Shown here: positions 1-64,000 of the stretch, one piece after another | Numbering within the stretch: position 1 is the stretch's first letter | Layout of the letters: every line of letters begins with the position of its first letter | Assembly (NCBI GenBank): GCA_037379345.1 | Contig: CM074517.1 | Coordinates: 21,948,001 to 22,012,000 of the forward strand | DNA length: 64,000 nt | Direction of reading: 5' to 3' | From: Perna viridis | Taxonomy: Eukaryota | Made by a program: the position numbers and the translations under genes | Notes under the pieces: model-generated | Seen by the model: only the letters and a program-made list of their open reading frames with translations | Databases searched by the model: none | What the model was told of the DNA's origin: nothing

Positions 1-467
1 CAATGACAAGAGAGCAACAAACAGATTCGGCTAAAGAATGAATCCTTTAGCCAAGTCAATTAAATTGCTATTTAAAACACACTATCTACTACAACGCAGG
101 TAGGCCATCCTGCAACATTTCCCCACCTTAAGAGTCTTCGTACCACTGACTCTAACACTAGCTCATTTTTTAGTTGGGCGCAAAATCCATCCTGCAACAT
201 TTCCCCACCTTAAGAGTCTTCGTACCACTGACTCTAACACTAGTTCATTTTTTAGTTGGGCGCAAAATGTAACGGCTAACGCCTAACGGGAGAGCATGAT
301 TTGACTCACAAAATTATACTCCACCATCGAGGATCGAACTCTAAACCGCTAGGTAATTAGCCAGCGACAAACTGATTCGACTAAAGAATTAACCCTTTAG
401 CCAAATCAATTAACTGGCTATTTACATCTCACTATATACTACAACGCAGGTAGGCAGTCCTGCCACA
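1..467 (-). mobile_element. Terminal-repeat retrotransposon in miniature (TRIM, non-autonomous LTR element), 3' LTR cut by the window edge
   Basis: 200-bp LTR at 268-467 bounded by TGT...ACA, with a diverged second copy at 1-117. On the - strand the 5' LTR is followed by TTTTGCGCCCAAC (close to the tRNA-Lys primer-binding site TGGCGCCCAAC), and the 3' LTR is preceded by the polypurine tract AAGGTGGGGAAA (129-118). The internal region is ~68 bp and lies within an 82-bp tandem duplication (105-186/187-268). Confidence 0.75.
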
Positions 468-1038
468 ATATAATATCATAAATACAAATTACATGAACAA
501 AAAAATTGGATACGACATTGAAGCAGAGCCAAAAAAATACCTTGTTGTGTAGACTTTGTTTTGTTCCTCACGAAGTGACAAAGGAATGAACATCGCTTCA
601 AACGTTGGCGAAAGACAATATCTTTGCAAGTTTGGGAAATTAAATTCATGGGCGCAGACATCTTGTAAAATAGTCTCAAATCTCGATACCGAATGTTGAT
701 AAATAAGTTCCTTAATTTTAGCCCATTATCATTTTTATACCATCAATTTACTGAAAATTACTTATCATTTCATCTAATTAAAGATTCTTGATTTAATATA
801 TGAAAACAAATTCTTTCTTTTTTCTGGAGATTATTTACCTATAATTATTACTTCCGGTAAAAAGAATAGCCGGTTGCACGCATCTCGTTTACTCTTTTGT
901 CAACTATCAACGCCCCTCTGTATAACAGGTCTAGCATAATTTCAGGAGGTTTCAGCAGACGTAACGAGACATAAACTTGACATCTGGTGTTGTCGATTTC
1001 TTTTTCATCGTGATACAAGGTGAAAACGAAAGTACGCG

Positions 1039-4000
1039 ATGCCTGGTGGCCGTGGCAGAAATCGGGGAGGCATGTTTGTCATCTGCGATATTTGTTCCTC
1101 AACGATATCTTCAGGTGCAGTATTAAACAAGTCGTCATTATTTTCCCAAAACGGCAGTTGGTGGGTGGGGGCTTATGAATGAATCAGATTACAGTGCACG
1201 TTTACAAAGAGTAATCAAGCCATTCAAGGGAACCAAGGTTATAGCGGTAATCAAAAGAATGCAATGCAGGGACAAAGACCAGACATGGAAAACAGACACA
1301 CACAACAAAGAACATATAGTTACCAAAACCATACATACAAAGTAACAAAAGTAAATGAACAAGTCGGACTCCACTAAAAACTGGGAACATGGACCAGGTG
1401 CACCGGTAGGGTAAGCGTCCTCTGTTTTTCTAGAAACGCCAATACAAAGAGTCCAATACAAATTATCTCCCTTTGTCAGATCAGGGAGAACCATAATCCC
1501 TTTTGGGATTCAGCGATCGGTGGTGGTCAAACAAAAAATATCTCCAACACTGAATCCCAAAATGGATTAGGAGAACCACTAATATTGACATATTATATCT
1601 CAGTTGACAAATAGGAGAGTTCACCAATCTCATTAGTGATGTCATATTTACTAATTTGCATATCATTGTGTAAAATTGCTTGGCAAATAAACAGTTGACA
1701 ATTTCATGATTAAAATCAGAATTTTCAAAACTTTATATAATTTTGTTATTTTTATCAAATTTTGGTTCTGTGAAATGTTTTGTTTAGATAAAATAATTTA
1801 TATTTTGTATGGGAATTTATAAGTCTTTTATTTGAAAAATGAATTTGAAATGATATTTAAATGTCAACCTCTTTTTTTCATATAAATTCATTTTTAAAAT
1901 GGTATGCTCATATAGTCTAATTACTGAATATTTTTTATAAAAAAAATTCCATGGATAAAATGAGTTTTATTGGCAATGTAAGGAACCAAAAGCATTTTTC
2001 AATTATCTTAAAGAATGAAAAAGTTGTGATGATTTAAAGTTGATGCCTTATGCTACTCAATGGATTTTTTTACAACCAAAACCAAATCATAGGTACATAT
2101 GAAGAACTCTTCACAAATTGGCATATTAGTGCTGCTTACAGGTATTAAAAAGTGCTTTAGTTTTCGAGTTTAATGGGTTTAGAGAGTAAACGGCTGTATC
2201 ATGTCAATGGAAAGATAAATCAGTTAAGTTTTTGAATATCGCACTATCAAAATTAAAAAGGGTAAAGTTATCTGCAATTTTGCATTAATTGGAGGAGGGG
2301 TTAGAGATCAGTCAATTTCATATTTAACAATTTTAGTGTAATTAGTAGTTAAAATATGTGAAAATTTAAAGCTTCAAACTCCATTTACAAAGCTTGGTTG
2401 CAGATCAAATAAAGAACTTTTGCTTATTTATTTGTAATTCAGTACAGAATATTCAGATGTACAATGTAATATTCTACTGTGTCTTATTTTCTCTTAATCT
2501 TTGAAAATGCACTAAAATGCAACCATTTTTAGAGACAATTTTGTTCTGTGATCAACTTTTGTCAGTAATAATGTTTTTGTTTTTTTTTTTTTACATTTTT
2601 GAAATTCTTAACATGTGATCATTACATGTTACCTGTTTTCCAATACCTACAATAAATGATTTCACTTAAATTACTTATCAAAGTGTATTGAGGGTTGGTT
2701 GATCTTTGACCCCTCCTCTAATTAATGCAAAATAGCAGAAAACTTTACCGCTTTTCAGTTTGAAAAGAATGATATTCAAAAACTACATTAATTTTTTTCC
2801 ACTGACATATAATATAGCCGTATACATGTACTCTTTAGGCCCATCAAAGTTCGTAAAATCCTTAGCCGTTTGCTGCACTATATAGGGAGATGTGTCAACT
2901 AACAAATAATTCACTATTTAAATAATTTAATCTTTGTCTGAGAATGGTGCGTCACTTTTCAAGACAAAACTCAATATGCATGGCCGTGTATGACCCTTAC
3001 TGAGCCCTATTAGGCTAATAGTACAATGTACATGTATTTTCAATTTGTCGGGGCATGCTGTATATTTTTAGCCTGCCTGATTACAATATTTCTTTTGTTG
3101 TATCAACTATTCCATTGACCTTAAATAATGATGATCAAGTGTTTAGATAGGGTCAGTATGCTCATATTCAATTGGACAATACCTGGCTTTTACCTGCTGA
3201 GTTAAAATTCATGTCCACTTGACTGCACACATTAATGATAATTAGAGTCATTGAAATGGATAAAATAGCAGTACATGTAGGTGAGCATACAAATGCAATT
3301 TTCATTTAAGTGGATATGATGGGTTAACATTTGGAACCTAAATCGACTGGAATGTCATCACCCCTCATCATGGTTTCCTGAAAAGAATGATCCATTTTTG
3401 GTTTAAGGTGGGTTTTTTTTTATTAGAGAAAATATTGAATTAGTACAGTACATTACACTCAGGGACCTTTGGACCAATTAATATGATATGACTTATGTCA
3501 GTCAATTGAATTTTTTTTCTGGATGGAATATGAGTGTTACACCCGCCCATTTGTGACATCGTTTATTTCAGTTGTTAATTGTGTATGGACAATTGGTGAA
3601 GTTAATCTCATTAATCTCTGCCTACTGTATGAACATTGGTATTATTATTAATCAGCAGGGTTCTTGAGGACCCTAGCTCCAGGGTCTCTGATCTCCTTTA
3701 TTCATTGGAGACCCCTAAAAATACAACAGGGCAGTCCAAGGGCTTGAGAATTGCAGAATATGATTACTTAACATGACATAAAATTAATTTGTCTCATTTG
3801 ATTGTTGAATCAAGCCATCAGCACACTAAAACATCAGTTGTGACAATTAGCATGTGGTATAAATTATAAAATAAATTGTCAACCCTTATAAATTATAGTC
3901 TGCGTTGTTTCTTAGTGTCTAAACATCCTAGTTGTTTATTGGAAATTAATTGACAGGTGTGTGTCAATGTTCGCCGATGCACAGCCACCTGTGACACTTT

Positions 4001-7000
4001 TAATTGCTTATGATAAGTCCTATCAAAGTCTTCTTGAGTCAAAATTGTTGCATAACTCCTTCTTAAATTTATTGCCCTTGAAAGGCATAATTTAATCATG
4101 TGAGTGATTCATGCTCCTGGGAGCCTCTTGTTTTATCTCGTTAGATTAATTACACAATTTATGAGAATGCTTCTGTTTAGATCAATAATTGCTTGGTTTT
4201 TGTTTTGTTTTCAAATTAAAGTTGGAATAATAAAGGCTGGATTCAGGCTCTTTAGAGCCTGTTGTTTACGAAATTAGTCATATCCTGGAAGCTACATGTA
4301 CATGTTGTACAATGTATAATGTTACATATGAATGATTAGACTTTACATCTTAGTACATGCAGTTAATGATATAAACTAAATTATTACAACGGAATTGTTT
4401 CCAGCACATTTCTTCTTATTTTTTCACATTCCACAACTACTAGTAGGAGGTACAATTCACTAATGATAATGATATGAACAGGAACAGTTTCTGGTGTGCA
4501 TGTATTAATTTTATTTTTAGCTGAAGAATATGACAGGCATATGGCTGGAAAGAAACACAATGAAAGACTTCAAGCCTATCTCGAAAAAAAGAGACTTGCT
4601 GAAAGCAGCATTTTTGTGAAAGGTTTTCCTGCAAGAACTGAGGAAAACGAAATGGCTATGTATTTTGGGAATTTTGGAATGGTCAGTAAAGTTGTATTTG
4701 AGGCCCCAGACAAGAAGCAAAAGGTAACTTTAAGCATACATGTATATATATAAGCTAAAAGTAGCAGAAAGTTTTGAGTTTTCTCTGATCAGTAATTTTG
4801 TTGTTACCCTTACTTGTTAAATGTTTTCTATCTACATCTTTTGCTTCTATCCAATGTATATCAAATAGGGGTATTTTTTGTTTTTCACGGCTTTCTAACT
4901 TTTATGCTTGGTGGGCAAACAGCTCGGGTAGATTAATTTACTTTAGAATGTAGGGGTACTTTTTGTTTTTAATGGCTTTCTAACTTTAATGCTTGGTGGG
5001 CAAGAGCTGTGGCAGATTAATTTACACCAGTATGTCTGTTGGATAACTTAAAGGATACATGGCTTGTCATAGTATCTTCTACAGTTTTTTGCCAAAGATC
5101 AAACACTGGTACCTGTGATTTCAGAGGGATTGATTGTTGTATTGTAGCCAATCAGAAGTTTGGGATGGCCAAACCATGAAATTTGGTTCCCAAGAAAAGG
5201 AGATTTCCTTTGATGTTTGTACTGAAAATCTCAAAACCATAAATTCAAGAATCCACAAACTTGTGTTTCTTCCCTAATCTTCTAAAATTGGTATCTACGA
5301 ATTAAGTACTTTCACAGTAGATGGCAATATTGGAAATGGTGCACTGCAGCAGAAACCCAGGAAAAAGTAATTTGGTTAAATCCAGCTATTTTCTTTCCTT
5401 TCAGCAAGTACCACCAAGATACTGCATCGTAGAATTCCAGAAAAAAGAAACTGCTAAAAATGCTGTAGATTATGAGCCTCACATACTTAACAGTTGTCGC
5501 TTGACTGTCAGGCCTAGAAGTTTTAAAGAACTTAAATTAACACCTTATTTCCCCTGGGAAAAAGAAAAAGAACAAAAGGAACAAGCAATGTTGCCCTGGA
5601 ACCAAATGGGAGGGGGTGATATGGGGGCCGGGCCTGGAGGACCACCTGAAAGTGGAATTCTTGGTAGAGGACCCCCTGGTTTTGGTGGCCCCGCTGGTGG
5701 ATTTGGTGGTCCCCCTGGAGAGGAGCAGTTCTACATGGATGATTTTGATCAGAGTGGCAACTTCAGAGGATTTGGTGGTCGTGGAGGTAGGAATTTCTGT
5801 ACAATGTTGTGATACATGTCCTTTAGGATAAAACTAATGGAGAAAAAGAATACCAGATGTATATGCCAACATTTTGTATTTTTTTATATTGGTGTGTTGC
5901 TATTGTTGTCATTTGTTTTGATTTATTATTATTTCAGGAATTTATATACGATATAATACAATATATGTATAAATAAGAGTGTCTCATAAATGTTACTCTA
6001 GGTCATTGACTATCATTGACATATGTTTTTTTTTTTAATCTCTATGCTTAATGTTGCTTAAATTTTAAATAATACTTAATGTACTCTCCAGGCCCTGGTT
6101 TTGGACCAAGACCTGGATTTGGAAGGGGAGGACCTCCATTTGGTCGTGGGGGTCTTGGTGGTCGTGGAGGTTTAATGGGCTCAGCACCTGGAGTTTACCC
6201 AGGTATGAGCTTTGGTCCTCCAGGTGGTGACAGACCACCACCTAAACCATTACTTGACCTAAACACTGGAAGTGGTTTTAAGAGAATGAAGGGAATGCCA
6301 TCACTGCCTGGTATGGGAAAAAAAGCCAGAAAGGGTAGAGGAGCTGATGATCCACAAGATCCCTTGCCTATCTCTGTACCAGAACTAAAAAAGAAATTCT
6401 CAGAGAGTACATGCATTACAGTAAGTAGTCTTAGATCATTTCATGCTTAGGTGTTAAGTCTCCCACTATTTCACGAAAAATTCAACAATCTCCTGCCTAC
6501 ATGCTGCATTAAAGCAGAAGATTTAGCCAGAAATTTCTCTCAGATTATTATAAATTTGGGCTTAAAATATAAGTAAATTACTTAATTCTTATCAAAACAA
6601 ATTCAATTGTATATTTGTACGTAGGTGTTAACCTTTATAAAATCTATAATGGGAGATTTCCCTCTCATAGCTTTTGTCAAAGCAGGGGATCTAATATATC
6701 ATGTTAAAAGTACACGTCACTATATAATAAATAATTTATTTATGTTAAGTAAATTACGACTTAAGTAAATTATTTATTAAATTGTGACATGTGCTTTTAA
6801 CATAATATATTCACATATTTACAAATATAGTCAACACCTGGCCCGGTGGACCTTTAAGGCACCTTAAAAAATTCAGCATTTTCATGATTGTCGTGATCAC
6901 TCTCATAAAATAAACTTTAGTTTATTTAGGCTTCATGTAAATCTTATTAAGAAAGAGGCCAAATTGATATTTTGTATGCTATTTTTAGATTCAGTCCCAG

Positions 7001-10000
7001 ATGCAGCTACTGGTTGATACAATTCAAGCTTCTCCTGAAGAGTTGCAGCAAAGATACTATATCTGTAAAGTTTTAGAGCAGGCTTTGACTCCATTCTTTC
7101 CAGGTATGTGTATATAAACTGATTTTATGGATAGGTATGGTGCTTCATTAGTGCTGTGCTGTTACCTTGAATCTGTTTGATAAAAGTTCATCAAATATAC
7201 AAAAAGCACAAGTTATTACTTTATTTCCATTTGTGCAGGAAAATTTGAAGAATTATTATCTACATACAAATGTGTAGCGCCATTTTTTTTTTAACAAAAC
7301 AGTGTGATTTTAGTTGACTGGGTTTGTTTTAATGTCAGCATTGGAGGACTTACTAAGTTGTATACATGTACCTGTGTTGTTATGACAGGTGTGACTGTGA
7401 ATCAGTTTGGTTCATCGGTTAATGGCTTTGGTTTAAAAGGCTGTGACATGGATGTGTACATTGCATTGGACTCCATTGGGATATCAGTCCGTAGTGGTGT
7501 AAGTACATACAGCTTTACTATCATTTTTACCTAAAAGTGTCCTTAATTGCTCTAATTGTTTTGGGTCAATGGAGTATTCATTCTTCAAAAAATACATTTA
7601 AGGTCATAGGTCATAACATTACATTTAAATTTCAAGATGAGTTTGTCTTACATTTTGCACATTTAAATACATATATTTTTTTGACAATTATATTACAATA
7701 TTCGACTGTCCTTCCATTCACTCAAAAACATTTCAAAACACTTAGATTCATCTTCAAAAATGGTACAAGGTTTTGTCTCCATTGGTGGGAGATATGTCTC
7801 CAGTTTTAATTTTTTTGGTCCTTTTTTTATTCAGAGTTATCCTGCCAAAGACACAGTAAAATGGGGCACAAGTAAATAAGTAGCTCTATTAATGGTAACC
7901 AATGCTATTTGTGTATTTAATTACAGAAAGTTGACCTACCATACACTAGGGATGTTCACTCTCTGAAGAAACATTCAGGTCCCCTCACCCAAGCTGATGT
8001 TGATGGCATGACCAATGGTGACAAGGGCAAACTGATTTCCCGTATTTTGATTGAGCATGCTCCAGCCTGCAGCAATACACAAGTCATCCCTAGCAACCGC
8101 TGTCCAATTGTTCGATTCAAACATGAGTCATCTGGAATCAAATGTGATCTGTCTATTGATAACAAGTAGGTACTGATTATCATGGTTAAATGTGTATGAA
8201 ACAAAAACAATATTCATTCAGACTTTTTATATTTTTTTACTTAGACATTAAGTAGAAGTTACACTTAATCTTTCTACAGTAAATTTACTTATTTTTGCGT
8301 GCAATTTATTTTTGCTGATTTACTACCATTATGGCATGACTGTTATATTTTTTCGGTCTATGAAGAAATAACCTCAGTCACGTGTGCACACATATTAACC
8401 TGAGGAGCAGGTTATTTTCAAGTGTGCAGATTTTGTTTCCAATCAGAAAGCGTGTTTCTTCTGAAATTAAATTATTTAAAAAGACTACATTTTGGTGAAA
8501 GAGTAATCAAGGGAACCAAGGTTATAGCGGTAATCAAAAGAATGTAATCCAGGGACAAAGACCAGACATGGAAAACAGACATACACAACAAAGAACATAA
8601 AGTAACTAAAATCATACATATAAAGTAACAAAAGCAAAAACAAAAATATAAATCACAAAAATCTGAATCAATAAAAATATAAAAATATAAATCACAGAGA
8701 ATATAAATCAACAAAAATGTAAATCACAAAAATCTTAATCAAGAAATTTATAAATCACAAAAATATAAATCAATAAAAATAAATTGGTTTACAGTATTTG
8801 TTGAACAATGTGTTTCATTTTTGTTTACACCTGACATTTTATATGTGGAATTTTATTAATACATTAAAAGTGGCTTGTCATTCTCAAAACATTTCTCTTC
8901 ACCTTATATCTTGACATACTGTTAATCTTTCAAGTGTGTGAAACCCAGATTTACAATAAAATAAATGCTTCTCTCTGTGTTTAGTTTTCTGGTGTATTCG
9001 AGAATTGAGGGTTACCTAAATTTATTATATAGGAGCAATGTTTGGTATTTTAACAAGTTGTGTTCCAGAAATGATTGGTGTTTGAGTCATCCAAGTGACA
9101 GTATATACTAGATAGTCAATACAGTATAGAATTTTAACATGATTTCAGGCTTTGCTGATGATTGACAGAGCTTTTGTATGCAAATTTAATTCATTTTTTT
9201 GGTAGTGCAATGTTACAAGTTGCATCCTATCATAGAATGACAGAAAAATATGGACCAAACTTTTTAATCTTTGGTAGAGTCAACAAAACAGTTTAATAGC
9301 CCAAAATATGAAAATTTCTTTTGAGATAAATGTGTGTTGTAAAAGTGTTACAAAATGCTGATGCCTGTACTGTCGGGACATGAGACTTCCTTTAACACAC
9401 CATTTAGTTCAAACAATCACATCCTATCTGCATATATCACCTCCAAAATAGGTCACTACCAACAGGAAGATTTTGAGCCATTCATGTTTTGGCGGAGGAT
9501 GTACATGTACGTATGTAGGATTTCACTGATGCTCCTTCCCAATAAAATTGGTGTTAAGAGGAATTAGCTTACATGTCTTCACATTTCTTTTCAGACTTGC
9601 TTTACAGAACACTAGACTTCTACAAGCATTCAGCCAATATGATCCTCGCATCAAGCCTCTTGTGTATGCCATCCGTTACTGGGGCAGACTAAAACATTTA
9701 GCTGGTAACATCAAGACTGGGCCAAGAATGTCTAATTATGCTTTGACACTAATGGTTATATACTATCTACAGAATACCAATCCTAGGACGTTACCAACAG
9801 TCCAGCAACTCTCTGATTTGTCTAGTAAGTCTGGCACCAGAGCCTTTCAGTTTTATACCATCTCTTAATCCTTAAGATGTAATGTAAACCATGAAATTTT
9901 CTCAGCAGTTTTATTTTCACTATTTTCGCAGTAATACCTGAAATATTGTGATTTTTTTTTTCAAAGAACATGATACATGTACTATAATTTGGGTAAAGAT

Positions 10001-13000
10001 CGTAAACTTAAAACTGTGGGAAAGTAAATTGGTCACAGAAAGTGTGAAAAAAGATGCTGTGAAAATTTCTGGGTTTACAGTACTCCTTGGAAAATGAAAT
10101 GATTTAAAGTTTTGTATATATATATAATCAGCATAGGTATGATTGAGGTATCATTTCCCTTTGTTTCCAAATTAAGTGATGAATTAGTTGATTTATTGTC
10201 ACTTATGGATAAAATTTAAGATTCAATTTTATTATTTTAGATGCCAAGACTGTAGTTAATGGATGGGACTGTTCATTTGTGTCTTCTAATTTTATTCCAC
10301 CTTCTCACAATGTTCAGACTTGTGGTGAGTATAGAAAAGTGAAATTTTCCATTAAAATACACAAAAGGCTTGTAAAATTATCATAAAACACAGAACAAAT
10401 GTGTGTGTGTGTTTTTTTAATATTTTTTAAATACCTGATATATGTGCTGTTTTTGATAAATGAGATGTTTTAAAATACATAATATACAATAAACAATTCA
10501 AAGCTAAAATTAAGGAATTGTCAAGTTAATGTTCAGAATTATCTCCCTTTGTGTACATCCTTTGTAGTAAGCCATTACTTGATAAACAAGTTAACAGTTG
10601 TTTTTGAAGCCGTCTTAATTTGATTGCATGGGTTTACTATGGATGATGTACATATGTACTTAAATCATTTGTTTTTACAGAGGAGCTGCTTGCTGGATTC
10701 TTCAAGTTCTTCTCACAATTTGATTTCAAGGCCAATGCTCTAAGTCTCAGAACTGGCACTGTTTTACCAGTTGCTAAGATTACACTTGAAAACACCATGA
10801 AGGTAACTGCAACCACAGAATTTCCTTGGGCACATGTGCCATATGTGTACAATGACACATATGCAGATACCAGGAAATGGTTACTGTGGCTATTTTATTT
10901 CTATGCATTTTGTACACATGAATTTCCTTTCCCCCAAAGTGTCTTGCAGTACATGATGCAAATGTGTACAGTTGCACATGGTTCCATAATGCAGGATTTT
11001 GGCATTAAATATCTAAATTGTACACAAATGAAATTTACTTTATTATTTTGGCATTTTTATGACCCTGATGTGTATGTAGTAAAAGTGTGCTAGCTTCAAA
11101 CACAACAATCGGGCATTTGATGTTTTCAAAATTATTGAGCACACAATCCCTATTTAATTTTTAGAACCTGGCATGTGTAGCTCTGTGTACTTGTTACATA
11201 TGTAATACGGGGAAAAGTACATGAAATGAAAACAATAGCATTTCAGTGTGGTTTATCGTCATCTGTTCTGTAGATTATTGTGAGAGAGTGGAGTTGCTTT
11301 CTGTAGCATTCATAATGTGCAATGTTTGCAATAGAAAATATGTTTCATGAAAAGCCACTTATTTTGCTGGATTTGTTTGTATTTTGGAGAGAAAACAAAT
11401 TTGCTAAAGTGCTTATTGTAATTTTTAATGTAAGGTTCTTTGAACTTAAGATGTTTTTAATTGTGTCAACTTACAGCTTTCTTTATGGTACAAAACTTCT
11501 TCTTCAGGATTAAAGAAAAATCTTTATAACATTTTTAATTCAATCAGTGTTAATTGTAAAAATATCACATTGTATTTTCAGGTGCAAAATATTGACCATA
11601 TTATTGTTTTTGTGATTTGTTTTTCTTGATTGTCTTTTATGAAAAAAAGAAAAACATTCTTCTTGCTTTCATGATATGTATTTCAATAAAAGAGAAAAAC
11701 AAATTTTAATACTCCTACAAATTTATATTTAAGAAATGTCTTTTATTTTCCACCAGCAATAGTAGAGAAATTAAAGCTGTGTTAAAGTGCTGTTTCAGAA
11801 TTTTTATTTAGATATTTAGATGGAATGTACCTGTTTTAGAAAACCTGTTCAATTTGTAATTCATAAATGTTATTATTTGCTGCTTACTAAAACACTTTTG
11901 TACATAAGAAATTTTAATTGGTGCTTAAAATGACCCAATTATAAAGATTTTGAAGAGTGGTCCTCAAAAAAGCATAACTCTTCTTAAAAGTATTTATTAT
12001 GTTCTATTTTGCTTGCTTTTTCTATTGTCTGAACTAATATTGAATTACTTACAATGATTCAATTCTTCACTTCCTAAGACAAGATTAGTGTCAGAAAATC
12101 AGTCAATAGTAAAAGTTTGCTGTAATAATTTTAGATGGTCAGAGGATATACACCAGTAAACATTCCTTTAACCTCTATGATATGTTTCAGATTGGTCCTA
12201 TCAACATCCAGGACCCATTTGTACTTGACCACAATGTTGCCCAGAACATTAACGAAACAATCCGAGACCTATTCATACGAGAATTAAGTATAGCAGCTTA
12301 CAAGGCAGAGAGGTGGCAAGCCATTGAGTTTGCCCAGACCAAGAACCTTATCGATGTCTTGGATGACAGGATTCCAGAAGGCTTTGATGAGTCACTAGCC
12401 TTGTCTGGTGTTCCAGGAATGAAGCTTGGAGAGTATCAGTTTGTTGTGGAGCTGAAGGCTCCTTCCCTGTCACCACAAATGCTGCGTTCATTGGAGTCTG
12501 AAGGTGACCTTTATACAGCATGGAGCAAGAGAATGATTAGCTTTATATACAACGCTATAGAGAAAGTTTTAATGTTTGACTGTGAGGTTATTGCTACAAA
12601 TGTGTCTGATATTGCTGTAAAATCTAGAAAATATGACCATGCTGAGAGGTCGGAAAAGAGCCTACAAAGAGGAATGAAACGATCAAGGCAGGCCATGGAA
12701 GATGGCGGAGAAGGTGAGATTGGCGGTAAGGGTGAAGACGAGGGTGGAGCCAAAGGTGAGTGTGAGAGTGAGGGCACTGCCATGAATGTTGATCAACAGG
12801 AAACATATGATCCGAAGGCAGAGTTGTATAGTGATGCTCAGTTCTTTATAGACATGAATTCTTACATTATGTGTAGAATTTGGGCTGAAAGAAAGAAGAT
12901 TGGTAATATACTGAAGGAGCGTGGATACGGAGAGAGTATTGAGTTGGAACAAACAATCTCTGAGAGATTATACTATGATAACCATTATGATGGAAAGTCA

Positions 13001-13177
13001 CCAATTATGGAAATGAGAATTATTTTGAAATCAATGATCTTGAACAACCGAGCCGAGATCTTAGTTGATGTCTCTGGTCCTCCAGGTCAGAGTGAATATC
13101 ACTGTGTATATCATTACCTAAAGAAATTTGTTCTCAAGATGGTCGACAAGTTCTTTGTTCCAGGCACTGACAAATGA
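1039..13177 (+). CDS. TUT1: U6 snRNA terminal uridylyltransferase / Star-PAP, 11 coding exons, ~958 aa
   Basis: Exons 1039-1114, 4521-4723, 5405-5786, 6092-6420, 6989-7103, 7389-7498, 7927-8165, 9595-9824, 10241-10324, 10681-10802, 12191-13177; all GT-AG, phases consistent, 2877 nt in total. Domain order is that of TUT1: matrin-type C2H2 finger (CDIC...HMAGKKH), RRM (SIFVKGF; YCIVEF), nucleotidyltransferase core (FGSSVNGFGLKGCDMD; CDLSIDN), SNYALTLMVIYYLQ, GWDCSF, nucleotide-recognition motif QDPFVLDHNVA, then a C-terminal KA1-like region. Confidence 0.93.
1206..1440 (-). mobile_element. 3' non-coding end of a Penelope-like retroelement, in TUT1 intron 1
   Basis: Highly similar to 52933-53190, which continues directly into a Penelope-like RT frame. 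Other copies at 8497-8635, 39652-39840 (opposite orientation) and 42455-42780. Confidence 0.75.
2171..2848. repeat. Diverged long inverted repeat (~140-bp arms), possibly an old foldback element/MITE
   Basis: 2171-2310 (...TTTTGCATTAATTGGAGGAGGGGTTAGAGATCA) is the approximate reverse complement of 2700-2848 (TGATCTTTGACCCCTCCTCTAATTAATGCAAAA...). Confidence 0.7.
4866..5025. repeat. Two-copy tandem duplication, ~85-bp unit
   Basis: TAGGGGGTA.TTTTTGTTTTT.A.GGCTTTCTAACTTT.ATGCTTGGTGGGCAA...AGATTAATTTAC occurs at ~4866 and ~4951. Confidence 0.8.
8275..8796. mobile_element. MITE-like element with TAC(A/T)GTAAA...TTTACAGTA termini, containing a nested Penelope-like 3' fragment (8497-8635) and an AAATATAAATCA-type repeat array
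   Basis: Imperfect terminal inverted repeats. Related termini occur at ~9881-10082 and ~58524-58702. Confidence 0.5.
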
Positions 13178-13396
13178 AGACATCATTTGTCAACAAATAG
13201 TCAAGAGAGAAAATTAAGTGAAGGAATTGCACTTGAGGGAAATGTATTTCATTTGTAGTTACGTGCAAGAGAGTCTCATGGTTATTGAAATGGATGAAAT
13301 AACAATGAAAACTTATGTTAAATTGAAGTTTGTTGTTTCTTATTTTGTTTGTTTTTGTTTGTTTTGATATAGTTAAGCAAGTTAATCATTTATTTG

Positions 13397-13520
13397 AAGT
13401 CATTCTATCATGCCATATGTTATTTTAGTCATTCAATCATGCCACATGGTATTTTTAGTCATTCAGTCATGCCACATGGTATGTTCAGTCATTCTGTCAT
13501 GCCACATGGCATTTTTATTC
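13397..13520 (+). repeat. 30-bp minisatellite, ~4 copies, in the presumed TUT1 3' UTR
   Basis: Unit approximately TTTAGTCATTCAGTCATGCCACATGGTATT. Confidence 0.85.
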
Positions 13521-13775
13521 ATATCTTAGCATTAATGTCAAATAGGAGCACACAAGAATGTAAAAAGATCAGAGATGTTTTTTTTTACATAACTTAACAA
13601 AGCATGTACATTTGGCAAAATAGCAGCATATTTTACACCAGAGGACATGAATTTGAACTTTTATTTTCATTTTATATACATGTGTGAATATCTTTAAATT
13701 TTGCTTCTTGAGCTTGTACATATGTATTCATGTATAAAATTCTGTGCCGGTTTTGAAACCTGGTAGTCTTCTCAA

Positions 13776-13836
13776 ACAATCTGATTAAAATCAGCTGTTA
13801 GTATAATATCCTAACAGCTGATTTTAATCAGATTGT
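13776..13836. mobile_element. 61-bp palindromic micro-MITE with 8-bp target-site duplication
   Basis: Perfect 26-bp arms (ACAATCTGATTAAAATCAGCTGTTAG and its reverse complement) around a 9-nt spacer, flanked by the direct repeat CTTCTCAA at 13768-13775 and 13837-13844. Confidence 0.8.
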
Positions 13837-14814
13837 CTTCTCAATATTTCACCAACATTTAATCACCTTCAGTCTATGTTTCTGAAAAATCCTTCAAGTT
13901 GTTCATGTATTGTCATGTCTGAATGTTATTATTTAAAAAATAAAGGAGATTTATGGATCAACAGTTTCATAAATATTGTAAAAATAGTACTGTCACTTTT
14001 GCTTGAAATAAAGTAGTGTTCAATGTAAGCTGCTAAGATTAAATGTTGATTTACATCATTCTTTTCTTTGAAGAAATCCATGGTCAAAAAGTTGTGTTGG
14101 TGTCCTTAGAAACTTCTGAAATAATGAATGTGATTATGAACATTGTAGATATATTATTACTAAATAGGCAGTCATTGTGTCAGTCTTAAGTACTCAAACA
14201 TGTTTCCTCTTTCATTTATTTCTAAGAGTATGTCAAGACAGGTTTATTTTTTTTCTTTTTATTATTTTTGGAGGAAGGACTTAATCACACTGCCAAGACA
14301 CTACTAGTCATCGTTGGCGTGCTAAGAAATTTCTGTAGTGATTAATGAACTATAAACAGAACAGGTTGACATCCTAGATCAAAAGGAAATAATTCAATAG
14401 CATGTCATATTAGAGGTAGAGGTAGTTTGCTTGAAAAGCAGGAGATTTATTGTGATCATGGTGTCCGTTCGTCCGTCCCCTATTCTAATTCAAGTTTGAG
14501 ATGGATGTTATAATAATTGAGGATGATATACGCCTTTCTGTACATGCCACTTAAGGCATATTATTGACTGTGAATGTGATAATTGAAAATATCAGTATCT
14601 TTCAGCTATAATGATAATTACATTGCAACAAAACCCACTTCGTAATTATACTCGTAAATTGCAAGAAAGATAATATGACGTCATCTCATTAATGAGGACG
14701 AAGAGAAATCAAGAGAACCAGGATTTCAATGGTATTTATAAAGAACATAATCCAGGGAAAATGAATAGACACGTACAACAAAGAATTTTACATGAAATAA
14801 CCAAAGTAACGTCC

Positions 14815-15075
14815 ATATACAGAAAAACAAGTACTATCTTTAAAAACGCAGTAAAATTTGCCCTTTTAATTATAACTGTCTACATTTCATTCAGGAAACA
14901 ACACATGGCACGCAATCTTAATTTTCGATACAGTTTTTTTTTTCGGACGCAACTAGTTATCAGTACTTTGCCAATCGGGGAAATAGAATTGCGATCAGGT
15001 GACATGCGTTCCCATGGAAGAGCGTCTTTAAGGTGAAAGGGTGAAAACCGAAACTACCAAGTGCGTCGGAAAAAT
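14815..15075 (+). repeat. Dispersed repeat, unclassified (copy 1 of 3)
   Basis: Shares CTACATTTCATTCAGGAAA...TTGCGATCAGGTGAC...GGAAGAGCGTCTTTAAGGT...GCGTCGGAAAAA with 23515-23765 (+) and 26555-26680 (-). Confidence 0.75.
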
Positions 15076-15446
15076 AAATAGCAATCATTTCTCATTTGCC
15101 ATGGATAGATTTCTTCCTTCGACTACCACATGTTTTACAGGTGTTAAGCAGAAGACAAATAACTTGAATAATGGTGATTGAAATCATTCAACACATTAGG
15201 CTTTAAATAGGAAGTTGAAGGTGATGGATGCAACCGATCAGAATTGAAGTACCAAAACGGGATATGAACATGGATTTTGAAAAGATAAATACTACTGCTT
15301 ATCAATTTGATTTAAAGATGTGACTGGTATGAAAATGAAAATCGTATCAATAGATCTTTATATTATTATTATTAGTTATAACACAATCTAATTTAAATAG
15401 GAAATTATTTCGCTCCACTCCTTACAAATTATAGCACTTATCCCTT

Positions 15447-15544
15447 TAGATACGAAAACATAACCCCCTCTTTACACACACACTACGCTCCGTGGGGCCT
15501 AACCCTCACGGAGCGTAGTGTATGGGGTTACATTATCGTATCTA
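15447..15544. repeat. Palindromic mini-element / hairpin
   Basis: Core ACACTACGCTCCGTG-GGGCCTAACCCT-CACGGAGCGTAGTGT, inside imperfect outer arms TAGATACGAAAACATAACCCC / GGGGTTACATTATCGTATCTA. Confidence 0.7.
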
Positions 15545-16480
15545 CTATCCTTTGTGTTCTTCGAAGGACTTTGCTTTCATTGTTACCCGATGTGTTGGTC
15601 AGTATTGGATCTTTACGCCCTTTATTGAATATCCTTTCGGGTCTCGCACGTATGATAACACCAGGGACTTGAAAAATAGGTGTATAATAAAAAAAAATTT
15701 TTAAGAGGCCAGAAGGAGACTCGATATTTTTTCAAGATGACAAATGTATCAGGTACCATGGTCGGTGGGGTCATATAGATTTGCTAGATCTTGATAAACT
15801 TTAATAATTGAAAGAGAATACAAATACGTGGTTCATCTCCCGAGGCGAAACTAGTCGACGGAATAAAAAAAAATGCGCAAGACAACCGTCGCATACCACT
15901 AGGTATCCACTTCAGCTAGGTGTTCTCTTCTACAAGAGAAAATATTTCCATGATTTACTTTATATGATTTGATATATTTCACTCTTCGCCAACACTTCAA
16001 TTCATTATAATCTATGTTAGTATTTCAAACCAAAACATTAAATAACATTTAGACATCTGTCTGGCTATTAGTTAAAACTGGGGCTAATAAAACTAACTAT
16101 AGTTTTATTTAATACAAGGTTAAGACATGTTGAAAAGATGCTTATAATATTAGACAACAAAGTCGTAAATCTTTAGAAGTGAAACTGGAAGATAATAAAT
16201 GCTTGCATAGCTACACACTGCTCAAGGTGGAATCAACAGAATAGAAAATAATAACTACATTGATTCCCATGATCGACTGATTGCCCTAACCATATACAGA
16301 TCATAATTAAAAAATATATAAAGGCTTTATATGTAATTCTATTTGCCGATATTTTCAAGACGAGATTTCATTTGAAACTTATTACACTAGAATGAACGCA
16401 AATTTACATTGTCAGACCGCAATGTCTGCTATTTTTGATAGTGAGAGCAAGTCTCTGTGGTCAGATTTCCAATTTTAGCA

Positions 16481-16668
16481 TCCGCTATATAGATTTTATG
16501 TTTTATCAATAAATAATCCACGATTTTGTCATCTGTCCCTACGAGCTTAAAATAAGAACATACCGAATCTGCCTCCAGATTTGACCTCCACGAAATTGAC
16601 AAAGAGGGAGGCAGCTTTCAACTAAGCTTTAAGACAAACGCGACGAATTTGAATCTTTAAATTATAAG
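16481..16668 (+). mobile_element. Degraded Penelope-like reverse transcriptase fragment
   Basis: Reading across frameshifts gives RYID..LSINNPRF..ELKI..TES..DLH.EIDKEG..LSTKL*DKRDEF, collinear with the RT at 53246-53880. Confidence 0.7.
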
Positions 16669-17159
16669 TTAAAAGCATTGTTATTTTTCGTATGAAAAAC
16701 CAGGCGATTCGTCGAAAGTTTGTGGAAAAGAAAGTCACATTTTCATATTCAATTCGATAGTTTATTTTTCGGTTCCACTAGCAGAAAAGGATTTTACAAC
16801 CGGAATAAATGAGTTCAGGTAATTAGAGAACTTGAAAACTTGTAAGTTAATAATTCAGACCAAAATACGCAGATGTGTTAATCATAACCTCACGAAATAT
16901 GGAAAAGTAAATGACATGATAGTACTTTTGTATAGCAAATTCTAAAGTTACCCGACATGAAATTAGCCTTAAGCTTATCCTCTCACATTAGGTCGTGATG
17001 AATGCGAGAGAATCTATGACATTAAGAAGTAAAGTGACAATTACACTCGCAAGCACATCATCACATAATCTCGCATGACATTATCTACATTTAGTCACAA
17101 AAAAGTCGCATCAAATTGGAAATCTCTTCAATTTTAGAATAATTAGAAGTTCAATGGAA

Positions 17160-17500
17160 ACATCCGCAGAACACGTCTATCAATTAGTAAATGCTCAGAT
17201 GGGCGTGTCTAATGAGTTTCTTCAGCTAGCTGTGCCATCAATCTAACTGGTTGTTGGAGCGTGGTCCTTCGGTTGAGAAATGGTTCCATTGGTTCCTGTA
17301 TAGTCCCTCTATCCAGTAATTGGTTGCATAGTCGGCGAAAGCTGTTACGTCGATGTCTTCTGCGTTTTCTAATGCACTGAACCGTGTCTGTTGGGATAAG
17401 TGGACGAACGGCTGCTCGTCTCACGAAAAGTCGTAGGTCGTCGTTCTCTTTGTAGACTGTTGCGAGTCCAAGTTTCTGTGTTCGCCGCCAAATACACTAA
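17160..17500 (-). mobile_element. Mutator-like (MULE) DDE transposase relic
   Basis: The - strand translates as CIWRRTQKLGLATVYKENDDLRLFVRRAAVRPLIP, then a frameshift, then FADYATNYWIEGLYRNQWNHFSTEGPRSNNQLD*WHS*LKKLIRHAHLSIY. This fits the WN...RTNNxxEGWH...HPxIY C-terminal motif of animal MULE transposases; in-frame stops show it is dead. Confidence 0.8.
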
Positions 17501-20440
17501 GTATTATGACATACGGGATTCGTCGGCAGTTAGTCTATTACGTTTTCGTGGTCTGGGTTGATGTCAATGTACTGAACGTAGTTTAGCTCTTTCTTATAGT
17601 TTTTATAATCGGTTTTGGTGTGGTTTCTTTTGGTACATTTCTGTTTTAATCGAATTGAATACTGCCTTGGCTTGTACTTTTGTAGACGATTTTAATAAAA
17701 TTATATTGCCTAAACAAATTTTAAATTAATTCATTTTAAAGAATTCAAATAATTACCTTAAAAAGATAGAAATATATTTTTAAAGATATTAGTTGCTTTA
17801 ATATTTGACTTTTTTTACAAAAGCAGAAAAAAACTAAAAAAAGAAACATCACATTATTATTATATTATTATGTCTCTAGTCAATGATGTCATTAAAAAAT
17901 ATCATCCAATCTTTTTATTGGAAAAAAGGTAAAATACAGGTAAATTTAAACTCTTTTGAGAACCCAATAATCCCTAATTTTAATTGATGTTCTTTTAGTC
18001 TAATAATTAAATGTTGGAGAAACGTGAACACACCCATGCCGTTCGCCTAGTGTACAAAAGAGCCTACAGAAAGACTATAGAAGCTGAGGCAATCAACCCA
18101 TCAATCGACTGTTGATTGCTTGTTTGCCTCGTCAGTGTTCTCACGGTACATAGTCATAAATGGATTCTTGTGAATAAAAAGGACTCTTTCAGAATCGCGT
18201 GCAGGACATTTACGGATAATTTCCTGAAAACCAATGTATGTTCTCTAACCATTGGTATGTTTTGTATGTAAATATTTCTCATATTATCATATTCTATATA
18301 TGTCAGACAGTAGTTCGACGGAACCTTCCGATCATTCATTTTTTCCCTAAAATTTATAGTAATAAAAGAGCTTCGGGTAAATCTAGATAGCATGTTGATT
18401 TTATAATGACACAGGTGATCTTAGATCAAAATATCGAATTCAAATGAGTATTCCTAGTCAGTTCATGATTTTTGTGACTTTGTGGCATTTTTGTCATTCG
18501 GTGCGAAAAATTACTTCATCTTAAAGAATCTGTTGCCAAGTTTTTATTATTATGAGGTGTTTTCTTAAGAATCAGTAGATTTTTTTTAATGGAAATGGGT
18601 AAGATCATCAAGCAAATACTGTAAGTTACAAGTAAGGAATATTAAACAAAAAATATTAAAAGATGTAAATGTGTATGATAAAATCGATATGAACTCCGAA
18701 GAGATTGATGGACCTTGCTTTGTGCATACTTAATTGGATGACTTATAGAAAAATATACCTTCATTGGGCTAAATAACATGTAAAAAACTTCAATTTTCCG
18801 TGAAATAAATGGTTTCTTTCCTGTGCTATAATTTATTGTTGATTTGTACTGTCATCAGTTCCGTCTTCCCAAAATAATCCGAAAATGTCCGCCCCGTGAC
18901 CCGAAAGAGTCCTTTTTATCCGACAGATTCCTTTATGGCTTTGTTCCAATTCCGATTCCAATTTAAGAAATATGCTGCGTCCTGTACTCGCATGCTTACG
19001 GTTGAAAAAACGGGCCGAATCCCGCCTACGAAAAGGGGATGTATACCTCGGGGTTATACCCTCGTGTATGAAATGAAACCTGATGCTTACAAAATCTTAC
19101 TTGAAATGATATATTTACTTTTGTTTATTTCTATAGATGTTCCCGTTGTAAGGGTTTCCTGTCTTTATTATATTACTCCTCTTGTGACATTGATGCATAA
19201 GGCTGACAAGCGGGAACCGAATCAAGGCACGCATGCCAACCGACTATTGCAGACCCCGGATGATCAACAAATATCAAAGGTGCTTACTCTCGGTCCGTGA
19301 ACTGTCAGTCAAGCAGAAATACACCAGAAAATATTCAGCCCAAAGCATAGTCCATTACACTATTGAGACACTGACATTAAAACTTTTTTAATTTGTCATT
19401 GTATAATGTCAACGGCCAAATATATAAGAAAATCGTGAACACCTAAGCAGGTAGTTAGTCATAGTGTGCTGTGAAGTTGCTGAGCTCTTTATTGTAGATT
19501 TTGATGTCCAAATATTTTGAAACATTCAAATATCTTTCAATTCTGCTTTCTGAATAAATTTAAAACATTTCAATTGAATATTAGTATTGTAGTTTGAAAT
19601 TTCCAATGCATTTAAAAGGAACCATGTTTGTTGTAATTAATTTATCAGTGTTTTGTTGATAACAAAAAAAAAATACATTATACTGATATTCTGGATTTTA
19701 ACAAGGACACAAAGGTTTATTATCAGAGGCCATTGGACTGCTGTTTTATATTAATCAGTGTCGAACCTGTCAATATTTGAAGAGAGATAACATTAAGTAC
19801 AACGTCCCCGTTCCATTGATATAAATATACCATATCAACGACGATATGACAAAGTTGGGTGCTAACGATCTTGAATTTAATGGAAAATAAATGTTTCCAA
19901 TGGTCAATTTACTTACACGTCGAGAGAAGTATATATTTTTGTTTCATTTTTGTTTTGAGCAACGACCTTCACAGAATTAATTGTACTGTTTAAAATTCCG
20001 ATTAATAGGTTCCAACAGGAGAAATGTATTATGATGTAAATTAAATTTAGCGAAAGAAATAAGATTGGAATGTCCAATAGGCAAAAATCTAGAATAATTA
20101 TTGTTGATGTCAGTAACGTACCATCCGATCGGGCATAGGTCTTTGTCAGGATGAACGTTAACCTTTGTTATGTCTTTCATGCTCTGGTACCCCTCTGACC
20201 ATGGGCCTATGACCATAAAAGGCACTGTAAGCGTTATACATGTTGATCTAAGTTTATTCATTGAAAAGCTATTTAATATTAATCCATAACAAACAGGATT
20301 ATTTCCTTCTTATATTTAAATCGAATTGATATAAAATGTTGATAGAGTACATTTGTTCATAGTAGAATGTAGAAACTCGTGAATACTAGAAGTTGTCAGA
20401 AAAAAGTACTGTTCTTATACACGAAGTATACAGACACAAA

Positions 20441-22141
20441 ATGGCTACAGGTCGACTCGCTAAAAACATTACCGAGGACTACCTTACTTGTTCAATTTGC
20501 TTAAATAGGTTTCGAGAGCCTAGGACACTTCCATGTGAACATTCATTTTGCCTAGTGTGTCTCGCTGATCATATCAAAGACACACAAGTGAACGAAACAT
20601 TCTGTTGTCCAATGGACAGATTGGAAATCAAAATACCAGAACATTTTACTGATCACTGGGAATGTGCAAATTCATTTGAGAGCGATGTACTTCTGTCTGG
20701 ACTGATTCGGGCTTTGACTGAAAGTATTGGTACAGCAGGAGCAACAGAGAAGTGCCGAATAGATGAAAAATACGAATTCTTTTGTTTTGGATGCAAATCT
20801 GTAGTTACAGCTGAAGATGCGGTTGAAAAACACAGAAGGTCGACGTGTGACTGTGTGAGCCTTAAAAAGGCTTTGAAACGTTCAATGCCTCAAATTGCAA
20901 CTTTGAACAAAAATCTTGAAGGTATGGTTGTTAAGACTAACAAACTAAGACAAGAATCACAACAACGCACAGAAACTGAAGCAAACAAAGAAGCTTTGAA
21001 CGAAATAGCTAGTTTTGAATCAAAATTAGACAATTTTTATAATCAATGCAAAGCTAATCTTACATCTCTTAAGGTAAAGCTACAAAATACGGATTCTAAT
21101 GACACTGAAGAAACATTAAATAGCATATCATCCGACGTTAGAAAAAAATATGATAATTTTAATGAAACTATGGACAATGAGAATGTTGAATCAATTCTAA
21201 AAATGTATGTGGAGATTTCAGAAGAAATTCCAGCTCTCCAGAAACGAATTGACGAAGTGCCGAAGTCGTTTTCCCGACGGAATAGTTCAAAGTTCGTTCC
21301 CAACGACGACCTGCTAACGATATTTGAAAAGAAAGTCAACTGTGGTCATATTCATACTATAGAGCTGAGTAACTTCCAAGCCAGATCAGACCAAGTTGCC
21401 TTTAATTATTATGATGTAACGATCATTGGGAGGTATTTGGTCGTTGTTGATGGTGAGAATGGCCTCCTGAAACGGTACTTGAACGATTGTACGTATGTCG
21501 ACAGTCTTCGTCTGTCTAATGTCTGTAGAATAACAGCTCTAGGCGAGGACGAGGTTGCTGTAACCCGATTCGGTAAGAAGAAAATAACCTTGGTTTCAAT
21601 AGGTCGTAAAATGTACGTCCGGAGTCACATTCGGACTAAACGGTCATATATTGGGATAGCTTGGCTAAATGACGGTGGATTTGCAGTTTCCTATTACGAT
21701 GGAGAATCACCTCCAGGAATCGAAGTGATAAGTAATGAAGGGAAACTTTTAAGATCTATTTCTGGCCAACCACATCCAAATGGCGGAAACCCACTTTTCG
21801 TCTGCCCCATGTTCATGACAACAACGACTAGTGGTGACATTGTTGTGTGCGACTATAGCGATACCAAAAATATCTTCTGCTTCAACCAACATTTGGAACC
21901 CCTCTGGTGTCACTCTCTCGAGTCTATGCCATGTAGTGCGACGTGCGATAGATTCAGTCTTTATGTGACACTCCCAGAGCAGAATGAAATTATTGCATTG
22001 TATCAAGAGACAGGAGAAAAAATACGAACGATAGTTACGGAAACAGACGAACTTGATAGACCGTATGCCACAAGTTGGTTTAATGGGGTGTTGGCCGTAA
22101 CGGAAGACCAGTCGGACAAAATTCATTTGATTCATTTATAG
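20441..22141 (+). CDS. TRIM-NHL-like putative E3 ubiquitin ligase (RING, degenerate B-box, coiled coil, beta-propeller), intronless CDS, 566 aa
   Basis: First ATG at 20441 (ACAAAATGG). RING: CSIC...LPCEHSFCLVC...CPMD. B-box-like segment: CRIDEKYEFFCFGC...KH. Then a heptad-rich helical region and NHL-like blades (CPMFMTTTTSGDIVVCD; LDRPYATSWFNGVLAVTE). Confidence 0.88.
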   Translation: MATGRLAKNITEDYLTCSICLNRFREPRTLPCEHSFCLVCLADHIKDTQVNETFCCPMDRLEIKIPEHFTDHWECANSFESDVLLSGLIRALTESIGTAGATEKCRIDEKYEFFCFGCKSVVTAEDAVEKHRRSTCDCVSLKKALKRSMPQIATLNKNLEGMVVKTNKLRQESQQRTETEANKEALNEIASFESKLDNFYNQCKANLTSLKVKLQNTDSNDTEETLNSISSDVRKKYDNFNETMDNENVESILKMYVEISEEIPALQKRIDEVPKSFSRRNSSKFVPNDDLLTIFEKKVNCGHIHTIELSNFQARSDQVAFNYYDVTIIGRYLVVVDGENGLLKRYLNDCTYVDSLRLSNVCRITALGEDEVAVTRFGKKKITLVSIGRKMYVRSHIRTKRSYIGIAWLNDGGFAVSYYDGESPPGIEVISNEGKLLRSISGQPHPNGGNPLFVCPMFMTTTTSGDIVVCDYSDTKNIFCFNQHLEPLWCHSLESMPCSATCDRFSLYVTLPEQNEIIALYQETGEKIRTIVTETDELDRPYATSWFNGVLAVTEDQSDKIHLIHL

Positions 22142-23514
22142 ATTTCACAATAATGTGTTGTTTAGTTGATTTCATAAAGGGTTGTTGTCCGGTGAATTGT
22201 CGATTTACTTCCCTAAGCAATTTAGAAGGTTGTAAGGGCAAGGAACTTCTTACATACATGTCATTATCCTATGTTACTAGTTTGATTCGATTTCACATCC
22301 CATTATTGTATGAAGAAGTAACGAATTTAAGTGAAAGCGTACTGAATTCGCTTAGTATGTAATTAGAGTAGAAGGATTATTGACTCATTTCCGTAAATTA
22401 GATTTATGAAAATATTAGGAGATGAAATATCCTTTTAAATCATTAATACATTTGGGTAAAACAAACGTAGAGGTTAAAGTCGCACATTAAAGGGATAATT
22501 GTGATGAAAACACACCTAGAGACTATGCCTCCACGTTTTCATTTGGTTGCTCATTTACTTGATTATTTTCTGTGTATTGTCTCTCAAAGTCTCTATTCTG
22601 TTTGCAATTTTATCTGATTTCCTTCTCGATTTTGGTTTTGAGTTATGTATATTGCTCTTTGATTTCTCAGGTTCATTCTCACAGTCTGCGTTTACTTAGA
22701 TATGGGTTTGAAATCAATAAAACAAAATATATAACAAAGTATACTGATTTACAACACTGGTAGTTCAGGAGATGCATTTCTCCTATATGTAAATTACCGA
22801 AAAAGGATGTTATAATTACCGGTTTGAGTAACATAATTATGTTAAAATATCATGTTAAATTTATTCTCTCTGTAACTTTGTTATAGTTTTAAAGAAATAA
22901 AGTACATGTATTTGTATTCGTATTCGGTAGTTTGAGTTAAATAAAAAAAAAAATCTTCATTTTTGTAAAAATCTTTAAGGAAAACATTCTACTCAAGATT
23001 CAATACAGTAAGGGGACAACCATTTGATTCTAAGGGGACCTGCCAAATTTTTGGCGGTCAAAATATTTATTTATTTATTTTTTTAATTTCGCGCATCAAA
23101 AAATTTCTTTTCAACCGGGAAATGATAATCTATTTCAGTTTCACTGTATGGTGTCTGAACAAGCCATATATTTTTTTTTATTATTTTCTGGGAAATTTGG
23201 ACAAGAATACTTATTTTCAACTTTTTCGGGTCCAGAATACTTATTTCCTAAAACTGCCAGCCACATCTCCCCCTTCGGAATCAAATTGTCGCCAACTAAT
23301 TCTACGGATTAATCACAATTCTTATGCCGTAAATCATCTCACAACTAAACCCTGAATCGAGCACCTGCCTAAAATCACTTTGCTTCTTTTTCAAGTTCTT
23401 TCCTATCAGTAAAACCATCTCGGTAAACTATACAAAACATCTTATCCTGGAAAACTTTGGTATAGAAAGGTTCATTATGACGTGAACTCCAAGTTATTGT
23501 AATAAGATTAACAA

Positions 23515-23765
23515 GTTCTATCTTTAAAAAAAGACAGCCGACGCAGAAAAATTTGTTCTTTTCATTTATAATTTTCTACATTTCATTCAGGAAATAACAC
23601 ATGGCATGCAATTTCAATTTTAGATATATTTTTTTTTCAAACGCCACTAAGTTATCAATATTAGGCCAATTGGAAACCAGATTTGCGATCAGGTGACTTG
23701 GAAGAGCGTCTTTAAGGTCAAATTGTAAAAAGCGAAACTATTCCGAAACTGCGTCGGAAAAAAAT
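23515..23765 (+). repeat. Dispersed repeat, unclassified (copy 2)
   Basis: Similar to 14815-15075. Confidence 0.7.
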
Positions 23766-26554
23766 CCAACATTAACACTCAAGTACGTTTATAATTGATG
23801 CAAACCTGATATGATCGGGAAATCCGCATTTATATGTACATACGATCATTTAGTAAACACAAGGAAGAGCTCCAATGCTGCAATCAACTAACATGAACTC
23901 CTATTAGACGATAGAACATACATTCAGAATTTGTCAAAAATATCAAATCTTACATTTATATGTGATCCGTACAACACAATTTTTGTTGTTATACATGTAT
24001 ATAATTTCTAACACAAGAATCAGTGAGATTTTTTTTTCTTCGTCATTTTGTATCTTGATGGGCTAAAGTAATCTTGTTGAAAAACGGTCATGCTTGTCCT
24101 ATACATTTATCTGAAATAGAAGGTATTTGGATTTTTTTTTTAATTTTTGCAGCTTAATGCGAGTAAAACTTCTGATGAACATAATAATTTACCAAATGAC
24201 CTTCATCAAAATGCGTGGGTCTAAACAAAATAGAGTCGTTGTCAAACCTATCACCTCCACTTAAGAAAATATATCGAACATTTACAAAATAGGTCAGTGA
24301 TATTAATAAATCGCTTTAATGTAATGCTTTGTCGTGGTAAGGACGTAAGGGTTTCGGAATGATAACTCGGATGTGTCCAATGTAACTATATAACATATTT
24401 TTCTAACCTCAATCACGTTACATCCGAATACCATTGCCATATATATGATCTCCTTAATTCGTTTTGTAGACATGCACTCTGTTCGAGATTACTTTCTCTG
24501 TTACTGCATATGAATATAACGAGAATGGATATGGTAAACATGTCAAAGACACAACAACCCCACCGGGATTAGGTAAATCGCCAATTTTAATGAGAAATTG
24601 ATGTCGTGAAAATTAACTTCCTTGTTCTACGTTATATAGAAGGAACAGTCCTTCTGCTACTAGTTTTATGTGTTAGATGCTACTCTCTTTAAACTAATTA
24701 TCTTTTATATATGTTTCGCAGCTGTCATGGTTTACATGCTTTTAAAATGTGGTGAGTTATAAAGGAACAACTTTCCCAATTCCTTTGGATATAATTGAAA
24801 TCTGGTATCCTTGATAACCCAGAATGATTTTTTTCAAGAAATCTTACTTTATTTCGGATTGTACCTGAAAAAAAGTTGAAATGAAAAAGAAAACTAATTG
24901 GTGTTCTTTTTCATCTCAGAAAAAACACAAATTCCAACAAAATGAACACTTATCAAAACTAAGAAGAATGAGAAACAAGGCCACTAAGCACTACCAGTAG
25001 TACTACATTTCAAAAGTCATGCTATGGTGCAAAAATATACAAACTTTTTTACTGCACTTACTGAACTTACGTATGCAATGATGCACAATTTGATTCGAGA
25101 TGAACGCGAACTCCAGGGTTAAGACATTAATCAAGACTTTATAAAACAAATATTGATGACACACTGGTACAGATAAGGTGTTACCCAAGATAAATTTTGA
25201 CAGTTCGCCGAAGGTTACCCATTGCAGATTGTTCGTATTTTAACCCAATGATCAATATTATATGATGTAGGTTTGACCTATTCACTATTTTGGAACACAT
25301 AAAAGCAGTGGGAATATGCACAATTCCGTAGTTTTTCTGATTTTTGTTTGTTCTTTGTTCCGATATTCAGGTAGGTAAATGAATTAGAATGCTAGCGATG
25401 TAATTAGAATTAAAAATGATAATTTGAGTGCTGGAATATAAAAACAACACAAAAATAATTCGGAATGATAAAACAAAAAGCACTCTGAAATAAAAAAAAA
25501 TTATATATAGCGAAATCTTTATTTATTTATTTTTTTTTGCCTGTGTATAGGTCATTCAGCTGAATTATAACAGGTATTTACTAGCTACACCTTAATTACC
25601 AAAACGGAATGTAAATATTTTTCGACAACTTATCATATTATTTTAGAGAAAGCTTTTATAAACTCATAAACCCTAACTTGGGTGCCACAAGTTACGACAT
25701 GAATTCGTTTCTTTCTTTTGAAATAACTATCAAACTAGCAACATCGACTTGCTTTTTCATTAAACATTTTCTGACTAATTGATGAGAGCAAGATAAAAAC
25801 AACAACAAGAAAAGCAAACAAACAGTAAAAAACTTAAAATTGAATGAAAAGTAAGATGATTTATTTCATACAAAGAGACTACTTAGGCCTGCAAGTTTTA
25901 GTCTTAAGCCGTCTTTGTGTTCATAGCCAATTGTGAGCTAATTTATAAAAAATCAAAAATAAAAAAAAACAAAAACAAAAAAAACAAAAAACACGGGCGA
26001 CTGTAAAGGTATTTCAGATGAAAGGATGTTTTTTTAAGCTTTTCTATGTTCGCGTGTTGGTGACCTCTTGTATCGTCTTGGAACTTCACACCCGAATTAA
26101 GGATATGCTCTACGTTGGGCGCGCAGTAGCAATATTTCAAATAAAATTCACTGTTGATATATTTAAAGACTTAGTGTGTTCATATTTTTTTAACTAGCTT
26201 CACTGGATGTTGATTAATCATGGCGGAGACAGTCCTTCCGTTAATTCTTATAACACATTAATAGTCTATCATCGATTTGAGCTTAGAGCTGTTGATTTAT
26301 GAATGCTAGTGTTATTATACCGCGTCTACTACCGCATAACTCAAATAGTCGTAAAAGTCAGTAATTTGGATTTGTGAAAAAAATAAAATAAAACGTCTAA
26401 AATTATTTTCTGAGTATTTCCCATAAAACTACTAATTCCGATTCTTGTATTCGAATGGTATTTATATTCCTTATATTCCACAAATGGCCCTTATTGTTAA
26501 TTATAAGTACATCGTTTGTTACTCGGAATATTTTGGTTTTATTTGTTTAACTTA

Positions 26555-26680
26555 TTGTTTTTCCGACGCAGTCAACATAGTTTCGCTTTTTAACCTTTGA
26601 CCTTAAAGACGTTCTTCCATGCAAACGCAAGTCACCTGATCACAATTCTGTTTCCCAATTAGCCAAATACTGATAACTTA
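26555..26680 (-). repeat. Dispersed repeat, unclassified (copy 3, partial, inverted)
   Basis: TTTTCCGACGC...ACCTTAAAGACGTTCTTCC...GTCACCTGATC is the reverse complement of the 3' part of 14815-15075. Confidence 0.7.
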
Positions 26681-28145
26681 AAATATAACTAAAATGATAA
26701 AACAAAAGAAAAGATAGAAATTCACAAATTTGCGAACAATGAACCTTTGAACCATTTATTGTGTAAAATCACCTGCCTGATTTTTAGAATTTTTGTACTG
26801 AATGTATATTCACGCTTTTTAACTATGTAGCATTCCATTAACTGAGTAATTATCAACAATAATGACCAATGCTTCCGGGAACACGAACCTTGTACAAACT
26901 GGTCATTTAAAATTGTTTCAAGATGTTTATTCAGCTATCACCAAATACGTACTCCTAATTGCCGTGCTATGATTGTCATGTTTAGTTAGTCTGATGGGTT
27001 GTCCTATTCCATTCCAGAATCGACGTGAAATTAAAGAAACACTTAGTGTATTGAGATGTTTATAAAAACTAGAAGCTAATCATTTTATAAAATTTCGACG
27101 AGCCTGGCATGTTATCACCATACCATCGCTTATGTTTGTGTTCTGTTGATAAAATACAAACAAACAAAAGCGAAAGTGCGAGACAGATGTTAGAAATGAG
27201 AGGCTGGTCCCTTCAAATATTTTTTAACGTATCCTAGTCGATATTAGTTCACTTTTATACTAACATAGAGGTGTTGGAAGATAAAAAAAAACACTCTTGT
27301 ACACCATCTTTAAACAGTTAAACTATGCTTGCTCCTAAGTACTGTATTAATAATTTTATATTAGTTATGTAAGAGGTTTTCATCTACCGATGCGTTCAAT
27401 GTGAAATCTTCCCCAAAAGAAGGAATTTGTGAAATGATACAAGTTTCTCATTGTTGAAAATACTACGTTTGATTTAAAATCCTAAAAATTACATGTATAT
27501 TCTTTTATTAACTTAAATATACGACGTCGGGTTTGCGCATATTTATTCTAGGTATGTCCAATCATGAGAACTCGTGTAGTACTCGTTAATGACAATCCAT
27601 ACTTAGTAATGATGAATTTTGATAACCATTTTAATTTACCTCTGTATGGTTCTAGTTGATTATTGCAAAAACGATACAGGTATCAATTTCATTTCTCCCT
27701 GTCAACATTCTGCTGTTAATTATATATTCATGGTTGCTATCTTATATTACTGTATGCCTGACAGTACAATCATCGTACTTCTGTACTACAGTCGTCGGGA
27801 ATGATTTTCATATTATAAATAACTATTCATTTAGTGGTTTACTTTTTCGATAGTAATATATCTGCGAAAGTAATATCCAGATTTTTTCATCGGGACTGGA
27901 GAAATAGTAGATACAAATAGATCAATAATAGGCTGGAGGAAAAAACGTTTCTCTCATGACATATTTTAATTGTTAACTTGCGGGACATCTCTAACAGAAC
28001 GACCGTTGGTTTGTTTAGTCACTGGCTTAGAATGGGGAAAGTTGATTGAAAAGTCGGACCGAGTTCAGATTGAACACAATAGATGAGTCATAGTCATATT
28101 ACTTCTCTCGTATCATGCCGGATTTGACATCACCGCTCTGCGTTT

Positions 28146-28227
28146 ATGATGAATTCCGGATGCCCACTTATTTACTATTTTTGTTTTATGTGTCTAACGT
28201 CTGATATATACCTTTGTAATGCATATG
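28146..28227 (+). CDS. Candidate first (signal-peptide) exon of the discoidin/mucin-like gene
   Basis: MMNSGCPLIYYFCFMCLTSDIYLCNAY, ending in phase 1 as the exon at 30625 requires. The donor G|GTTCCG is weak. Confidence 0.35.
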
Positions 28228-30624
28228 GTTCCGGGTTATTTGTCGCTTCATTTTCGGTTATTTAGATTTCACCACGTGGATTTCACCTTGCAGTCATCAG
28301 TGTTTTCTACCTTCAACTTTTCATGGACCATTCTTTTTCCTTCCATTTTTAAAGTACTCCTCCGTCTAAGAATCAGGCAAAATGTATATAAGTTGTGGCA
28401 CATGAAGGAAAAAATAGCACAGAGATTTTATCATTAACCAAGTATTTATACCCGTTAAATGTTTGTAAAATTTCCCTTTTTAAGATATTGATAGGTCCAA
28501 TTTAGTTGAAATTCACTTTAGAAAAATGGTGGGAAAATTTTTCCTCACCTTTTTCTTATATAAGCAGTCAAAAAAATATCTACGTCACAGATGCTTCAGG
28601 ATAAATTTAAATAACTTTTCACTTGTTTTTTAGATGTATTGAATATATTTGAGGAAAAAAGACACACTGAGAAATATGATGTGCCACCCATTACCTGATT
28701 CTTACACAGAATGGTACTTAAATAACAGCATTCACTTATCTTCCGATCTTTGGTACATATTGAACCTGTTCACTTGTTTGTACTGGCGATCATAAAAGGC
28801 CACGCATACCAAAGTATATAATTATGTTTTGATTAACTCGTGCGCATGATGATTACTATGGTAACAAAAAAGGGATAATCTGCTACAGGATGTACATCTT
28901 GAAATTCTTTGGAAATGTTCATGTCATCGAAAATTCCCCATTTGTGTTGTTACTTGATCACTACAAAATTTTAAACTAATACATATTTTCAGGCCTAATC
29001 AATGACAAGGAGAAGTTTTAGTAAATTCTGTTTGAAAAAATAACAATCTTGGCATTTTTGTCTATTTAATGTAATACAAAATTTTTCCCTTTCAAAGACA
29101 AATATGAGAAGTAAGCACAAACAGGGAGAAGTTTTTGCCCGTTTCTCCCTCTAGATTAGGCCCTGACATTTTCTCTTATATCGACAAATAATAATGTAAA
29201 GCAATTTTATGAGAAGTAACTAAAACGATTAGTAATATTCAACCAATAAGTAATTATGAAAACAAAATGTAAGGATATGATAAAAATATGAAAGAAGTAT
29301 TGAAATAATTTAAAAATATACAAATTATGGAATTCATAATTGAACTTAGAATTGAAAGCGACGTTCCAAATAGGCTAAGTTACAAATTTAATGGCTAATA
29401 AAAAAAAATGCACCATTGGACCTCGGTTAATTAAAAATACTTTGAGTCATATATAGATAAGCACGTGCCGTCTTTAAACGGGTCGTGTTAAGTTAGCTGG
29501 TGCAATTAGTGGGATAAATGCTATCAGCATTGTTTATAAAAACAAATCCTCCTCTTGTGTCAAATAACTAAGAAAACCTGCATAACATCCATCAATATTT
29601 ACCCAACACGAACTTATTTTTGTATTTCTAATTAAAGGTACAATAACAATTTCCGTCAACATTTTGGAATTTCCGTCAAAATCACTGCAATACTATGGAA
29701 ACCATGAAAATATTGCATGATGATTAGTTGTATGTAAATATTTTTGCGTAGTTAATCACTTACATTTAAGGCATTATGTTCAAAAGCAAAGCAATGTATA
29801 TTTTGTACATTACGTAAAAGGAAGGAGTTATTACGTAATGTAAATCATCTGAGGAAAATATAGCTGTATAACAAAATTCGTCAAGCTCCACACAGCGACA
29901 GTCGTTTGTTTCCTTTCTTACTATATGTACGGCTATTATTAACCCATCCAAATAAATATAAAATGATGCCCTTTATTTGATGTTTCTCAAAGAGTTGAGA
30001 AACGTTTGGACCAGAATCACGAGAGGTCCGAGAGTATAGACCTGAGCGTCAGCGCAACAGCTCAGCCGCCAGATAGTAGGGCATTTTCTGACCGAGTTCT
30101 TCGGTCATGTATCCGTAAGGTTTCGCTTAGCCACCGACAATTGTTGTTTATTTACCAACAGCGGGTACTGACAGACTCTCGACAAGGGGCGGTAGGGCGA
30201 GAACTACAAGGGACGTCCAAACCGTACAACACCCAACCAATCGTTATCATAGAAAATACAAAGAACAGTTGTTGGATAAAGAAGATAAATTCTAAGGCAA
30301 CGACGAACGGAGCCGAAACTGAAATTCGGATGTCAATGAACAAAATCTTAACAGAAACAAAGAACCAAAAAAAAAATAAGTAGCTAAAAGCAACCTTATA
30401 ATAATAAACAACTCATTGAGCAGCCTGCAATAAAAAGCGGAAAGCTTGGACCAGGAATTCTGTTGTTATCTTAAACGAAATTCATTGTTTTAAAATCGTT
30501 TACAATAGTAAAAAAAAATACCTACAAGATATGAATAAGTCGTCAATTTTATACTAAGCAAATGTCTTTTTTTTTCAATTTATGAAGCTCTGTGAATTTA
30601 CAGTTTTTCGATAATCTATTTCAG

Positions 30625-33600
30625 TATCAACTTTCTGCGATTACAGAATCATATCTACAAGCCCAGGTGACGTAGTTTTGACTGCGTCCAGTGAGTTTGG
30701 TGCTCCAATAAAGACGCAGATTCACGGTGCATCAAGAGGTGTCTTGAACTACACCCAGTTTACGTCAGCTGACGGAAAAACATACCATGGGGCATGGACA
30801 GCTGCCGTCAATAATGATAAACAGTATATCCAAGTAAATAGACATAAAGTTTTATCCTTCTCCATACTTACTTACGTGTGTTGGTTTTCTTTTTTTTACC
30901 ATATTAAAGTTGTTGCTTTTTATATAATGCTTTCAACCAATACTTCAGTAAATTGCACTGGTTGATGAAAACACATGCAAATAGAGAACCACCGAATCAG
31001 AAAGCTTGTAACAATTCAAATTGAATTATAATAAAAATAAATACCAGTATGTGTGACATCAACGATTCAACAAGGCAGTATGTATTCTTTACTAAGATAA
31101 AGAATAATTTGGCCATTTCGGGACATTATACATATATATTGCCTAATTGATACTTATAGCCTGACATTAAATTCTCTTTTAACACAGATACAACTGAAAA
31201 AGGATTACAAAATAACTGGGGTTATAACACAAGGACGGAACGGATGCTGCCAGCAGTGGGTAACCAAATACGAGGTTTTCTATGGACAAGATTGTAACAG
31301 CTTCAAACTACTGGACAGTGGCAATGGATCTGTAAGAATTATAAAGGGATATGATGTAAAACACAAATTGAATGTCGGTTGATGAAGAATATGTAGCAAA
31401 ACCTGTCTTAACCAAATCTCTTCAGAGTGAATAATTTGCCTGGTTAAGATAGTTTTTTTTTTTGGTTAATATACTAGATTTAATAATTGATTGATTGATT
31501 GATTGTTGGGGGTTTAACGTCCGAGCAGCAATATTTCAGCTATATTCAGACGAAAATGGATGATAAATGGACATGAAATGGGATGATAAAATGAAAAATG
31601 GGATGGGACACAAGGACAATGGGGTCGACAAATTTTGATTGCCACTGGAAATAGGGAGAGGTGGGTATGGTCGGGCAATTTAGCCTCCTGTGGCGGAGCC
31701 CTATGGTTCATACTCCGGGAGTATACTACAGTAGGGTTCTGTGGTGCGAGGAACGTGGCATCTTTCCCAACACAGTGCACCCCTATGGTTTGCGGTCAGG
31801 TTTTCCGTATTACAGCCTGACAACCCCAGCGTGTAACACACCAGGGGTACCCCATTCCACCACCTGGGGCACACAACCCAGTTGCTCTGTGGGCAGAGCG
31901 CCCTAGCCCCCGGCTAAGGTTCTGAGCACTATTTAGTCCCCTTTTACGACAAGCTTAGCGCTGCTGCAGACCTATTCTTTTGACACCCGGACCTGCACGG
32001 GTCTACTAGATTTAAAATACATTGAAAATGATATGAATTATTTTCCGAAGATGTCTAGTTTAGACAGGATACTGCTTTATTTAGTGTTCGATAAAGACAG
32101 GATTAACTGTATTTTGATTTTAAAATTTCTGTATAACTTACAAAACAGTCGTGTACATGTTTTTTTTTAATAATTTCTGTGTCCACTCAATAATTGTTTC
32201 TTTGGTATTTCAGAATTTTTGACATAATTGTCATTATTTGTTGTTCAGGTTGTGTATACTATAGTTTGGTATCACTTTTTTTCGGAAAAAACGTGAATCT
32301 TAGAAAATCAAAATTACATATGTACACGCAGTTTCCGCGTGATATTCTGTCCACTCACGTTATATCGGTAAATTTCCTTCCATGAAGACGCCGACAAACA
32401 TGGTTAACAGTTACAATTTAAGCTTCAATTTTCCACTCTATGAATAATGGGTGCATTATTAATTTTACGTGGTACTCGTTCAAGTAAGATTAATTGATTA
32501 TTCGTGTTAACCCTTTAACCCTTTAGCATAAGTTCTATAAATTTCAGATTTTTAAAGGCAATACGGACGAAGATACTATGGTTACAAATATGTTCCCGAT
32601 ACCTGTGACTGCGGGATGTGTTCGAATCGTTCCAAAAGAGTGGAATGGTCAGATTTCGATGAGATGTGATATCATTGGCTGTCAAGCCCTAACGACGCCT
32701 TCGACAACGACAATTTCGTCTACCACTGTGATCACTTCAACAACACCTAAGACTACAACGTCATCAAACAGACCTATTATTCAAAAGACATTCTTACCAG
32801 GTAATTTGTAGAAAAGAATTTGTCAAAATAAACAATGAAAAACCTGTCCCTTAAAACGATCAATGGAACTTTATTATACCCTTTACTGCCTCCATATATG
32901 AAAAAGTGTTTTTCATTAAACAAACCAATACTGGTATGTCAGATGTATGTCAGATATCATAGTTTGTTGTTCACATTTATCTTTTCTCTAATTGATGCAT
33001 TTTGACGTACTTTCATATCGATAGTGACCACTTTAATATAAGAATCATTCTCAGTAAATTGCAATCTCCAGGTGCCTGTAGCAGTAACCTCTTGGCTGGC
33101 AACACCAATACAACTTCTACTATCACTGCATCTAGCATCAAAGATAAGGGGAGTGTGCTGGTCAGCTATGACCCAAAGAAGGCTTTTCTATTCTCAAAAG
33201 AAGATACAAACCACTCACAAACCAGATACATGGGTGGATGGAGCCCAAGCACATCAGACAAAAACTCGTTCATACAAGTAAGTAATATCAGTCAACTCAA
33301 CAAGAGTAAAGAGAAATCATAACGTTCCAACATTTGAAGATACATATTGTGGAATGCCTTTCTAGACGAAACAGAGCTTTCTCAGGGAATTGAATATTTG
33401 CTGCTCATTTACATCAAGTTTCGAGTCAAACGCCAATCATTTTTTTCTAATGTAATACCATTTAATTATTGTACATGTTTTTTTTATATATTTACAGTCA
33501 GTGTACGTTATCAACACTCCCAATATTATTTGCTTTATTGAGTTTGGGACGATTTTGTACTTTGTTTTCTGCACGTATCTGGCGTCGTCTTTGTCTCCTG

Positions 33601-36600
33601 CTTTGACTTTCAAATTTAAAATCATAGCGTGATGTTTACGCTTTAAGAACACCGACCTTTCAAAAATGGAAATATTTGCTTAACCGTCATATTTGCTCAT
33701 ATTTATCATTGACACTAGAGCAAAATTTTCTCCACAAAAAGCCGGCTAATGAGACATTGATTTCATGCCCGATCTGAATAAATCGCACATGATCAAGACA
33801 TATGTAGTTTCCAACTCAAGAAGAAAATATTCGTGCACTCGATTTGTTTTCATAACATATTTTAATCACTTTTCATGCAACGTGTTGGCGTTTATATCTA
33901 CCGTAATAAACCACAGTTTTGACCTTAGACTATTTTCACTCATGTGCAGTGCAAATAGGTCATTTTAGTTTTATCGTTTAACCAAAAAGATATTGTACTT
34001 ATTGTACTGATTAATTATTTGTAAACAAAAAATATTCAAATTTACCAATTCACTTATTTTTCCTTACTCTTATAGTAAAAATTGAAGTAGTTTCTGGCTG
34101 ATGTTTGTAGGTCATGACCAAGCATACCAATCAAAAACTGCCGGTTAAGCGAATCATTATGGCATATGATACAAAAATAGTACTTTTTCTCCCTACTTTT
34201 AGATGAATATTTCAAACCATTACTTCAAATCATATATGTAAAATGTGACTATTTAGACATAATGGTCAATAACTTACCAACATTGCAGATAAATTGTTGT
34301 GAGAATCAGTTCTACACCCCACGAGGTTTGCATTATTGTTTTTTCCCATGCATGGAGACATCTCATCATAGATAAAATACAACACACCACCTGCTCCACT
34401 TTTATACGAAGTTAAGGCTGTTATTTTGGGAAACAACTAGTTTCTGACAAAAGAGTGAAGAACTCGATTATATTTTATTCCATTTTCTTTGTCTGTCATG
34501 ATTGCTTCTTTAAATTCTAAAGTAAAAGTGTCAAACTAAACTCTGAATAAACTGATGACCTGTCCAAAAACATTCACTTATAAACCTGTATAAACCAAGA
34601 TGCCTTGATCAATTGAATAAATTCCTTCACACTCAAAGATGTTCAGTTTAGACAAGATTCACTCTAATTGTGTTGACAATATCATTTCAATGGAACAAGT
34701 AAATTGTTATTTTCTAGATCGATGCTCAANNNNNNNNNNNNNNNNNNNNNNNNNNNNNNNNNNNNNNNNNNNNNNNNNNNNNNNNNNNNNNNNNNNNNNN
34801 NNNNNNNNNNNNNNNNNNNNNNNNNNNNNNNNNNNNNNNNNNNNNNNNNNNNNNNNNNNNNNNNNNNNNNNNNNNNNNNNNNNNNNNNNNNNNNNNNNNN
34901 NNNNNNNNNNNNNNNNNNAAAAAAAACGATTTAGCTACGCTTTGCAACCTGAATAATCTGACCCCCAAGCGTGTTTTTTACCCTTATTTCCAGGGTACAT
35001 CTTTCAAATATATAATGCCATTTTATTTTTTTTAGAACTTGAAACAAAACTATTCATTTTCATTTGATTTTGTCTGGAATGTGAGACACTTTTGTTTCTT
35101 ACATCAATTATTTTGAAAGATAGTGACTTTAAGAGATGCAAGATTCTAATAAAACTCCAACCAAGAACAGCTGATGCTCAGATATAGGAAACCTTATCAT
35201 CTCCAAAACGGTTTCTTCATAAAATATATCAAGACGAGACGAGAAAGGAAACCATGTACCAAATAAATTCCACAAATAATTTCTCAAACATGTGTAAATT
35301 CTTTAAGCAGTCTGTTGTCATTTCCTTTTGTATATTCAGTTAACTACGACTATCATAACAGTTTTCTAGAAAATATTAATTTACAAGTTATTTGAGGAAA
35401 GAAAAAAAAGACTCAATCACGTGGTGCACGCTTTAAAACCTTAAAACAGGTTATTTTCAAATGTACATCTAGGGTATTGAGTATTCTTTAATTAATTTAT
35501 TATAGTGTTAAACATGTAACGAGCGGATCATCAATGGACAAAGACGTCACAGTCATAAAATCAAATACAGTTTATGCTATGAGAGAGTATTACTTATGAA
35601 ATTAAAATTACTTTTAATATCTCTTGCAATTACTCGTAAGTATTGAAACTTTGCTGTACCCTTGTCGTCTAAGATTCTGATATATTTTTGTCTTCCCATT
35701 GGTCGTGCGATTGTTTTATCATTTTTTTTAAAGTCACTTTTGAGAACAATTGAATCTTAATTATTATTCAGTCTTGAAGTGGTGTATTTATATTTTCTGA
35801 CAGAGTGAGTTTTGTTTTCTGAAGAAGAAGGTGTATCGTAAACGAGATATTTTCCTGCAGCTTATAGAGGACTTATATTTTTCTCTTCTTTTCTTGATTT
35901 GACTTTTCCTCCCATTTGCTTTGGTAATGACCCTTAAAAACAATCAACCAAACTCACAAACAAGCAAAAACAAAAAAATAAAAACCATTCGACAGCAGCA
36001 TTATCATCACCAAAAAAGTAAAACAATAACGAATCTAGTATAATTGAGAAGGTTATTATAAAAAAATCTTTCAACAACAAAATATTTCAAAATGTCTATG
36101 ATGAAATGCATAAAATCTATATACGAATTCAATTGGTGCAAAATAAAATTAGGGATGAAATCTCTATTTAGGTAGAATTTGCAGACCCCACTGTTGTACG
36201 TGGTATCGTAACTCAAGGCAAAAATGGATGCTGTGATAAGTGGGTCAAAAAATATAAAGTTTTCTACAGCGCTGACTGTAAAACATGGACGGCTTCGGGT
36301 GGTGGTGCAGGTCAGGTAAGTTATACAGCTGTTATAAAGAATTTGTTCTAATAAAAGATGTTACTAAATATATTTCCAACTGATTCAAGATTAAGACAGA
36401 TGTAAAAAGTTAAAACAACAAAAAGCTTATTGAAAAGAAATACAACTTAAGAAAGAAAATACGATATTCATGTCACTGTACATATAGATAATTCAGACCA
36501 TCATCAATCATTTGACACAGTCAAATATTCATTTACCACATTTTTGCGAGCAATGACTAAAATTTAAACCGTTGGTAATTAGAATCTTAAGCATTAAATG

Positions 36601-39600
36601 GCATGTACATACCAATCACTAATTTTTTATATAGTGTAAAATCTAAACAAGTGGATATTCTACCGTAAAAAAGCATATTAGTTGACTGCAGCCCAGCTGA
36701 TTAGAGTGATTTAAGCAGGTAGACCTAGGGTAAGGGACATAACTCATGAAATCAGTGATATGTTTGTATTATATTCAATTTCACCAAAGCCTCTCAAGCT
36801 TTCGTTTGAAGCAGAATAAAATGAATCCAAGTTAATTAGATGCTTATATACGATTTATGTAAAATACTGAATACAAACGTTCCAGTAATTTTTAAGAGTT
36901 GTGTCCCTTACCGTAGGTCTATCTCCTTAAACAATATGGAATCATAAAAGAATAAATGGTTAAAATATCGGCAAAACATATCCAAACGTCAGCAGTGGGA
37001 TGATTTCAAATACGTCAAAATCTAAAAACATGGCCTAAACGTGAGCACATGAAACATAGATGATCTACATACACATTGTCGCGAACCGAATAAATACTGA
37101 ACATAAGGGAAACAAGACGGCACACAATACAAACTAAAAAGCTAGCAATATGAACTCCAGCAAAAAACCGGTAGTGACATCAGGTGCTCTGAATGTGTAT
37201 AAATTTGAACACATTTAGTTTTTGTGTCTTCAGATATTTTCTGCGAATACTGATAAAGATACACCAAAAATCCAGATTCTTTTCTGTCCTCGTGCAGTCA
37301 AATGTATAAGAATTCAGCCAACAGAATGGAACAATGAGATAGGCATGCGATTCGAGTTAATTGGTTGTCCTATCGCAAAAGGCGGAGTCCCGGGTTTGAA
37401 TGTTTCTTATAACAACCAAGTGAATCATGCAACACAGCCGCTTTTGACTTCACCTCCGACAACCCCATCTACTACAGCAAAGCATGTTTCAGGCGCTAGC
37501 ACAGGTATTTAATATCATAATCAGAATCAGTTAATATACATACTTGTTTTGAATACTTGTTGAATACAACTAATATTTTTGATATGAACTTCCTACATAT
37601 TTGATTTTAATGCTGCTGGTAAGAGGTTACTCCTCCACACGTGTACAGCTTATCAAAAGTTACAATATATAAAACTGGTATATTTTGTATTTTAATGGAA
37701 ATGTCAACTGCATTTCTGACAAATGTTTTCTGAGAATTGTTTTTCGAACGACGTTGGTTGTTTTTTTTTTTCAACTTTAATTACCGAAAACGACATGTTT
37801 GTACTAGCTTTTTAAGTTACAATACACTCACGCTAAAATATTTGACTTAATAAAAAAAAAAGTTGTTGCAAAATGGACATTAGAATCACTTTAATGTTGA
37901 ATCATCCTATTCAGTATAAGATATAAAATACATACAGATTTAATAGTTTTCGTTCAGCAAACGTATAAAGGTATTAACAAAACAATTAAAAAATGTATAT
38001 AGTTCGAAATACATCATTTTTCAAAAGATGAGTCACGACTTATGCATTATTATGTCAACTCTACCTGAAAGTGAGAGATTCATGATAATTGTTGCATTAC
38101 TATTTTTATGGGAAGACATTTTTGTTGTCCAGTCCGTCTATTCGTTACACTATTGTATGAGATAGGACATGAATGAAATGTTGTAGTGCATATTACCAGG
38201 AAATTATGATAAACAGAATTTTGTTGGCGTTATACCCCTTTTAACTTCCAAACGTGGGATACATGCGTTTTTGAAGGCAAAATAAAACTTCAATTCATCA
38301 CTGCTGTTGTTTCAAGTGATAACCTATTAATATAAAACTAGCAAAAATAAGAAAAGTTGCATGAAACGGTTTATACAAATATTGTATATCAATCACTATG
38401 ATTCGACACAAATTTTAACTTTTATAACTGATTAATAAAAGATCAAATTTTGAAATTAACAAGATAATGACAGATTATGTTTTCAAAGACATATTCATTT
38501 ATTCTTTATCGAGGACAAAACTGCAATCAGAGTCTTTTTGCGCACCTTCCATACAAAAGCAGTAAAATTGTAATGACTTCAAGCACTGAACTTAAGCAAA
38601 GTGATCCAAGTCATGATTATAGTGCCGATAGAGGGCGCCTTCATGCCACTGACACGCTAGGAGTAAATAAACAACTTCATGGTGGTTGGTCAGCAGCAAC
38701 TCTTGATACGAACCAGTTTTTACAAGTATGTTTATTAGTATCATAAACCTTGCAGAAAAAAAAAACACATCACGGAATATTGACGGGGGTAGGGGTAGAC
38801 GATTTCTTCGGAACAAAATAATAATTTTCACTACTTTAGGGGTTAATTTTTTTCACATACATTGAATCAACTTGATAATTATATGTATAATTCAATTCAG
38901 TGTGATTAGAAAGATAATAGCATATGGTTTTTCTCTCAATTTAAAAAAAAATATTTATTTTCAAAAAATTTTGAGTCAAAATATTTATTTCAAAATTATT
39001 CATACTCCACCACCCTCAAAATCAATTGGTCACCTCATTATGCTCCGTTCTTACATTGTGACATTTGGTTATCGCTTCTATGGCTGTGAAAGTTACCTCC
39101 AAACTTATTTGTTAATTAAATTATAACCCAATTATCCTTGAGCTTTATAAACCGTTTTCTCTTAAAATCGACACAGGATTATAAAAAATGAACATTTAAG
39201 AAGAAATGGCAGGAGCCTAATTACTGATCAAATAATTTCTGAACCACTGCCAAGAGATCAAATAATTCATTACATTTCGACATAGACGTCAACTGCGAGT
39301 CGTTTTATACTTGAGTTTGTAGAAATAAATAAGTGCTCGCTAATATTTAGCAGATTCTTTTGAAATAATTAAGGCTTATGTTCATCAATAGAAACTAAAA
39401 TCAAACCCAATACGTATTTTAAAATATTCAAGATAACAATACTATTATTTAATAAAATTACTTTTTTGACGGCAAACTTATGATAATATAATAAAATCCT
39501 ATCAATATAAAATCAAAATAATTGATGATATTTTCTCTTGCTTATATGCTTAATGGATAACCACATATATTTGCAAATTTGATAAGGAGTTATGAATTTG

Positions 39601-42600
39601 ATTTGCTACACAGTTACAATTGGGCTACATCAAGCACCAAAACATTTATTCATCGGTGCACCTGGGTCCATCCTACTAGTTTTTAGTGGAGTCCGGATTG
39701 CTCTTTTAGTTTATTTTCTTATACGTTTTATTTTGGTTATATTAAATAACATATTTGTGTTCTCCCTATATAGTCTTTTATCCTTGGAATATATTTTTGT
39801 CTACCGTACGAAACTTGGCTCCTTGATAACTCTTTTCGTGGCCACTTTTTAACAGGAGAAAAATTATTGTCTTAGTTTAAGTTTACTCTATAGACCCTAA
39901 CGTGATAATCACGGGGAAGTCAGTGAACATGCTCAGATAACACTTCCACGAGGAAAAGTCTATTGTTCACTCCAAGTCCTACCTCGCGGAAATATATGTC
40001 ACGCATGCTCATCGAATATCCCCAGTTACCACAAAAGGGCTGATTGGTTACATTTATATCCCCTTTTTCTGTTTCTGTATTGCACTTTCATATAATATTT
40101 GTTTACATAACTTTAACTAAACGTAGACTGCATAACATTGATAATTTCAGGTGAAATTACCACATATCTCTACAGTTACTGGCATAATAACTCAAGGAAA
40201 AGATGGACCGGGTAAGGAATGGGTAACAAAATACAGAGTGTTATACAGCGATGATTGCAAGCAGTGGCACATGGTTAATCCTGTCGGTGGAGGGGTTAGT
40301 GTTAGTCTAGCAGATAGAGAGAAAATGTGATTCAAAAGATCAAAATAATTACTTGTTGTCATAGATACAATTAAGATCTAAAGCTACATAACTCTGTTTA
40401 TTGCAAACACGATCTCTCTTTGATGTGCATACCTAAATTAATATCCATTTTAAGGGAACTAAATTCTGAAACTATAATTATGTAGAGAGATTAGAAGTTT
40501 CTGATTATCGATTTAATGTCTTATGAAACTCGAGAAGGAACTACGTTATGTTTGTTAGATCCTGTAATTCCAGAACTACTTGGATGATAAAAGTACAATG
40601 TACTTTATAAGAAAGGAAGAAGTCATCCAAACGTTAACCTCTGAATGAATTCGTAACACTATTTAGTCATTTTCTGACTGAATGGAATGATTCCAAATAT
40701 ATAAATTGTAGATATATATTTTCATATTCTTTTGTGAATGTTTAAGGCATTAGTTTTAAGCAATAAGAAACCTACATACAAAACTGAAGTTTGTCATATT
40801 TTACGCTTAGTAACAACAACACTGAATTAATTCAAAATGACTCTCAACGAATATGCTATTTTTATTTCTCGAATAATTGAAATGAAGCCCTTAATTGTGT
40901 CCAGGTTTATTTTACAAAGTTGATGCATGTCTTCTGCGATAGAGTACAATTCTATATTTATTACTACAGTATATTCCTTGTTCTTTAGAAAGATCCATAA
41001 TAGTTCAAGAACCTTATGGATCAGTAGATCACTTTACAGGATGTGTTTTTCAGTCTGTAACTAGTCCGTTTACGGCTACCAAGTATCTAATATAAGAAGT
41101 TCCGAACTGATCAAATTTAGGGAGTAGTCCAAATGAATAGCAAAAAGGAAACTTCGTATAACAAATGGCATTATCAGGGTGAAAACAGCAAATTTCATAC
41201 CTAATCTTTGGGAAGTTAGGGAGATATATAAAGTTACTCTTCTTGGTTTTGTATACATAGAGATGAGACTATTTACATTTCATGTGGCCAAAATCCTCGA
41301 GTCGTCGATATCTTCTCAATGCATCCGTATATGCCAGAGACTGTACTTTTATTTGTCACTATTGTACAATAGGTTTACGTCTTTCATTTATTGTGATATC
41401 AGGACTTCAGTCTTTCATGAAAACGAATAATTTGGTCAAGTTATGTCCTTTGATAAAATATATATTTGTTCCAGAGCTTCAGAGGAAATTCTGATGAGTC
41501 AACTGAAGTGCTAAACATGTTCAGCCGTGAGGTGCAAGCTTTGTGTATCAAGATAAATCCTTCAGTATGGAACAACCACATATCTCTCAGAATGGACTTA
41601 ATAGGTTGCTTTAGTTTAAACAGCCACATGCCATCTGTTTCAAATTTAGCTATACCTACTACACAAGCATTCAAAAATCCGACGTTACCAGCTTCGACTG
41701 TCAGTAAATCTGCATCATCCACCAAACAACAAGTTTCATATTGTCATAATTCTTTGATTAATAACAAAACACTTGGTTCAGAAGTTAACTTGACTGCATC
41801 AAGTACTTTTCACAATCCAACTATACAATCGATGCCGGAAAGAGCACTTCTGGATACTAGTAAAATATTTCTTCAACAAGGTACAATGCTTGGTGGATGG
41901 TCACCTGCTGGAAATGGCCAAAACTACATTCAGGTATGAAATTGTTTTGTTTTATCTCAAATAGGATTGTTTTTGTTTTTGCTTCCTCTCGAATTTGCCT
42001 TGTTGAGAAAATGGCTGGCTTTATATGCCCCGGAAAATGGTATGCTCTATGTTTTGTCATATATCTACAATATATCTACAATATCTATACTTGCTACTCC
42101 AAGTTGTCAAAATTGTTCACACATAGTTTAAAGTGTCTAACAGATGAATAATTTGAACAAATGTTGTCTATTAATTTACAGACTCACCACCAACCTGCTT
42201 TCAATTACATCACGATCAATTTTGTCTTCTCAGGCGTCGTTTTCTGACGTGCAGATGATTCAAAGTGTAATTACCCAAGGAATGGACAAATCTCTACAAT
42301 GGGTTACAAAGTTTTCTATTTACTACAGTGAAGATTGTATTAACTGGCAACAGCTTAGAAACCCTAAGGTAATGTTATGTTAAACTCAAATCCAATGAAT
42401 GCTATCATATGTGCAAGGGAAATCTTTTGATACAGGATTCGAATGAAAGAGATCCAGAGATAACAACTAAAAGAAAATAGACATACACAACAAAGAACAT
42501 GGAAAAACAAACTTAACACACTCATAGAAACTAACCGGGCTCCACTTAAATGTGAGCACTGATATGGTGCACTGGTATGATTAGCGTTCCCTGTTTCTTT

Positions 42601-45600
42601 TTCTTTTTTTTTTTGAGATCAGTTGCTCGTAAAATGTCACATCCAGAGTAAACAAGAGGAAAACTAAGCAAAATTAACCATTCGGTTAAAATGCAGACGG
42701 ACCATAACGACCTACGATGATTATGACCATATAACTTTTGTAGTGGTGACTTTAATCTTGTATTTAAAACACAACGCTGTTCCAGAAGACATGTTTTAAA
42801 GAACCTTACATGTTTTGAAAATTAAGCGTATATTCTACAAGCTTTGGCATAAGGTATGCTGTAGACTTGTTTCAACGAGTAACTTCTTACGTCTTATCAG
42901 TATTTGAACAGAATACTTAGGAGGTTCAAATACAAAGTCCTTTAATGATATGTTAAATCGTTTCCCAATATTCATTACGGGAAAAGAACCTCAATGTCAT
43001 AGCGATATTTCGAATTTGTACTAAAATAAATAAATCGGTAAATAATATGTTACAACTGGTTCCGGTAAGACAGCTCTAGCTACCGGAATGGTGAATATTT
43101 ACCGGATCATATTATCATAAAACATAACAATCACATAAATATTGCACATTTTGGTATGTTGTACACACGTTTCAAGGGGTAACTTTTCATCAGGAGCCTT
43201 TTTATACAAATACTTGAGTCGTACTCCATCTAAGAATCATGCAAAATATTATTCATGGTTGGAAAGCCTACATATTTTTTATTTTTTGATAAATTTGTTT
43301 AAAATGCTTAAGTAAACAGATAGTAACATGTGGTATTTCATATAACCCCTGTTCATGAGAGATACCTAATTTATATAGAATGTACTGTAGAATTCAAAAT
43401 TAAGGGAGATATGCTGTAAGTGACAATAAAATACAATAGAAAAATATTTAGCCTTTTTGGAAGTATGCTAAGACTGCTACTTGATAAGTTACAGTTTCAG
43501 GTTCGCAGTTGGAATCCAAATTCAGAAAGGAAAGAATTCATTGCGTTTGTCGTATTGTTTAGTCATGTTTTTTTTCCTGTCCATTGATCTCTAAAGTAAG
43601 AAGATATGAACCTGACTTTATAGTGTCTCACCAACCTTTATCGCATGTTATAACATATGTCATTGCTTAAATTTAGCAAATAAATTCTCACAGGAGAGCA
43701 TGACAAATAAATCCTGTATCTGTTAGTTGCTGTCAACGCAATATGTGAACTTTAACGGTTTTGATATTTAACATGTAAATTTAGATTCTTAGATCAAATC
43801 CATATGTTGTTGTTAAGTACGAAATACCTTAGTCATAATTGTTTGTAAAGAAATTGTAAGGTATCAGTCTTGTATTGAATACTCTTTAGCGGATATACGT
43901 CAAAATATGGAGGCTAAAATATAGTGCACATCTTATTTATAATTTTTTTTATTTGCCTTTTTCTACCTTTTGCATTTTTCATCAAAAGTACATGGTAAAT
44001 AACAAGCTTTGACATAAACACTTGTTTTTCAGGATAAACAGTATGTTCAGGAGAAATAATGCTTCAGACATAAGGTCTATTTTATGAACTCAAATAAAGA
44101 TTGAAAGTAGGAAATATCTGTTTCCTTTTCTATTTTGAGCAAGATTACTTTTAACATATCATTACGTTTGTTGAAGCATGTGGCAAATATGTCTGGATAA
44201 AAAAAACACATGTAATCTGAAAATTTCGTAAGAAATTTACGACAGTTGCATGGAGACTTAGTGACACTAAGTTCCGATACAACGTTCTTAAATTTCTCAC
44301 GAAATTTTCATTACAAACTATAATAAAGTATCTCAACGTACTTCTCAAAGTTTTTTTTCTACTAGCTGTCGCCTAATTAAGTCTGGATTAATTGAAAAAC
44401 CATACATTCTGAAACACTATAACTATAACTGAAAAGATCCAAATGATTTAAATGCAGTGTCTATAAACACAGCTTGTTGATTGCATATGTCAACTCGACG
44501 GAAAAAAGTTTATATCCTTTGCATTATTGCATTGCATTATTGCCTATGTTATCACCCTGAGACATTTTTATTTCGAACCGAGGGACGATATAAACTGAGG
44601 ACTGGAAAATATTAAGATTACTTTTAACATATGTCTGGATAAAAAAAATCTGTAATCTGAAAATGGCGTATTCCACACATTTTCAATACCAGTAATTTAA
44701 AGGCTAGTAGATAGAGTGAGTGGTCTATTTGATCTTACCGCCTTAAATTATCTATCTCGTGCTTGTGTCGTGATACTTAAAACATAATCAGCAATTTGTC
44801 CTGACAATTCATGTTAAATTGACTGTTTCGTCGCCTATATACAGAAAAGGGTCTCACTATGTTTGATGTCAGTAAATCTCACGAGAGAGACGGTGCCATG
44901 TTATATACCCTGCTTAACCTTTTTATGCCTTGAGGGGAACATAACATACTTTTATTAGCATATGCAAAATTGGTTGTTTTTTTTATAATATATGTCATAA
45001 ATACAGAGATGTATTACTTAGTTACAGTTATTGAGTTGTAATGTTGAGTAAATCATTTCCAAAAAAATCCATATTCGAATTATACTGGTCTGTATTTTTA
45101 ACACCAAAGAAGCGAAATATTTCATACAATATTTGATTAAAAGAAGTTGAATTATTTCGCCCTTTTAGATCTTTTAAAATGTTAATGTAACTAAATGTAT
45201 TCTTTTGCAGGAATTTCAGGCCAACAACGATGACAATACTAAAGTCCATAATAAATTAGGTTGCCCGATTTTTGCAAAGTGCATTAGAATTTATCCGACA
45301 GGTTTTCATAACTATACAGGGCTTCGATTTGATCTAATTGGATGTAACATCAAAGGTAGACTTCTTGACAGTGATATCATTTACGACTCCGGAAGCGATT
45401 TTAACTAGAAACAATCACGGTTATCGTTGTTCATTGAACTATCATAACGTATACAATTATGCTCAATCTATTAGTGGATATAAAAGAGGCATTCAAAGCT
45501 GCGGAACAAAAACTGAAAACAAAAGAATTGAAGATAAAACATATACCAACAAGAAAAAACAAACAACATTTATAAACTTAACAAAAATAAATGTAAAAGA

Positions 45601-48600
45601 CTAAATAATACCAAAGAACACAGAACATATATGTTGTATGGGAAAGCTTTCTCTCTTCTCACAAACAATTATAGATATTACATAGATACATTAATTGATT
45701 TATATAATTCAGATATTCAGAAATAATGGACTCCAGAGGACAAGCTGATAAGACATTACACATACGGAAAACACTAAAGTAGATAAAAACAAGCACAAAC
45801 AAAATGAAAAGAGTAAAACAAAAAATACAAATACACAGAAAACCAAAGAAGAGTACTCCGATTTTTCGTTAGTAATGATTGGTCACTTATTTTCACTGGT
45901 TATTCGTTTTAAATCGGAATGAGCTTACGATAAAATAATTTTCATAGAGAGAATTTAATAAATAAACAGCAATCCTAACAATTTTTCCAAGGGGAAATTG
46001 GTAGGCCCATCAGTTAAAAAACCAATTGCAAGACAAACGCACAATATGTTTCTGTCATTTTAATGCTACAGGCCATGTTTGCTGTTAGTATCAATACAAT
46101 TTATTTTAAAATAACGTTTAATATATCAGTGTAATGCGTACATACCAAAATTTGTTCGGCATGAAATGGTATTCAAAACTTGTTTTGTTTGATGCTTTTG
46201 TCTTAAATTTCAGATAACAAGAATTCCGCGATTGGCTTAAAAAATCCTTCAACAACAGTACCGACGTTATCATCTGTGTCAACCACACAAAATTCAATTT
46301 CATCGACAATATCACCTTCACCTTCACCGATAAGCGTTTCAACTAAAACTACACAGGCAACATCGTCTGTACCTTTTTCACCGACAAAGTCAACACCGAA
46401 AACGTCAATGACATCATCAATAGTGACATCGTCAACAACAAAAGCAACTAAATTTTTCACCTCTACAGTGACAACGCCATCTTCAACAATATCAGTGACA
46501 ACTCCAACAACATCAAAAACAACACTTTCAACAACAAAAACTCCTACTCATATTACTCACAACGTACTTCCGACTGGCAAAGCATCAAACTATAATTCTA
46601 AGGATCCTATAGATTGCAAAAGAGCTTTACTAATGTTTACATGTTTACATCCTATAGTAAGAAGGCATTGTTTTTATTCCTGTAATCCAAAACAAGCAGT
46701 TATCTCAGCAATTTTTAGTAGCACTTCATCACCTGTGTCAGCTAGTTCCTCTATTACTCAGTCAAGGGGGCAAGTCAATAGTGTACACTATTCTAGTGCT
46801 ATGTCTTTGGCATCTTCGCAAACACCGTCTATCGTATCGTCAGTATTGACACAGTATTCTCCTTTAGTGTCTTCTCAACAGTTAGTAATTCAGTCTCATA
46901 CATCGCATGGTTTTTCAACACCTTTGTCACCGTCTTATTCTACAATCGCTATGAAATCATACTCACCCAGTCAATCTACTTCACTACCCGTAAAACCGTC
47001 AGCCAGTGCACCTACAACGCACCAATCTACTATCACATTGTCAGCGACCCCATCTTCTCTAATTCAAACGTCATCATCTATACCGAGTATGACTTCTTCT
47101 ACTATGATCGTAACTACACCATTGCATCATTCCCATATAGTCTTACCTACTGGACAAGCATCAATATACAGTCCTCTTGATCCTTTAGACTGTAAACGTT
47201 CACTGTTGAAGTTTTCATGTAGCTTATCAATTATTGCCAAGCACTGCCCAAACTCTTGTTCTAAATCTTCAAGCATCGTCATCTCATATTCTCCTAGTTC
47301 AAGCGTGGTAGCTTCAGCTCAAAGCTCAAAACCTACAAACAGTATCAGTAATGTTGCTTCTAGTTCGAGTATACACACAAGTTCCAAACCTTTCAATAGT
47401 ATAAGCTCTAGTTTATTTGTACCAGTTCCTACTTCAAGCTTGTATACTTCAAACATGCTTAGCCGTAGTGTTTTTAGTACAAATATAAAATCTGGTAGTC
47501 CATATTTCACACAAACACACCCTTTGTCATCTTCTTCTACTTTTTCAGCCCAGCTTCTGTATATGTCGTCAGACAGACTGTCAAGATTAACTGCCCAAAC
47601 CTTAACTTCAAACACAAACATACCTTCATTATCAATTAATTCAATTTCTACTTTGAACCAACAGCTATCTTCTACAAAACCTTTGATTTCACAGTTTTTC
47701 AGCTCTTCGCCTCACCAAAATACGGCATTATATTCGCGTCAAGCAGCATCTCAACTTTCGAATGTTCCAATAATCTCGAGTTCTTCCAATGCCCAGCCAA
47801 AAAGTAGCCATATCTCTTTATCTACTGTTTTGTCAACAAATGGGCCTGGAAGCATACTATCCTCTATCAGCAAGCCTCTATCTTCGCTTGCGCAACTAAA
47901 AGGTATATCCGTGTCTTATTCACTGAACTCTTTGCCTATTCAGACTACTGTTAGCAGCTCCAGTGTCTCATCTAATGTCATTTCTTCATCGCTATCAAAA
48001 CCACGTTTGCCTTCATTTAGTTTCACTTCATCCAACGTTCAATCTGTATCATCAATTCTATCTTCCTCTCAAGTTGCTTCTACGAATAGCCTACCACCAA
48101 CAACGTTTGGTGTGCCGTCTTCCTTAAGTAATTTGTTGTTGTCGAAAAACATTCAAACCTCACAAGTGGCCAGTTCTATGTCTTCGTCGTCTTACTCACA
48201 AAGAAATTTGATTACCAGTACCACATTGTCAACGCAATCTGGAGTTTTGGGATCACAATCATTCCACGGTATTTCACAAATATCTGGATTAGCGTCGCCT
48301 TCGTCAAGCGCTTCTGTCTCTACCCTTGTATCTGTTAGCTCTGATATTATCTCTTCTTTGTTGAATAGTTATTCAAATATATTACCAAGCTATGCAGTTT
48401 CAACAAATAGCGTGTCCGCTTCGACAATCAACACGCCATACATCAACACAAGGTCTTCTAAATCGTCACTAGTATCTGATCTCTCATCACCACTTATTTC
48501 AAATTTATCAACACTTCATTCTATTGCTCCCTCAACATATCCTACTTTATCACCCTCTGGAAAAAATCAGCCTTTCTTCTCAAGTTCTGCTAATGGGATG

Positions 48601-50160
48601 CTTAGTTCCCCCTCTATCAAACCGTCCACTTCTTCGCAAATTCAAAACGTACAATCTTCAATATTTAGTAGTTTAATTCCTAGCTCTGATGCTATGAACA
48701 GTGCAATTTCACCACATTTCAGCCAATCTTCTGTAATTCTACAGTCTTCAAATCCTTCAACAAGCTTGCTGTCTCTAAGTTCTGTTATCTCTACTACTAA
48801 CCTTATATCAAATTTCCAATTGCCAACGACACTTTATAGTTACACGTCTGCTCCATCGACTTCAAGTACAAGTTCTTCTGGAATGAATAGCAAGTTGTTA
48901 TCATCTTCGTTTTTCTCTTTGGTAAGTTCATCTTCAGTGCATTCATCTATGCAAATGCATGTGTCTTCTATGCAAAAGATATCAATTAAGCCCCTTTTTA
49001 ATTCTGCTGTTGCTACGACTCAAGTTTCTACTGATATTAGTCCTTCAACCACTGCCACTCCATTTCCATCAATTTTGACAACTCAACTTTCCAATGTTAT
49101 ATCTTCTAAACCATCACTACTCCCCATTGCTTTATCTACTGATTCATATATTTCTTTATATCCTAGTCTTCAGCCTTCACAAAACCTTTATCTGTCGTCA
49201 GCACAACCTGGAATATCATCCTTATTTAGCAGCTTAACAAACTCAAGTCAATTTCCGTACACCTTGTCATTTTCATCTCACCTAGTCTCTCACTCTGCAC
49301 CACCAAGTTCACATTCCTCTTCAATTAGTATTGCATCGAACAGCCTACTTACACCACCATCTAAGTCGTCTTTTTCTCACCCACTAAGTACTGGAATACC
49401 TTCTTCAACGGACTCCCTGACTTCCTTGTATGGATCAATTCTATCAACCAAACCAGCAGCTTATGCTTCTACCCCCCAACATATACCTCTGTCTGCTGCT
49501 GTACAACAACCCAGTGGTCAGCTGTCTGTTACTTGTGTTCCTATCTCGTCAATGTATGCGACACCATCAAGAAGCCTTATGACAGATAGTTTGCTTTTGA
49601 TGGGCATATCAAGTGCCAGTATGTCAATGAGTATAGTACAAACACCCAGTAGCAATGTACAGTTTCAAACAAACTCCCCTTCAGTAAGTGGGATTTCATC
49701 GACTATGCTTGGATCATCACTGATTATAGCAAGTTCTTGCTATACTTTTACAGTTTTTCCAACAAGCGGTGTTAACGTCTACTTGAACTCTTCTCAAACT
49801 CTCTTAACATCAGCGTTACCAACCAGCTTTACTTCAGCAAATCAGATGTCAACATCAGTGGGAAATTTGGTTTCTAGTCCTTTTCCTACCAGACAAGTAA
49901 CTTCAATGCAAACATCTTCGCTTCCTTCACAGACTACAACTACAAGATTGCCTGTGACACATGTAGTTATTCCAACCGGTGTGGCTGGAATTTATGACAA
50001 CAGGGATCCAGTAGATTGTAGACGTTCTCTCACAATGTTTTCATGTACCAATCCAATTGTTGCAAGACATTGTCATTATTCATGCGCATCCCATCCCGCC
50101 AGTCGACCAGACATCTTTGCTGTTCCAAGAGGAAGTAGTGCTGGGAAAGGTAAAAAATAA
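30625..50160 (+). CDS. Large, probably secreted protein: four discoidin (F5/8 type C) domains, Ser/Thr-rich mucin-like region and three four-Cys ShKT-like modules (~2,100 aa)
   Basis: Exons 30625-30833, 31188-31331, 32548-32800, 33072-33277, 36172-36315, 37234-37504, 38514-38725, 40151-40294, 41475-41933, 42234-42368, 45211-45355, 46214-50149/50160, with consistent phases. Each domain shows F5/8C hallmarks: TASS, G(G/A)W, (Y/F)(I/L)Q, (I/V)TQG, WVxK(Y/F), FxxNxD, RIxPxxW, MRxxLIGC. The CDS either stops at 50160 or splices to 50549-50574 (ANRDLVNG*). Confidence 0.88.
31393..32111. mobile_element. Old MITE (AAACCTGTC...GACAGGATTAACTGTA termini) interrupted by the 31484-32003 retroposon
   Basis: Imperfect inverted termini at ~31393-31410 and ~32092-32111; the two halves rejoin at the duplicated TACTAGATTTAA. 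Confidence 0.5.
31484..32003 (-). mobile_element. 520-bp non-coding retroposon (SINE-like) with (AATC)n tail and 12-bp TSD
   Basis: TSD TACTAGATTTAA at 31472-31483 and 32004-32015. The - strand 3' end reads ATAGCTGAAATATTGCTGCTCGGACGTTAAACCCCCAACAATCAATCAATC. GC content is much higher than the flanks and several hairpins are present. Confidence 0.85.
34730..34918. other. Assembly gap (run of N) inside an intron of the discoidin gene
   Basis: 189 consecutive N. Confidence 0.99.
39652..39840 (+). mobile_element. Diverged Penelope-like 3'-end fragment
   Basis: CGGTGCACCTGGGTCCAT...AGTTTTTAGTGGAGTCCG...CTTGGCTCCTTGATAACTCTTT is the reverse complement of the 1206-1440 repeat. Confidence 0.65.
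42455..42780 (-). mobile_element. Diverged Penelope-like 3'-end fragment including the RT C-terminus
   Basis: ACATACACAACAAAGAACAT... and GACCATATAACTTTTGTAGTGGTGACTTTAATCTTGTA align with 53010-53360. Confidence 0.6.
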
Positions 50161-52324
50161 AAAGACAGATGTATGTAATCAAAGCAATTCTGACAACGAT
50201 TTTATTTCTCTTCCGTTTATATGATCTAGCAAGAATGCGAACGTCAACTAGCATATTACATTAAAACAAATCAAATTCACATTAAAAGATATTTACTCAA
50301 TATTTACCGATTATAATTATCTTTCAAAAACCCTTAAGTTTGTTTATGTGGCTGATTTTTAATATTTAACAACTTTTTATTACAATTGTTCACCATACAC
50401 TACATACTACATGGCGAAGATGGACTTTATCTATATGTTACTTTCAAGCGGATAAAAAAAAAGAAACACCTTATGATTCTTCATTTATTAATATCTTATG
50501 TTCCGCTCTGGTTTTCAACTGTTATTTTGTTTCAACATTTATTTTCAGCCAACAGAGATCTTGTAAATGGATGATTAAGTGCAAGTGAATAGTTAGGTTG
50601 TGAAAATGTAAATGGAGATTGAACTAGAAACATTTCAATCTGTGATGTAAAAATTCTAGAAATATACGAATCCACATATTTACTTGTTAAGGCTTCCTTT
50701 TTTGTTTTTTCAACATATGTGAAAATATATGATACCCTCGATTTGCACTTTACTGTTTATGAACATATATCTCTACAGTAAATAATAAAAAAATATATTT
50801 ATTGTTTATATCTAGAGACACCCCTGTTCGTTACTACAACACAGTTGTTGGTGAAACACGTCCAAGAAAAACTGATTAAAAATGTTGAATCTTTGCGCAA
50901 TTCTTACATAAAAACCAGTCTTTACTTTAAAAAAAAATACATTGATGATGTGATATGTATATTACAGTAGTTCTCGCAAATGAAATCACGCTTAGAGGCA
51001 TATTGTCAAAGTGTCAAAGTTCCCATAGATATCACAAACGTAATAATCACAAGCCTGTTATACTCGGGAAAATGCGTACAACTGCAAATATTATTCAGAT
51101 TCATTTTAATGATTATTTATCAAAAATATATTACGGTTGCATTATCTCACTGTTTATCATGTTACTTCCTTTGAGAAAATATATCTTCTCTTAACTACAA
51201 ATGACCCGTTGAGTGGTTATATTGCAATAGTTACAAAACTGGAAATAAATAATTCATTCAGTTATATAACAACACATCGCTAAAAATAAATATGCGAATT
51301 TTAGACATATAAAGGTCAATTATTAAATAATACGAAAAGAAGTATTACTCTTATGTTGTTTTTTAAATAACACCTTATTTCCGTACAAAATAATTTAAGC
51401 AACAAATTGTATTTATTTTATTTGTTTTATTTTTTCATTATAATTTGTGTACCATATTTACTGTCCTTCGAAAACACATATCAGTAAAAAATCGATAAAT
51501 ACACACACATATATATAGTGTTCGGTAATTTTGTTATTACTCTTATTTACCCTTACCTTGAAATATCATAAAATGTTTCTTCGAATAACTGCCACCGTTA
51601 ACACAATATTATAAATGTTTAAACAGTTTGGCTCTTTGTTTGTTAATTGCTTCTGTAATGACCTTCGCAGCAAAGTAAACAAAGGACAAAGCCTCTTTTA
51701 GTGTATGAGGACCAAATCAAATGTCTTTTATGTTTCATGGCCTTTCTGTCCTCTGACGTATGTTTGAGACTACATCATGGAACGTGCTTTATCAGTGATA
51801 TATTTTGATAAGAAACTAATTTAATTAAAGCATGAATATGTTCCGAATATCGTTACCTACTACAATACATTTGTAGCAAAGAAAATTAACAACAACATAA
51901 CAATGAACAACAACACACAAACAAAAACAAAACAAAATAAAATGAAAGAAACAAACATGATAAAGAATTTAAAATTGTAGTGATCTTAAGTGCCATTTCA
52001 GACACTACCACGTGTAGAGGTGATTTTTGAAGTAAAAAAAGAACATTCGATGTTTGTTCGTTCTAAGTATGCTATATTTTACTAAACGATAGCACTTTCG
52101 GTAAATATTTATTTATTTTAGAACGCAATCTTTTCATCTTCCACTTAAATCAGGAAAGATAACTCTTGCAAAGTGACAACTGTATGTATGATCTATATAA
52201 TTTTAATCTAAAATGCATATTTACCGAATGAAAAATAAGGCTGGACGTCTGGAGTGTGACTTTTTCTGAATAGAAACAAAAGTGAATTTCATGAAACTCC
52301 ACGAAAAATCCATTTTCATTTTTC

Positions 52325-52727
52325 TTATAAAATATTATTTATTATAAATTTCGTCACTTAACATTTCGAAACATTTTTATCTAAATTTAAATATGAATTT
52401 AAACGAAATATTTTGGAAATGTTCCCAAAAGAAAAGTAAGTGGCGAAGTTTATAGTACATGTAATTAAAAATGATTCAAACTGTACCAACATTATATACA
52501 GAAGTCACCTGCACATTATTATAAAATATTATTTATTATAAACTTCGTCACTTAACATTTCGAAACATATTCACCACATCTTTATCTAAATTTAAGTATG
52601 AATTTAAACGAAAATATATTGAACATGTTCCCAAAACAAAAGTAAGTGGCGAAGTTTACAGTACATGTAATTAAAAATGATTAAAATTGTACCAACATTG
52701 TATACAGAAGTCACCAGCACATTATTA
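52325..52727. repeat. Two-copy tandem duplication, ~200-bp unit
   Basis: TTATAAAATATTATTT...TTCGTCACTTAACATTTCGAAACAT...AAAAGTAAGTGGCGAAGTTTA...CAGAAGTCACC.GCACATTA occurs at ~52325 and ~52519. Confidence 0.9.
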
Positions 52728-52932
52728 TGTGTATATATGCTCATTGCTGGCAAAATTAACCTGACTGTAACCATTTTTGACTGTTACTCCAAAAAAAGTG
52801 TTAACACAGTAGCATTGGTTTAAAATGATTTTCGAACTTATTTGACTTTAACACTATACTTCAGCTCTTCATCTATAGAAATTAAGATTCTATTGTTTTA
52901 TACATGAATGATTCCCTATTAAAATGAAATAC

Positions 52933-53880
52933 AAAGAGTAATCAAGGGAACTAAGGTTATAGCGGTAATCAAAAGAATGTAATCCAGAGCAAAAATCAGA
53001 CATGGAAAACAAACATACACAACAAAGAACATATAGTAACTAAAATCATACACTACAAAGAACATAGAGTAACTAAAATCATACATACAAAGTAACAAAA
53101 GTAAATGAGCAACTCGGACTCCACTAAAAACTGTAAGTATGGACCAGGTGCACCGGTAGGGTTAGAGTCCCCTGCTCTTCTAGAAACACCCGCCGAGTTT
53201 CTCATAAAAAGTAAAGTTCGGGGTAGACGAAAGAGGAAAGGAAAACTATGACCCGTTGAACAAATCACTTTTCATGGAGCAGATGGATATACAGTAACGA
53301 TCCACGAGTTCATGATGACGACCATGAAACTTCTGTAGTGATGACTTCAATCTTGTAGCAACATAACCTTACTAAAGAAGCCTATTTGTTAGAATTCTAG
53401 CGCGATAACAAAAAAGTATGCGTAGTCCCGGCAAGCTCTGGCATAACGTATGAGTTTTGATATGAACACTCCATACGCAGGTGCGAAAGGGATATTGTCA
53501 CAAATGAAAGGATAATTGATAATTTTGAATGAAAAGTCATCACGTTTGTCGTAAAGTTTTGCCAAAAGTTTTCCTTTTCCTTTACCATCGATTTCTAAGT
53601 GTAGGTCAATATATAAGGCTGACTTCACAGTGTCTGTAGTATCCTTTATCTCAAGTTCTTTGGGGTCGATACGATGTATTAAATCCCCAAAATTAGGATT
53701 GTTTAAAGATAACATGTCATCTATATAGCGGAAACAGAGATTAAAGGATCTAGCTAAAGGATATTCTTTATTTTGGATCAGATCAGCTATAAAGGCAGCC
53801 TCATAAGAGTGAAGGAATAGGTCAGCAAGAGGAGCACAATTTGTTCCCATTGGAATGCCGACCGTTTGTTTAAAAATTCT
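52933..53880 (-). mobile_element. 5'-truncated Penelope-like retroelement (RT C-terminal half plus 3' UTR)
   Basis: QTVGIPMGTNCAPLADLFL...FRYIDD...LYDKRDDF...PAYGVFISKLIRYARAC, continuing after a frameshift as LKSSLQKFHGRHHELVDRY...* and ending at 53246. No GIY-YIG endonuclease follows the RT. Confidence 0.88.
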
Positions 53881-53959
53881 AGCATTTTGTAAACATCTTC
53901 TGTATATTTGGAAGGTGATTTGGAATTATTTCTTACCAAACATACGTGACTTACAAAGT

Positions 53960-55245
53960 GAGCCATTTCAATAGCAGATCTATTCCTGTATTGTTATGAA
54001 TCTAAGTTTATGGCTAAACCTCGCAAAGATCATTCCAAATCTGATTTCTTAGAGAGATGTTATATTACTTATTGCTACTTTAATGATGTTTTTGCGCTGA
54101 ATAACACTGCCTTTTTCAAATACACTACTGAAATTTACCCCAAGGAATTTACTTTGAATAAAGCTAATAAGGACAGTTTTAATTGCTTCTTTGACTCTTT
54201 CATACGGTGTAAAAATATCTCAACTGGTTCGATATGCCTGAGTTTGTAGCGATGTATTTAGATTTTAATGAACAAAATCTATGTATTAATGGTATTTTGT
54301 TAGGTCAAGGTTTTCGTTATAAAAAATTAGTTATGACTTTTTCTTTATTATTTCATAAATACAACGATTTGATGCTGAAATTGGTTGTACTTGTCGTAAC
54401 TTAATTAAAAATAGGATTTCACATCCTAGCTTTTAGGGTAATTGGTAATGCAATAGATAAAGTTTAAACAGAATCGTTTCAGTCTGGAAATATATTTGAA
54501 TAAAGTTATTCGTAAGGGTTATCTTCACCGTATCATTGTTAAATCTGTGAATTTTGTTTTATTGGTTCTCTCATTGGCTCTCTTGTCTACAAATTAAATA
54601 CTGATTAACATAATTACATTTCGTCCAATTTCACGCAAAAACTTTTAAGACCTTGTTTTTTTCACATTTTATGATATGTGTTCACTGTTGGGCATGTTTT
54701 TATTGATACTTTTCTCAGAGTAAACTAGGTGTGATTATCAGTTGCTTTTGGATTTTGTACTACCTTACAGAAACAGCAAGTGTTCTTTCGAGATAGGTAC
54801 AACTTGTTGTCTTTTGTCCTTCTTGTTAAGGAGTTTGTATTCTGTATCTATCCCAAGAGGTAAAGGTAAATCCGAATTCGGCATATTTTTATAGTTCGTT
54901 TTGTTGTATATTCCCATCACACTCCCAGTTTAGGAGGGGGTTGAACGTTCCCGGGCTCATTTAACCATGTCATATACTTTATGCGCCTGTCCCAAACCTA
55001 GAACATGTAGTCCAGTGATCGTCGCTGCTTTTTCGCGTATTGTTATTTGTTTTACGTTGTTTTCTATGGACTAAGTCGATTTTCGTCTGTCATGAATAGT
55101 TTCACATCATTTATTCTGGAGCATTGTATAGCTTATTCCATTATGAAGACTGTATGGTGATCTGTGGAGGTTACATTGTTTGTTGCTTGACATTTGGTGG
55201 ATAATTACCTCATTGGAAATCAAACCACATCTCCTACTTTTATAT
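53960..55245 (+). mobile_element. Degraded Penelope-like element of a second family (RT fragment plus non-coding 3' region)
   Basis: YFNDVFALNNTAFFKYTTEIYPKEFTLNKAN (decayed YxDD region), then YGVKISQLVRYA*VCSDV. The downstream GCGCCTGTCCCAA...TCATTGGAAATCAAACCACATCTCC region recurs at ~58385-58880. Confidence 0.7.
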
Positions 55246-55261
55246 CTTGGTTAAAATGATA

Positions 55262-56010
55262 ATTAAGTCACCGACCACGAAGTGTCGGTGACTTATTGTT
55301 TTTACTTCGGTTTTTTTTTTGTTTGGTTTGTTTGTTTGTTTTTGTTTTGATTTTGTTTTTTATAATCATTATTATTTTTCAGTCATCTTCTATCTTATAT
55401 TAATAAACTTTTCCGGAAAAATTCGCGAATACCGTAAGGTCGATTCATACGAAACAATGCACATATTTCCAGTATCATCTGAAGTTGCACCTAAGAAGTC
55501 AAAACTCCGAAAGAGGCCAAATAAGAAAAGGTTAAAATATTAGAATAGGACATCGCAATGTCATGGAAACCTAGGTATCTAGGAACTTGAAATTTTGTAC
55601 GGTAGTTTAATATTCCAAACAAAATTATGCAAAAAAAAAAGAAACGGTACGATATGTTGCTCCTTGCTATGGCAACCGATTTTTCCGCCTAATTTTCAAA
55701 ATGCCATCATTTGGATATAACATGGTTTCTAGGGTGAAAATGTTGTGCCGAGTCTAAATATTGACATTTCAAGAAGATAGGGTAGACAACTCTACCATGG
55801 CCGCCATAATTTAAAAATGCTCCGATTTGGATGAAATTTGGTTTCTTGAGTGAAAATGACGGGCCACATCTAATTGTTTAGGTTTCAATACCACGCGAAA
55901 GTTGTTGTTGCAATGGTGACTGATGTTCCCGTCATAACTTTAAAATGCTCCAAATTTAGCGTAATTTAATTTTTAGGGTGAAAATAATGTGCCGCATGTA
56001 AATGTTTAGG
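55262..56010 (+). mobile_element. Helentron/DINE-1-like non-autonomous element with hairpin, microsatellite and ~125-bp internal tandem repeats
   Basis: Hairpin TAAGTCACCGAC-CACGAAGT-GTCGGTGACTTA (55264-55295), a (TTTG)n tract, then three diverged units containing AAAATGC...ATTT.G...GTGAAAAT at ~55690, ~55810 and ~55940. Confidence 0.55.
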
Positions 56011-57483
56011 TTTCATCGAAATATGTGTACTGGAGATGACGTGACCCACGTTTCGCGAAACGTAAACTTTAATTATGTCAATACTTTCGTAATAAAAGAC
56101 TTAAAGAATTGCTTTCATTCCAATGTGGTGGACATTCTGCAAAAGAAAACTCTTTACCATTTTTCACCGACCAATTTAATTATGTCATTGTGACCATATC
56201 AACCAAATTGTTTCATAAAGCAAATTTCAAGATTAATCAGGTTTCAAAAGGATCCTTCAAATTAATAATAAAATTATGAAGATAGAGTTATGATCAGGAT
56301 ATTACTTCTATTTATCATTTTTGAAAGACAGATACAATGGGGTGTCGTTATCATAACAAAACCAATAACTTCTATTCTTTCAAATGTAAACAATAGTCAG
56401 TTCTGTAAGTTCAAAGTATTTTTCAGCAGAACGTTTTAAACTCTTCAAAATATGACTTTAAACTATAGGCAACATATCCCTGCCTTATGTTTCATTTGCA
56501 ATTTAAATAGAAGTTTTGAATGTGTGTTTGTTGGCTATCAAATGACCCTGAACTTGCAAATAATGTATTACCAAGATCAGTATCATATTTGATTTTCATA
56601 CTTTGATCATTGAATTCATCTAAAATACAGCTAATCTTTATATCAGTTTGAGATTAGTTATCATTATACTGAATACGGAAAAATTAACTTTAAACTTTAA
56701 AACAACCATTTCAATCAACGCGCAATATACCTTTGTTCCATTAGTTCATATATCATTCGTTAAGCTAAAGTACTTCTGTCAAAGGAAATCCGTTTTTGAA
56801 GCAACATCTTCTGCACATCTATATTGATTTCATTTCCAATATATATTTTTCTGTTCGTATTTGCAACTTTATCAAATTTCCAATTAATACGAAACCATAC
56901 CTTTCTACCTGCTTCTCTTTATTCAATCTGTGAAGGATGAAGTAGTGCCGTTTCGGAGCTTACTGCTCATGCGTGTATATTTTTTTCAAGATTGTTCTCG
57001 TTTTTCAGTGATATATGGAATTTATTATGCACAAACAATTTAAATAGCTTTGAACATTAGAATGCTCCTAACTTCATTCACGGAGGATTATACGCATAAA
57101 ATATCTTAACGTTTGTAAACTAAATACAGCAACTATTTAAGATAATATCTATCAATAGAATTTGCGAATTGAGTACTGACCGAGCAGAAAAAAGCAAACA
57201 TGATATAGATACAGTAAATCCCTATGTCATGAACTACAAATCTTGTAATCCTATATACATAGTAATGAATGTTTAAAATCAAACATAAAGCATATTGGAA
57301 TAACATGAAGGCAAAAGGCAGAATGTTCATATACGCAACTGCCAATCAGGTGATACGAATTATCTCCTTCATCTGATAAAAAAATTCGATACATTCGCTT
57401 CCAAGACATCAACATGAAAACAGCTTACATTCACTGAAGCAAAAGAAAGGATTTTGGAGGGAATGATAATTCAAAATATTGGA

Positions 57484-60400
57484 ATGGTAAGCATCTCTTT
57501 TTTGTTACAAGGCTGTTTTGAGCATTTAGACTATAATTAAATTAAGTTTTGTAAGAAAAGTTTAAATAATAAAACAAAAATATTCATTGATTTTTAATGC
57601 AAAGAACTTCAATTTTAGATTAACTTTTTCAAAACCATTAAAAAATGAATGTGTTATGCTTTTGTTGATTAATTATTGCCACTATCATTATCATTAAAAG
57701 GTGAGTAGTTTTATTTTTTTTTATCTTTTCTTGGTTTTCATCATTGTTTTTCTCACTTTACGATTAGTAAAATGTTTAATTTTATATTCATATATGATTT
57801 GTTCACAGAAAATGTGCTTTCTAATATTCTTTTTCGAATACAGAATGATAATTCCCTTGTTTAAATTCTGTTTAACTGTGCTATTTGAACAGTAATGTTT
57901 CAATTTTTAATAATGCAGTTAATTAGTAGTCTAGTTTCTGATATGCAGTCTACAATTAATATTTTCGATGACGCCATTGTTATTTCATTGTAATCAGCGT
58001 TACAGAATAGTAACGTTAACTTAGTAACATAAACTTCAATGTGGTAATTAAATACCAATCGGAACGCATCGGCTCTTAAAAAAAATGGCTTTAAGATGTT
58101 ATCAGACATTCTTTTCCCGACAGTATACGGCCTTCACTGTCGTTAATTTGTCGTTAATGAATTATATCAATTAGTTATATCGACAAAATTATTATTGACT
58201 AGTTAATTAAACAGACGGAGAAAGGCAGTGCATGATACCATGATACATGATACCACCTGGCATGATTTGTACATTTGTGTAATTTATATTCAGTTTCTGA
58301 ATTTCCGTTGTTACAATGGCTCAGGTCTTGTTGAACTGATTTTAGGTGTGTTTAATTGTATAACATTTTTTTCACTTGTGCCCAATTTCAAAAGGGGTTG
58401 GGTTGTGATCATGCCAAAGTACTTTAACCTGTCGCATTTTTGCGCCCGTCCCAAGGCAGGAATTTCTGGCCTCTGTACGTCTTCTTTCGTTTACACCTTT
58501 ACTTAATTTTTATGATACTTGAGCACGGTAAAAATAGAAATTTTCGCTATTTTGGGGTGGACAGAAAATCGCGGATAAAAGGTACCTGTGAAATAGATTT
58601 TTTAACACTATAGAACGCTTATCATTTTTGGAAACCGCGAAAATTGATATCTGTGAATATGTTCACTTGGCAGAATCCGCAAAAATTAATGCGTATACAG
58701 TATATAGGAGCAACTCTTTAATGTTTAATGATGTTTTGGAGCCAGTGGTAACTTGCCATGTGGTATGAGGATTTCCTCGTCGTTCATCGAAGACCGATGC
58801 CTCGCCTTGAGCTGACACGATTGTCCCGATGGGATTGTTGTCTCTTTGACATTTACACCATACTTATTTTCGTTATATTTATTCCATCTATCTTTCTATC
58901 ATTATAACGATATCGCTCATTATAATGACACGTCGATTGTCATGTTTAAAACCCTAAAGATAAACACACATGCTAATTATCTTTACCCTTTTCTCCCAAT
59001 GTATTTCTCATATTTGTCATAAACTCATTTTTTACTTATTTTTAGGAGTTTTTAAACGGAACAGAAAGCAATCAAACGCATTCGTACATATCATCAATAC
59101 AACATCTGCCTGATGAGGGTTATGTAACAATAGCTGTATATCTTATTTTTATCGGTAAGTAAACACAATGTTTTGAGAATAGACCGTAAATATTTAAATA
59201 CTTAAAACGAAACTTACATATTCTTGGAAAAACACTTTATCTACAAGAAAAGTTTCTTCAGTATGCAGCCTAAAGACTTTTAAAAATGCAAGATTGCTTA
59301 CAGGAATATTGTCTATTTATTTTTAATCAATTTTAGGAAAAATCGTAAAACTTAGTAATTAGATTTTGATTGTTAGCGAATAATGCTTTCGCAGGATGTT
59401 TGGCATTGGTAGCTAATCTGTTCGTGATCACTGTTCTACTGAAAGGCAGCATTAATTATCATGATATTCATCACAAGCTGCTCGTCAACATTGTCGTTTC
59501 TGACCTTCTAGTGACGTTGATAGCCATACCTCTGTCAACCGCCTCTAGTCTTTCAAAACAGTAAGTAAGTAGAAATGTAGCTGTTAATTTGTTCCAAATA
59601 TGTTAACTTGGTTATGTTTGGTTTATTGTTTTATTTATATAATTGTTCCTACTGGTAGTTAGTCTTGTTAAGGACTGACTTACAAATTTTCTGCCAACGA
59701 AAAAAATTACCTCCATTAAGTGGTACACACTAAATAACCTGCAAATTATGAAGTGTGCATAACGGGCATCGATGTCATTTTAACAAGACAGAAAAAATAT
59801 AACAGTCACTCCTTATAATATATTTGAATGTCACAGTTGATCGAGTAGTTCATTCAAAAGGTTGATGACGTCACAGCCTTATTACAAATTTGGTCTATTA
59901 GGTGATGGGCAAAATTTTTCATTCCATCTAAACGCGTGGTACACCGGAAATGATATCTTATTCTCGGAATTAAAATAGCTGATCAGGAGTCACATTGTTT
60001 GTCCAATATTCTCACAAAAGAGATAATAAAGTGGGAGACTACTGAGAAGTGTTTTTTTTTAAAAGACAGACAAAAGCATTATTTAAAGATTTAATCACTT
60101 GCATACCTCGTTATTGTTTCTTTGAGAATTTGTTAAAATCTACGAACCAAAAACATACAAACATGTATATGATTATATCCGTGTAATGTTAGTCGATTGT
60201 GATAATTGATGCAGATGATTACACTGCTAATTATCAAAACTGTTGACGAGCTTTACCACCATTACAGTATTAACGCAATGATTTTCTCTCTCTAGATGGG
60301 CATCCTTAGTGCTGGAATTATTTTTAAAAAAAACCCTATGAATAAATACTTTAAATATTGGCAATTTTGAATAGGTCAATTTGTCAGCAATTGCAAATAC

Positions 60401-63400
60401 ATTAAAATGTTTATACTAAGTAAATGAGATTCTGTATAAAACAAATTAATATTGACGATGTGATTATCTTCCTTATAGTTGGCTATTCGGAGATATAGGA
60501 TGTACTCTGGCCGGATATTGTGTATTTCTGTTCTGTTTAAATGACATGAATACTCACGCTGCAATCGCTGTACTCCGGTATATCATTGTATGCAAGCCAG
60601 AATATGGTGAGTTAAATCATATGTAAACTTAAGTTCCAGATGGACACTGGGTTGCAACAAGTTTCACTAATGTTCGTTAGTTTTGACTCTGTTTCTCGTA
60701 CCTTTTCATGCTCTGTCCTATATTTCTACAGGCCAGATGATCTTATGTCTTTCTTTTTGTTTCTGAGAGAGAGGTCTGTGTACCGAAGAACACAATCAAT
60801 GTCGCTTTATTTTGGTTGTTTTTTTTTAAGTAACATATCAATATAAATTCAAATGTTACGATCAGTTACGAAACAAATGTAAAATGCAAAATTTGTAATT
60901 ACGAGTTAATTGGCATGATATACATGTCAATTTGTCGATGACTAAAAGAAATATGATCACATTTATTAATTTCATTATTGTGCTGATGAATTTATTTCAG
61001 ATTAATACATTTCAGTTATCTCTGAAAGAGTTATCAAGGCAAAATTGGTTTATAAGTTTCAATATTATTTAAGACATTTAAAAGACTGTCCGTGTAGATA
61101 CCTGGCAAGTTCCATAATGTGAATGCGAAGGGTAAATTTTATCCCACCAATTGTTTTATTTCAATTTAATGTTGAACTCATTTTTGATGTCAGGAAGAAC
61201 AAGGTGCGGATGACTCAGAATATAAGTTCCGTAACAAAAAAAAATTAATTATAACTACATCAAAGAGTTAAGGATTCTATCAACTGCTTTCTTATCTCCC
61301 TATTACCATTTCAGTTAATTACAAACCAACATTCATTTCTTAGAAAACATGAGTTTGTGATTTCTACTGGATGATATATTTTTTTAAACAAAATGTGTGT
61401 CCAACACTGCCTCGGTCTTTCATTGACACCATTTTACACTGTAGGTGTTAATGGCGTGTAAAAGGGATGTGTTAATGAATGAAACAGCAATAATCAGGAA
61501 ATAGGTGTCAAAATGAAATGAAATGAACACCTGTATCTTCTATAATTTTGATAGTAAACTTTTTGTAGCGAGTTGCTTTGAACCTTACAATTTGCTTTCA
61601 GTCATTTAAGTTTGCTTATTATGTTAAACATGTCTCCCATTAAAAATTCATATTTAGTGTTCTTATAATCATTTATATTTTTATGGAAAGTATTTGCACT
61701 TCTATTCTGACATGAAGTCACAAGTTCAACTAACTGACAAATGACAGTTTTATAAATAAATCTAAGATGTTAAATTTTTATACAAATCAAGATATTCGTG
61801 TAGTATCAAGTGATACTAGCGACTTGAATATTCATGATTGTGTAACGTAAATGATACACGTGTAAAATATCACATTAAAAACAAAACCCTCAAAATTAAT
61901 AAGGTTTATCAGGAAAAGTTAAACAATTTAATTAAGCTAAGTATTTTTGTATCTATTAAATTTGTTATACTGAAAAGTGTCAGAATTACTTCAGTATTTT
62001 TCACTGACGACATCTTCCTTCAACCTGAACGCAACCAAAACATTGTCAGGTAAAATCAGAAGCTGAATCATCCGATCATGAGGCCTGGGAAAAAACTCTG
62101 GACTTCTGGACTAGAAATAACGCAAACACTTCCGAAATTCTCAAAAATCCAACTCCCTGTCTGCCGCTCTGGTACCTTGGAGAAACGTTGATCTGAATAG
62201 CCATTCGAATAATCATCAGGACAAGGTATCCAGGATACCCTATATACTGTTACTGCAGTCATCTCAAACGCGATTTCGTGATCTGGAAAATGAGGTTGAT
62301 TTACTTAGTAAAAGGCGATTGTGCAATAACGGAAGGTATGTTGTCAGTAGTCCAAATCATCATATTCAAATAAAAAGCATACATATTGGGCCAATGCTTA
62401 ATGATTTATTATATGCATAAAACTGAAAAAAGTGGACATATAAAGGTTTTTTATCAGTATTTTTGAATATATGCTTTCTGTGAGAGGTTCAAATAGGGGT
62501 TGGATAGATCCAATATGATGAGCAATATAGGTTCGGCAAAGAACGTAATCCTTATTTATCTTGGGGTGCTATTAATATGAAAATGTGGGTGTTATATTAA
62601 TTCACCCCAAATAATTATCTGCAGAAAATAAAACAATTTTTGAGTTTTCCTGGTGCCAAAAAGACAGATATATTAAATTGTGATAATTTTATACTGACAT
62701 CATCTTACTTTAATTTGAAATCAACCAAACATTACCAAGCTAAGCGTTATATAAAATCCCACACACCTTCCACGACCTTCTCACTGTGTTATTTCTAGTT
62801 TCTATTGCTATTTTGTTACTTTTTCAGAACGATCGGCGTATTTTAATAAGCTCATCAACATTAAGATTTATTGAACTTGTGCGGATCAGAATATACTAGA
62901 TGCCAAATTGAATTCGATGCATTCAACTATAGCTGCATATTTGATATTAAAATGAAGACCCGCCCGTGTGTGCAAGGAAGCAATTGGACTTACATGGAAT
63001 ACGAAGCTACATGCATTGTATTTTTATTGAAAGATATATTCAGTGACTCTCATTTCAACATTTCTCCGGTTATAGCATACATTTTTTTTCAGTTTACTTT
63101 AAAGAGAGTTTTAAATATTGTTTTGTCTTATATCATATTTTTTAAATAAATTTAAAATTTGTCACAGGTTGATTTTATGTTTTATTCCAAAAAGTGTTTG
63201 TATTGAATTAATTGGTACCCGGAGGCTTCTTGACACTTATTCGAGAAGCACGACACATCTAGATTTGAAGTAGATTAGACCATAAGGATAAGGTAGGCAA
63301 TGGTTTACTATGATTTGGTTTTTTTTTATTCCTGATTGAATTTGTAATCGACAGGTCCTTATAACAGTTCCTTCTTTTTTGTAGAATTCTATTTGAAGGG

Positions 63401-63758
63401 AAAATGGGCCATTATGTACTTTTTCGTACCAGTATGGGGTCACACGATCTTTTTCACGACGTTACCGTTTTTCGGTATGAGTCAATATTCTACAGAAGCC
63501 TTTGGTGTCTCGTGTTCAATTGATTGGGTCACCAGCTCAACTGCTAGCTTGTGTAGCAACATAGTGATAGTCCTTTGCTGTTATTTTCTTCACGTGTCCA
63601 TCTTTGTATTTTGCTACTCTAACGTTATTAAGAAGTTTTCTGAAGCATCCGGAGCTATTGCACGATTAAGAGGAGAAATTATTGCAGACGCCCAAACAAT
63701 TAAATTAGAGGTGATGTTGCGGCATCATAAGATCTTAACATACAGAAAAGTTGCATTG
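57484..63758 (+). CDS. Opsin-like class A GPCR, most like Go-coupled (tetraopsin group) opsins; 5' part only, gene continues beyond the window
   Basis: Exons 57484-57486 (ATG; an in-frame upstream ATG is at 57463), 59046-59154, 59395-59560, 60479-60606, 63385-63758, with consistent phases. Sequence: MEFLNGTESNQT; TM1 YLIFIGCLALVAN; TM2 NIVVSDLL...PLSTASSL; WLFGDIGC; TM3 MNTHAAIAVLRYIIVC; LPFFG; ECL2 YSTEAFGVSCSIDW; TM5 IFVFCY. Confidence 0.85.
58385..58880 (+). repeat. Diverged copy of the 54930-55245 repeat, with a nested MITE-like insertion at ~58524-58702
   Basis: Shared GGGGTTG...TTTAACC...TGCGCC.GTCCCAA...GAAGAC...TTGTCTC blocks; the insert has CACGGTAAA...TATACAGTA termini. Confidence 0.55.
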
Positions 63759-64000
63759 GTAAGTTGACAAAGCCTTCACAAAGTTTTTTAATTTTCAAGT
63801 AAACATGACTTGCTCGCTTTTTTTCAAAATAGTTAATTATACCCCTACTACACTTCTAAAGTGGCGGTATGTAGTAATAGTTTTGAATTTAACTGCAAAT
63901 TATACATTGCCCAAGTTATCATTACCAAAATATCTCTTTGTTTAAAAGGGAAAATTTTGATAAATCTCATTTTAACATAAGTTAACAACTACGATAATGC

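Follow-up and report, generated by a model that had tools for sequence, protein, structure and literature searches.

Two known designs lie closest to the protein reported here: discoidin adhesins and ShK-flanked mucins. Among the adhesins, sea-urchin Nectin is described as carrying six discoidin domains, said to bind Gal/GlcNAc, and as occurring in an adhesive secretion at about 108 kDa (PMC7037938), and it therefore has no giant stalk. Like Nectin, the sea-star protein Sfp1 is described as secreted, with tandem F5/8C (discoidin) domains, in an adhesive secretion; it also carries other domain types. Among the mucins, Toxocara canis Tc-MUC-1 to 5 are reported to have ShKT/SXC modules flanking a Ser/Thr core (PMC3611597). 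As described there, these mucins are 176-316 residues long, with six-Cys modules at their ends and neither an anchor nor a discoidin head. Two further systems bear on the parts: the ShK channel toxins, with their functional Lys-Tyr dyad (PMC7333891), and the F-type lectins, for which a vicinal disulfide is reported to touch fucose in eel agglutinin (PMC5712786).

The combination found at the present locus joins the adhesin and mucin designs. Because all of its parts have known cousins, and the function proposed below is a prediction, the gene extends known designs and overturns none.

Filter-feeding bivalves rely on mucus to feed, to sort particles and as a first line of defence, and its structural glycoproteins are poorly catalogued. 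The gene is a conserved, apparently single-copy candidate for the study of bivalve mucus, with three features of particular interest: discoidin domains of a subtype whose Cys-Cys loop resembles that of F-type lectins, a four-Cys module that falls below every Pfam cut-off, and conserved odd cysteines.

Results

The window, a stretch of 64,000 nucleotides from Perna viridis (contig CM074517.1, positions 21,948,001 to 22,012,000), contains a locus of 14 exons and 13 canonical GT-AG introns, spanning 25316-50574 and yielding one open frame. The spliced product of 2,112 residues runs from a leader through four F5/8C domains (D1-D4) into a Ser-rich stalk, which carries three Cys modules, and closes with a short end. 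The features, in window coordinates, are as follows.

25224..25370, + strand: exon 1, 5' leader and signal-peptide-like coding part (ATG at 25316, 18 codons, phase-1 donor)
30625..32685, + strand: F5/8C domain 1, A type; exons 30625-30833, 31188-31331 and the start of 32548-32800 (PF00754 E 2.7e-9 and 9.9e-6 on two exons)
31245..31250, + strand: vicinal Cys-Cys, residues 108-109, in the D1 loop after TQG (from the translation; register with F-type-lectin-like exons)
32686..32800, + strand: Thr-rich linker 1 (from the translation)
33072..37371, + strand: F5/8C domain 2, B type; exons 33072-33277, 36172-36315 and the start of 37234-37504 (PF00754 E 4.4e-8)
36229..36234, + strand: vicinal Cys-Cys of D2
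37285..37287, + strand: odd Cys355 of D2
37372..37504, + strand: linker 2, Thr/Pro/Ser-rich (from the translation)
38514..41612, + strand: F5/8C domain 3, A type; exons 38514-38725, 40151-40294 and the start of 41475-41933 (PF00754 E 2.1e-7 and 0.0014)
41613..41741, + strand: linker 3 (from the translation), on one exon shared with the end of D3 and the start of D4
41742..45348, + strand: F5/8C domain 4, B type; exons 41475-41933 (3' part), 42234-42368 and 45211-45355 (PF00754 E 6.9e-6 and 0.0062)
45262..45264, + strand: odd Cys762 of D4
46214..50149, + strand: stalk exon, 3,936 nt; Ser-rich, Glu-free, basic (pI 9.9), non-repetitive
46555..46692, + strand: four-Cys module 1, a conserved N-terminal extension, then C-x8-C-x8-C-x3-C (Pfam Crisp E 0.024, below cut-off)
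47131..47268, + strand: four-Cys module 2 (no Pfam match alone; 74% identity with Mytilus)
49534..49740, + strand: two lone stalk Cys, residues 1900 and 1968 (same two positions in the Mytilus models P0003, P0004 and P0020)
49957..50094, + strand: four-Cys module 3 (Pfam Crisp E 0.0095, below cut-off; three-helix model, pLDDT 74)
50549..50818, + strand: last exon, eight more codons, stop at 50572-50574, 3' UTR, AATAAA at 50784

A first-pass annotation of the window had placed the gene at 30625-50160, and both limits move outward. Coding begins further upstream, in an overlooked signal-peptide-like exon (25316-25370), and the spliced form continues across a 399-nt GT-AG intron after 50149 into the last exon at 50549, where the stop ends at 50574. 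Exon 1 encodes the most hydrophobic stretch of the protein (hydropathy scan), its junction with exon 2 is present in a contig of run X3, and the Mytilus orthologue described below also starts with a hydrophobic leader. The last-exon GT-AG joint was found in all three contig runs (X1, X3 and X5), with contig ends at 50740-50818.

These contigs are Logan assemblies from three studies, not single molecules, and were taken as RNA-derived from their spliced joints rather than from run labels, since the record lists none of the runs as RNA. Runs X21-X23 of the same studies, with zero share, are not counted as evidence. They display 11 of the 13 exon junctions, the other two being implied by unlisted letters of fitting length. 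Contigs of run X3 cover D1-D4, while those of X5 cover D4, the stalk and the last exon, one of them spanning the stalk exon end to end together with D4 exons; the 45355-46214 junction, from head to stalk, is displayed in X1 and X5. The first-pass annotation had allowed that the discoidin exons and the 46214 exon might belong to separate genes, an objection that fails because contigs join both. We consider it very improbable that two separate genes, or a gene and a chance open frame, have been wrongly merged: besides the displayed junction, RefSeq Mytilus models unite head with stalk, and the longest open run in 200 base shuffles was 237 codons versus the 1,317 observed. Some database models are nevertheless split or partial (P0001, P0004, P0020, P0026), and stalk allele differences are weakly constrained (13 non-synonymous, 7 synonymous and 0 nonsense among the 20 listed, pN/pS 0.63, with 54 further differences over the whole stretch outside this tally). 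Run X15 reads straight through introns. In the raw RNA run X24, a single run with no tissue label of which about 19% was read, almost no reads fell on the stalk, and expression is therefore not general.

The four tandem F5/8C domains with Thr/Ser-rich linkers that had first been annotated are borne out by PF00754, which matches 8 of the window's 11 discoidin-coding exons, and the Mytilus orthologue (P0003) has four PF00754 stretches (269 bits). At a cut-off of 28.2 bits, the middle exons of D1-D3 pass alone (37.7, 33.7 and 31.5 bits), and the D4 fragment scores 26.6. The N- and C-terminal Cys are kept in all four domains, which originated by duplication of an A-B pair. Fold was compared through a proxy, the predicted model of the scallop relative P0032, rather than the window's own protein; its closest folds are neuropilin b1 and factor VIII/V C2 (Z 22-23; for neuropilin-1 b1, Z 22.9, rmsd 1.8, 147 aligned), with CBM32 at Z 16 and F-lectin at Z 13.8. 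The discoidin head amounts to ~84 kDa and the stalk to ~138 kDa.

The vicinal Cys-Cys loop occurs in two of the four window domains, D1 and D2. It recurs in the proteins of Mytilus, Pinctada and the two scallops, and is absent from all 16 of the other discoidin proteins listed. Another Cys-Cys discoidin locus of this genome lies after a SUEL lectin exon.

The D1 Cys-Cys aligns gap-free with the Cys-Cys that this genome's F-type-lectin-like exons encode, in a weak match driven in part by the cysteines themselves (HHalign E 0.0015, probability 17%, 35 columns), and the Arg preceding it is also in the F-type lectin register. On this alignment, the D1/D2 Cys-Cys appear to stand in register with the Cys-Cys through which F-type lectins contact fucose, a correspondence that is new here. 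The two groups also share a related beta-sandwich and tandem domains. They differ in that the motif HX24RXDX4(R/K) is absent from all 11 domains examined, that the His and second Arg of the F-type His/Arg triad have no counterpart in D1/D2, and that the window domains belong to the coagulation-factor branch, as judged from the P0032 proxy (Z 22.9 versus 13.8). The label "lectin", used in the first-pass annotation, gains one new hint from the Cys-Cys register; since the F-type motif is absent, it stays conjectural.

Three Cys modules punctuate the stalk, as first noted, each with four Cys spaced C-x8-C-x8-C-x3-C, and pattern matches in the relatives are alike. Calling them ShK-like is right as a loose likeness (sub-threshold Pfam Crisp, weak fold match) and wrong by the ShKT/SXC definition (PF01549), as six Cys ending CxxxCxxC occur in 0 of 3 window modules. 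Pfam ShK has no match in the window modules and reaches E 2.9 in P0038, while Pfam Crisp scores 12.8-20.8 bits on modules, all below the curated cut-off of 27, and E 5.7e-4 over the stalk. The module spacing fits positions 24-52 of the 55-position Crisp profile, and the predicted structure has three short helices (pLDDT 74, pTM 0.48), with CRISP natrin in the top Foldseek rows at a non-significant E of 4.2-5.0. Compared with the CRISP C-terminal/ShKT domain, the modules share the spacing of the Crisp core and, going by the model, may share three short helices, but lack its first and last Cys and have a conserved N-terminal extension instead. With the module as query, a wide structure search (VIA) returned nothing at Z 2 or more, a profile search of PDB sequences 0 matches and the ESM Atlas no usable match, absences that do not show novelty. 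A two-copy module complex predicted without an alignment scored 0.01, which speaks neither for nor against pairing. The module gene is apparently single-copy, as 3 of 3 genome candidates are its own modules, and no module was found in 90 kb near three other discoidin loci. Four-Cys ShK-like peptides of Nematostella, a candidate precedent, found no support in the literature consulted.

The stalk is encoded by the single ~3.9-kb exon originally described (3,936 nt starting at 46214; the open frame has 1,317 codons) and is indeed non-repetitive, having no long tandem repeat and only 6 short rows, the longest of 58 nt. It contains 28% Ser, 11% Thr (S+T 39%) and 7.7% Pro, with 26% L/I/V/F/M, no Glu, a pI of 9.9 and 31 Tyr in 1,322 residues. 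"Mucin-like" fits this Ser/Thr/Pro richness loosely, in a sequence that is Ser-dominated, Glu-free and unusually hydrophobic, and in which only 520 of 1,223 100-residue windows pass the mucin PTS cut-off (S+T at least 40%, P at least 5%). Gel-forming mucins of the MUC2/5 type have vWD/C8/TIL and cystine-knot domains; the window protein differs in having no vWD or cystine-knot domain, Pfam giving only F5/8C and weak Crisp matches on the window exons and P0003. No transmembrane segment is evident (best 19-residue hydropathy outside the N-terminus, 1.35), nor is there a GPI tail or hydrophobic C-terminal signal, the spliced C-terminus being short and polar. Together with the signal-peptide-like leader, this supports the earlier view of an unanchored product, which is probably secreted.

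Mytilus galloprovincialis LOC143063566 (XP_076091891.1, XP_076091893.1) is the probable orthologue: it begins with a leader, its four F5/8C domains follow in matching order with the cysteines retained, and its Ser-rich stalk, with modules at three corresponding places, leads to a short end. Among the differences, a Thr/Lys repeat in Mytilus is followed by a further, diverged module, the fourth, which has no equivalent in the window. The Mytilus stalk also contains short tandem repeats, and one predicted isoform is without about 960 stalk residues. Identity is 63%, 68%, 62% and 70% for D1 to D4, 67-74% for the modules and 21-31% for the stalk, where conservation is one of composition, not of sequence. 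Partial models of the same architecture exist in M. edulis (CAG2210019.1), M. coruscus and M. californianus (XP_052092526.1), and all Mytilus models are labelled uncharacterized in RefSeq/GenBank. The architecture, proposed at first as undescribed, is so in the literature searched, which holds no paper on it, but not in the databases, where these models already stand. Likewise, its belonging to no named family agrees with a search by six accession and gene ids, which returned no paper; no literature on the protein was found, though supplementary tables of mussel mucus, byssus or shell proteomes may contain it with a generic label.

Further afield, the scallop proteins P0032 (Pecten maximus XP_033758080.1) and P0038 (Mizuhopecten yessoensis) combine a B-type Cys-Cys discoidin, a Thr linker and the same module as in the window, but are short, probably partial and generically labelled (neuropilin-2-like, carboxypeptidase-like X2). 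Pinctada imbricata P0011 has an A+B Cys-Cys discoidin pair with Thr-rich linkers, but differs in having a kinesin fusion in the model and no module. Among 12 module-profile matches, four (P0030, P0031, P0033, P0034) were excluded as repetitive without the Cys pattern, and P0025 and P0035, which match the window almost exactly, do not count as independent. Three protein searches (269-2000, 766-2440 and 141-450 residues) found no oyster, clam or snail relatives, a weak absence because the searches were word-based and length-limited.

Discussion

We favour, with a probability of roughly 0.55, a secreted, multivalent, sugar-binding, lectin-like mucin that acts as a tether in mucus or a surface coat. 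The leader would route the protein into the secretory pathway, and an O-glycosylated, extended stalk would hold the 84-kDa head away from gel or epithelium. The discoidin loops would bind glycans, those of D1 and D2 through Arg/Lys and a vicinal-disulfide platform, in an F-type-lectin-like manner with other specificity, while D3 and D4 may bind other ligands. The four-Cys knots would be disulfide-stapled helical nodes for interaction or spacing, not released toxins, and the odd Cys of D2 and D4 and the two lone stalk Cys could pair within or between chains, maybe networking molecules. Against sugar binding, the proxy fold is nearest to neuropilin b1 and factor VIII/V C2, which bind peptides and lipids; against a mucin, the stalk is unusually hydrophobic and basic, with under half of its windows passing the PTS cut-off. 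A more far-reaching version is doubtful, though worth stating: a bivalve lectin-mucin family in which coagulation-factor-type discoidins independently gained a vicinal-disulfide sugar platform and a mucin stalk bears a new ShK-derived four-Cys knot, the protein capturing and sorting glycan-coated particles or microbes in the mucus of gill and mantle while its odd Cys cross-link the gel.

Several alternatives reassign the head. It is unlikely, but the best surviving of these, that the protein serves as building material in byssus or foot secretion, with a cohesive or adhesive role comparable to that of Nectin or Sfp1 in echinoderm glues. The named relatives all come from mussels, scallops and the pearl oyster, which are byssus-forming groups, although the absence from oysters and clams may stem from search sensitivity. 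Discoidin domains are described in both Nectin and Sfp1. Nectin, as described, has six, whereas the window protein has four plus a 138-kDa stalk, and the six-domain Diadema P0007 is 27% identical to it and lacks the Cys-Cys loop. "4C-repeat" proteins are reported from scallop byssus (PMC9168380), their name suggesting a possible likeness. The main text of a green-mussel foot transcriptome contains none of "discoidin", "FA58C", "coagulation factor", "mucin" and "ShK", and one supplement of a Mytilus byssogenesis paper none of six searched terms, other labels being possible in both; further, only 31 of 1,322 stalk residues are Tyr.

A scaffold of the extracellular matrix, periostracum or shell matrix, its discoidins binding collagen or other proteins as in DDR and neuropilin, seems to us improbable and comes next in order. 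The top sequence and fold matches are domains of neuropilin, CASPR2, DDR and retinoschisin, but at 25-31% identity they are generic for the fold. Conserved odd cysteines could make inter-chain bonds; the basic, Glu-free stalk, on the other hand, is unlike the acidic proteins that bind mineral.

Slightly lower still we place a soluble protein of immune recognition, or an opsonin, with phosphatidylserine or microbial surfaces as its targets, in the manner of lactadherin. The lactadherin and factor V/VIII discoidin domains match at E 1e-14 to 1e-24, and tandem heads would lend avidity. However, lactadherin/MFG-E8 has EGF domains with RGD ahead of its discoidin pair, and the window protein and its orthologue have neither an EGF match nor RGD; all Trp of D1-D4 sit at shared motif positions, with none in the loop after TQG, and the apparently single-copy module gene is unlike the expanded immune families of bivalves.

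The glycan-binding mucin tether has one last competitor, a precursor releasing ShK-like ion-channel-active peptides, which is scarcely credible: the weak Crisp match over the stalk (E 5.7e-4) and the natrin top fold match (E 4.2, non-significant) are set against 3 of 3 modules with four Cys, no CxxxCxxC end and, unlike the ShK toxins, no adjacent Lys-Tyr pair, the absence of an R-x-K/R-R site from the window model and two orthologues, and the position of the modules, buried within the stalk.

Gene structure and transcript evidence

The gene studied here (14 GT-AG exons, 25316-50574, +) lies in AT-rich animal DNA that extends throughout the window, placed in the genome assembly at G000:C7:21948001-22012000, and its predicted product has 2,112 residues. 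Its core is one open frame from 11 exons (30625-45355) and a large exon from 46214, all with GT-AG borders. The first-pass annotation had started the gene at 30625, which is an exon border but not the first: among 12 candidate rows from an upstream scan (ATG exon, phase-1 donor, hydrophobic core), 25316-25370 had the top hydropathy and a strong donor, and a contig of sequencing run X3 joins this coding exon to 30625. The stop previously placed at 50158-50160 is not that of the spliced form, as it falls just within a 399-nt GT-AG intron removed in contigs of runs X1, X3 and X5; the last exon adds eight further codons, with a stop at 50574 and AATAAA at 50784. A single low-depth X3 contig sits inside this terminal intron, so a retained-intron form or DNA trace exists there. 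Both alternative C-termini, spliced or retained, are short and polar, and the N-terminus is the sole hydrophobic segment, in agreement with the earlier view that no transmembrane segment is evident.

The proposal that the discoidin exons and the 46214 exon form one gene was likewise upheld. Specifically, a 2,048-nt X3 contig extends from domain 1 as far as domain 4, a 4,618-nt X5 contig continues from domain 4 through the entire stalk to the last exon, and the Mytilus galloprovincialis RefSeq model joins the same parts. The displayed contig pieces bridge 11 of the 13 junctions, the RNA label of X1, X3 and X5 being a guess and the contigs not single molecules; the other two junctions (30833-31188 and 36315-37234) are only implied, by unlisted parts of the contig records whose length fits. 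In run X15, by comparison, the introns are read through. That the whole is an artefact seems to us scarcely credible. The stalk was nearly without reads in the raw RNA run X24 (about 19% of the run read); thus, expression is restricted rather than general. The Mytilus isoforms P0002 and P0003 have their first 1,386 residues and their last 8 in common, so splicing may alter the length of the stalk there.

Discoidin head

All four domains (D1-D4) originally called as F5/8C are indeed F5/8C, with 32-39% mutual identity and 62-70% identity to their Mytilus counterparts. In a small, unrooted FastTree tree of 11 domains, D1 grouped with D3 (support 0.88) and D2 with D4 (support 0.91), with the scallop domain and Pinctada's second domain adjoining the latter group; the simplest reading of these sequences would be duplication of an A-B pair. 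Each domain carries a terminal Cys pair and a second common pair, and D2 and D4 each have one odd Cys that Mytilus, the scallop domain and Pinctada's second domain carry as well. In D1 and D2, the loop that follows TQG further contains two adjacent cysteines. This loop recurs in proteins of Mytilus, Pinctada, Pecten and Mizuhopecten and at three other loci of the Perna viridis genome, and the other 16 discoidin proteins compared lack it. The three loci are listed here with a nearby mucin-like exon:

L017:3588-5656 (G000:C5, about 9.93 Mb): SUEL lectin exon (E 2.3e-18) and Thr run, then discoidin exons, with a longer Cys-Cys loop
L010-L011 (G000:C13, about 9.24 Mb): Cys-Cys discoidin gene, one domain found in 40 kb
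L014 (G000:C5, about 2.07 Mb): Cys-Cys discoidin gene, one domain found in 40 kb, Thr-rich exon downstream
L009:6299-9262, +: mucin-like exon (988-codon open frame, 38% Ser+Thr), close to the C13 discoidin gene but on the other strand

In a Pinctada imbricata database model (P0011), two Cys-Cys discoidin domains are joined to a kinesin motor; the model probably merges separate genes.

For the F-type lectin eel agglutinin, PMC5712786 describes a contiguous-cysteine disulfide that contacts the fucose ring beside a His/Arg/Arg triad. We took 30 of the 55 F-type-lectin-like (PF22633) loci of the Perna viridis genome; 18 gave a usable exon, and 12 of these have Cys-Cys. Their profile matched the discoidin one in a gapless stretch of 35 columns that pairs Arg with Arg and Cys-Cys with Cys-Cys, but the score is weak (E 0.0015, probability 17%) and the F-type His faces an Ala. 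The full F-type motif occurred in none of the 11 domains tested, and a scallop domain model was nearest to neuropilin and coagulation-factor domains (Z 22-23), far above F-lectin (Z 13.8); therefore, these domains are not F-type lectins. The lectin character first proposed survives as half of a similar site, which hints at sugar binding and no more.

Stalk and four-Cys modules

Of the 1,322 residues of the stalk, Ser makes up 28%, Thr 11%, Pro 8% and aliphatic residues or Phe 26%; it lacks Glu, has a pI of 9.9 and, as first described, contains no long repeat. Mytilus stalks have near-identical composition at 21-31% sequence identity, and of 20 listed allele differences 13 change a residue and none creates a stop; together, these mark a region whose composition and length are maintained. 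The stalk can be called "mucin-like" in a broad sense, and O-glycosylation is predicted.

The three modules, of 46 residues each, show 52-57% identity to the first and have 20 invariant columns and four Cys. The ShKT domain requires six, according to PMC3611597 and 10.1101/2020.05.28.121442, and we therefore rejected ShKT identity; what remains of the "ShK-like" label is three Cys modules with a faint Crisp and fold likeness. Crisp was the only Pfam match, sub-cut-off and on the corresponding part of its profile, and the structure model (three short helices, pLDDT 74) had a CRISP as its top, non-significant fold match. Because these two weak lines concur, the modules probably descend from a ShK/CRISP core that lost its outer Cys pair, though this is unproven. 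Searching the module profile against 1.84 billion representatives gave 12 matches. Besides the species itself these comprised three from Mytilus, one from Pecten and three unnamed fragments, while four were spurious repeats and were discarded. No second gene of the Perna viridis genome was found to carry the module. Pecten and Mizuhopecten share the order Cys-Cys discoidin domain, Thr linker, module, from which we infer that the module-discoidin link predates the mussel-scallop split.

Proposed role

We favor, at a probability of roughly 0.55, a secreted, multivalent, lectin-like mucin tether. The protein would be secreted and its stalk glycosylated, the heads are predicted to bind glycans, the modules may serve as nodes, and the cysteines could form cross-links. 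By analogy, it might work like a cross of sea-urchin Nectin (PMC7037938) and Toxocara ShKT mucins, being a member of neither. Ranked below this tether, a byssal glue is an unlikely second, a matrix scaffold slightly less probable still, and an opsonin marginally behind both. A toxin precursor is barely conceivable. PMC7333891 reports a limpet mucus protein whose ShKT domain lacks the toxin dyad, a further precedent for non-toxic modules. The combination had not been recognized as a named family, and we found no paper on the protein in the literature searched; the architecture itself is already in databases, as uncharacterized Mytilus models.

Neighboring features

4478-13174, +: multi-exon gene with RRM exon, MTPAP-like palm exon (E 6.2e-9) and long last exon, which we take to be a TUT1/Star-PAP-type nucleotidyltransferase
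20447-22138, +: TRIM-like single-exon gene with RING (E 4.6e-7), coiled coil and weak NHL repeat
52930-54250: repeat of high copy number, covered very deeply by contigs
59047-63764, +: Rhodopsin-family GPCR exons (7tm_1 in all three tested, E 6e-4 to 3e-6), with motifs that point to an opsin; the gene extends beyond the window end

The 52930-54250 repeat holds a broken reverse-transcriptase-like frame (53392-53925, -), recognized by eye and without a Pfam match. Other high-copy interspersed repeats (28400-29000, 31500-32000, 36700-37000 and 43200-43950) lie in introns and upstream of exon 2, and an N run at 34730-34918, in the intron between two domain 2 exons, leaves the coding sequence untouched.

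Follow-up and report, generated by a model that had tools for sequence, protein, structure and literature searches.

The minus strand of a 64,000-nucleotide stretch of the Perna viridis genome (the window, whose positions are used throughout) carries a non-coding retroposon whose first bases are predicted to fold into an H-type pseudoknot, both stems of which covary across lineages; the same arrangement recurs shortly past the last open reading frame (ORF) of contigs from unrelated RNA viruses. The covariation, the uniform 5′ ends of the copies, and the lack of a hammerhead core and of HDV topology agree with the proposal of an earlier note on this DNA that the head is a functional structured RNA outside the hammerhead and HDV consensus. 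As to what the structure does, we tentatively favour, as possible rather than probable, a reading in which the head is a new, predicted exoribonuclease-resistant RNA (xrRNA) fold that would trim host co-transcripts to unit-length retroposon RNA.

The retroposon has a defined 5′ end

The element is an LP-type SINE of 520 nt at 31484..32003 (- strand), delimited by genome matches and by the end-to-end alignment of copies. It lies within a 12-nt target-site duplication (TSD) whose 5′ copy (32004..32015, -) and 3′ copy (31472..31483, -) are 100% direct repeats of each other, and the first base of the element is therefore 32003. The 3′ tail (31484..31555, -) consists of a predicted stem–loop and short tandem repeats, as aligned with the tails of the LINE copies L318/L319 described below, which it resembles in outline only, with partial identity. 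Both variable TSDs and short tandem 3′ repeats are thus present, as in LP-SINEs. At 31690–31790 (-) the body contains words that we take to resemble CORE and V-domain SINE bodies, which suggests that a tRNA head was replaced by an LP head.

A search of the 723-Mb genome with the head gave 2434 first-look candidate copies, all 40 of those scored being matches, and 39 element copies could be aligned end to end. Because a head query favours intact heads, the genome was searched a second time with 181 nt of the 3′ part of the element. Among the 30 copies found from this side, 22 start at stem S1 of the pseudoknot, and the other eight comprise two internal deletions and six scattered 5′ truncations. 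Fourteen of the 22 full-length copies have a clear TSD, which is separated from CCCG by two bases in 10 of the 14 and by 0, 1, 3 or 4 in the rest. The 5′ end is therefore defined to within a base or two; the view that the retroposon truly begins with the fold is upheld, and the alternative that the copies are simple truncations of a longer element fails. Of 83 SINE copies, 64 begin with G, and a G also precedes 10 of 23 LINEs with an HDV-type head (see below). SINE copies are clustered, and are nested within one another and within LINE copies (L012, L024, L319–L321).

The window contains several other open frames. A 583-aa frame at 20390–22141 (+), intronless in the stretch, encodes an N-terminal RING finger and a coiled coil (Pfam) and is TRIM-like. 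The 1317-aa frame at 46207–50160 (+) is Ser/Thr-rich and mucin-like, with three short Cys-rich repeats and a weak Pfam match to Crisp (E 6e-4). A 178-aa frame at 53389–53925 (-) has no Pfam match; its YIDD motif presumably marks a decayed reverse-transcriptase fragment. Two long open frames at 5321–5812 and 12113–13177 (+), neither with a Pfam match at E ≤ 0.01, are probably exons of one host gene.

The head is predicted to fold as a pseudoknot followed by a conserved hairpin

Stems S1, S2 and S3 were all found on the minus strand where the earlier note had placed them. Read 5′ to 3′, the 5′ strand of S1 (31998..32002) pairs with its 3′ strand (31989–31985; 31985..31989, supported by pairing in the window copy and by covariation), and 87% of S1 cells are paired in the alignment described below. 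The 8-nt S1 loop (31990..31997) is at the same time the 5′ strand of S2 (95% of cells paired): 31997–31990 pairs with the S2 3′ strand at 31972–31965 (31965..31972) in 8 of 8 pairs, two of them G-U in the window copy, as had been predicted. One of these two is peculiar to this copy, where C has changed to U at 31970; in 64 of 90 family heads that position is C, which leaves a single G-U.

Between S1 and S2 runs a linker of variable length (31973..31984), which ends in AGAAUA. This hexamer is invariant in 16 of 16 rows, which were chosen using that word, and it also occurs in six distinct viral loci chosen without it. The linker would likely make minor-groove contacts to S1.

Downstream, the two strands of S3 (31956..31962 and 31925..31931, pairing 31962–31956 with 31925–31931) vary in sequence among lineages and enclose a near-invariant 19-nt core (31933..31951) made of a 4-bp hairpin with a UAARAGG loop, followed by UAA. 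A script found an S3 helix of 4–7 bp in each of 16 sequences, with an uncertain register in several, and S3 folded with at least 4 pairs in 7 of 9 sequences. For the region that S3 encloses, the earlier reading stands for S3 itself and fell short inside it: the 4-bp inner hairpin was missed, being invisible in the window copy, in which 31939 carries a private change from C to G. The C is present in most copies and reads, 1405 of 1453 reads in one class, and completes the hairpin, whose predicted pair probability was 0.5–1.0 in nine sequences. Across animals and viruses 18 of the 19 core bases are fixed, a fixity that is partly due to how the sequences were selected. The UAARAGG loop is, going by the T-loop consensus, presumably T-loop-like.

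Both pseudoknot stems covary

Folded alone in a model that leaves out pseudoknots, the 89-nt head has a z-score of -0.76, which is not unusual. Because single-sequence stability is ordinary, the case against chance is the covariation across lineages. In an alignment of 12 sequences (A4), 93.5% of cells are paired, compared with 73.7% after shuffling, and none of 500 shuffles reaches the observed value. Both sides change in 10 of the 13 pseudoknot pairs (3 of 5 in S1 and 7 of 8 in S2), with 42 cells changed on both sides vs 14 in shuffled alignments. The covariation score is 0.599 vs 0.196 for shuffled alignments, and slid registers reach at most 0.128. Covariation in both pseudoknot stems, which the earlier note had proposed as a check, is thereby confirmed.

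The scope of these figures is set by the alignment. Two of the 12 rows come from the window family, and the rows were fitted to a model containing S2 and not S1. A4 omits four sequences that had been given a wrong automatic register (L072, L185, L179, L061), as well as L068 and L009; five of the 16 seed sequences, bulged or decayed, were omitted from the covariation alignment. An independent script run on all 16 sequences found pairing in 70 of 80 cells and in 108 of 128, more than in any of 10,000 partner shuffles, and these counts include the wrong register picks for the same four of the 16 (L072, L185, L179, L061). Within the window family, an A-U to G-C swap in S2 occurs in 2 of 90 heads. 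The 5′-most S1 pair is paired in only two of the seven rows that have letters there. Three of the four inner-hairpin pairs never vary, so that this hairpin has no support from covariation, and its invariance comes partly from the selection of sequences.

The motif lies behind the last gene of RNA viruses

A pattern for the 19-nt core that left out AGAAUA and both stems matched nine stretches of viral_contigs, of which seven have the whole arrangement and represent six distinct lineages. Viral RdRP genes identify some of these contigs (RdRP_4 in L043, RdRP_3 in L044 and L046), and L040 and L041 carry viral capsid genes. In all five RNA-virus contigs the motif stands in the coding sense, 5, 10, 23, 73 and 100 nt past the last ORF (a mechanical 123-aa call in L044) and 27–119 nt from the contig end, where contigs may be incomplete. 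A second motif copy follows in tandem in L040. The sixth lineage, L042, belongs to a DNA virus: in this AT-rich contig of 212 kb the motif is intergenic. On L040:252-3905 (-) an S-domain capsid gene lies upstream of a 1161-aa ORF with no Pfam match, which is likely a divergent replicase. Looser patterns in viral_contigs (51 and 22 stretches) added no carrier, and 46 loci that matched a pattern only score at most 27.4 bits with model R1, in which the inner hairpin is one column off, vs 50–74 bits for intact copies.

RNA viruses have no DNA stage. A motif placed 5–100 nt past the last ORF of five RNA-virus contigs therefore acts as RNA, and a DNA promoter cannot be the whole story. None of the motif carriers listed is itself on record as RNA.

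Outside viruses, a metagenome scan gave at least 123 stretches, mostly many-copy repeats in ORF-poor DNA, and among the matches listed we read these repeats as animal host DNA. Five of 18 matches in prokaryote genome_contigs are strong (L175, L178, L179, L184, L185); we attribute them to eukaryotic contamination because ORF-poor or microsatellite-rich DNA or LINE ORFs adjoin the motif. With this eukaryote-like context in all five, bacterial membership of the motif was rejected. Among 50,697 phage records there was no blastn match to the motif. The L185 motif (locus L185:2979-6041) precedes the ORF1 and the APE-domain ORF2 of an I-group LINE by ∼600 nt. The scaffold combines bacterial-looking genes with this LINE and has no N gap, and it is probably a chimeric assembly or host contamination.

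A related LINE carries a predicted HDV-type head instead

A search of this genome with the L185 ORF1 uncovered a young LINE family (all 150 candidates that were scored are matches), which is 41% identical to L185 in ORF1 and 43% in ORF2. It is an I-group LINE whose copies (L318:501-6576 on G000:C8, and L319–L321) are about 99% alike, with an ORF1 of 491 aa and an ORF2 with APE, RT and RNase H domains. None of 30 loci of this family has the LP motif at its start. Its first 140 nt instead fit an HDV descriptor (P1 7/7, P2 8/8, P3 2/3 and a 96-nt P4) that none of 200 shuffles fits, and we take this head to be a candidate HDV-type ribozyme fold. Rfam misses it, which shows that the sensitivity of Rfam is limited here.

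The L3 and J4/2 strands of the LINE head read UGUCGU and GACUAA, the words that form both ends of the invariant LP core, and in the LINE head and the LP motif alike they stand in the same order inside a closing helix. When the LINE head was shuffled 200,000 times, both words turned up in order in 104 cases. A further LINE family with a UGUCGU/GACUAA HDV-type head was not found among 34 viral loci or the 121 metagenome loci listed, and viral_contigs held no relatives of the LINE ORF1. A possible LP-headed LINE in this genome was sought with a pattern designed to avoid the SINE and rejected, since all five matches were SINE copies. The LP motif thus heads the L185 LINE and an HDV-type fold heads its relative here, which amounts to a module swap. 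On the simplest reading the two heads would be interchangeable 5′-end modules, and the LP core may have descended from, or converged on, the HDV core.

The head is a known sequence and fits no described ribozyme or xrRNA family

Matetovici et al. (2016; PMC4758252) described SINEs of molluscs that begin with ∼70 bp matching the 5′ ends (68 bp) of Nimb-17_LMi, I-3_DR and RTE-9_CPB, and named them LP (‘LINE promoter’) SINEs; the promoter role was presumed, and the paper states that it needs testing. Judged by its sequence, the window head is this LP head of mollusc SINEs and Nimb/RTE LINEs, and is thus already published as sequence (PMC4758252): its ∼70 bp share homology with the 5′ end of Nimb-17_LMi in a by-eye comparison with the ‘Nimb-17 homology’ block of Fig. 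S2. In both, a LINE-derived head of ∼70 bp stands where a tRNA head would be, TSDs and short tandem 3′ repeats are present, and the scallop alignment in the Fig. S2 block has the same stem order and core words. They differ in interpretation, a DNA promoter being presumed there; the word ‘pseudoknot’ occurs 0 times in the main text of PMC4758252, and the sections covered mention neither viral copies nor covariation. In row 348 of supplement 4 of that paper, Pan_3, within an alignment headed by the tRNA-derived Lsa_3, begins with the motif. In the literature searched, which mostly did not extend to subscription papers, figures and Repbase notes, LP terms occurred in PMC4758252 only, within the parts of each source covered, and neither the fold nor its viral copies were found described. 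The sequence itself is known as a SINE/LINE head; that it forms a covarying pseudoknot RNA in common with viruses is a reading that these searches did not turn up in print.

The earlier note's remark that no A or B box is evident also holds: ARAGORN finds 0 tRNA genes, and the near-majority copy L009 has no B box and a single loose A-box match, at position 142. A tRNA-derived SINE was accordingly rejected. Rfam gives no gathering-score match in the window and, at E ≤ 10, two chance plastid matches away from the head; the six viral loci have no match at E ≤ 5. Twister, twister-sister, pistol, hatchet and hairpin ribozymes were set aside with these searches (the element at E ≤ 10, the six viral loci at E ≤ 5), and the hammerhead since L009 lacks CUGANGA and Rfam gives no match.

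Like the HDV-like ribozymes of R2, RTE and L1Tc, as described in the parts of PMC3774820 and PMC5786205 covered, the LP motif occupies the first bases of its element and goes with precise 5′ ends. Unlike them, it has no P3, no P1 partner behind L3 and no nested double pseudoknot, and it puts an H-type pseudoknot first. The P3 closing the 7-nt L3 forms 0–1 of 3 pairs in 16 of 16 sequences, and an HDV descriptor that includes the P1 partner has 0 matches in the window copy, L009 and the 16 sequences, and fits L318/L319. Since P3 and the P1 partner cannot form in any of the 16, the LP motif is not an HDV-like ribozyme. The words holding the J4/2 catalytic C and the constrained A are nevertheless present and conserved, with the C predicted to be paired in the inner hairpin. 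No HDV permutation appears in the sections of PMC10085705 covered.

One close xrRNA class is that of the plant viruses ST9a, RCNMV and PLRV (class 3 in PMC12397905), in which, according to the covered part of that paper, a 9-bp pseudoknot is combined with a T-loop and Xrn1 stops at the base of P1. The LP motif shares a stem–loop whose loop enters a long pseudoknot with 3′ sequence (the covarying 8-bp S2, vs 9 bp in ST9a), a T-loop-like element, a 5′ end at the base of the first stem, and a viral UTR or intergenic place (a 3′ UTR start in 5 of 5 RNA-virus contigs and the intergenic site in L042). In the plant-virus fold, however, the T-loop is apical and docks a stem bulge in J1/2, with an AGY motif in J1/3 (PMC12397905, same sections); neither is found here, where the 8–9-nt loop is fully used by S2, S1 has no bulge, the T-loop-like loop sits in a downstream hairpin and the hosts are animal retroposons. 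Coremin xrRNA, in the sections of PMC10520033 covered, is likewise a short sequence-conserved hairpin in the 3′ UTRs of unrelated viruses, dsRNA viruses included, but there the 4-bp hairpin, with a YGAD or YGNNAD loop, comes first, and a spacer and a second hairpin lie behind it. It was rejected, as the LP loop is UAARAGG and the pseudoknot lies 5′ of the hairpin. In its working the head would resemble either an xrRNA or a 5′ ribozyme, but it fits no described family of either.

The family is represented in RNA-seq reads

In two RNA-seq runs of one study, 5760 and 10039 reads fall on the SINE family, with a sense-strand bias per bin of 1.2–2.2× and 2.3–6.4×, assuming the usual library type, and the flanks of the window copy have almost no depth. 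No read-start pile-up at the head was reported from these two runs, and 394 and 497 reads, their strand not given, extend beyond the 5′ edge into unrelated DNA.

Possible roles of the head

We see two RNA routes to a precise, stable and uncapped 5′ end, self-cleavage and exonuclease stalling, and tentatively prefer the second. SINE copies would be co-transcribed from host promoters, and the 5′–3′ exonucleases Xrn1 and Xrn2 would digest the intronic or read-through transcript until they stalled at S1. An I-group (Nimb-like) LINE protein, recognising the 3′ tail, would copy the unit-length RNA that is left. A stall of this kind in the viruses would spare a short 3′ non-coding RNA. On this view the module would play the part that the HDV-like ribozyme may have in the sister LINE, yielding a 5′ end that is precise, stable and free of a cap, with no promoter needed; according to the covered part of a review, the R2 ribozyme fold itself guards against 5′ exonucleolytic decay (PMC13708176). 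Stalling is preferred over cutting because the viral copies occupy sites of the xrRNA type, one of them in tandem, where a cut would remove the 3′ end of the genome; because the 5′-most end of S1 varies, as a catalytic site would not be expected to; and, by analogy, because the plant-virus xrRNA, in the part of PMC12397905 covered, has both a long pseudoknot and a T-loop, and brings Xrn1 to a stop at the base of stem P1.

Several observations speak against a block. The fold matches no described xrRNA class, reads do not pile up at the head and hundreds run on into the flanks, and the identity of the invariant words with the HDV L3 and J4/2 strands points to catalysis. A G as first base is expected from a copied cap, as in L1. 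The frequent first-base G of the SINE copies is what a copied cap would give, but it is not specific, being found with HDV-headed LINEs too.

The same invariant words also speak for a second reading, which we consider somewhat unlikely: the head would be a new self-cleaving ribozyme with an HDV-derived core, made of the L3 and J4/2 strands with the catalytic C, inside S3, which would serve as P2, an H-type pseudoknot replacing P1/P3, and a cut just 5′ of S1. The HDV-type fold at the same place in the sister LINE, the shared words in the same order within an enclosing helix, and a core nearly fixed across animals and viruses, if partly by selection, are all consistent with it. Annelid-like copies that change UAA to UGA keep the C and the last A, residues constrained in R2 ribozymes in the covered part of PMC3774820, and RNA viruses do carry small ribozymes (PMC13725137, in part). 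Yet the P3 and P1 pairings are missing in all 16 sequences, the would-be catalytic C is predicted to be paired, and the P1 partner is the element whose pairing sets the cut site in HDV-like ribozymes (PMC3774820, same sections). The shared words are known from one LINE family, and the viral ribozymes in the covered sections of PMC13725137 are mostly in 5′ UTRs or paired. What places self-cleavage second is the position of the viral copies directly behind the last ORF, the usual site of an exonuclease block, where a cut 5–23 nt past the stop codon would sever the 3′ end. The wider form of this reading, in which the two HDV catalytic strands grafted onto an H-type pseudoknot make a new ribozyme class that has spread to LINEs and SINEs as well as to RNA viruses and one large DNA virus, and was swapped with HDV-like heads within one LINE clade, seems to us unlikely.

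That an internal Pol II promoter sets the 5′ end, as PMC4758252 proposes in the sections covered, and that the fold serves, for example, to bind a translation factor, the ribosome or the LINE protein, its viral role being that of a 3′ element for translation or replication, is in our estimate improbable. The sense-biased expression and the first-base G would fit such a promoter, and the L1Tc 77-mer offers a precedent for a dual promoter and ribozyme (PMC3383444, in part). But promoter activity of the LP head is a proposal only in the part of PMC4758252 covered, the bases at the start site differ among lineages with their pairing kept, and a promoter leaves unexplained both the fold's exact start at the first bases and its exchange for an HDV-type head. 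A DNA-level promoter alone, or an inherited sequence without an RNA role whose pairing is incidental, would suit the ordinary folding energy and the identity by descent of most copies in one genome, which therefore add no covariation, but this is largely refuted and very improbable given the threefold excess over shuffles of cells changed on both sides and the motif in RNA-virus contigs.

How non-LTR elements without a Pol III head obtain precise 5′ ends is partly known and involves internal promoters or ribozymes. If the exonuclease block is the true reading, animal genomes would encode an xrRNA, thousands of times over in this one, which would give retroposons a third means of setting their 5′ end, one shared with RNA viruses; if the head cleaves, it would represent a new class of ribozyme, with an HDV core rearranged by nature. 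In both cases it would supply a compact module for protecting the 5′ end in RNA-templated gene insertion.

Follow-up and report, generated by a model that had tools for sequence, protein, structure and literature searches.

The window, a stretch of 64,000 nucleotides of Perna viridis DNA, carries a gene in which exons for five discoidin domains are spliced to one large mucin-like exon with three copies of a small four-cysteine module (Table 1). The mucin-like exon is 3,936 nt long, and both of its flanking introns are phase 1; the open frame at 46276-50160 in the ORF list includes the three modules and belongs to this single exon. Its 1,312 codons comprise 372 Ser, 142 Thr, and 102 Pro, and 12 of its 14 Cys lie inside the modules. 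Spliced contigs from runs X1, X4, and X7, which represent three studies, show the joints 45355->46214 and 50149->50549, both GT..AG. In the one raw-read RNA run, X21, 0 reads were placed. In the last coding exon, two bases finish the split codon and are followed by N-R-D-L-V-N-G and a TGA stop at 50572-50574. The 3' UTR reaches at least 50748, and the contigs of X1, X4, and X7 stop at 50740-50748.

Table 1 Features of the discoidin-mucin gene in the window.
Feature	Position	Strand	Description	Evidence
Upstream exons, same gene	30567..45355	+	five discoidin (F5/8 type C) domains	tblastn; splice 45355->46214
Approximate exon blocks (1)	30567-30836, 31185-31331, 32551-32802, 33068-33280	+		tblastn
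Approximate exon blocks (2)	36031-36318, 37231-37407, 38513-38734, 40145-40321	+		tblastn
Approximate exon blocks (3)	41478-41933, 42231-42368, 45208-45355	+		tblastn
Mucin-like exon	46214..50149	+	contains all three modules	AG 46212-13, GT 50150-51; spliced contigs
Module 1	46555..46683	+	129 nt, 43 aa, four Cys, C-x8-C-x8-C-x3-C, N-terminal HxVLPTGxAxxY lead	translation
Module 2	47131..47259	+	129 nt, 43 aa, four Cys	translation
Module 3	49957..50085	+	129 nt, 43 aa, four Cys	translation
Last coding exon	50549..50574	+		contigs X1, X4, X7; translated separately

The upstream exons were compared by tblastn with residues 1-860 of the Mytilus edulis protein P0013. The two are colinear for residues 9-809 at 46-71% identity, including the five discoidin domains of P0013. 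When the exons were examined one by one with Pfam, PF00754 matched three of six window exon ORFs (E 2.7e-7, 2.8e-4, and 8.9e-3); the best, at 31.2 bits, exceeded the cut-off of 28.2, and the two others fell below it. One intron contains a run of N (about 34.7-34.9 kb). The start codon and signal peptide were looked for in the window and were not located; the orthologue P0013 has a hydrophobic N-terminal leader, seen by eye. The encoded protein of about 2,000 aa consists of the five discoidin domains and a mucin stalk of about 1,300 aa with the three modules. The stalk is called mucin-like for its long Pro/Thr/Ser-rich region, evident in the exon composition, and for the secretion predicted from the orthologue leader.

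The sequence-only reading had placed three 129-nt copies of the module in this exon, and translation and the invariant columns verified both the coordinates and the consensus exactly. The columns shared by the three copies are H2, V4, P6, T7, G8, A10, Y13, D17, P18, D20, C21, R23, L25, F28, C30, I34, H38, C39, S42, and C43, with a pairwise amino-acid identity of 56-60%. Module 3 ends 29 residues ahead of the protein C-terminus. Between copies, the proportion of synonymous differences is 0.77-0.91, which is saturated, and that of non-synonymous differences is 0.28-0.29. The saturated synonymous change together with a pN of about 0.28 indicates that the modules are old and under purifying selection; they are real, transcribed, and spliced. 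A profile search of the 723-Mb Perna viridis genome gave only these three copies at E<0.1, with E-values (8.0e-28, 1.4e-25, and 1.4e-27 for modules 1, 2, and 3) that are circular, the profile having been built from the window copies themselves. Two extra genome rows (E 0.28 and 0.78) are interrupted by stop codons.

A search of 1.84 billion proteins (cluster representatives) with the three-copy profile, as the sequence-only reading had proposed, recovered a bivalve family, with modules of other species at E 6.8e-19 to 1e-6. Eight of the 12 proteins at E<=0.001 are true family members: the window protein, those of Mytilus galloprovincialis, M. edulis, M. californianus, and Pecten maximus, and three further records. 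A separate search added Mizuhopecten yessoensis. Orthologues are present in Mytilus, and scallops have relatives with one discoidin domain and one module. The layout of discoidin domain, PT/ST linker, and module is common to P0005, P0013, P0011, and P0016, and PF00754 was matched in four stretches of the orthologue P0005 (E 1.2e-78) and in P0011 (E 8.2e-23). Module 1 is orthologous to module 1 of P0013 (60.6% identity, 71 aa), and module 2 is colinear with module 2 of P0002 and P0003. The position of the modules is conserved between the window species and Mytilus, and the modules accompany discoidin domains as far as the scallops. The database names of these proteins are "uncharacterized", "hypothetical", or taken from the discoidin part ("F5/8 type C domain-containing", "inactive carboxypeptidase-like X2", and "neuropilin-2-like").

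The exon was further compared with three Mytilus proteins by BLASTP (E<=1e-3). All 17 HSPs overlapped a module, and no HSP fell in exon residues 357-1214, which supports the earlier observation that the motif is conserved and its Ser-rich surroundings have diverged. Complete copies from the window, Mytilus, the further records, and Mizuhopecten all have four Cys; P0011 shows three, and its gene model ends early. No six-Cys member was present among the copies examined. The three window copies and the majority of the other mytilid and further-record copies carry the HxVLPTG lead; the scallop proteins P0011 and P0016 and the fourth Mytilus module do not. What the whole family keeps is A-x-x-Y and D-P alone.

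ShKT domains have six conserved Cys, paired 1-6, 2-4, and 3-5. The module had been described as resembling ShKT and as one that standard ShK profiles may miss, and the latter was confirmed with PF01549 (curated cut-off 20.9 bits). This profile gave no match at E<=10 in the window ORF and three 63-aa pieces and none at E<=1 in seven homologues; genome-wide it gave at least 149 matches (150 of 209 candidates scored), none of them at C7:21994555-21998085. Crisp (PF08562) was the sole Pfam family that matched the module, in a constant register (profile positions 24-53 of 55). Its scores stayed below the 27-bit cut-off in the window ORF (E 5.4e-4, 20.9 bits), in the three module pieces (E 0.011-0.038, 15.0-16.7 bits), and in the four of seven homologues that matched (E 0.005-0.19, 12.8-17.7 bits), and two stop-containing junk frames elsewhere in the genome scored equally high (17.6-18.1 bits). 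Because the match covers positions 24-53 only, the hinge is absent from the module. No canonical Crisp domain was found in the Perna viridis genome, and no CAP domain was found by Pfam in the window ORF or the homologues.

The C-x8-C-x8-C-x3-C spacing and the PF08562 register fit Cys2-Cys5 of a six-Cys ShK-like framework. An hhalign comparison of nine modules with 24 ShK domains of the same genome gave a probability of 2.8% and E 0.016 over 11 columns; these cover the C-x-x-S-C end only and are not significant. A module profile search of PDB sequences returned 0 matches at E<=10. The local ShK consensus has the same x8 between Cys2 and Cys3, x3 between Cys4 and Cys5, and C-x-x-[ST]-C ending; however, the module has x8 between Cys3 and Cys4 where this consensus has x11, and it is without the conserved Trp and Met.

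AlphaFold was used to predict two models, each from an alignment of nine rows: module 3 as 51 aa, and a 37-aa core (49984-50094). The 51-aa model has a pLDDT of 76.1, with the HxVLPTG lead as a low-confidence coil. The core model has a pLDDT of 88.0, with at least 90 at 30 of 37 residues, and shows three short helices. Foldseek against 350,542 PDB chains gave three matches at E<=10 per model, and all six are the C-terminal cysteine-rich domains of snake-venom CRISPs (natrin, zinc-bound natrin, and stecrisp), at E 2.6-8.3, probability 0.10-0.25, and query-normalised TM 0.41-0.64 across models (0.60-0.64 for the core). VIA-align placed the model on natrin 182/185-217 (32-33 residues, rmsd 2.2-3.0 A) at Z 2.3-3.2, a range where the tool warns of a merely common arrangement. 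A Foldseek-independent search of 48,161 chains gave one at Z>=2, the CRISP tail of pseudechetoxin (172-207); the 51-aa model gave none at Z>=2 in this search. In the fold check suggested by the sequence-only reading, CRISP tails alone were matched, specifically but weakly, and ShK or BgK peptide structures were not among the matches of the PDB fold searches. Since the lead is missing in scallops and in the fourth Mytilus module and is modelled as a coil, it does not generally replace the Cys1-Cys6 bond, and the proposal that a conserved HxVLPTGxAxxY extension took over from the lost cysteines needs qualifying.

ESM Atlas features of window module 3 fell near ShK clusters (0.76-0.82), and the ten best named matches of a scallop module were all ShK (0.85). 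The structure rows of the scallop module include CAP+Crisp proteins (TM 0.54). These scores are below 0.9 and are therefore leads only.

Taken together, the modules are best explained, with a probability of roughly 0.55, as two-disulfide mini-domains of the ShK-like class, nearest to the CRISP CRD/ICR tail, that punctuate the stalk of a secreted bivalve discoidin protein. By several independent though weak routes, the module lies nearer to the CRISP-ICR subtype than to proper ShK domains. The claimed resemblance to ShKT holds for the Cys spacing and for the nearest neighbour, a CRISP ShK-like tail; however, none of the links to ShK or CRISP attains statistical significance, and so homology is plausible at most. 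The module is an unannotated, lineage-restricted variant of a known domain type, as its predicted fold most resembles the CRISP ShK-like tail.

Each module would keep the Cys2-Cys5 positions without Cys1 and Cys6 and would fold as three short helices held by two disulfides. These are expected to join the first to the third and the second to the fourth Cys, in the manner of Cys2-4 and Cys3-5 of ShKT. The modules would sit along a heavily O-glycosylatable stalk behind an N-terminal half of five discoidin lectin-type domains, and may serve as compact knobs, resistant to proteases, for interaction or spacing in a lectin-mucin of mucus or some other secretion, with discoidin heads that probably bind glycans and a stalk that would give hydration and bulk. 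By analogy, such knobs may be likened to the SXC/ShKT domains flanking Toxocara mucins, which are described in PMC7333891 as having no toxin function. The modules are not expected to block channels.

The CRISP CRD/ICR of natrin, stecrisp, and pseudechetoxin resembles the module in its 35-40 or so residues, few short helices, and terminal C-x3-C, and is the sole PDB family matched by both models (natrin 182-217, pseudechetoxin 172-207). However, the ICR has six Cys (ten with the hinge) and the module four. According to PMC7150914, Crisp proteins carry the hinge and ICR after a CAP/PR-1 domain, whereas the module has neither hinge nor preceding CAP domain and is placed in a mucin stalk after discoidin domains. 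In the gastropod Cumia reticulata, multiShKL and M12-ShK proteins contain ShKT domains without Cys1 and Cys6, the identical pair missing here, as PMC6409789 describes. These Cumia variants appear there as single aberrant repeats amid canonical ones, whereas every complete copy of the window family has four Cys. The sequence-only claim of a new domain variant stands in that the module is unannotated and lineage-restricted; a ShKT without Cys1 and Cys6 is already in print, so the idea itself is not new, and the module opens no long-standing question.

Toxocara canis Tc-MUC-1 to -4, as cited in PMC7333891, have a Ser/Thr-rich core flanked by SXC/ShKT domains. They share with the window protein a secreted mucin core and small ShK-like disulfide domains without the toxin dyad, but as described there they are short nematode proteins without discoidin domains, and their domains have six Cys and are found by standard profiles. 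Among echinoderm adhesive or cohesive proteins, sea-urchin Nectin (six discoidin domains) and sea-star Sfp1 are likewise secreted. Both have F5/8C domains in tandem, which bind galactose and GlcNAc-bearing molecules, and both act with mucin-like proteins in secretions (PMC7037938). Neither has a long mucin stalk or four-Cys modules within the chain, and the likeness is at the level of architecture.

With the module, a conserved but unannotated element of a large secreted bivalve protein acquires a name and a fold that can be tested. If the ShK/ICR assignment is true, the scaffold can lose its Cys1-Cys6 bond permanently throughout one family, which would be relevant to ShK-scaffold engineering and also to profile design, since standard ShK models miss the module. 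The protein would then be a mollusc case of the nematode-type "mucin plus ShK-like knob" design, and the discoidin-mucin chimera a candidate part of bivalve mucus, adhesion, or particle capture.

A stronger form of the ShK/ICR reading is tentative. It holds that the module is a stable, self-sufficient two-disulfide derivative, fixed before the mussel-scallop split, four-Cys throughout, with an obligate discoidin partner and an invariant Tyr and Asp-Pro lead in place of the Cys1-Cys6 staple. If so, it would be a distinct domain family worth its own Pfam entry. It would also show, as a natural experiment, which disulfide the ShK scaffold can dispense with, and would define a hitherto undescribed class of bivalve lectin-mucins.

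Among the rival explanations, convergence survives best and is possible, though it is not favoured: an independent, lineage-specific two-disulfide three-helix mini-domain would have arisen in pteriomorph bivalves beside discoidin domains and converged on the ICR/ShK shape, without descent from a six-Cys ShKT domain. Every sequence link is sub-threshold, the family is tiny and restricted (of 1.84 billion cluster representatives, eight are true members), six Cys occur in no member, and small helical disulfide domains converge easily, so that the low Z may reflect a common arrangement, as the tool warns. However, five different methods indicate one superfamily and no other: Crisp is alone in Pfam, all six Foldseek rows and the single row from 48,161 chains are CRISP tails, ESM features are ShK for two divergent modules, and the Cys spacing with its terminal C-x-x-S-C fits the framework. 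With at least 149 ShK matches in the genome, raw material is abundant, and in molluscs Cys1 and Cys6 are known to have been lost (PMC6409789).

An origin from, or closest kinship with, the PLAC domain (PF08686) of ADAMTS/papilin-type proteins, in place of ShKT/ICR, is unlikely. A PLAC cluster was the first ESM feature match of window module 3 (0.84), PLAC-bearing ADAMTS-like models were the top two structure rows of the scallop module (TM 0.51-0.52), and PLAC, too, is a small, cysteine-rich domain, C-terminal in secreted matrix proteins. The PLAC domain has six Cys. Against this origin, Pfam PLAC had no match at E<=10 in the window queries or at E<=1 in the seven homologues, the PDB fold searches returned no chain with a PLAC domain, and the ESM scores are below 0.9, with a TM of about 0.5 over 35 residues meaning little according to the tool's note.

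Still less probable is an excision of the modules from a mucin-like precursor as bioactive peptides with channel-modulating or antimicrobial action. Ion channels can be targets of ShK-type and CRISP-ICR domains (PMC7150914 and PMC6409789), and basic clusters lie C-terminal to the module in P0004 and P0016. However, dibasic sites do not consistently flank the window modules, which form part of a lectin-domain protein of some 2,000 aa, and the comparable SXC domains of Toxocara mucins are reported as non-toxic (PMC7333891).

A chance or non-coding pattern or a pseudogene, for which the low-complexity context speaks and nothing more, is refuted by the open exon of 1,312 codons, the spliced contigs from three studies, the purifying selection, and the search of 1.84 billion proteins, with orthologues in four named bivalve species and Mizuhopecten.

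The three 43-aa four-cysteine modules that the sequence-only reading had described were borne out by translation, each with the pattern C-x8-C-x8-C-x3-C behind the lead H-x-V-[LI]-P-T-G-x-A-x-x-Y. The modules share one open frame within a single exon rich in Ser, Thr and Pro (372, 142 and 102 of 1,312 codons), and 12 of the 14 Cys in this exon lie in the modules. Twenty of the 43 columns are invariant among the three copies. Pairwise identity is 56-60% for amino acids and 57-61% for nucleotides, and the proportion of synonymous differences is saturated at 0.77-0.91, against 0.28-0.29 for non-synonymous differences. This indicates that the module copies are old and under purifying selection. 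A module profile search of the 723-Mb Perna viridis genome returned no further copies at E<0.1. One other open-frame stretch in the window has a similar four-Cys spacing by regular expression; it lacks the remaining conserved residues of the module and was taken as a chance occurrence.

Features located in the window
Feature	Position	Strand	Evidence
Four-Cys stretch, taken as chance	21878-21946	+	Similar Cys spacing (regular expression)
Mucin-like exon	46214-50149	+	AG acceptor 46212-13, GT donor 50150-51
Module 1	46555-46683	+	Translation
Module 2	47131-47259	+	Translation
Module 3	49957-50085	+	Translation
153-aa open frame, mobile-element protein fragment by eye	53389-53850	-	No Pfam match at E<=0.01
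Open frame, PF00001 (rhodopsin-family 7TM) below cut-off	59370-59564	+	E 1e-3, profile 2-46
Open frame, PF00001 (rhodopsin-family 7TM) below cut-off	63393-63767	+	E 1.3e-5, profile 103-187

The host gene was delineated from transcripts and from a Mytilus relative. The spliced joints 45355->46214 and 50149->50549, both GT..AG, are present in contigs of three runs from three studies (X1, X4 and X7), and these contigs terminate at 50740-50748. The spliced forms show that these runs include RNA; the single raw-read RNA run (X21) yielded no aligned reads, which carries no weight for or against expression. The last coding exon (26 nt) translates to NRDLVNG with a stop at 50572-74; the host protein therefore ends 29 residues past module 3 and has no transmembrane segment. 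Upstream, residues 9-809 of the orthologue P0013 (Mytilus edulis XP_071153470.1, 2,343 aa, partial), used as tblastn query, map colinearly onto window exons 30567-45355 with 46-71% identity; five discoidin domains lie within these residues of P0013. The discoidin profile PF00754 matches three of the six window exon ORFs, each searched by itself, and it matches the related M. edulis protein P0005 with E 1.2e-78. A run of N lies at about 34.7-34.9 kb, an assembly gap or masked sequence in an intron between discoidin exons. The start codon and signal peptide were not located around 30.3-30.7 kb; in the expected signal-peptide region, 30500-30680 (+), each of the three frames is interrupted by stops, and a T-run is present. 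Secretion of the host protein is suggested by the hydrophobic leader of P0013.

Relatives were sought by scoring 1.84 billion cluster representatives with the three-copy profile at E<=0.001. Twelve proteins were matched, and eight are true members: the product of the window itself, P0002 of M. galloprovincialis (four modules, the last one divergent), P0003 of M. californianus (two modules), P0005 of M. edulis, P0011 of Pecten maximus, and three other records, P0004, P0006 and P0008. An additional relative, P0016 of Mizuhopecten yessoensis, was found by a word search starting from P0011. The other four proteins (P0007, P0009, P0010 and P0012) were rejected as repeat artefacts, matched many times within translated tandem repeats over only 12-22 of the 43 profile positions. 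P0007, P0009 and P0012 are long proteins built from tandem repeats of ~59 aa and appear to be translations of repeat DNA.

The comparison with Mytilus agrees with the earlier observation that the module is conserved and its surroundings are not: each of the 17 HSPs covers at least part of a module, and the middle of the stalk (~860 residues) is free of HSPs. Window modules 1, 2 and 3 correspond, in this order, to those numbered 1, 2 and 3 in Mytilus. The fourth, C-terminal module of P0002 (residues 1623-1655) is divergent, lacks HxVLPTG and has a Trp between its first two Cys. No counterpart was detected downstream in the window gene by regular expression or tblastn, and the transcript finishes shortly past module 3 without such a module. 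In the scallop proteins P0011 and P0016, a single discoidin domain is followed by a Pro/Thr linker and a single module, which also lacks HxVLPTG and retains A-x-x-Y, D-P-x-D-C and the remaining core. Across the family, Y, D, P, all four Cys and the Ser preceding the last Cys are invariant.

Most likely, the module belongs to the ShK-like class as a four-Cys member and is nearest to the ICR subtype of the CRISP tail, with Cys2-Cys5 kept and the Cys1-Cys6 staple absent. ShKT domains pair their cysteines 1-6, 2-4 and 3-5, and Cys1 of the ICR domain would presumably fall near the invariant Tyr of the module. As the sequence-only reading had anticipated, the standard ShK profile (PF01549) misses the module; it gave no match to the window ORF and modules at E<=10 or to seven homologues at E<=1, and none of its at least 149 matches in the Perna viridis genome lies at the module coordinates. 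Many of these matches are closely packed in tandem arrays of canonical six-Cys domains, such as those at C11:19.76-19.84 Mb, C13:17.42-17.44 Mb and C2:18.84-18.86 Mb of this genome, and represent a large ShKT expansion that is separate from the four-Cys module family. The Cys spacings of the local ShK consensus are x6, x8, x11, x3 and x2. The module has the x8, the x3 and the C-x-x-S-C end in common with this consensus and differs by x8 in place of x11. An hhalign comparison of nine modules with 24 ShK domains of the same genome was not significant (probability 2.8%).

Crisp (PF08562) is the only Pfam family touching the module, always from profile position 24/25 to 48/53 of 55. Its match to the window ORF has E 5.4e-4 and 20.9 bits, under the cut-off of 27; single window modules give E 0.011-0.038, and four of seven homologues give E 0.005-0.19. 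Judged by sequence score, these matches are not significant on the genome scale; two junk frames with stop codons reach 17.6-18.1 bits. These frames are the only Crisp matches in the genome, so there are no local CRISP domains to compare with the module. NCBIfam gave only noise on the window ORF (E 0.013-0.058, far under the cut-offs), and the three-copy profile gave no match among PDB sequences at E<=10.

AlphaFold2 was applied to module 3 with a 9-row alignment. The 51-residue model, which includes the lead, has pLDDT 76.1 with the lead as coil at 57-74; the 37-residue core (49984-50094) reaches pLDDT 88.0 and forms three helices (10-18, 24-29 and 31-35). For either model, Foldseek against 350,542 PDB chains gave three matches at E<=10, natrin in all three for the 51-residue model and natrin, stecrisp and zinc-natrin for the core. 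Every match is the ShK-like tail of a snake-venom CRISP, with TMq up to 0.64 and E-values of 2.6-8.3. VIA-align placed the model on natrin 182/185-217 (Z 2.3-3.2, rmsd 2.2-3.0 A, 32-33 residues). A VIA search of 48,161 chains, independent of Foldseek, returned one chain at Z>=2 for the core model, pseudechetoxin 172-207, and nothing at Z>=2 for the 51-residue model; the trimmed core was the more informative in fold searches. Positions 183-221 are described as the CRD/ICR domain, which contains three disulfides and a few short helices and shares its tertiary structure with the sea-anemone toxins ShTx and BgK (PMC7150914).

The one competitor is PLAC. The ESM Atlas features of window module 3 place a PLAC cluster first (0.84), followed by ShK clusters (0.76-0.82), and the structure rows of the scallop module include PLAC/ADAMTS as well as CAP+Crisp models at TM 0.51-0.54. 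The ten best named feature matches of the scallop module are all ShK (0.85). PLAC domains have six Cys. Each line from sequence, structure and language model is weak by the standards of its own tool; the ShK-like assignment is preferred because these lines agree on one superfamily, with no competitor except PLAC. The earlier interpretation of an ShK-like unit without Cys1 and Cys6 is supported in part.

The absence of Cys1 and Cys6 is itself already known from some ShKT repeats of the gastropod Cumia reticulata (PMC6409789). Compared with the repeats described there, where only some are affected, the four-Cys state of the bivalve module is fixed in every complete copy of every species, the module is invisible to standard profiles, and its host is a five-discoidin mucin. 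The source names of the relatives do not refer to the module. Literature searches on ShKT/mucin/bivalve and on discoidin/mucin/mussel/ShK found no description of the host protein or module, and six accession or locus names of homologues found no mention; supplementary tables of proteome papers, which could list the protein, were outside the scope of these searches. A shell proteome is available for Perna viridis (PMC6641155).

Two analogies bear on a possible function. Toxocara Tc-MUC proteins are reported as mucin cores flanked by SXC/ShKT domains without toxin function (PMC7333891), and discoidin-repeat proteins such as sea-urchin Nectin as binding galactose and GlcNAc-bearing molecules in secretions (PMC7037938). 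By these analogies, we propose that the host protein may be a secreted lectin-mucin and that its modules would act as folded knobs that mediate interaction or set spacing.

The two open frames with sub-threshold PF00001 similarity lie downstream of the mucin gene and probably belong, as exons, to a GPCR gene next to it.
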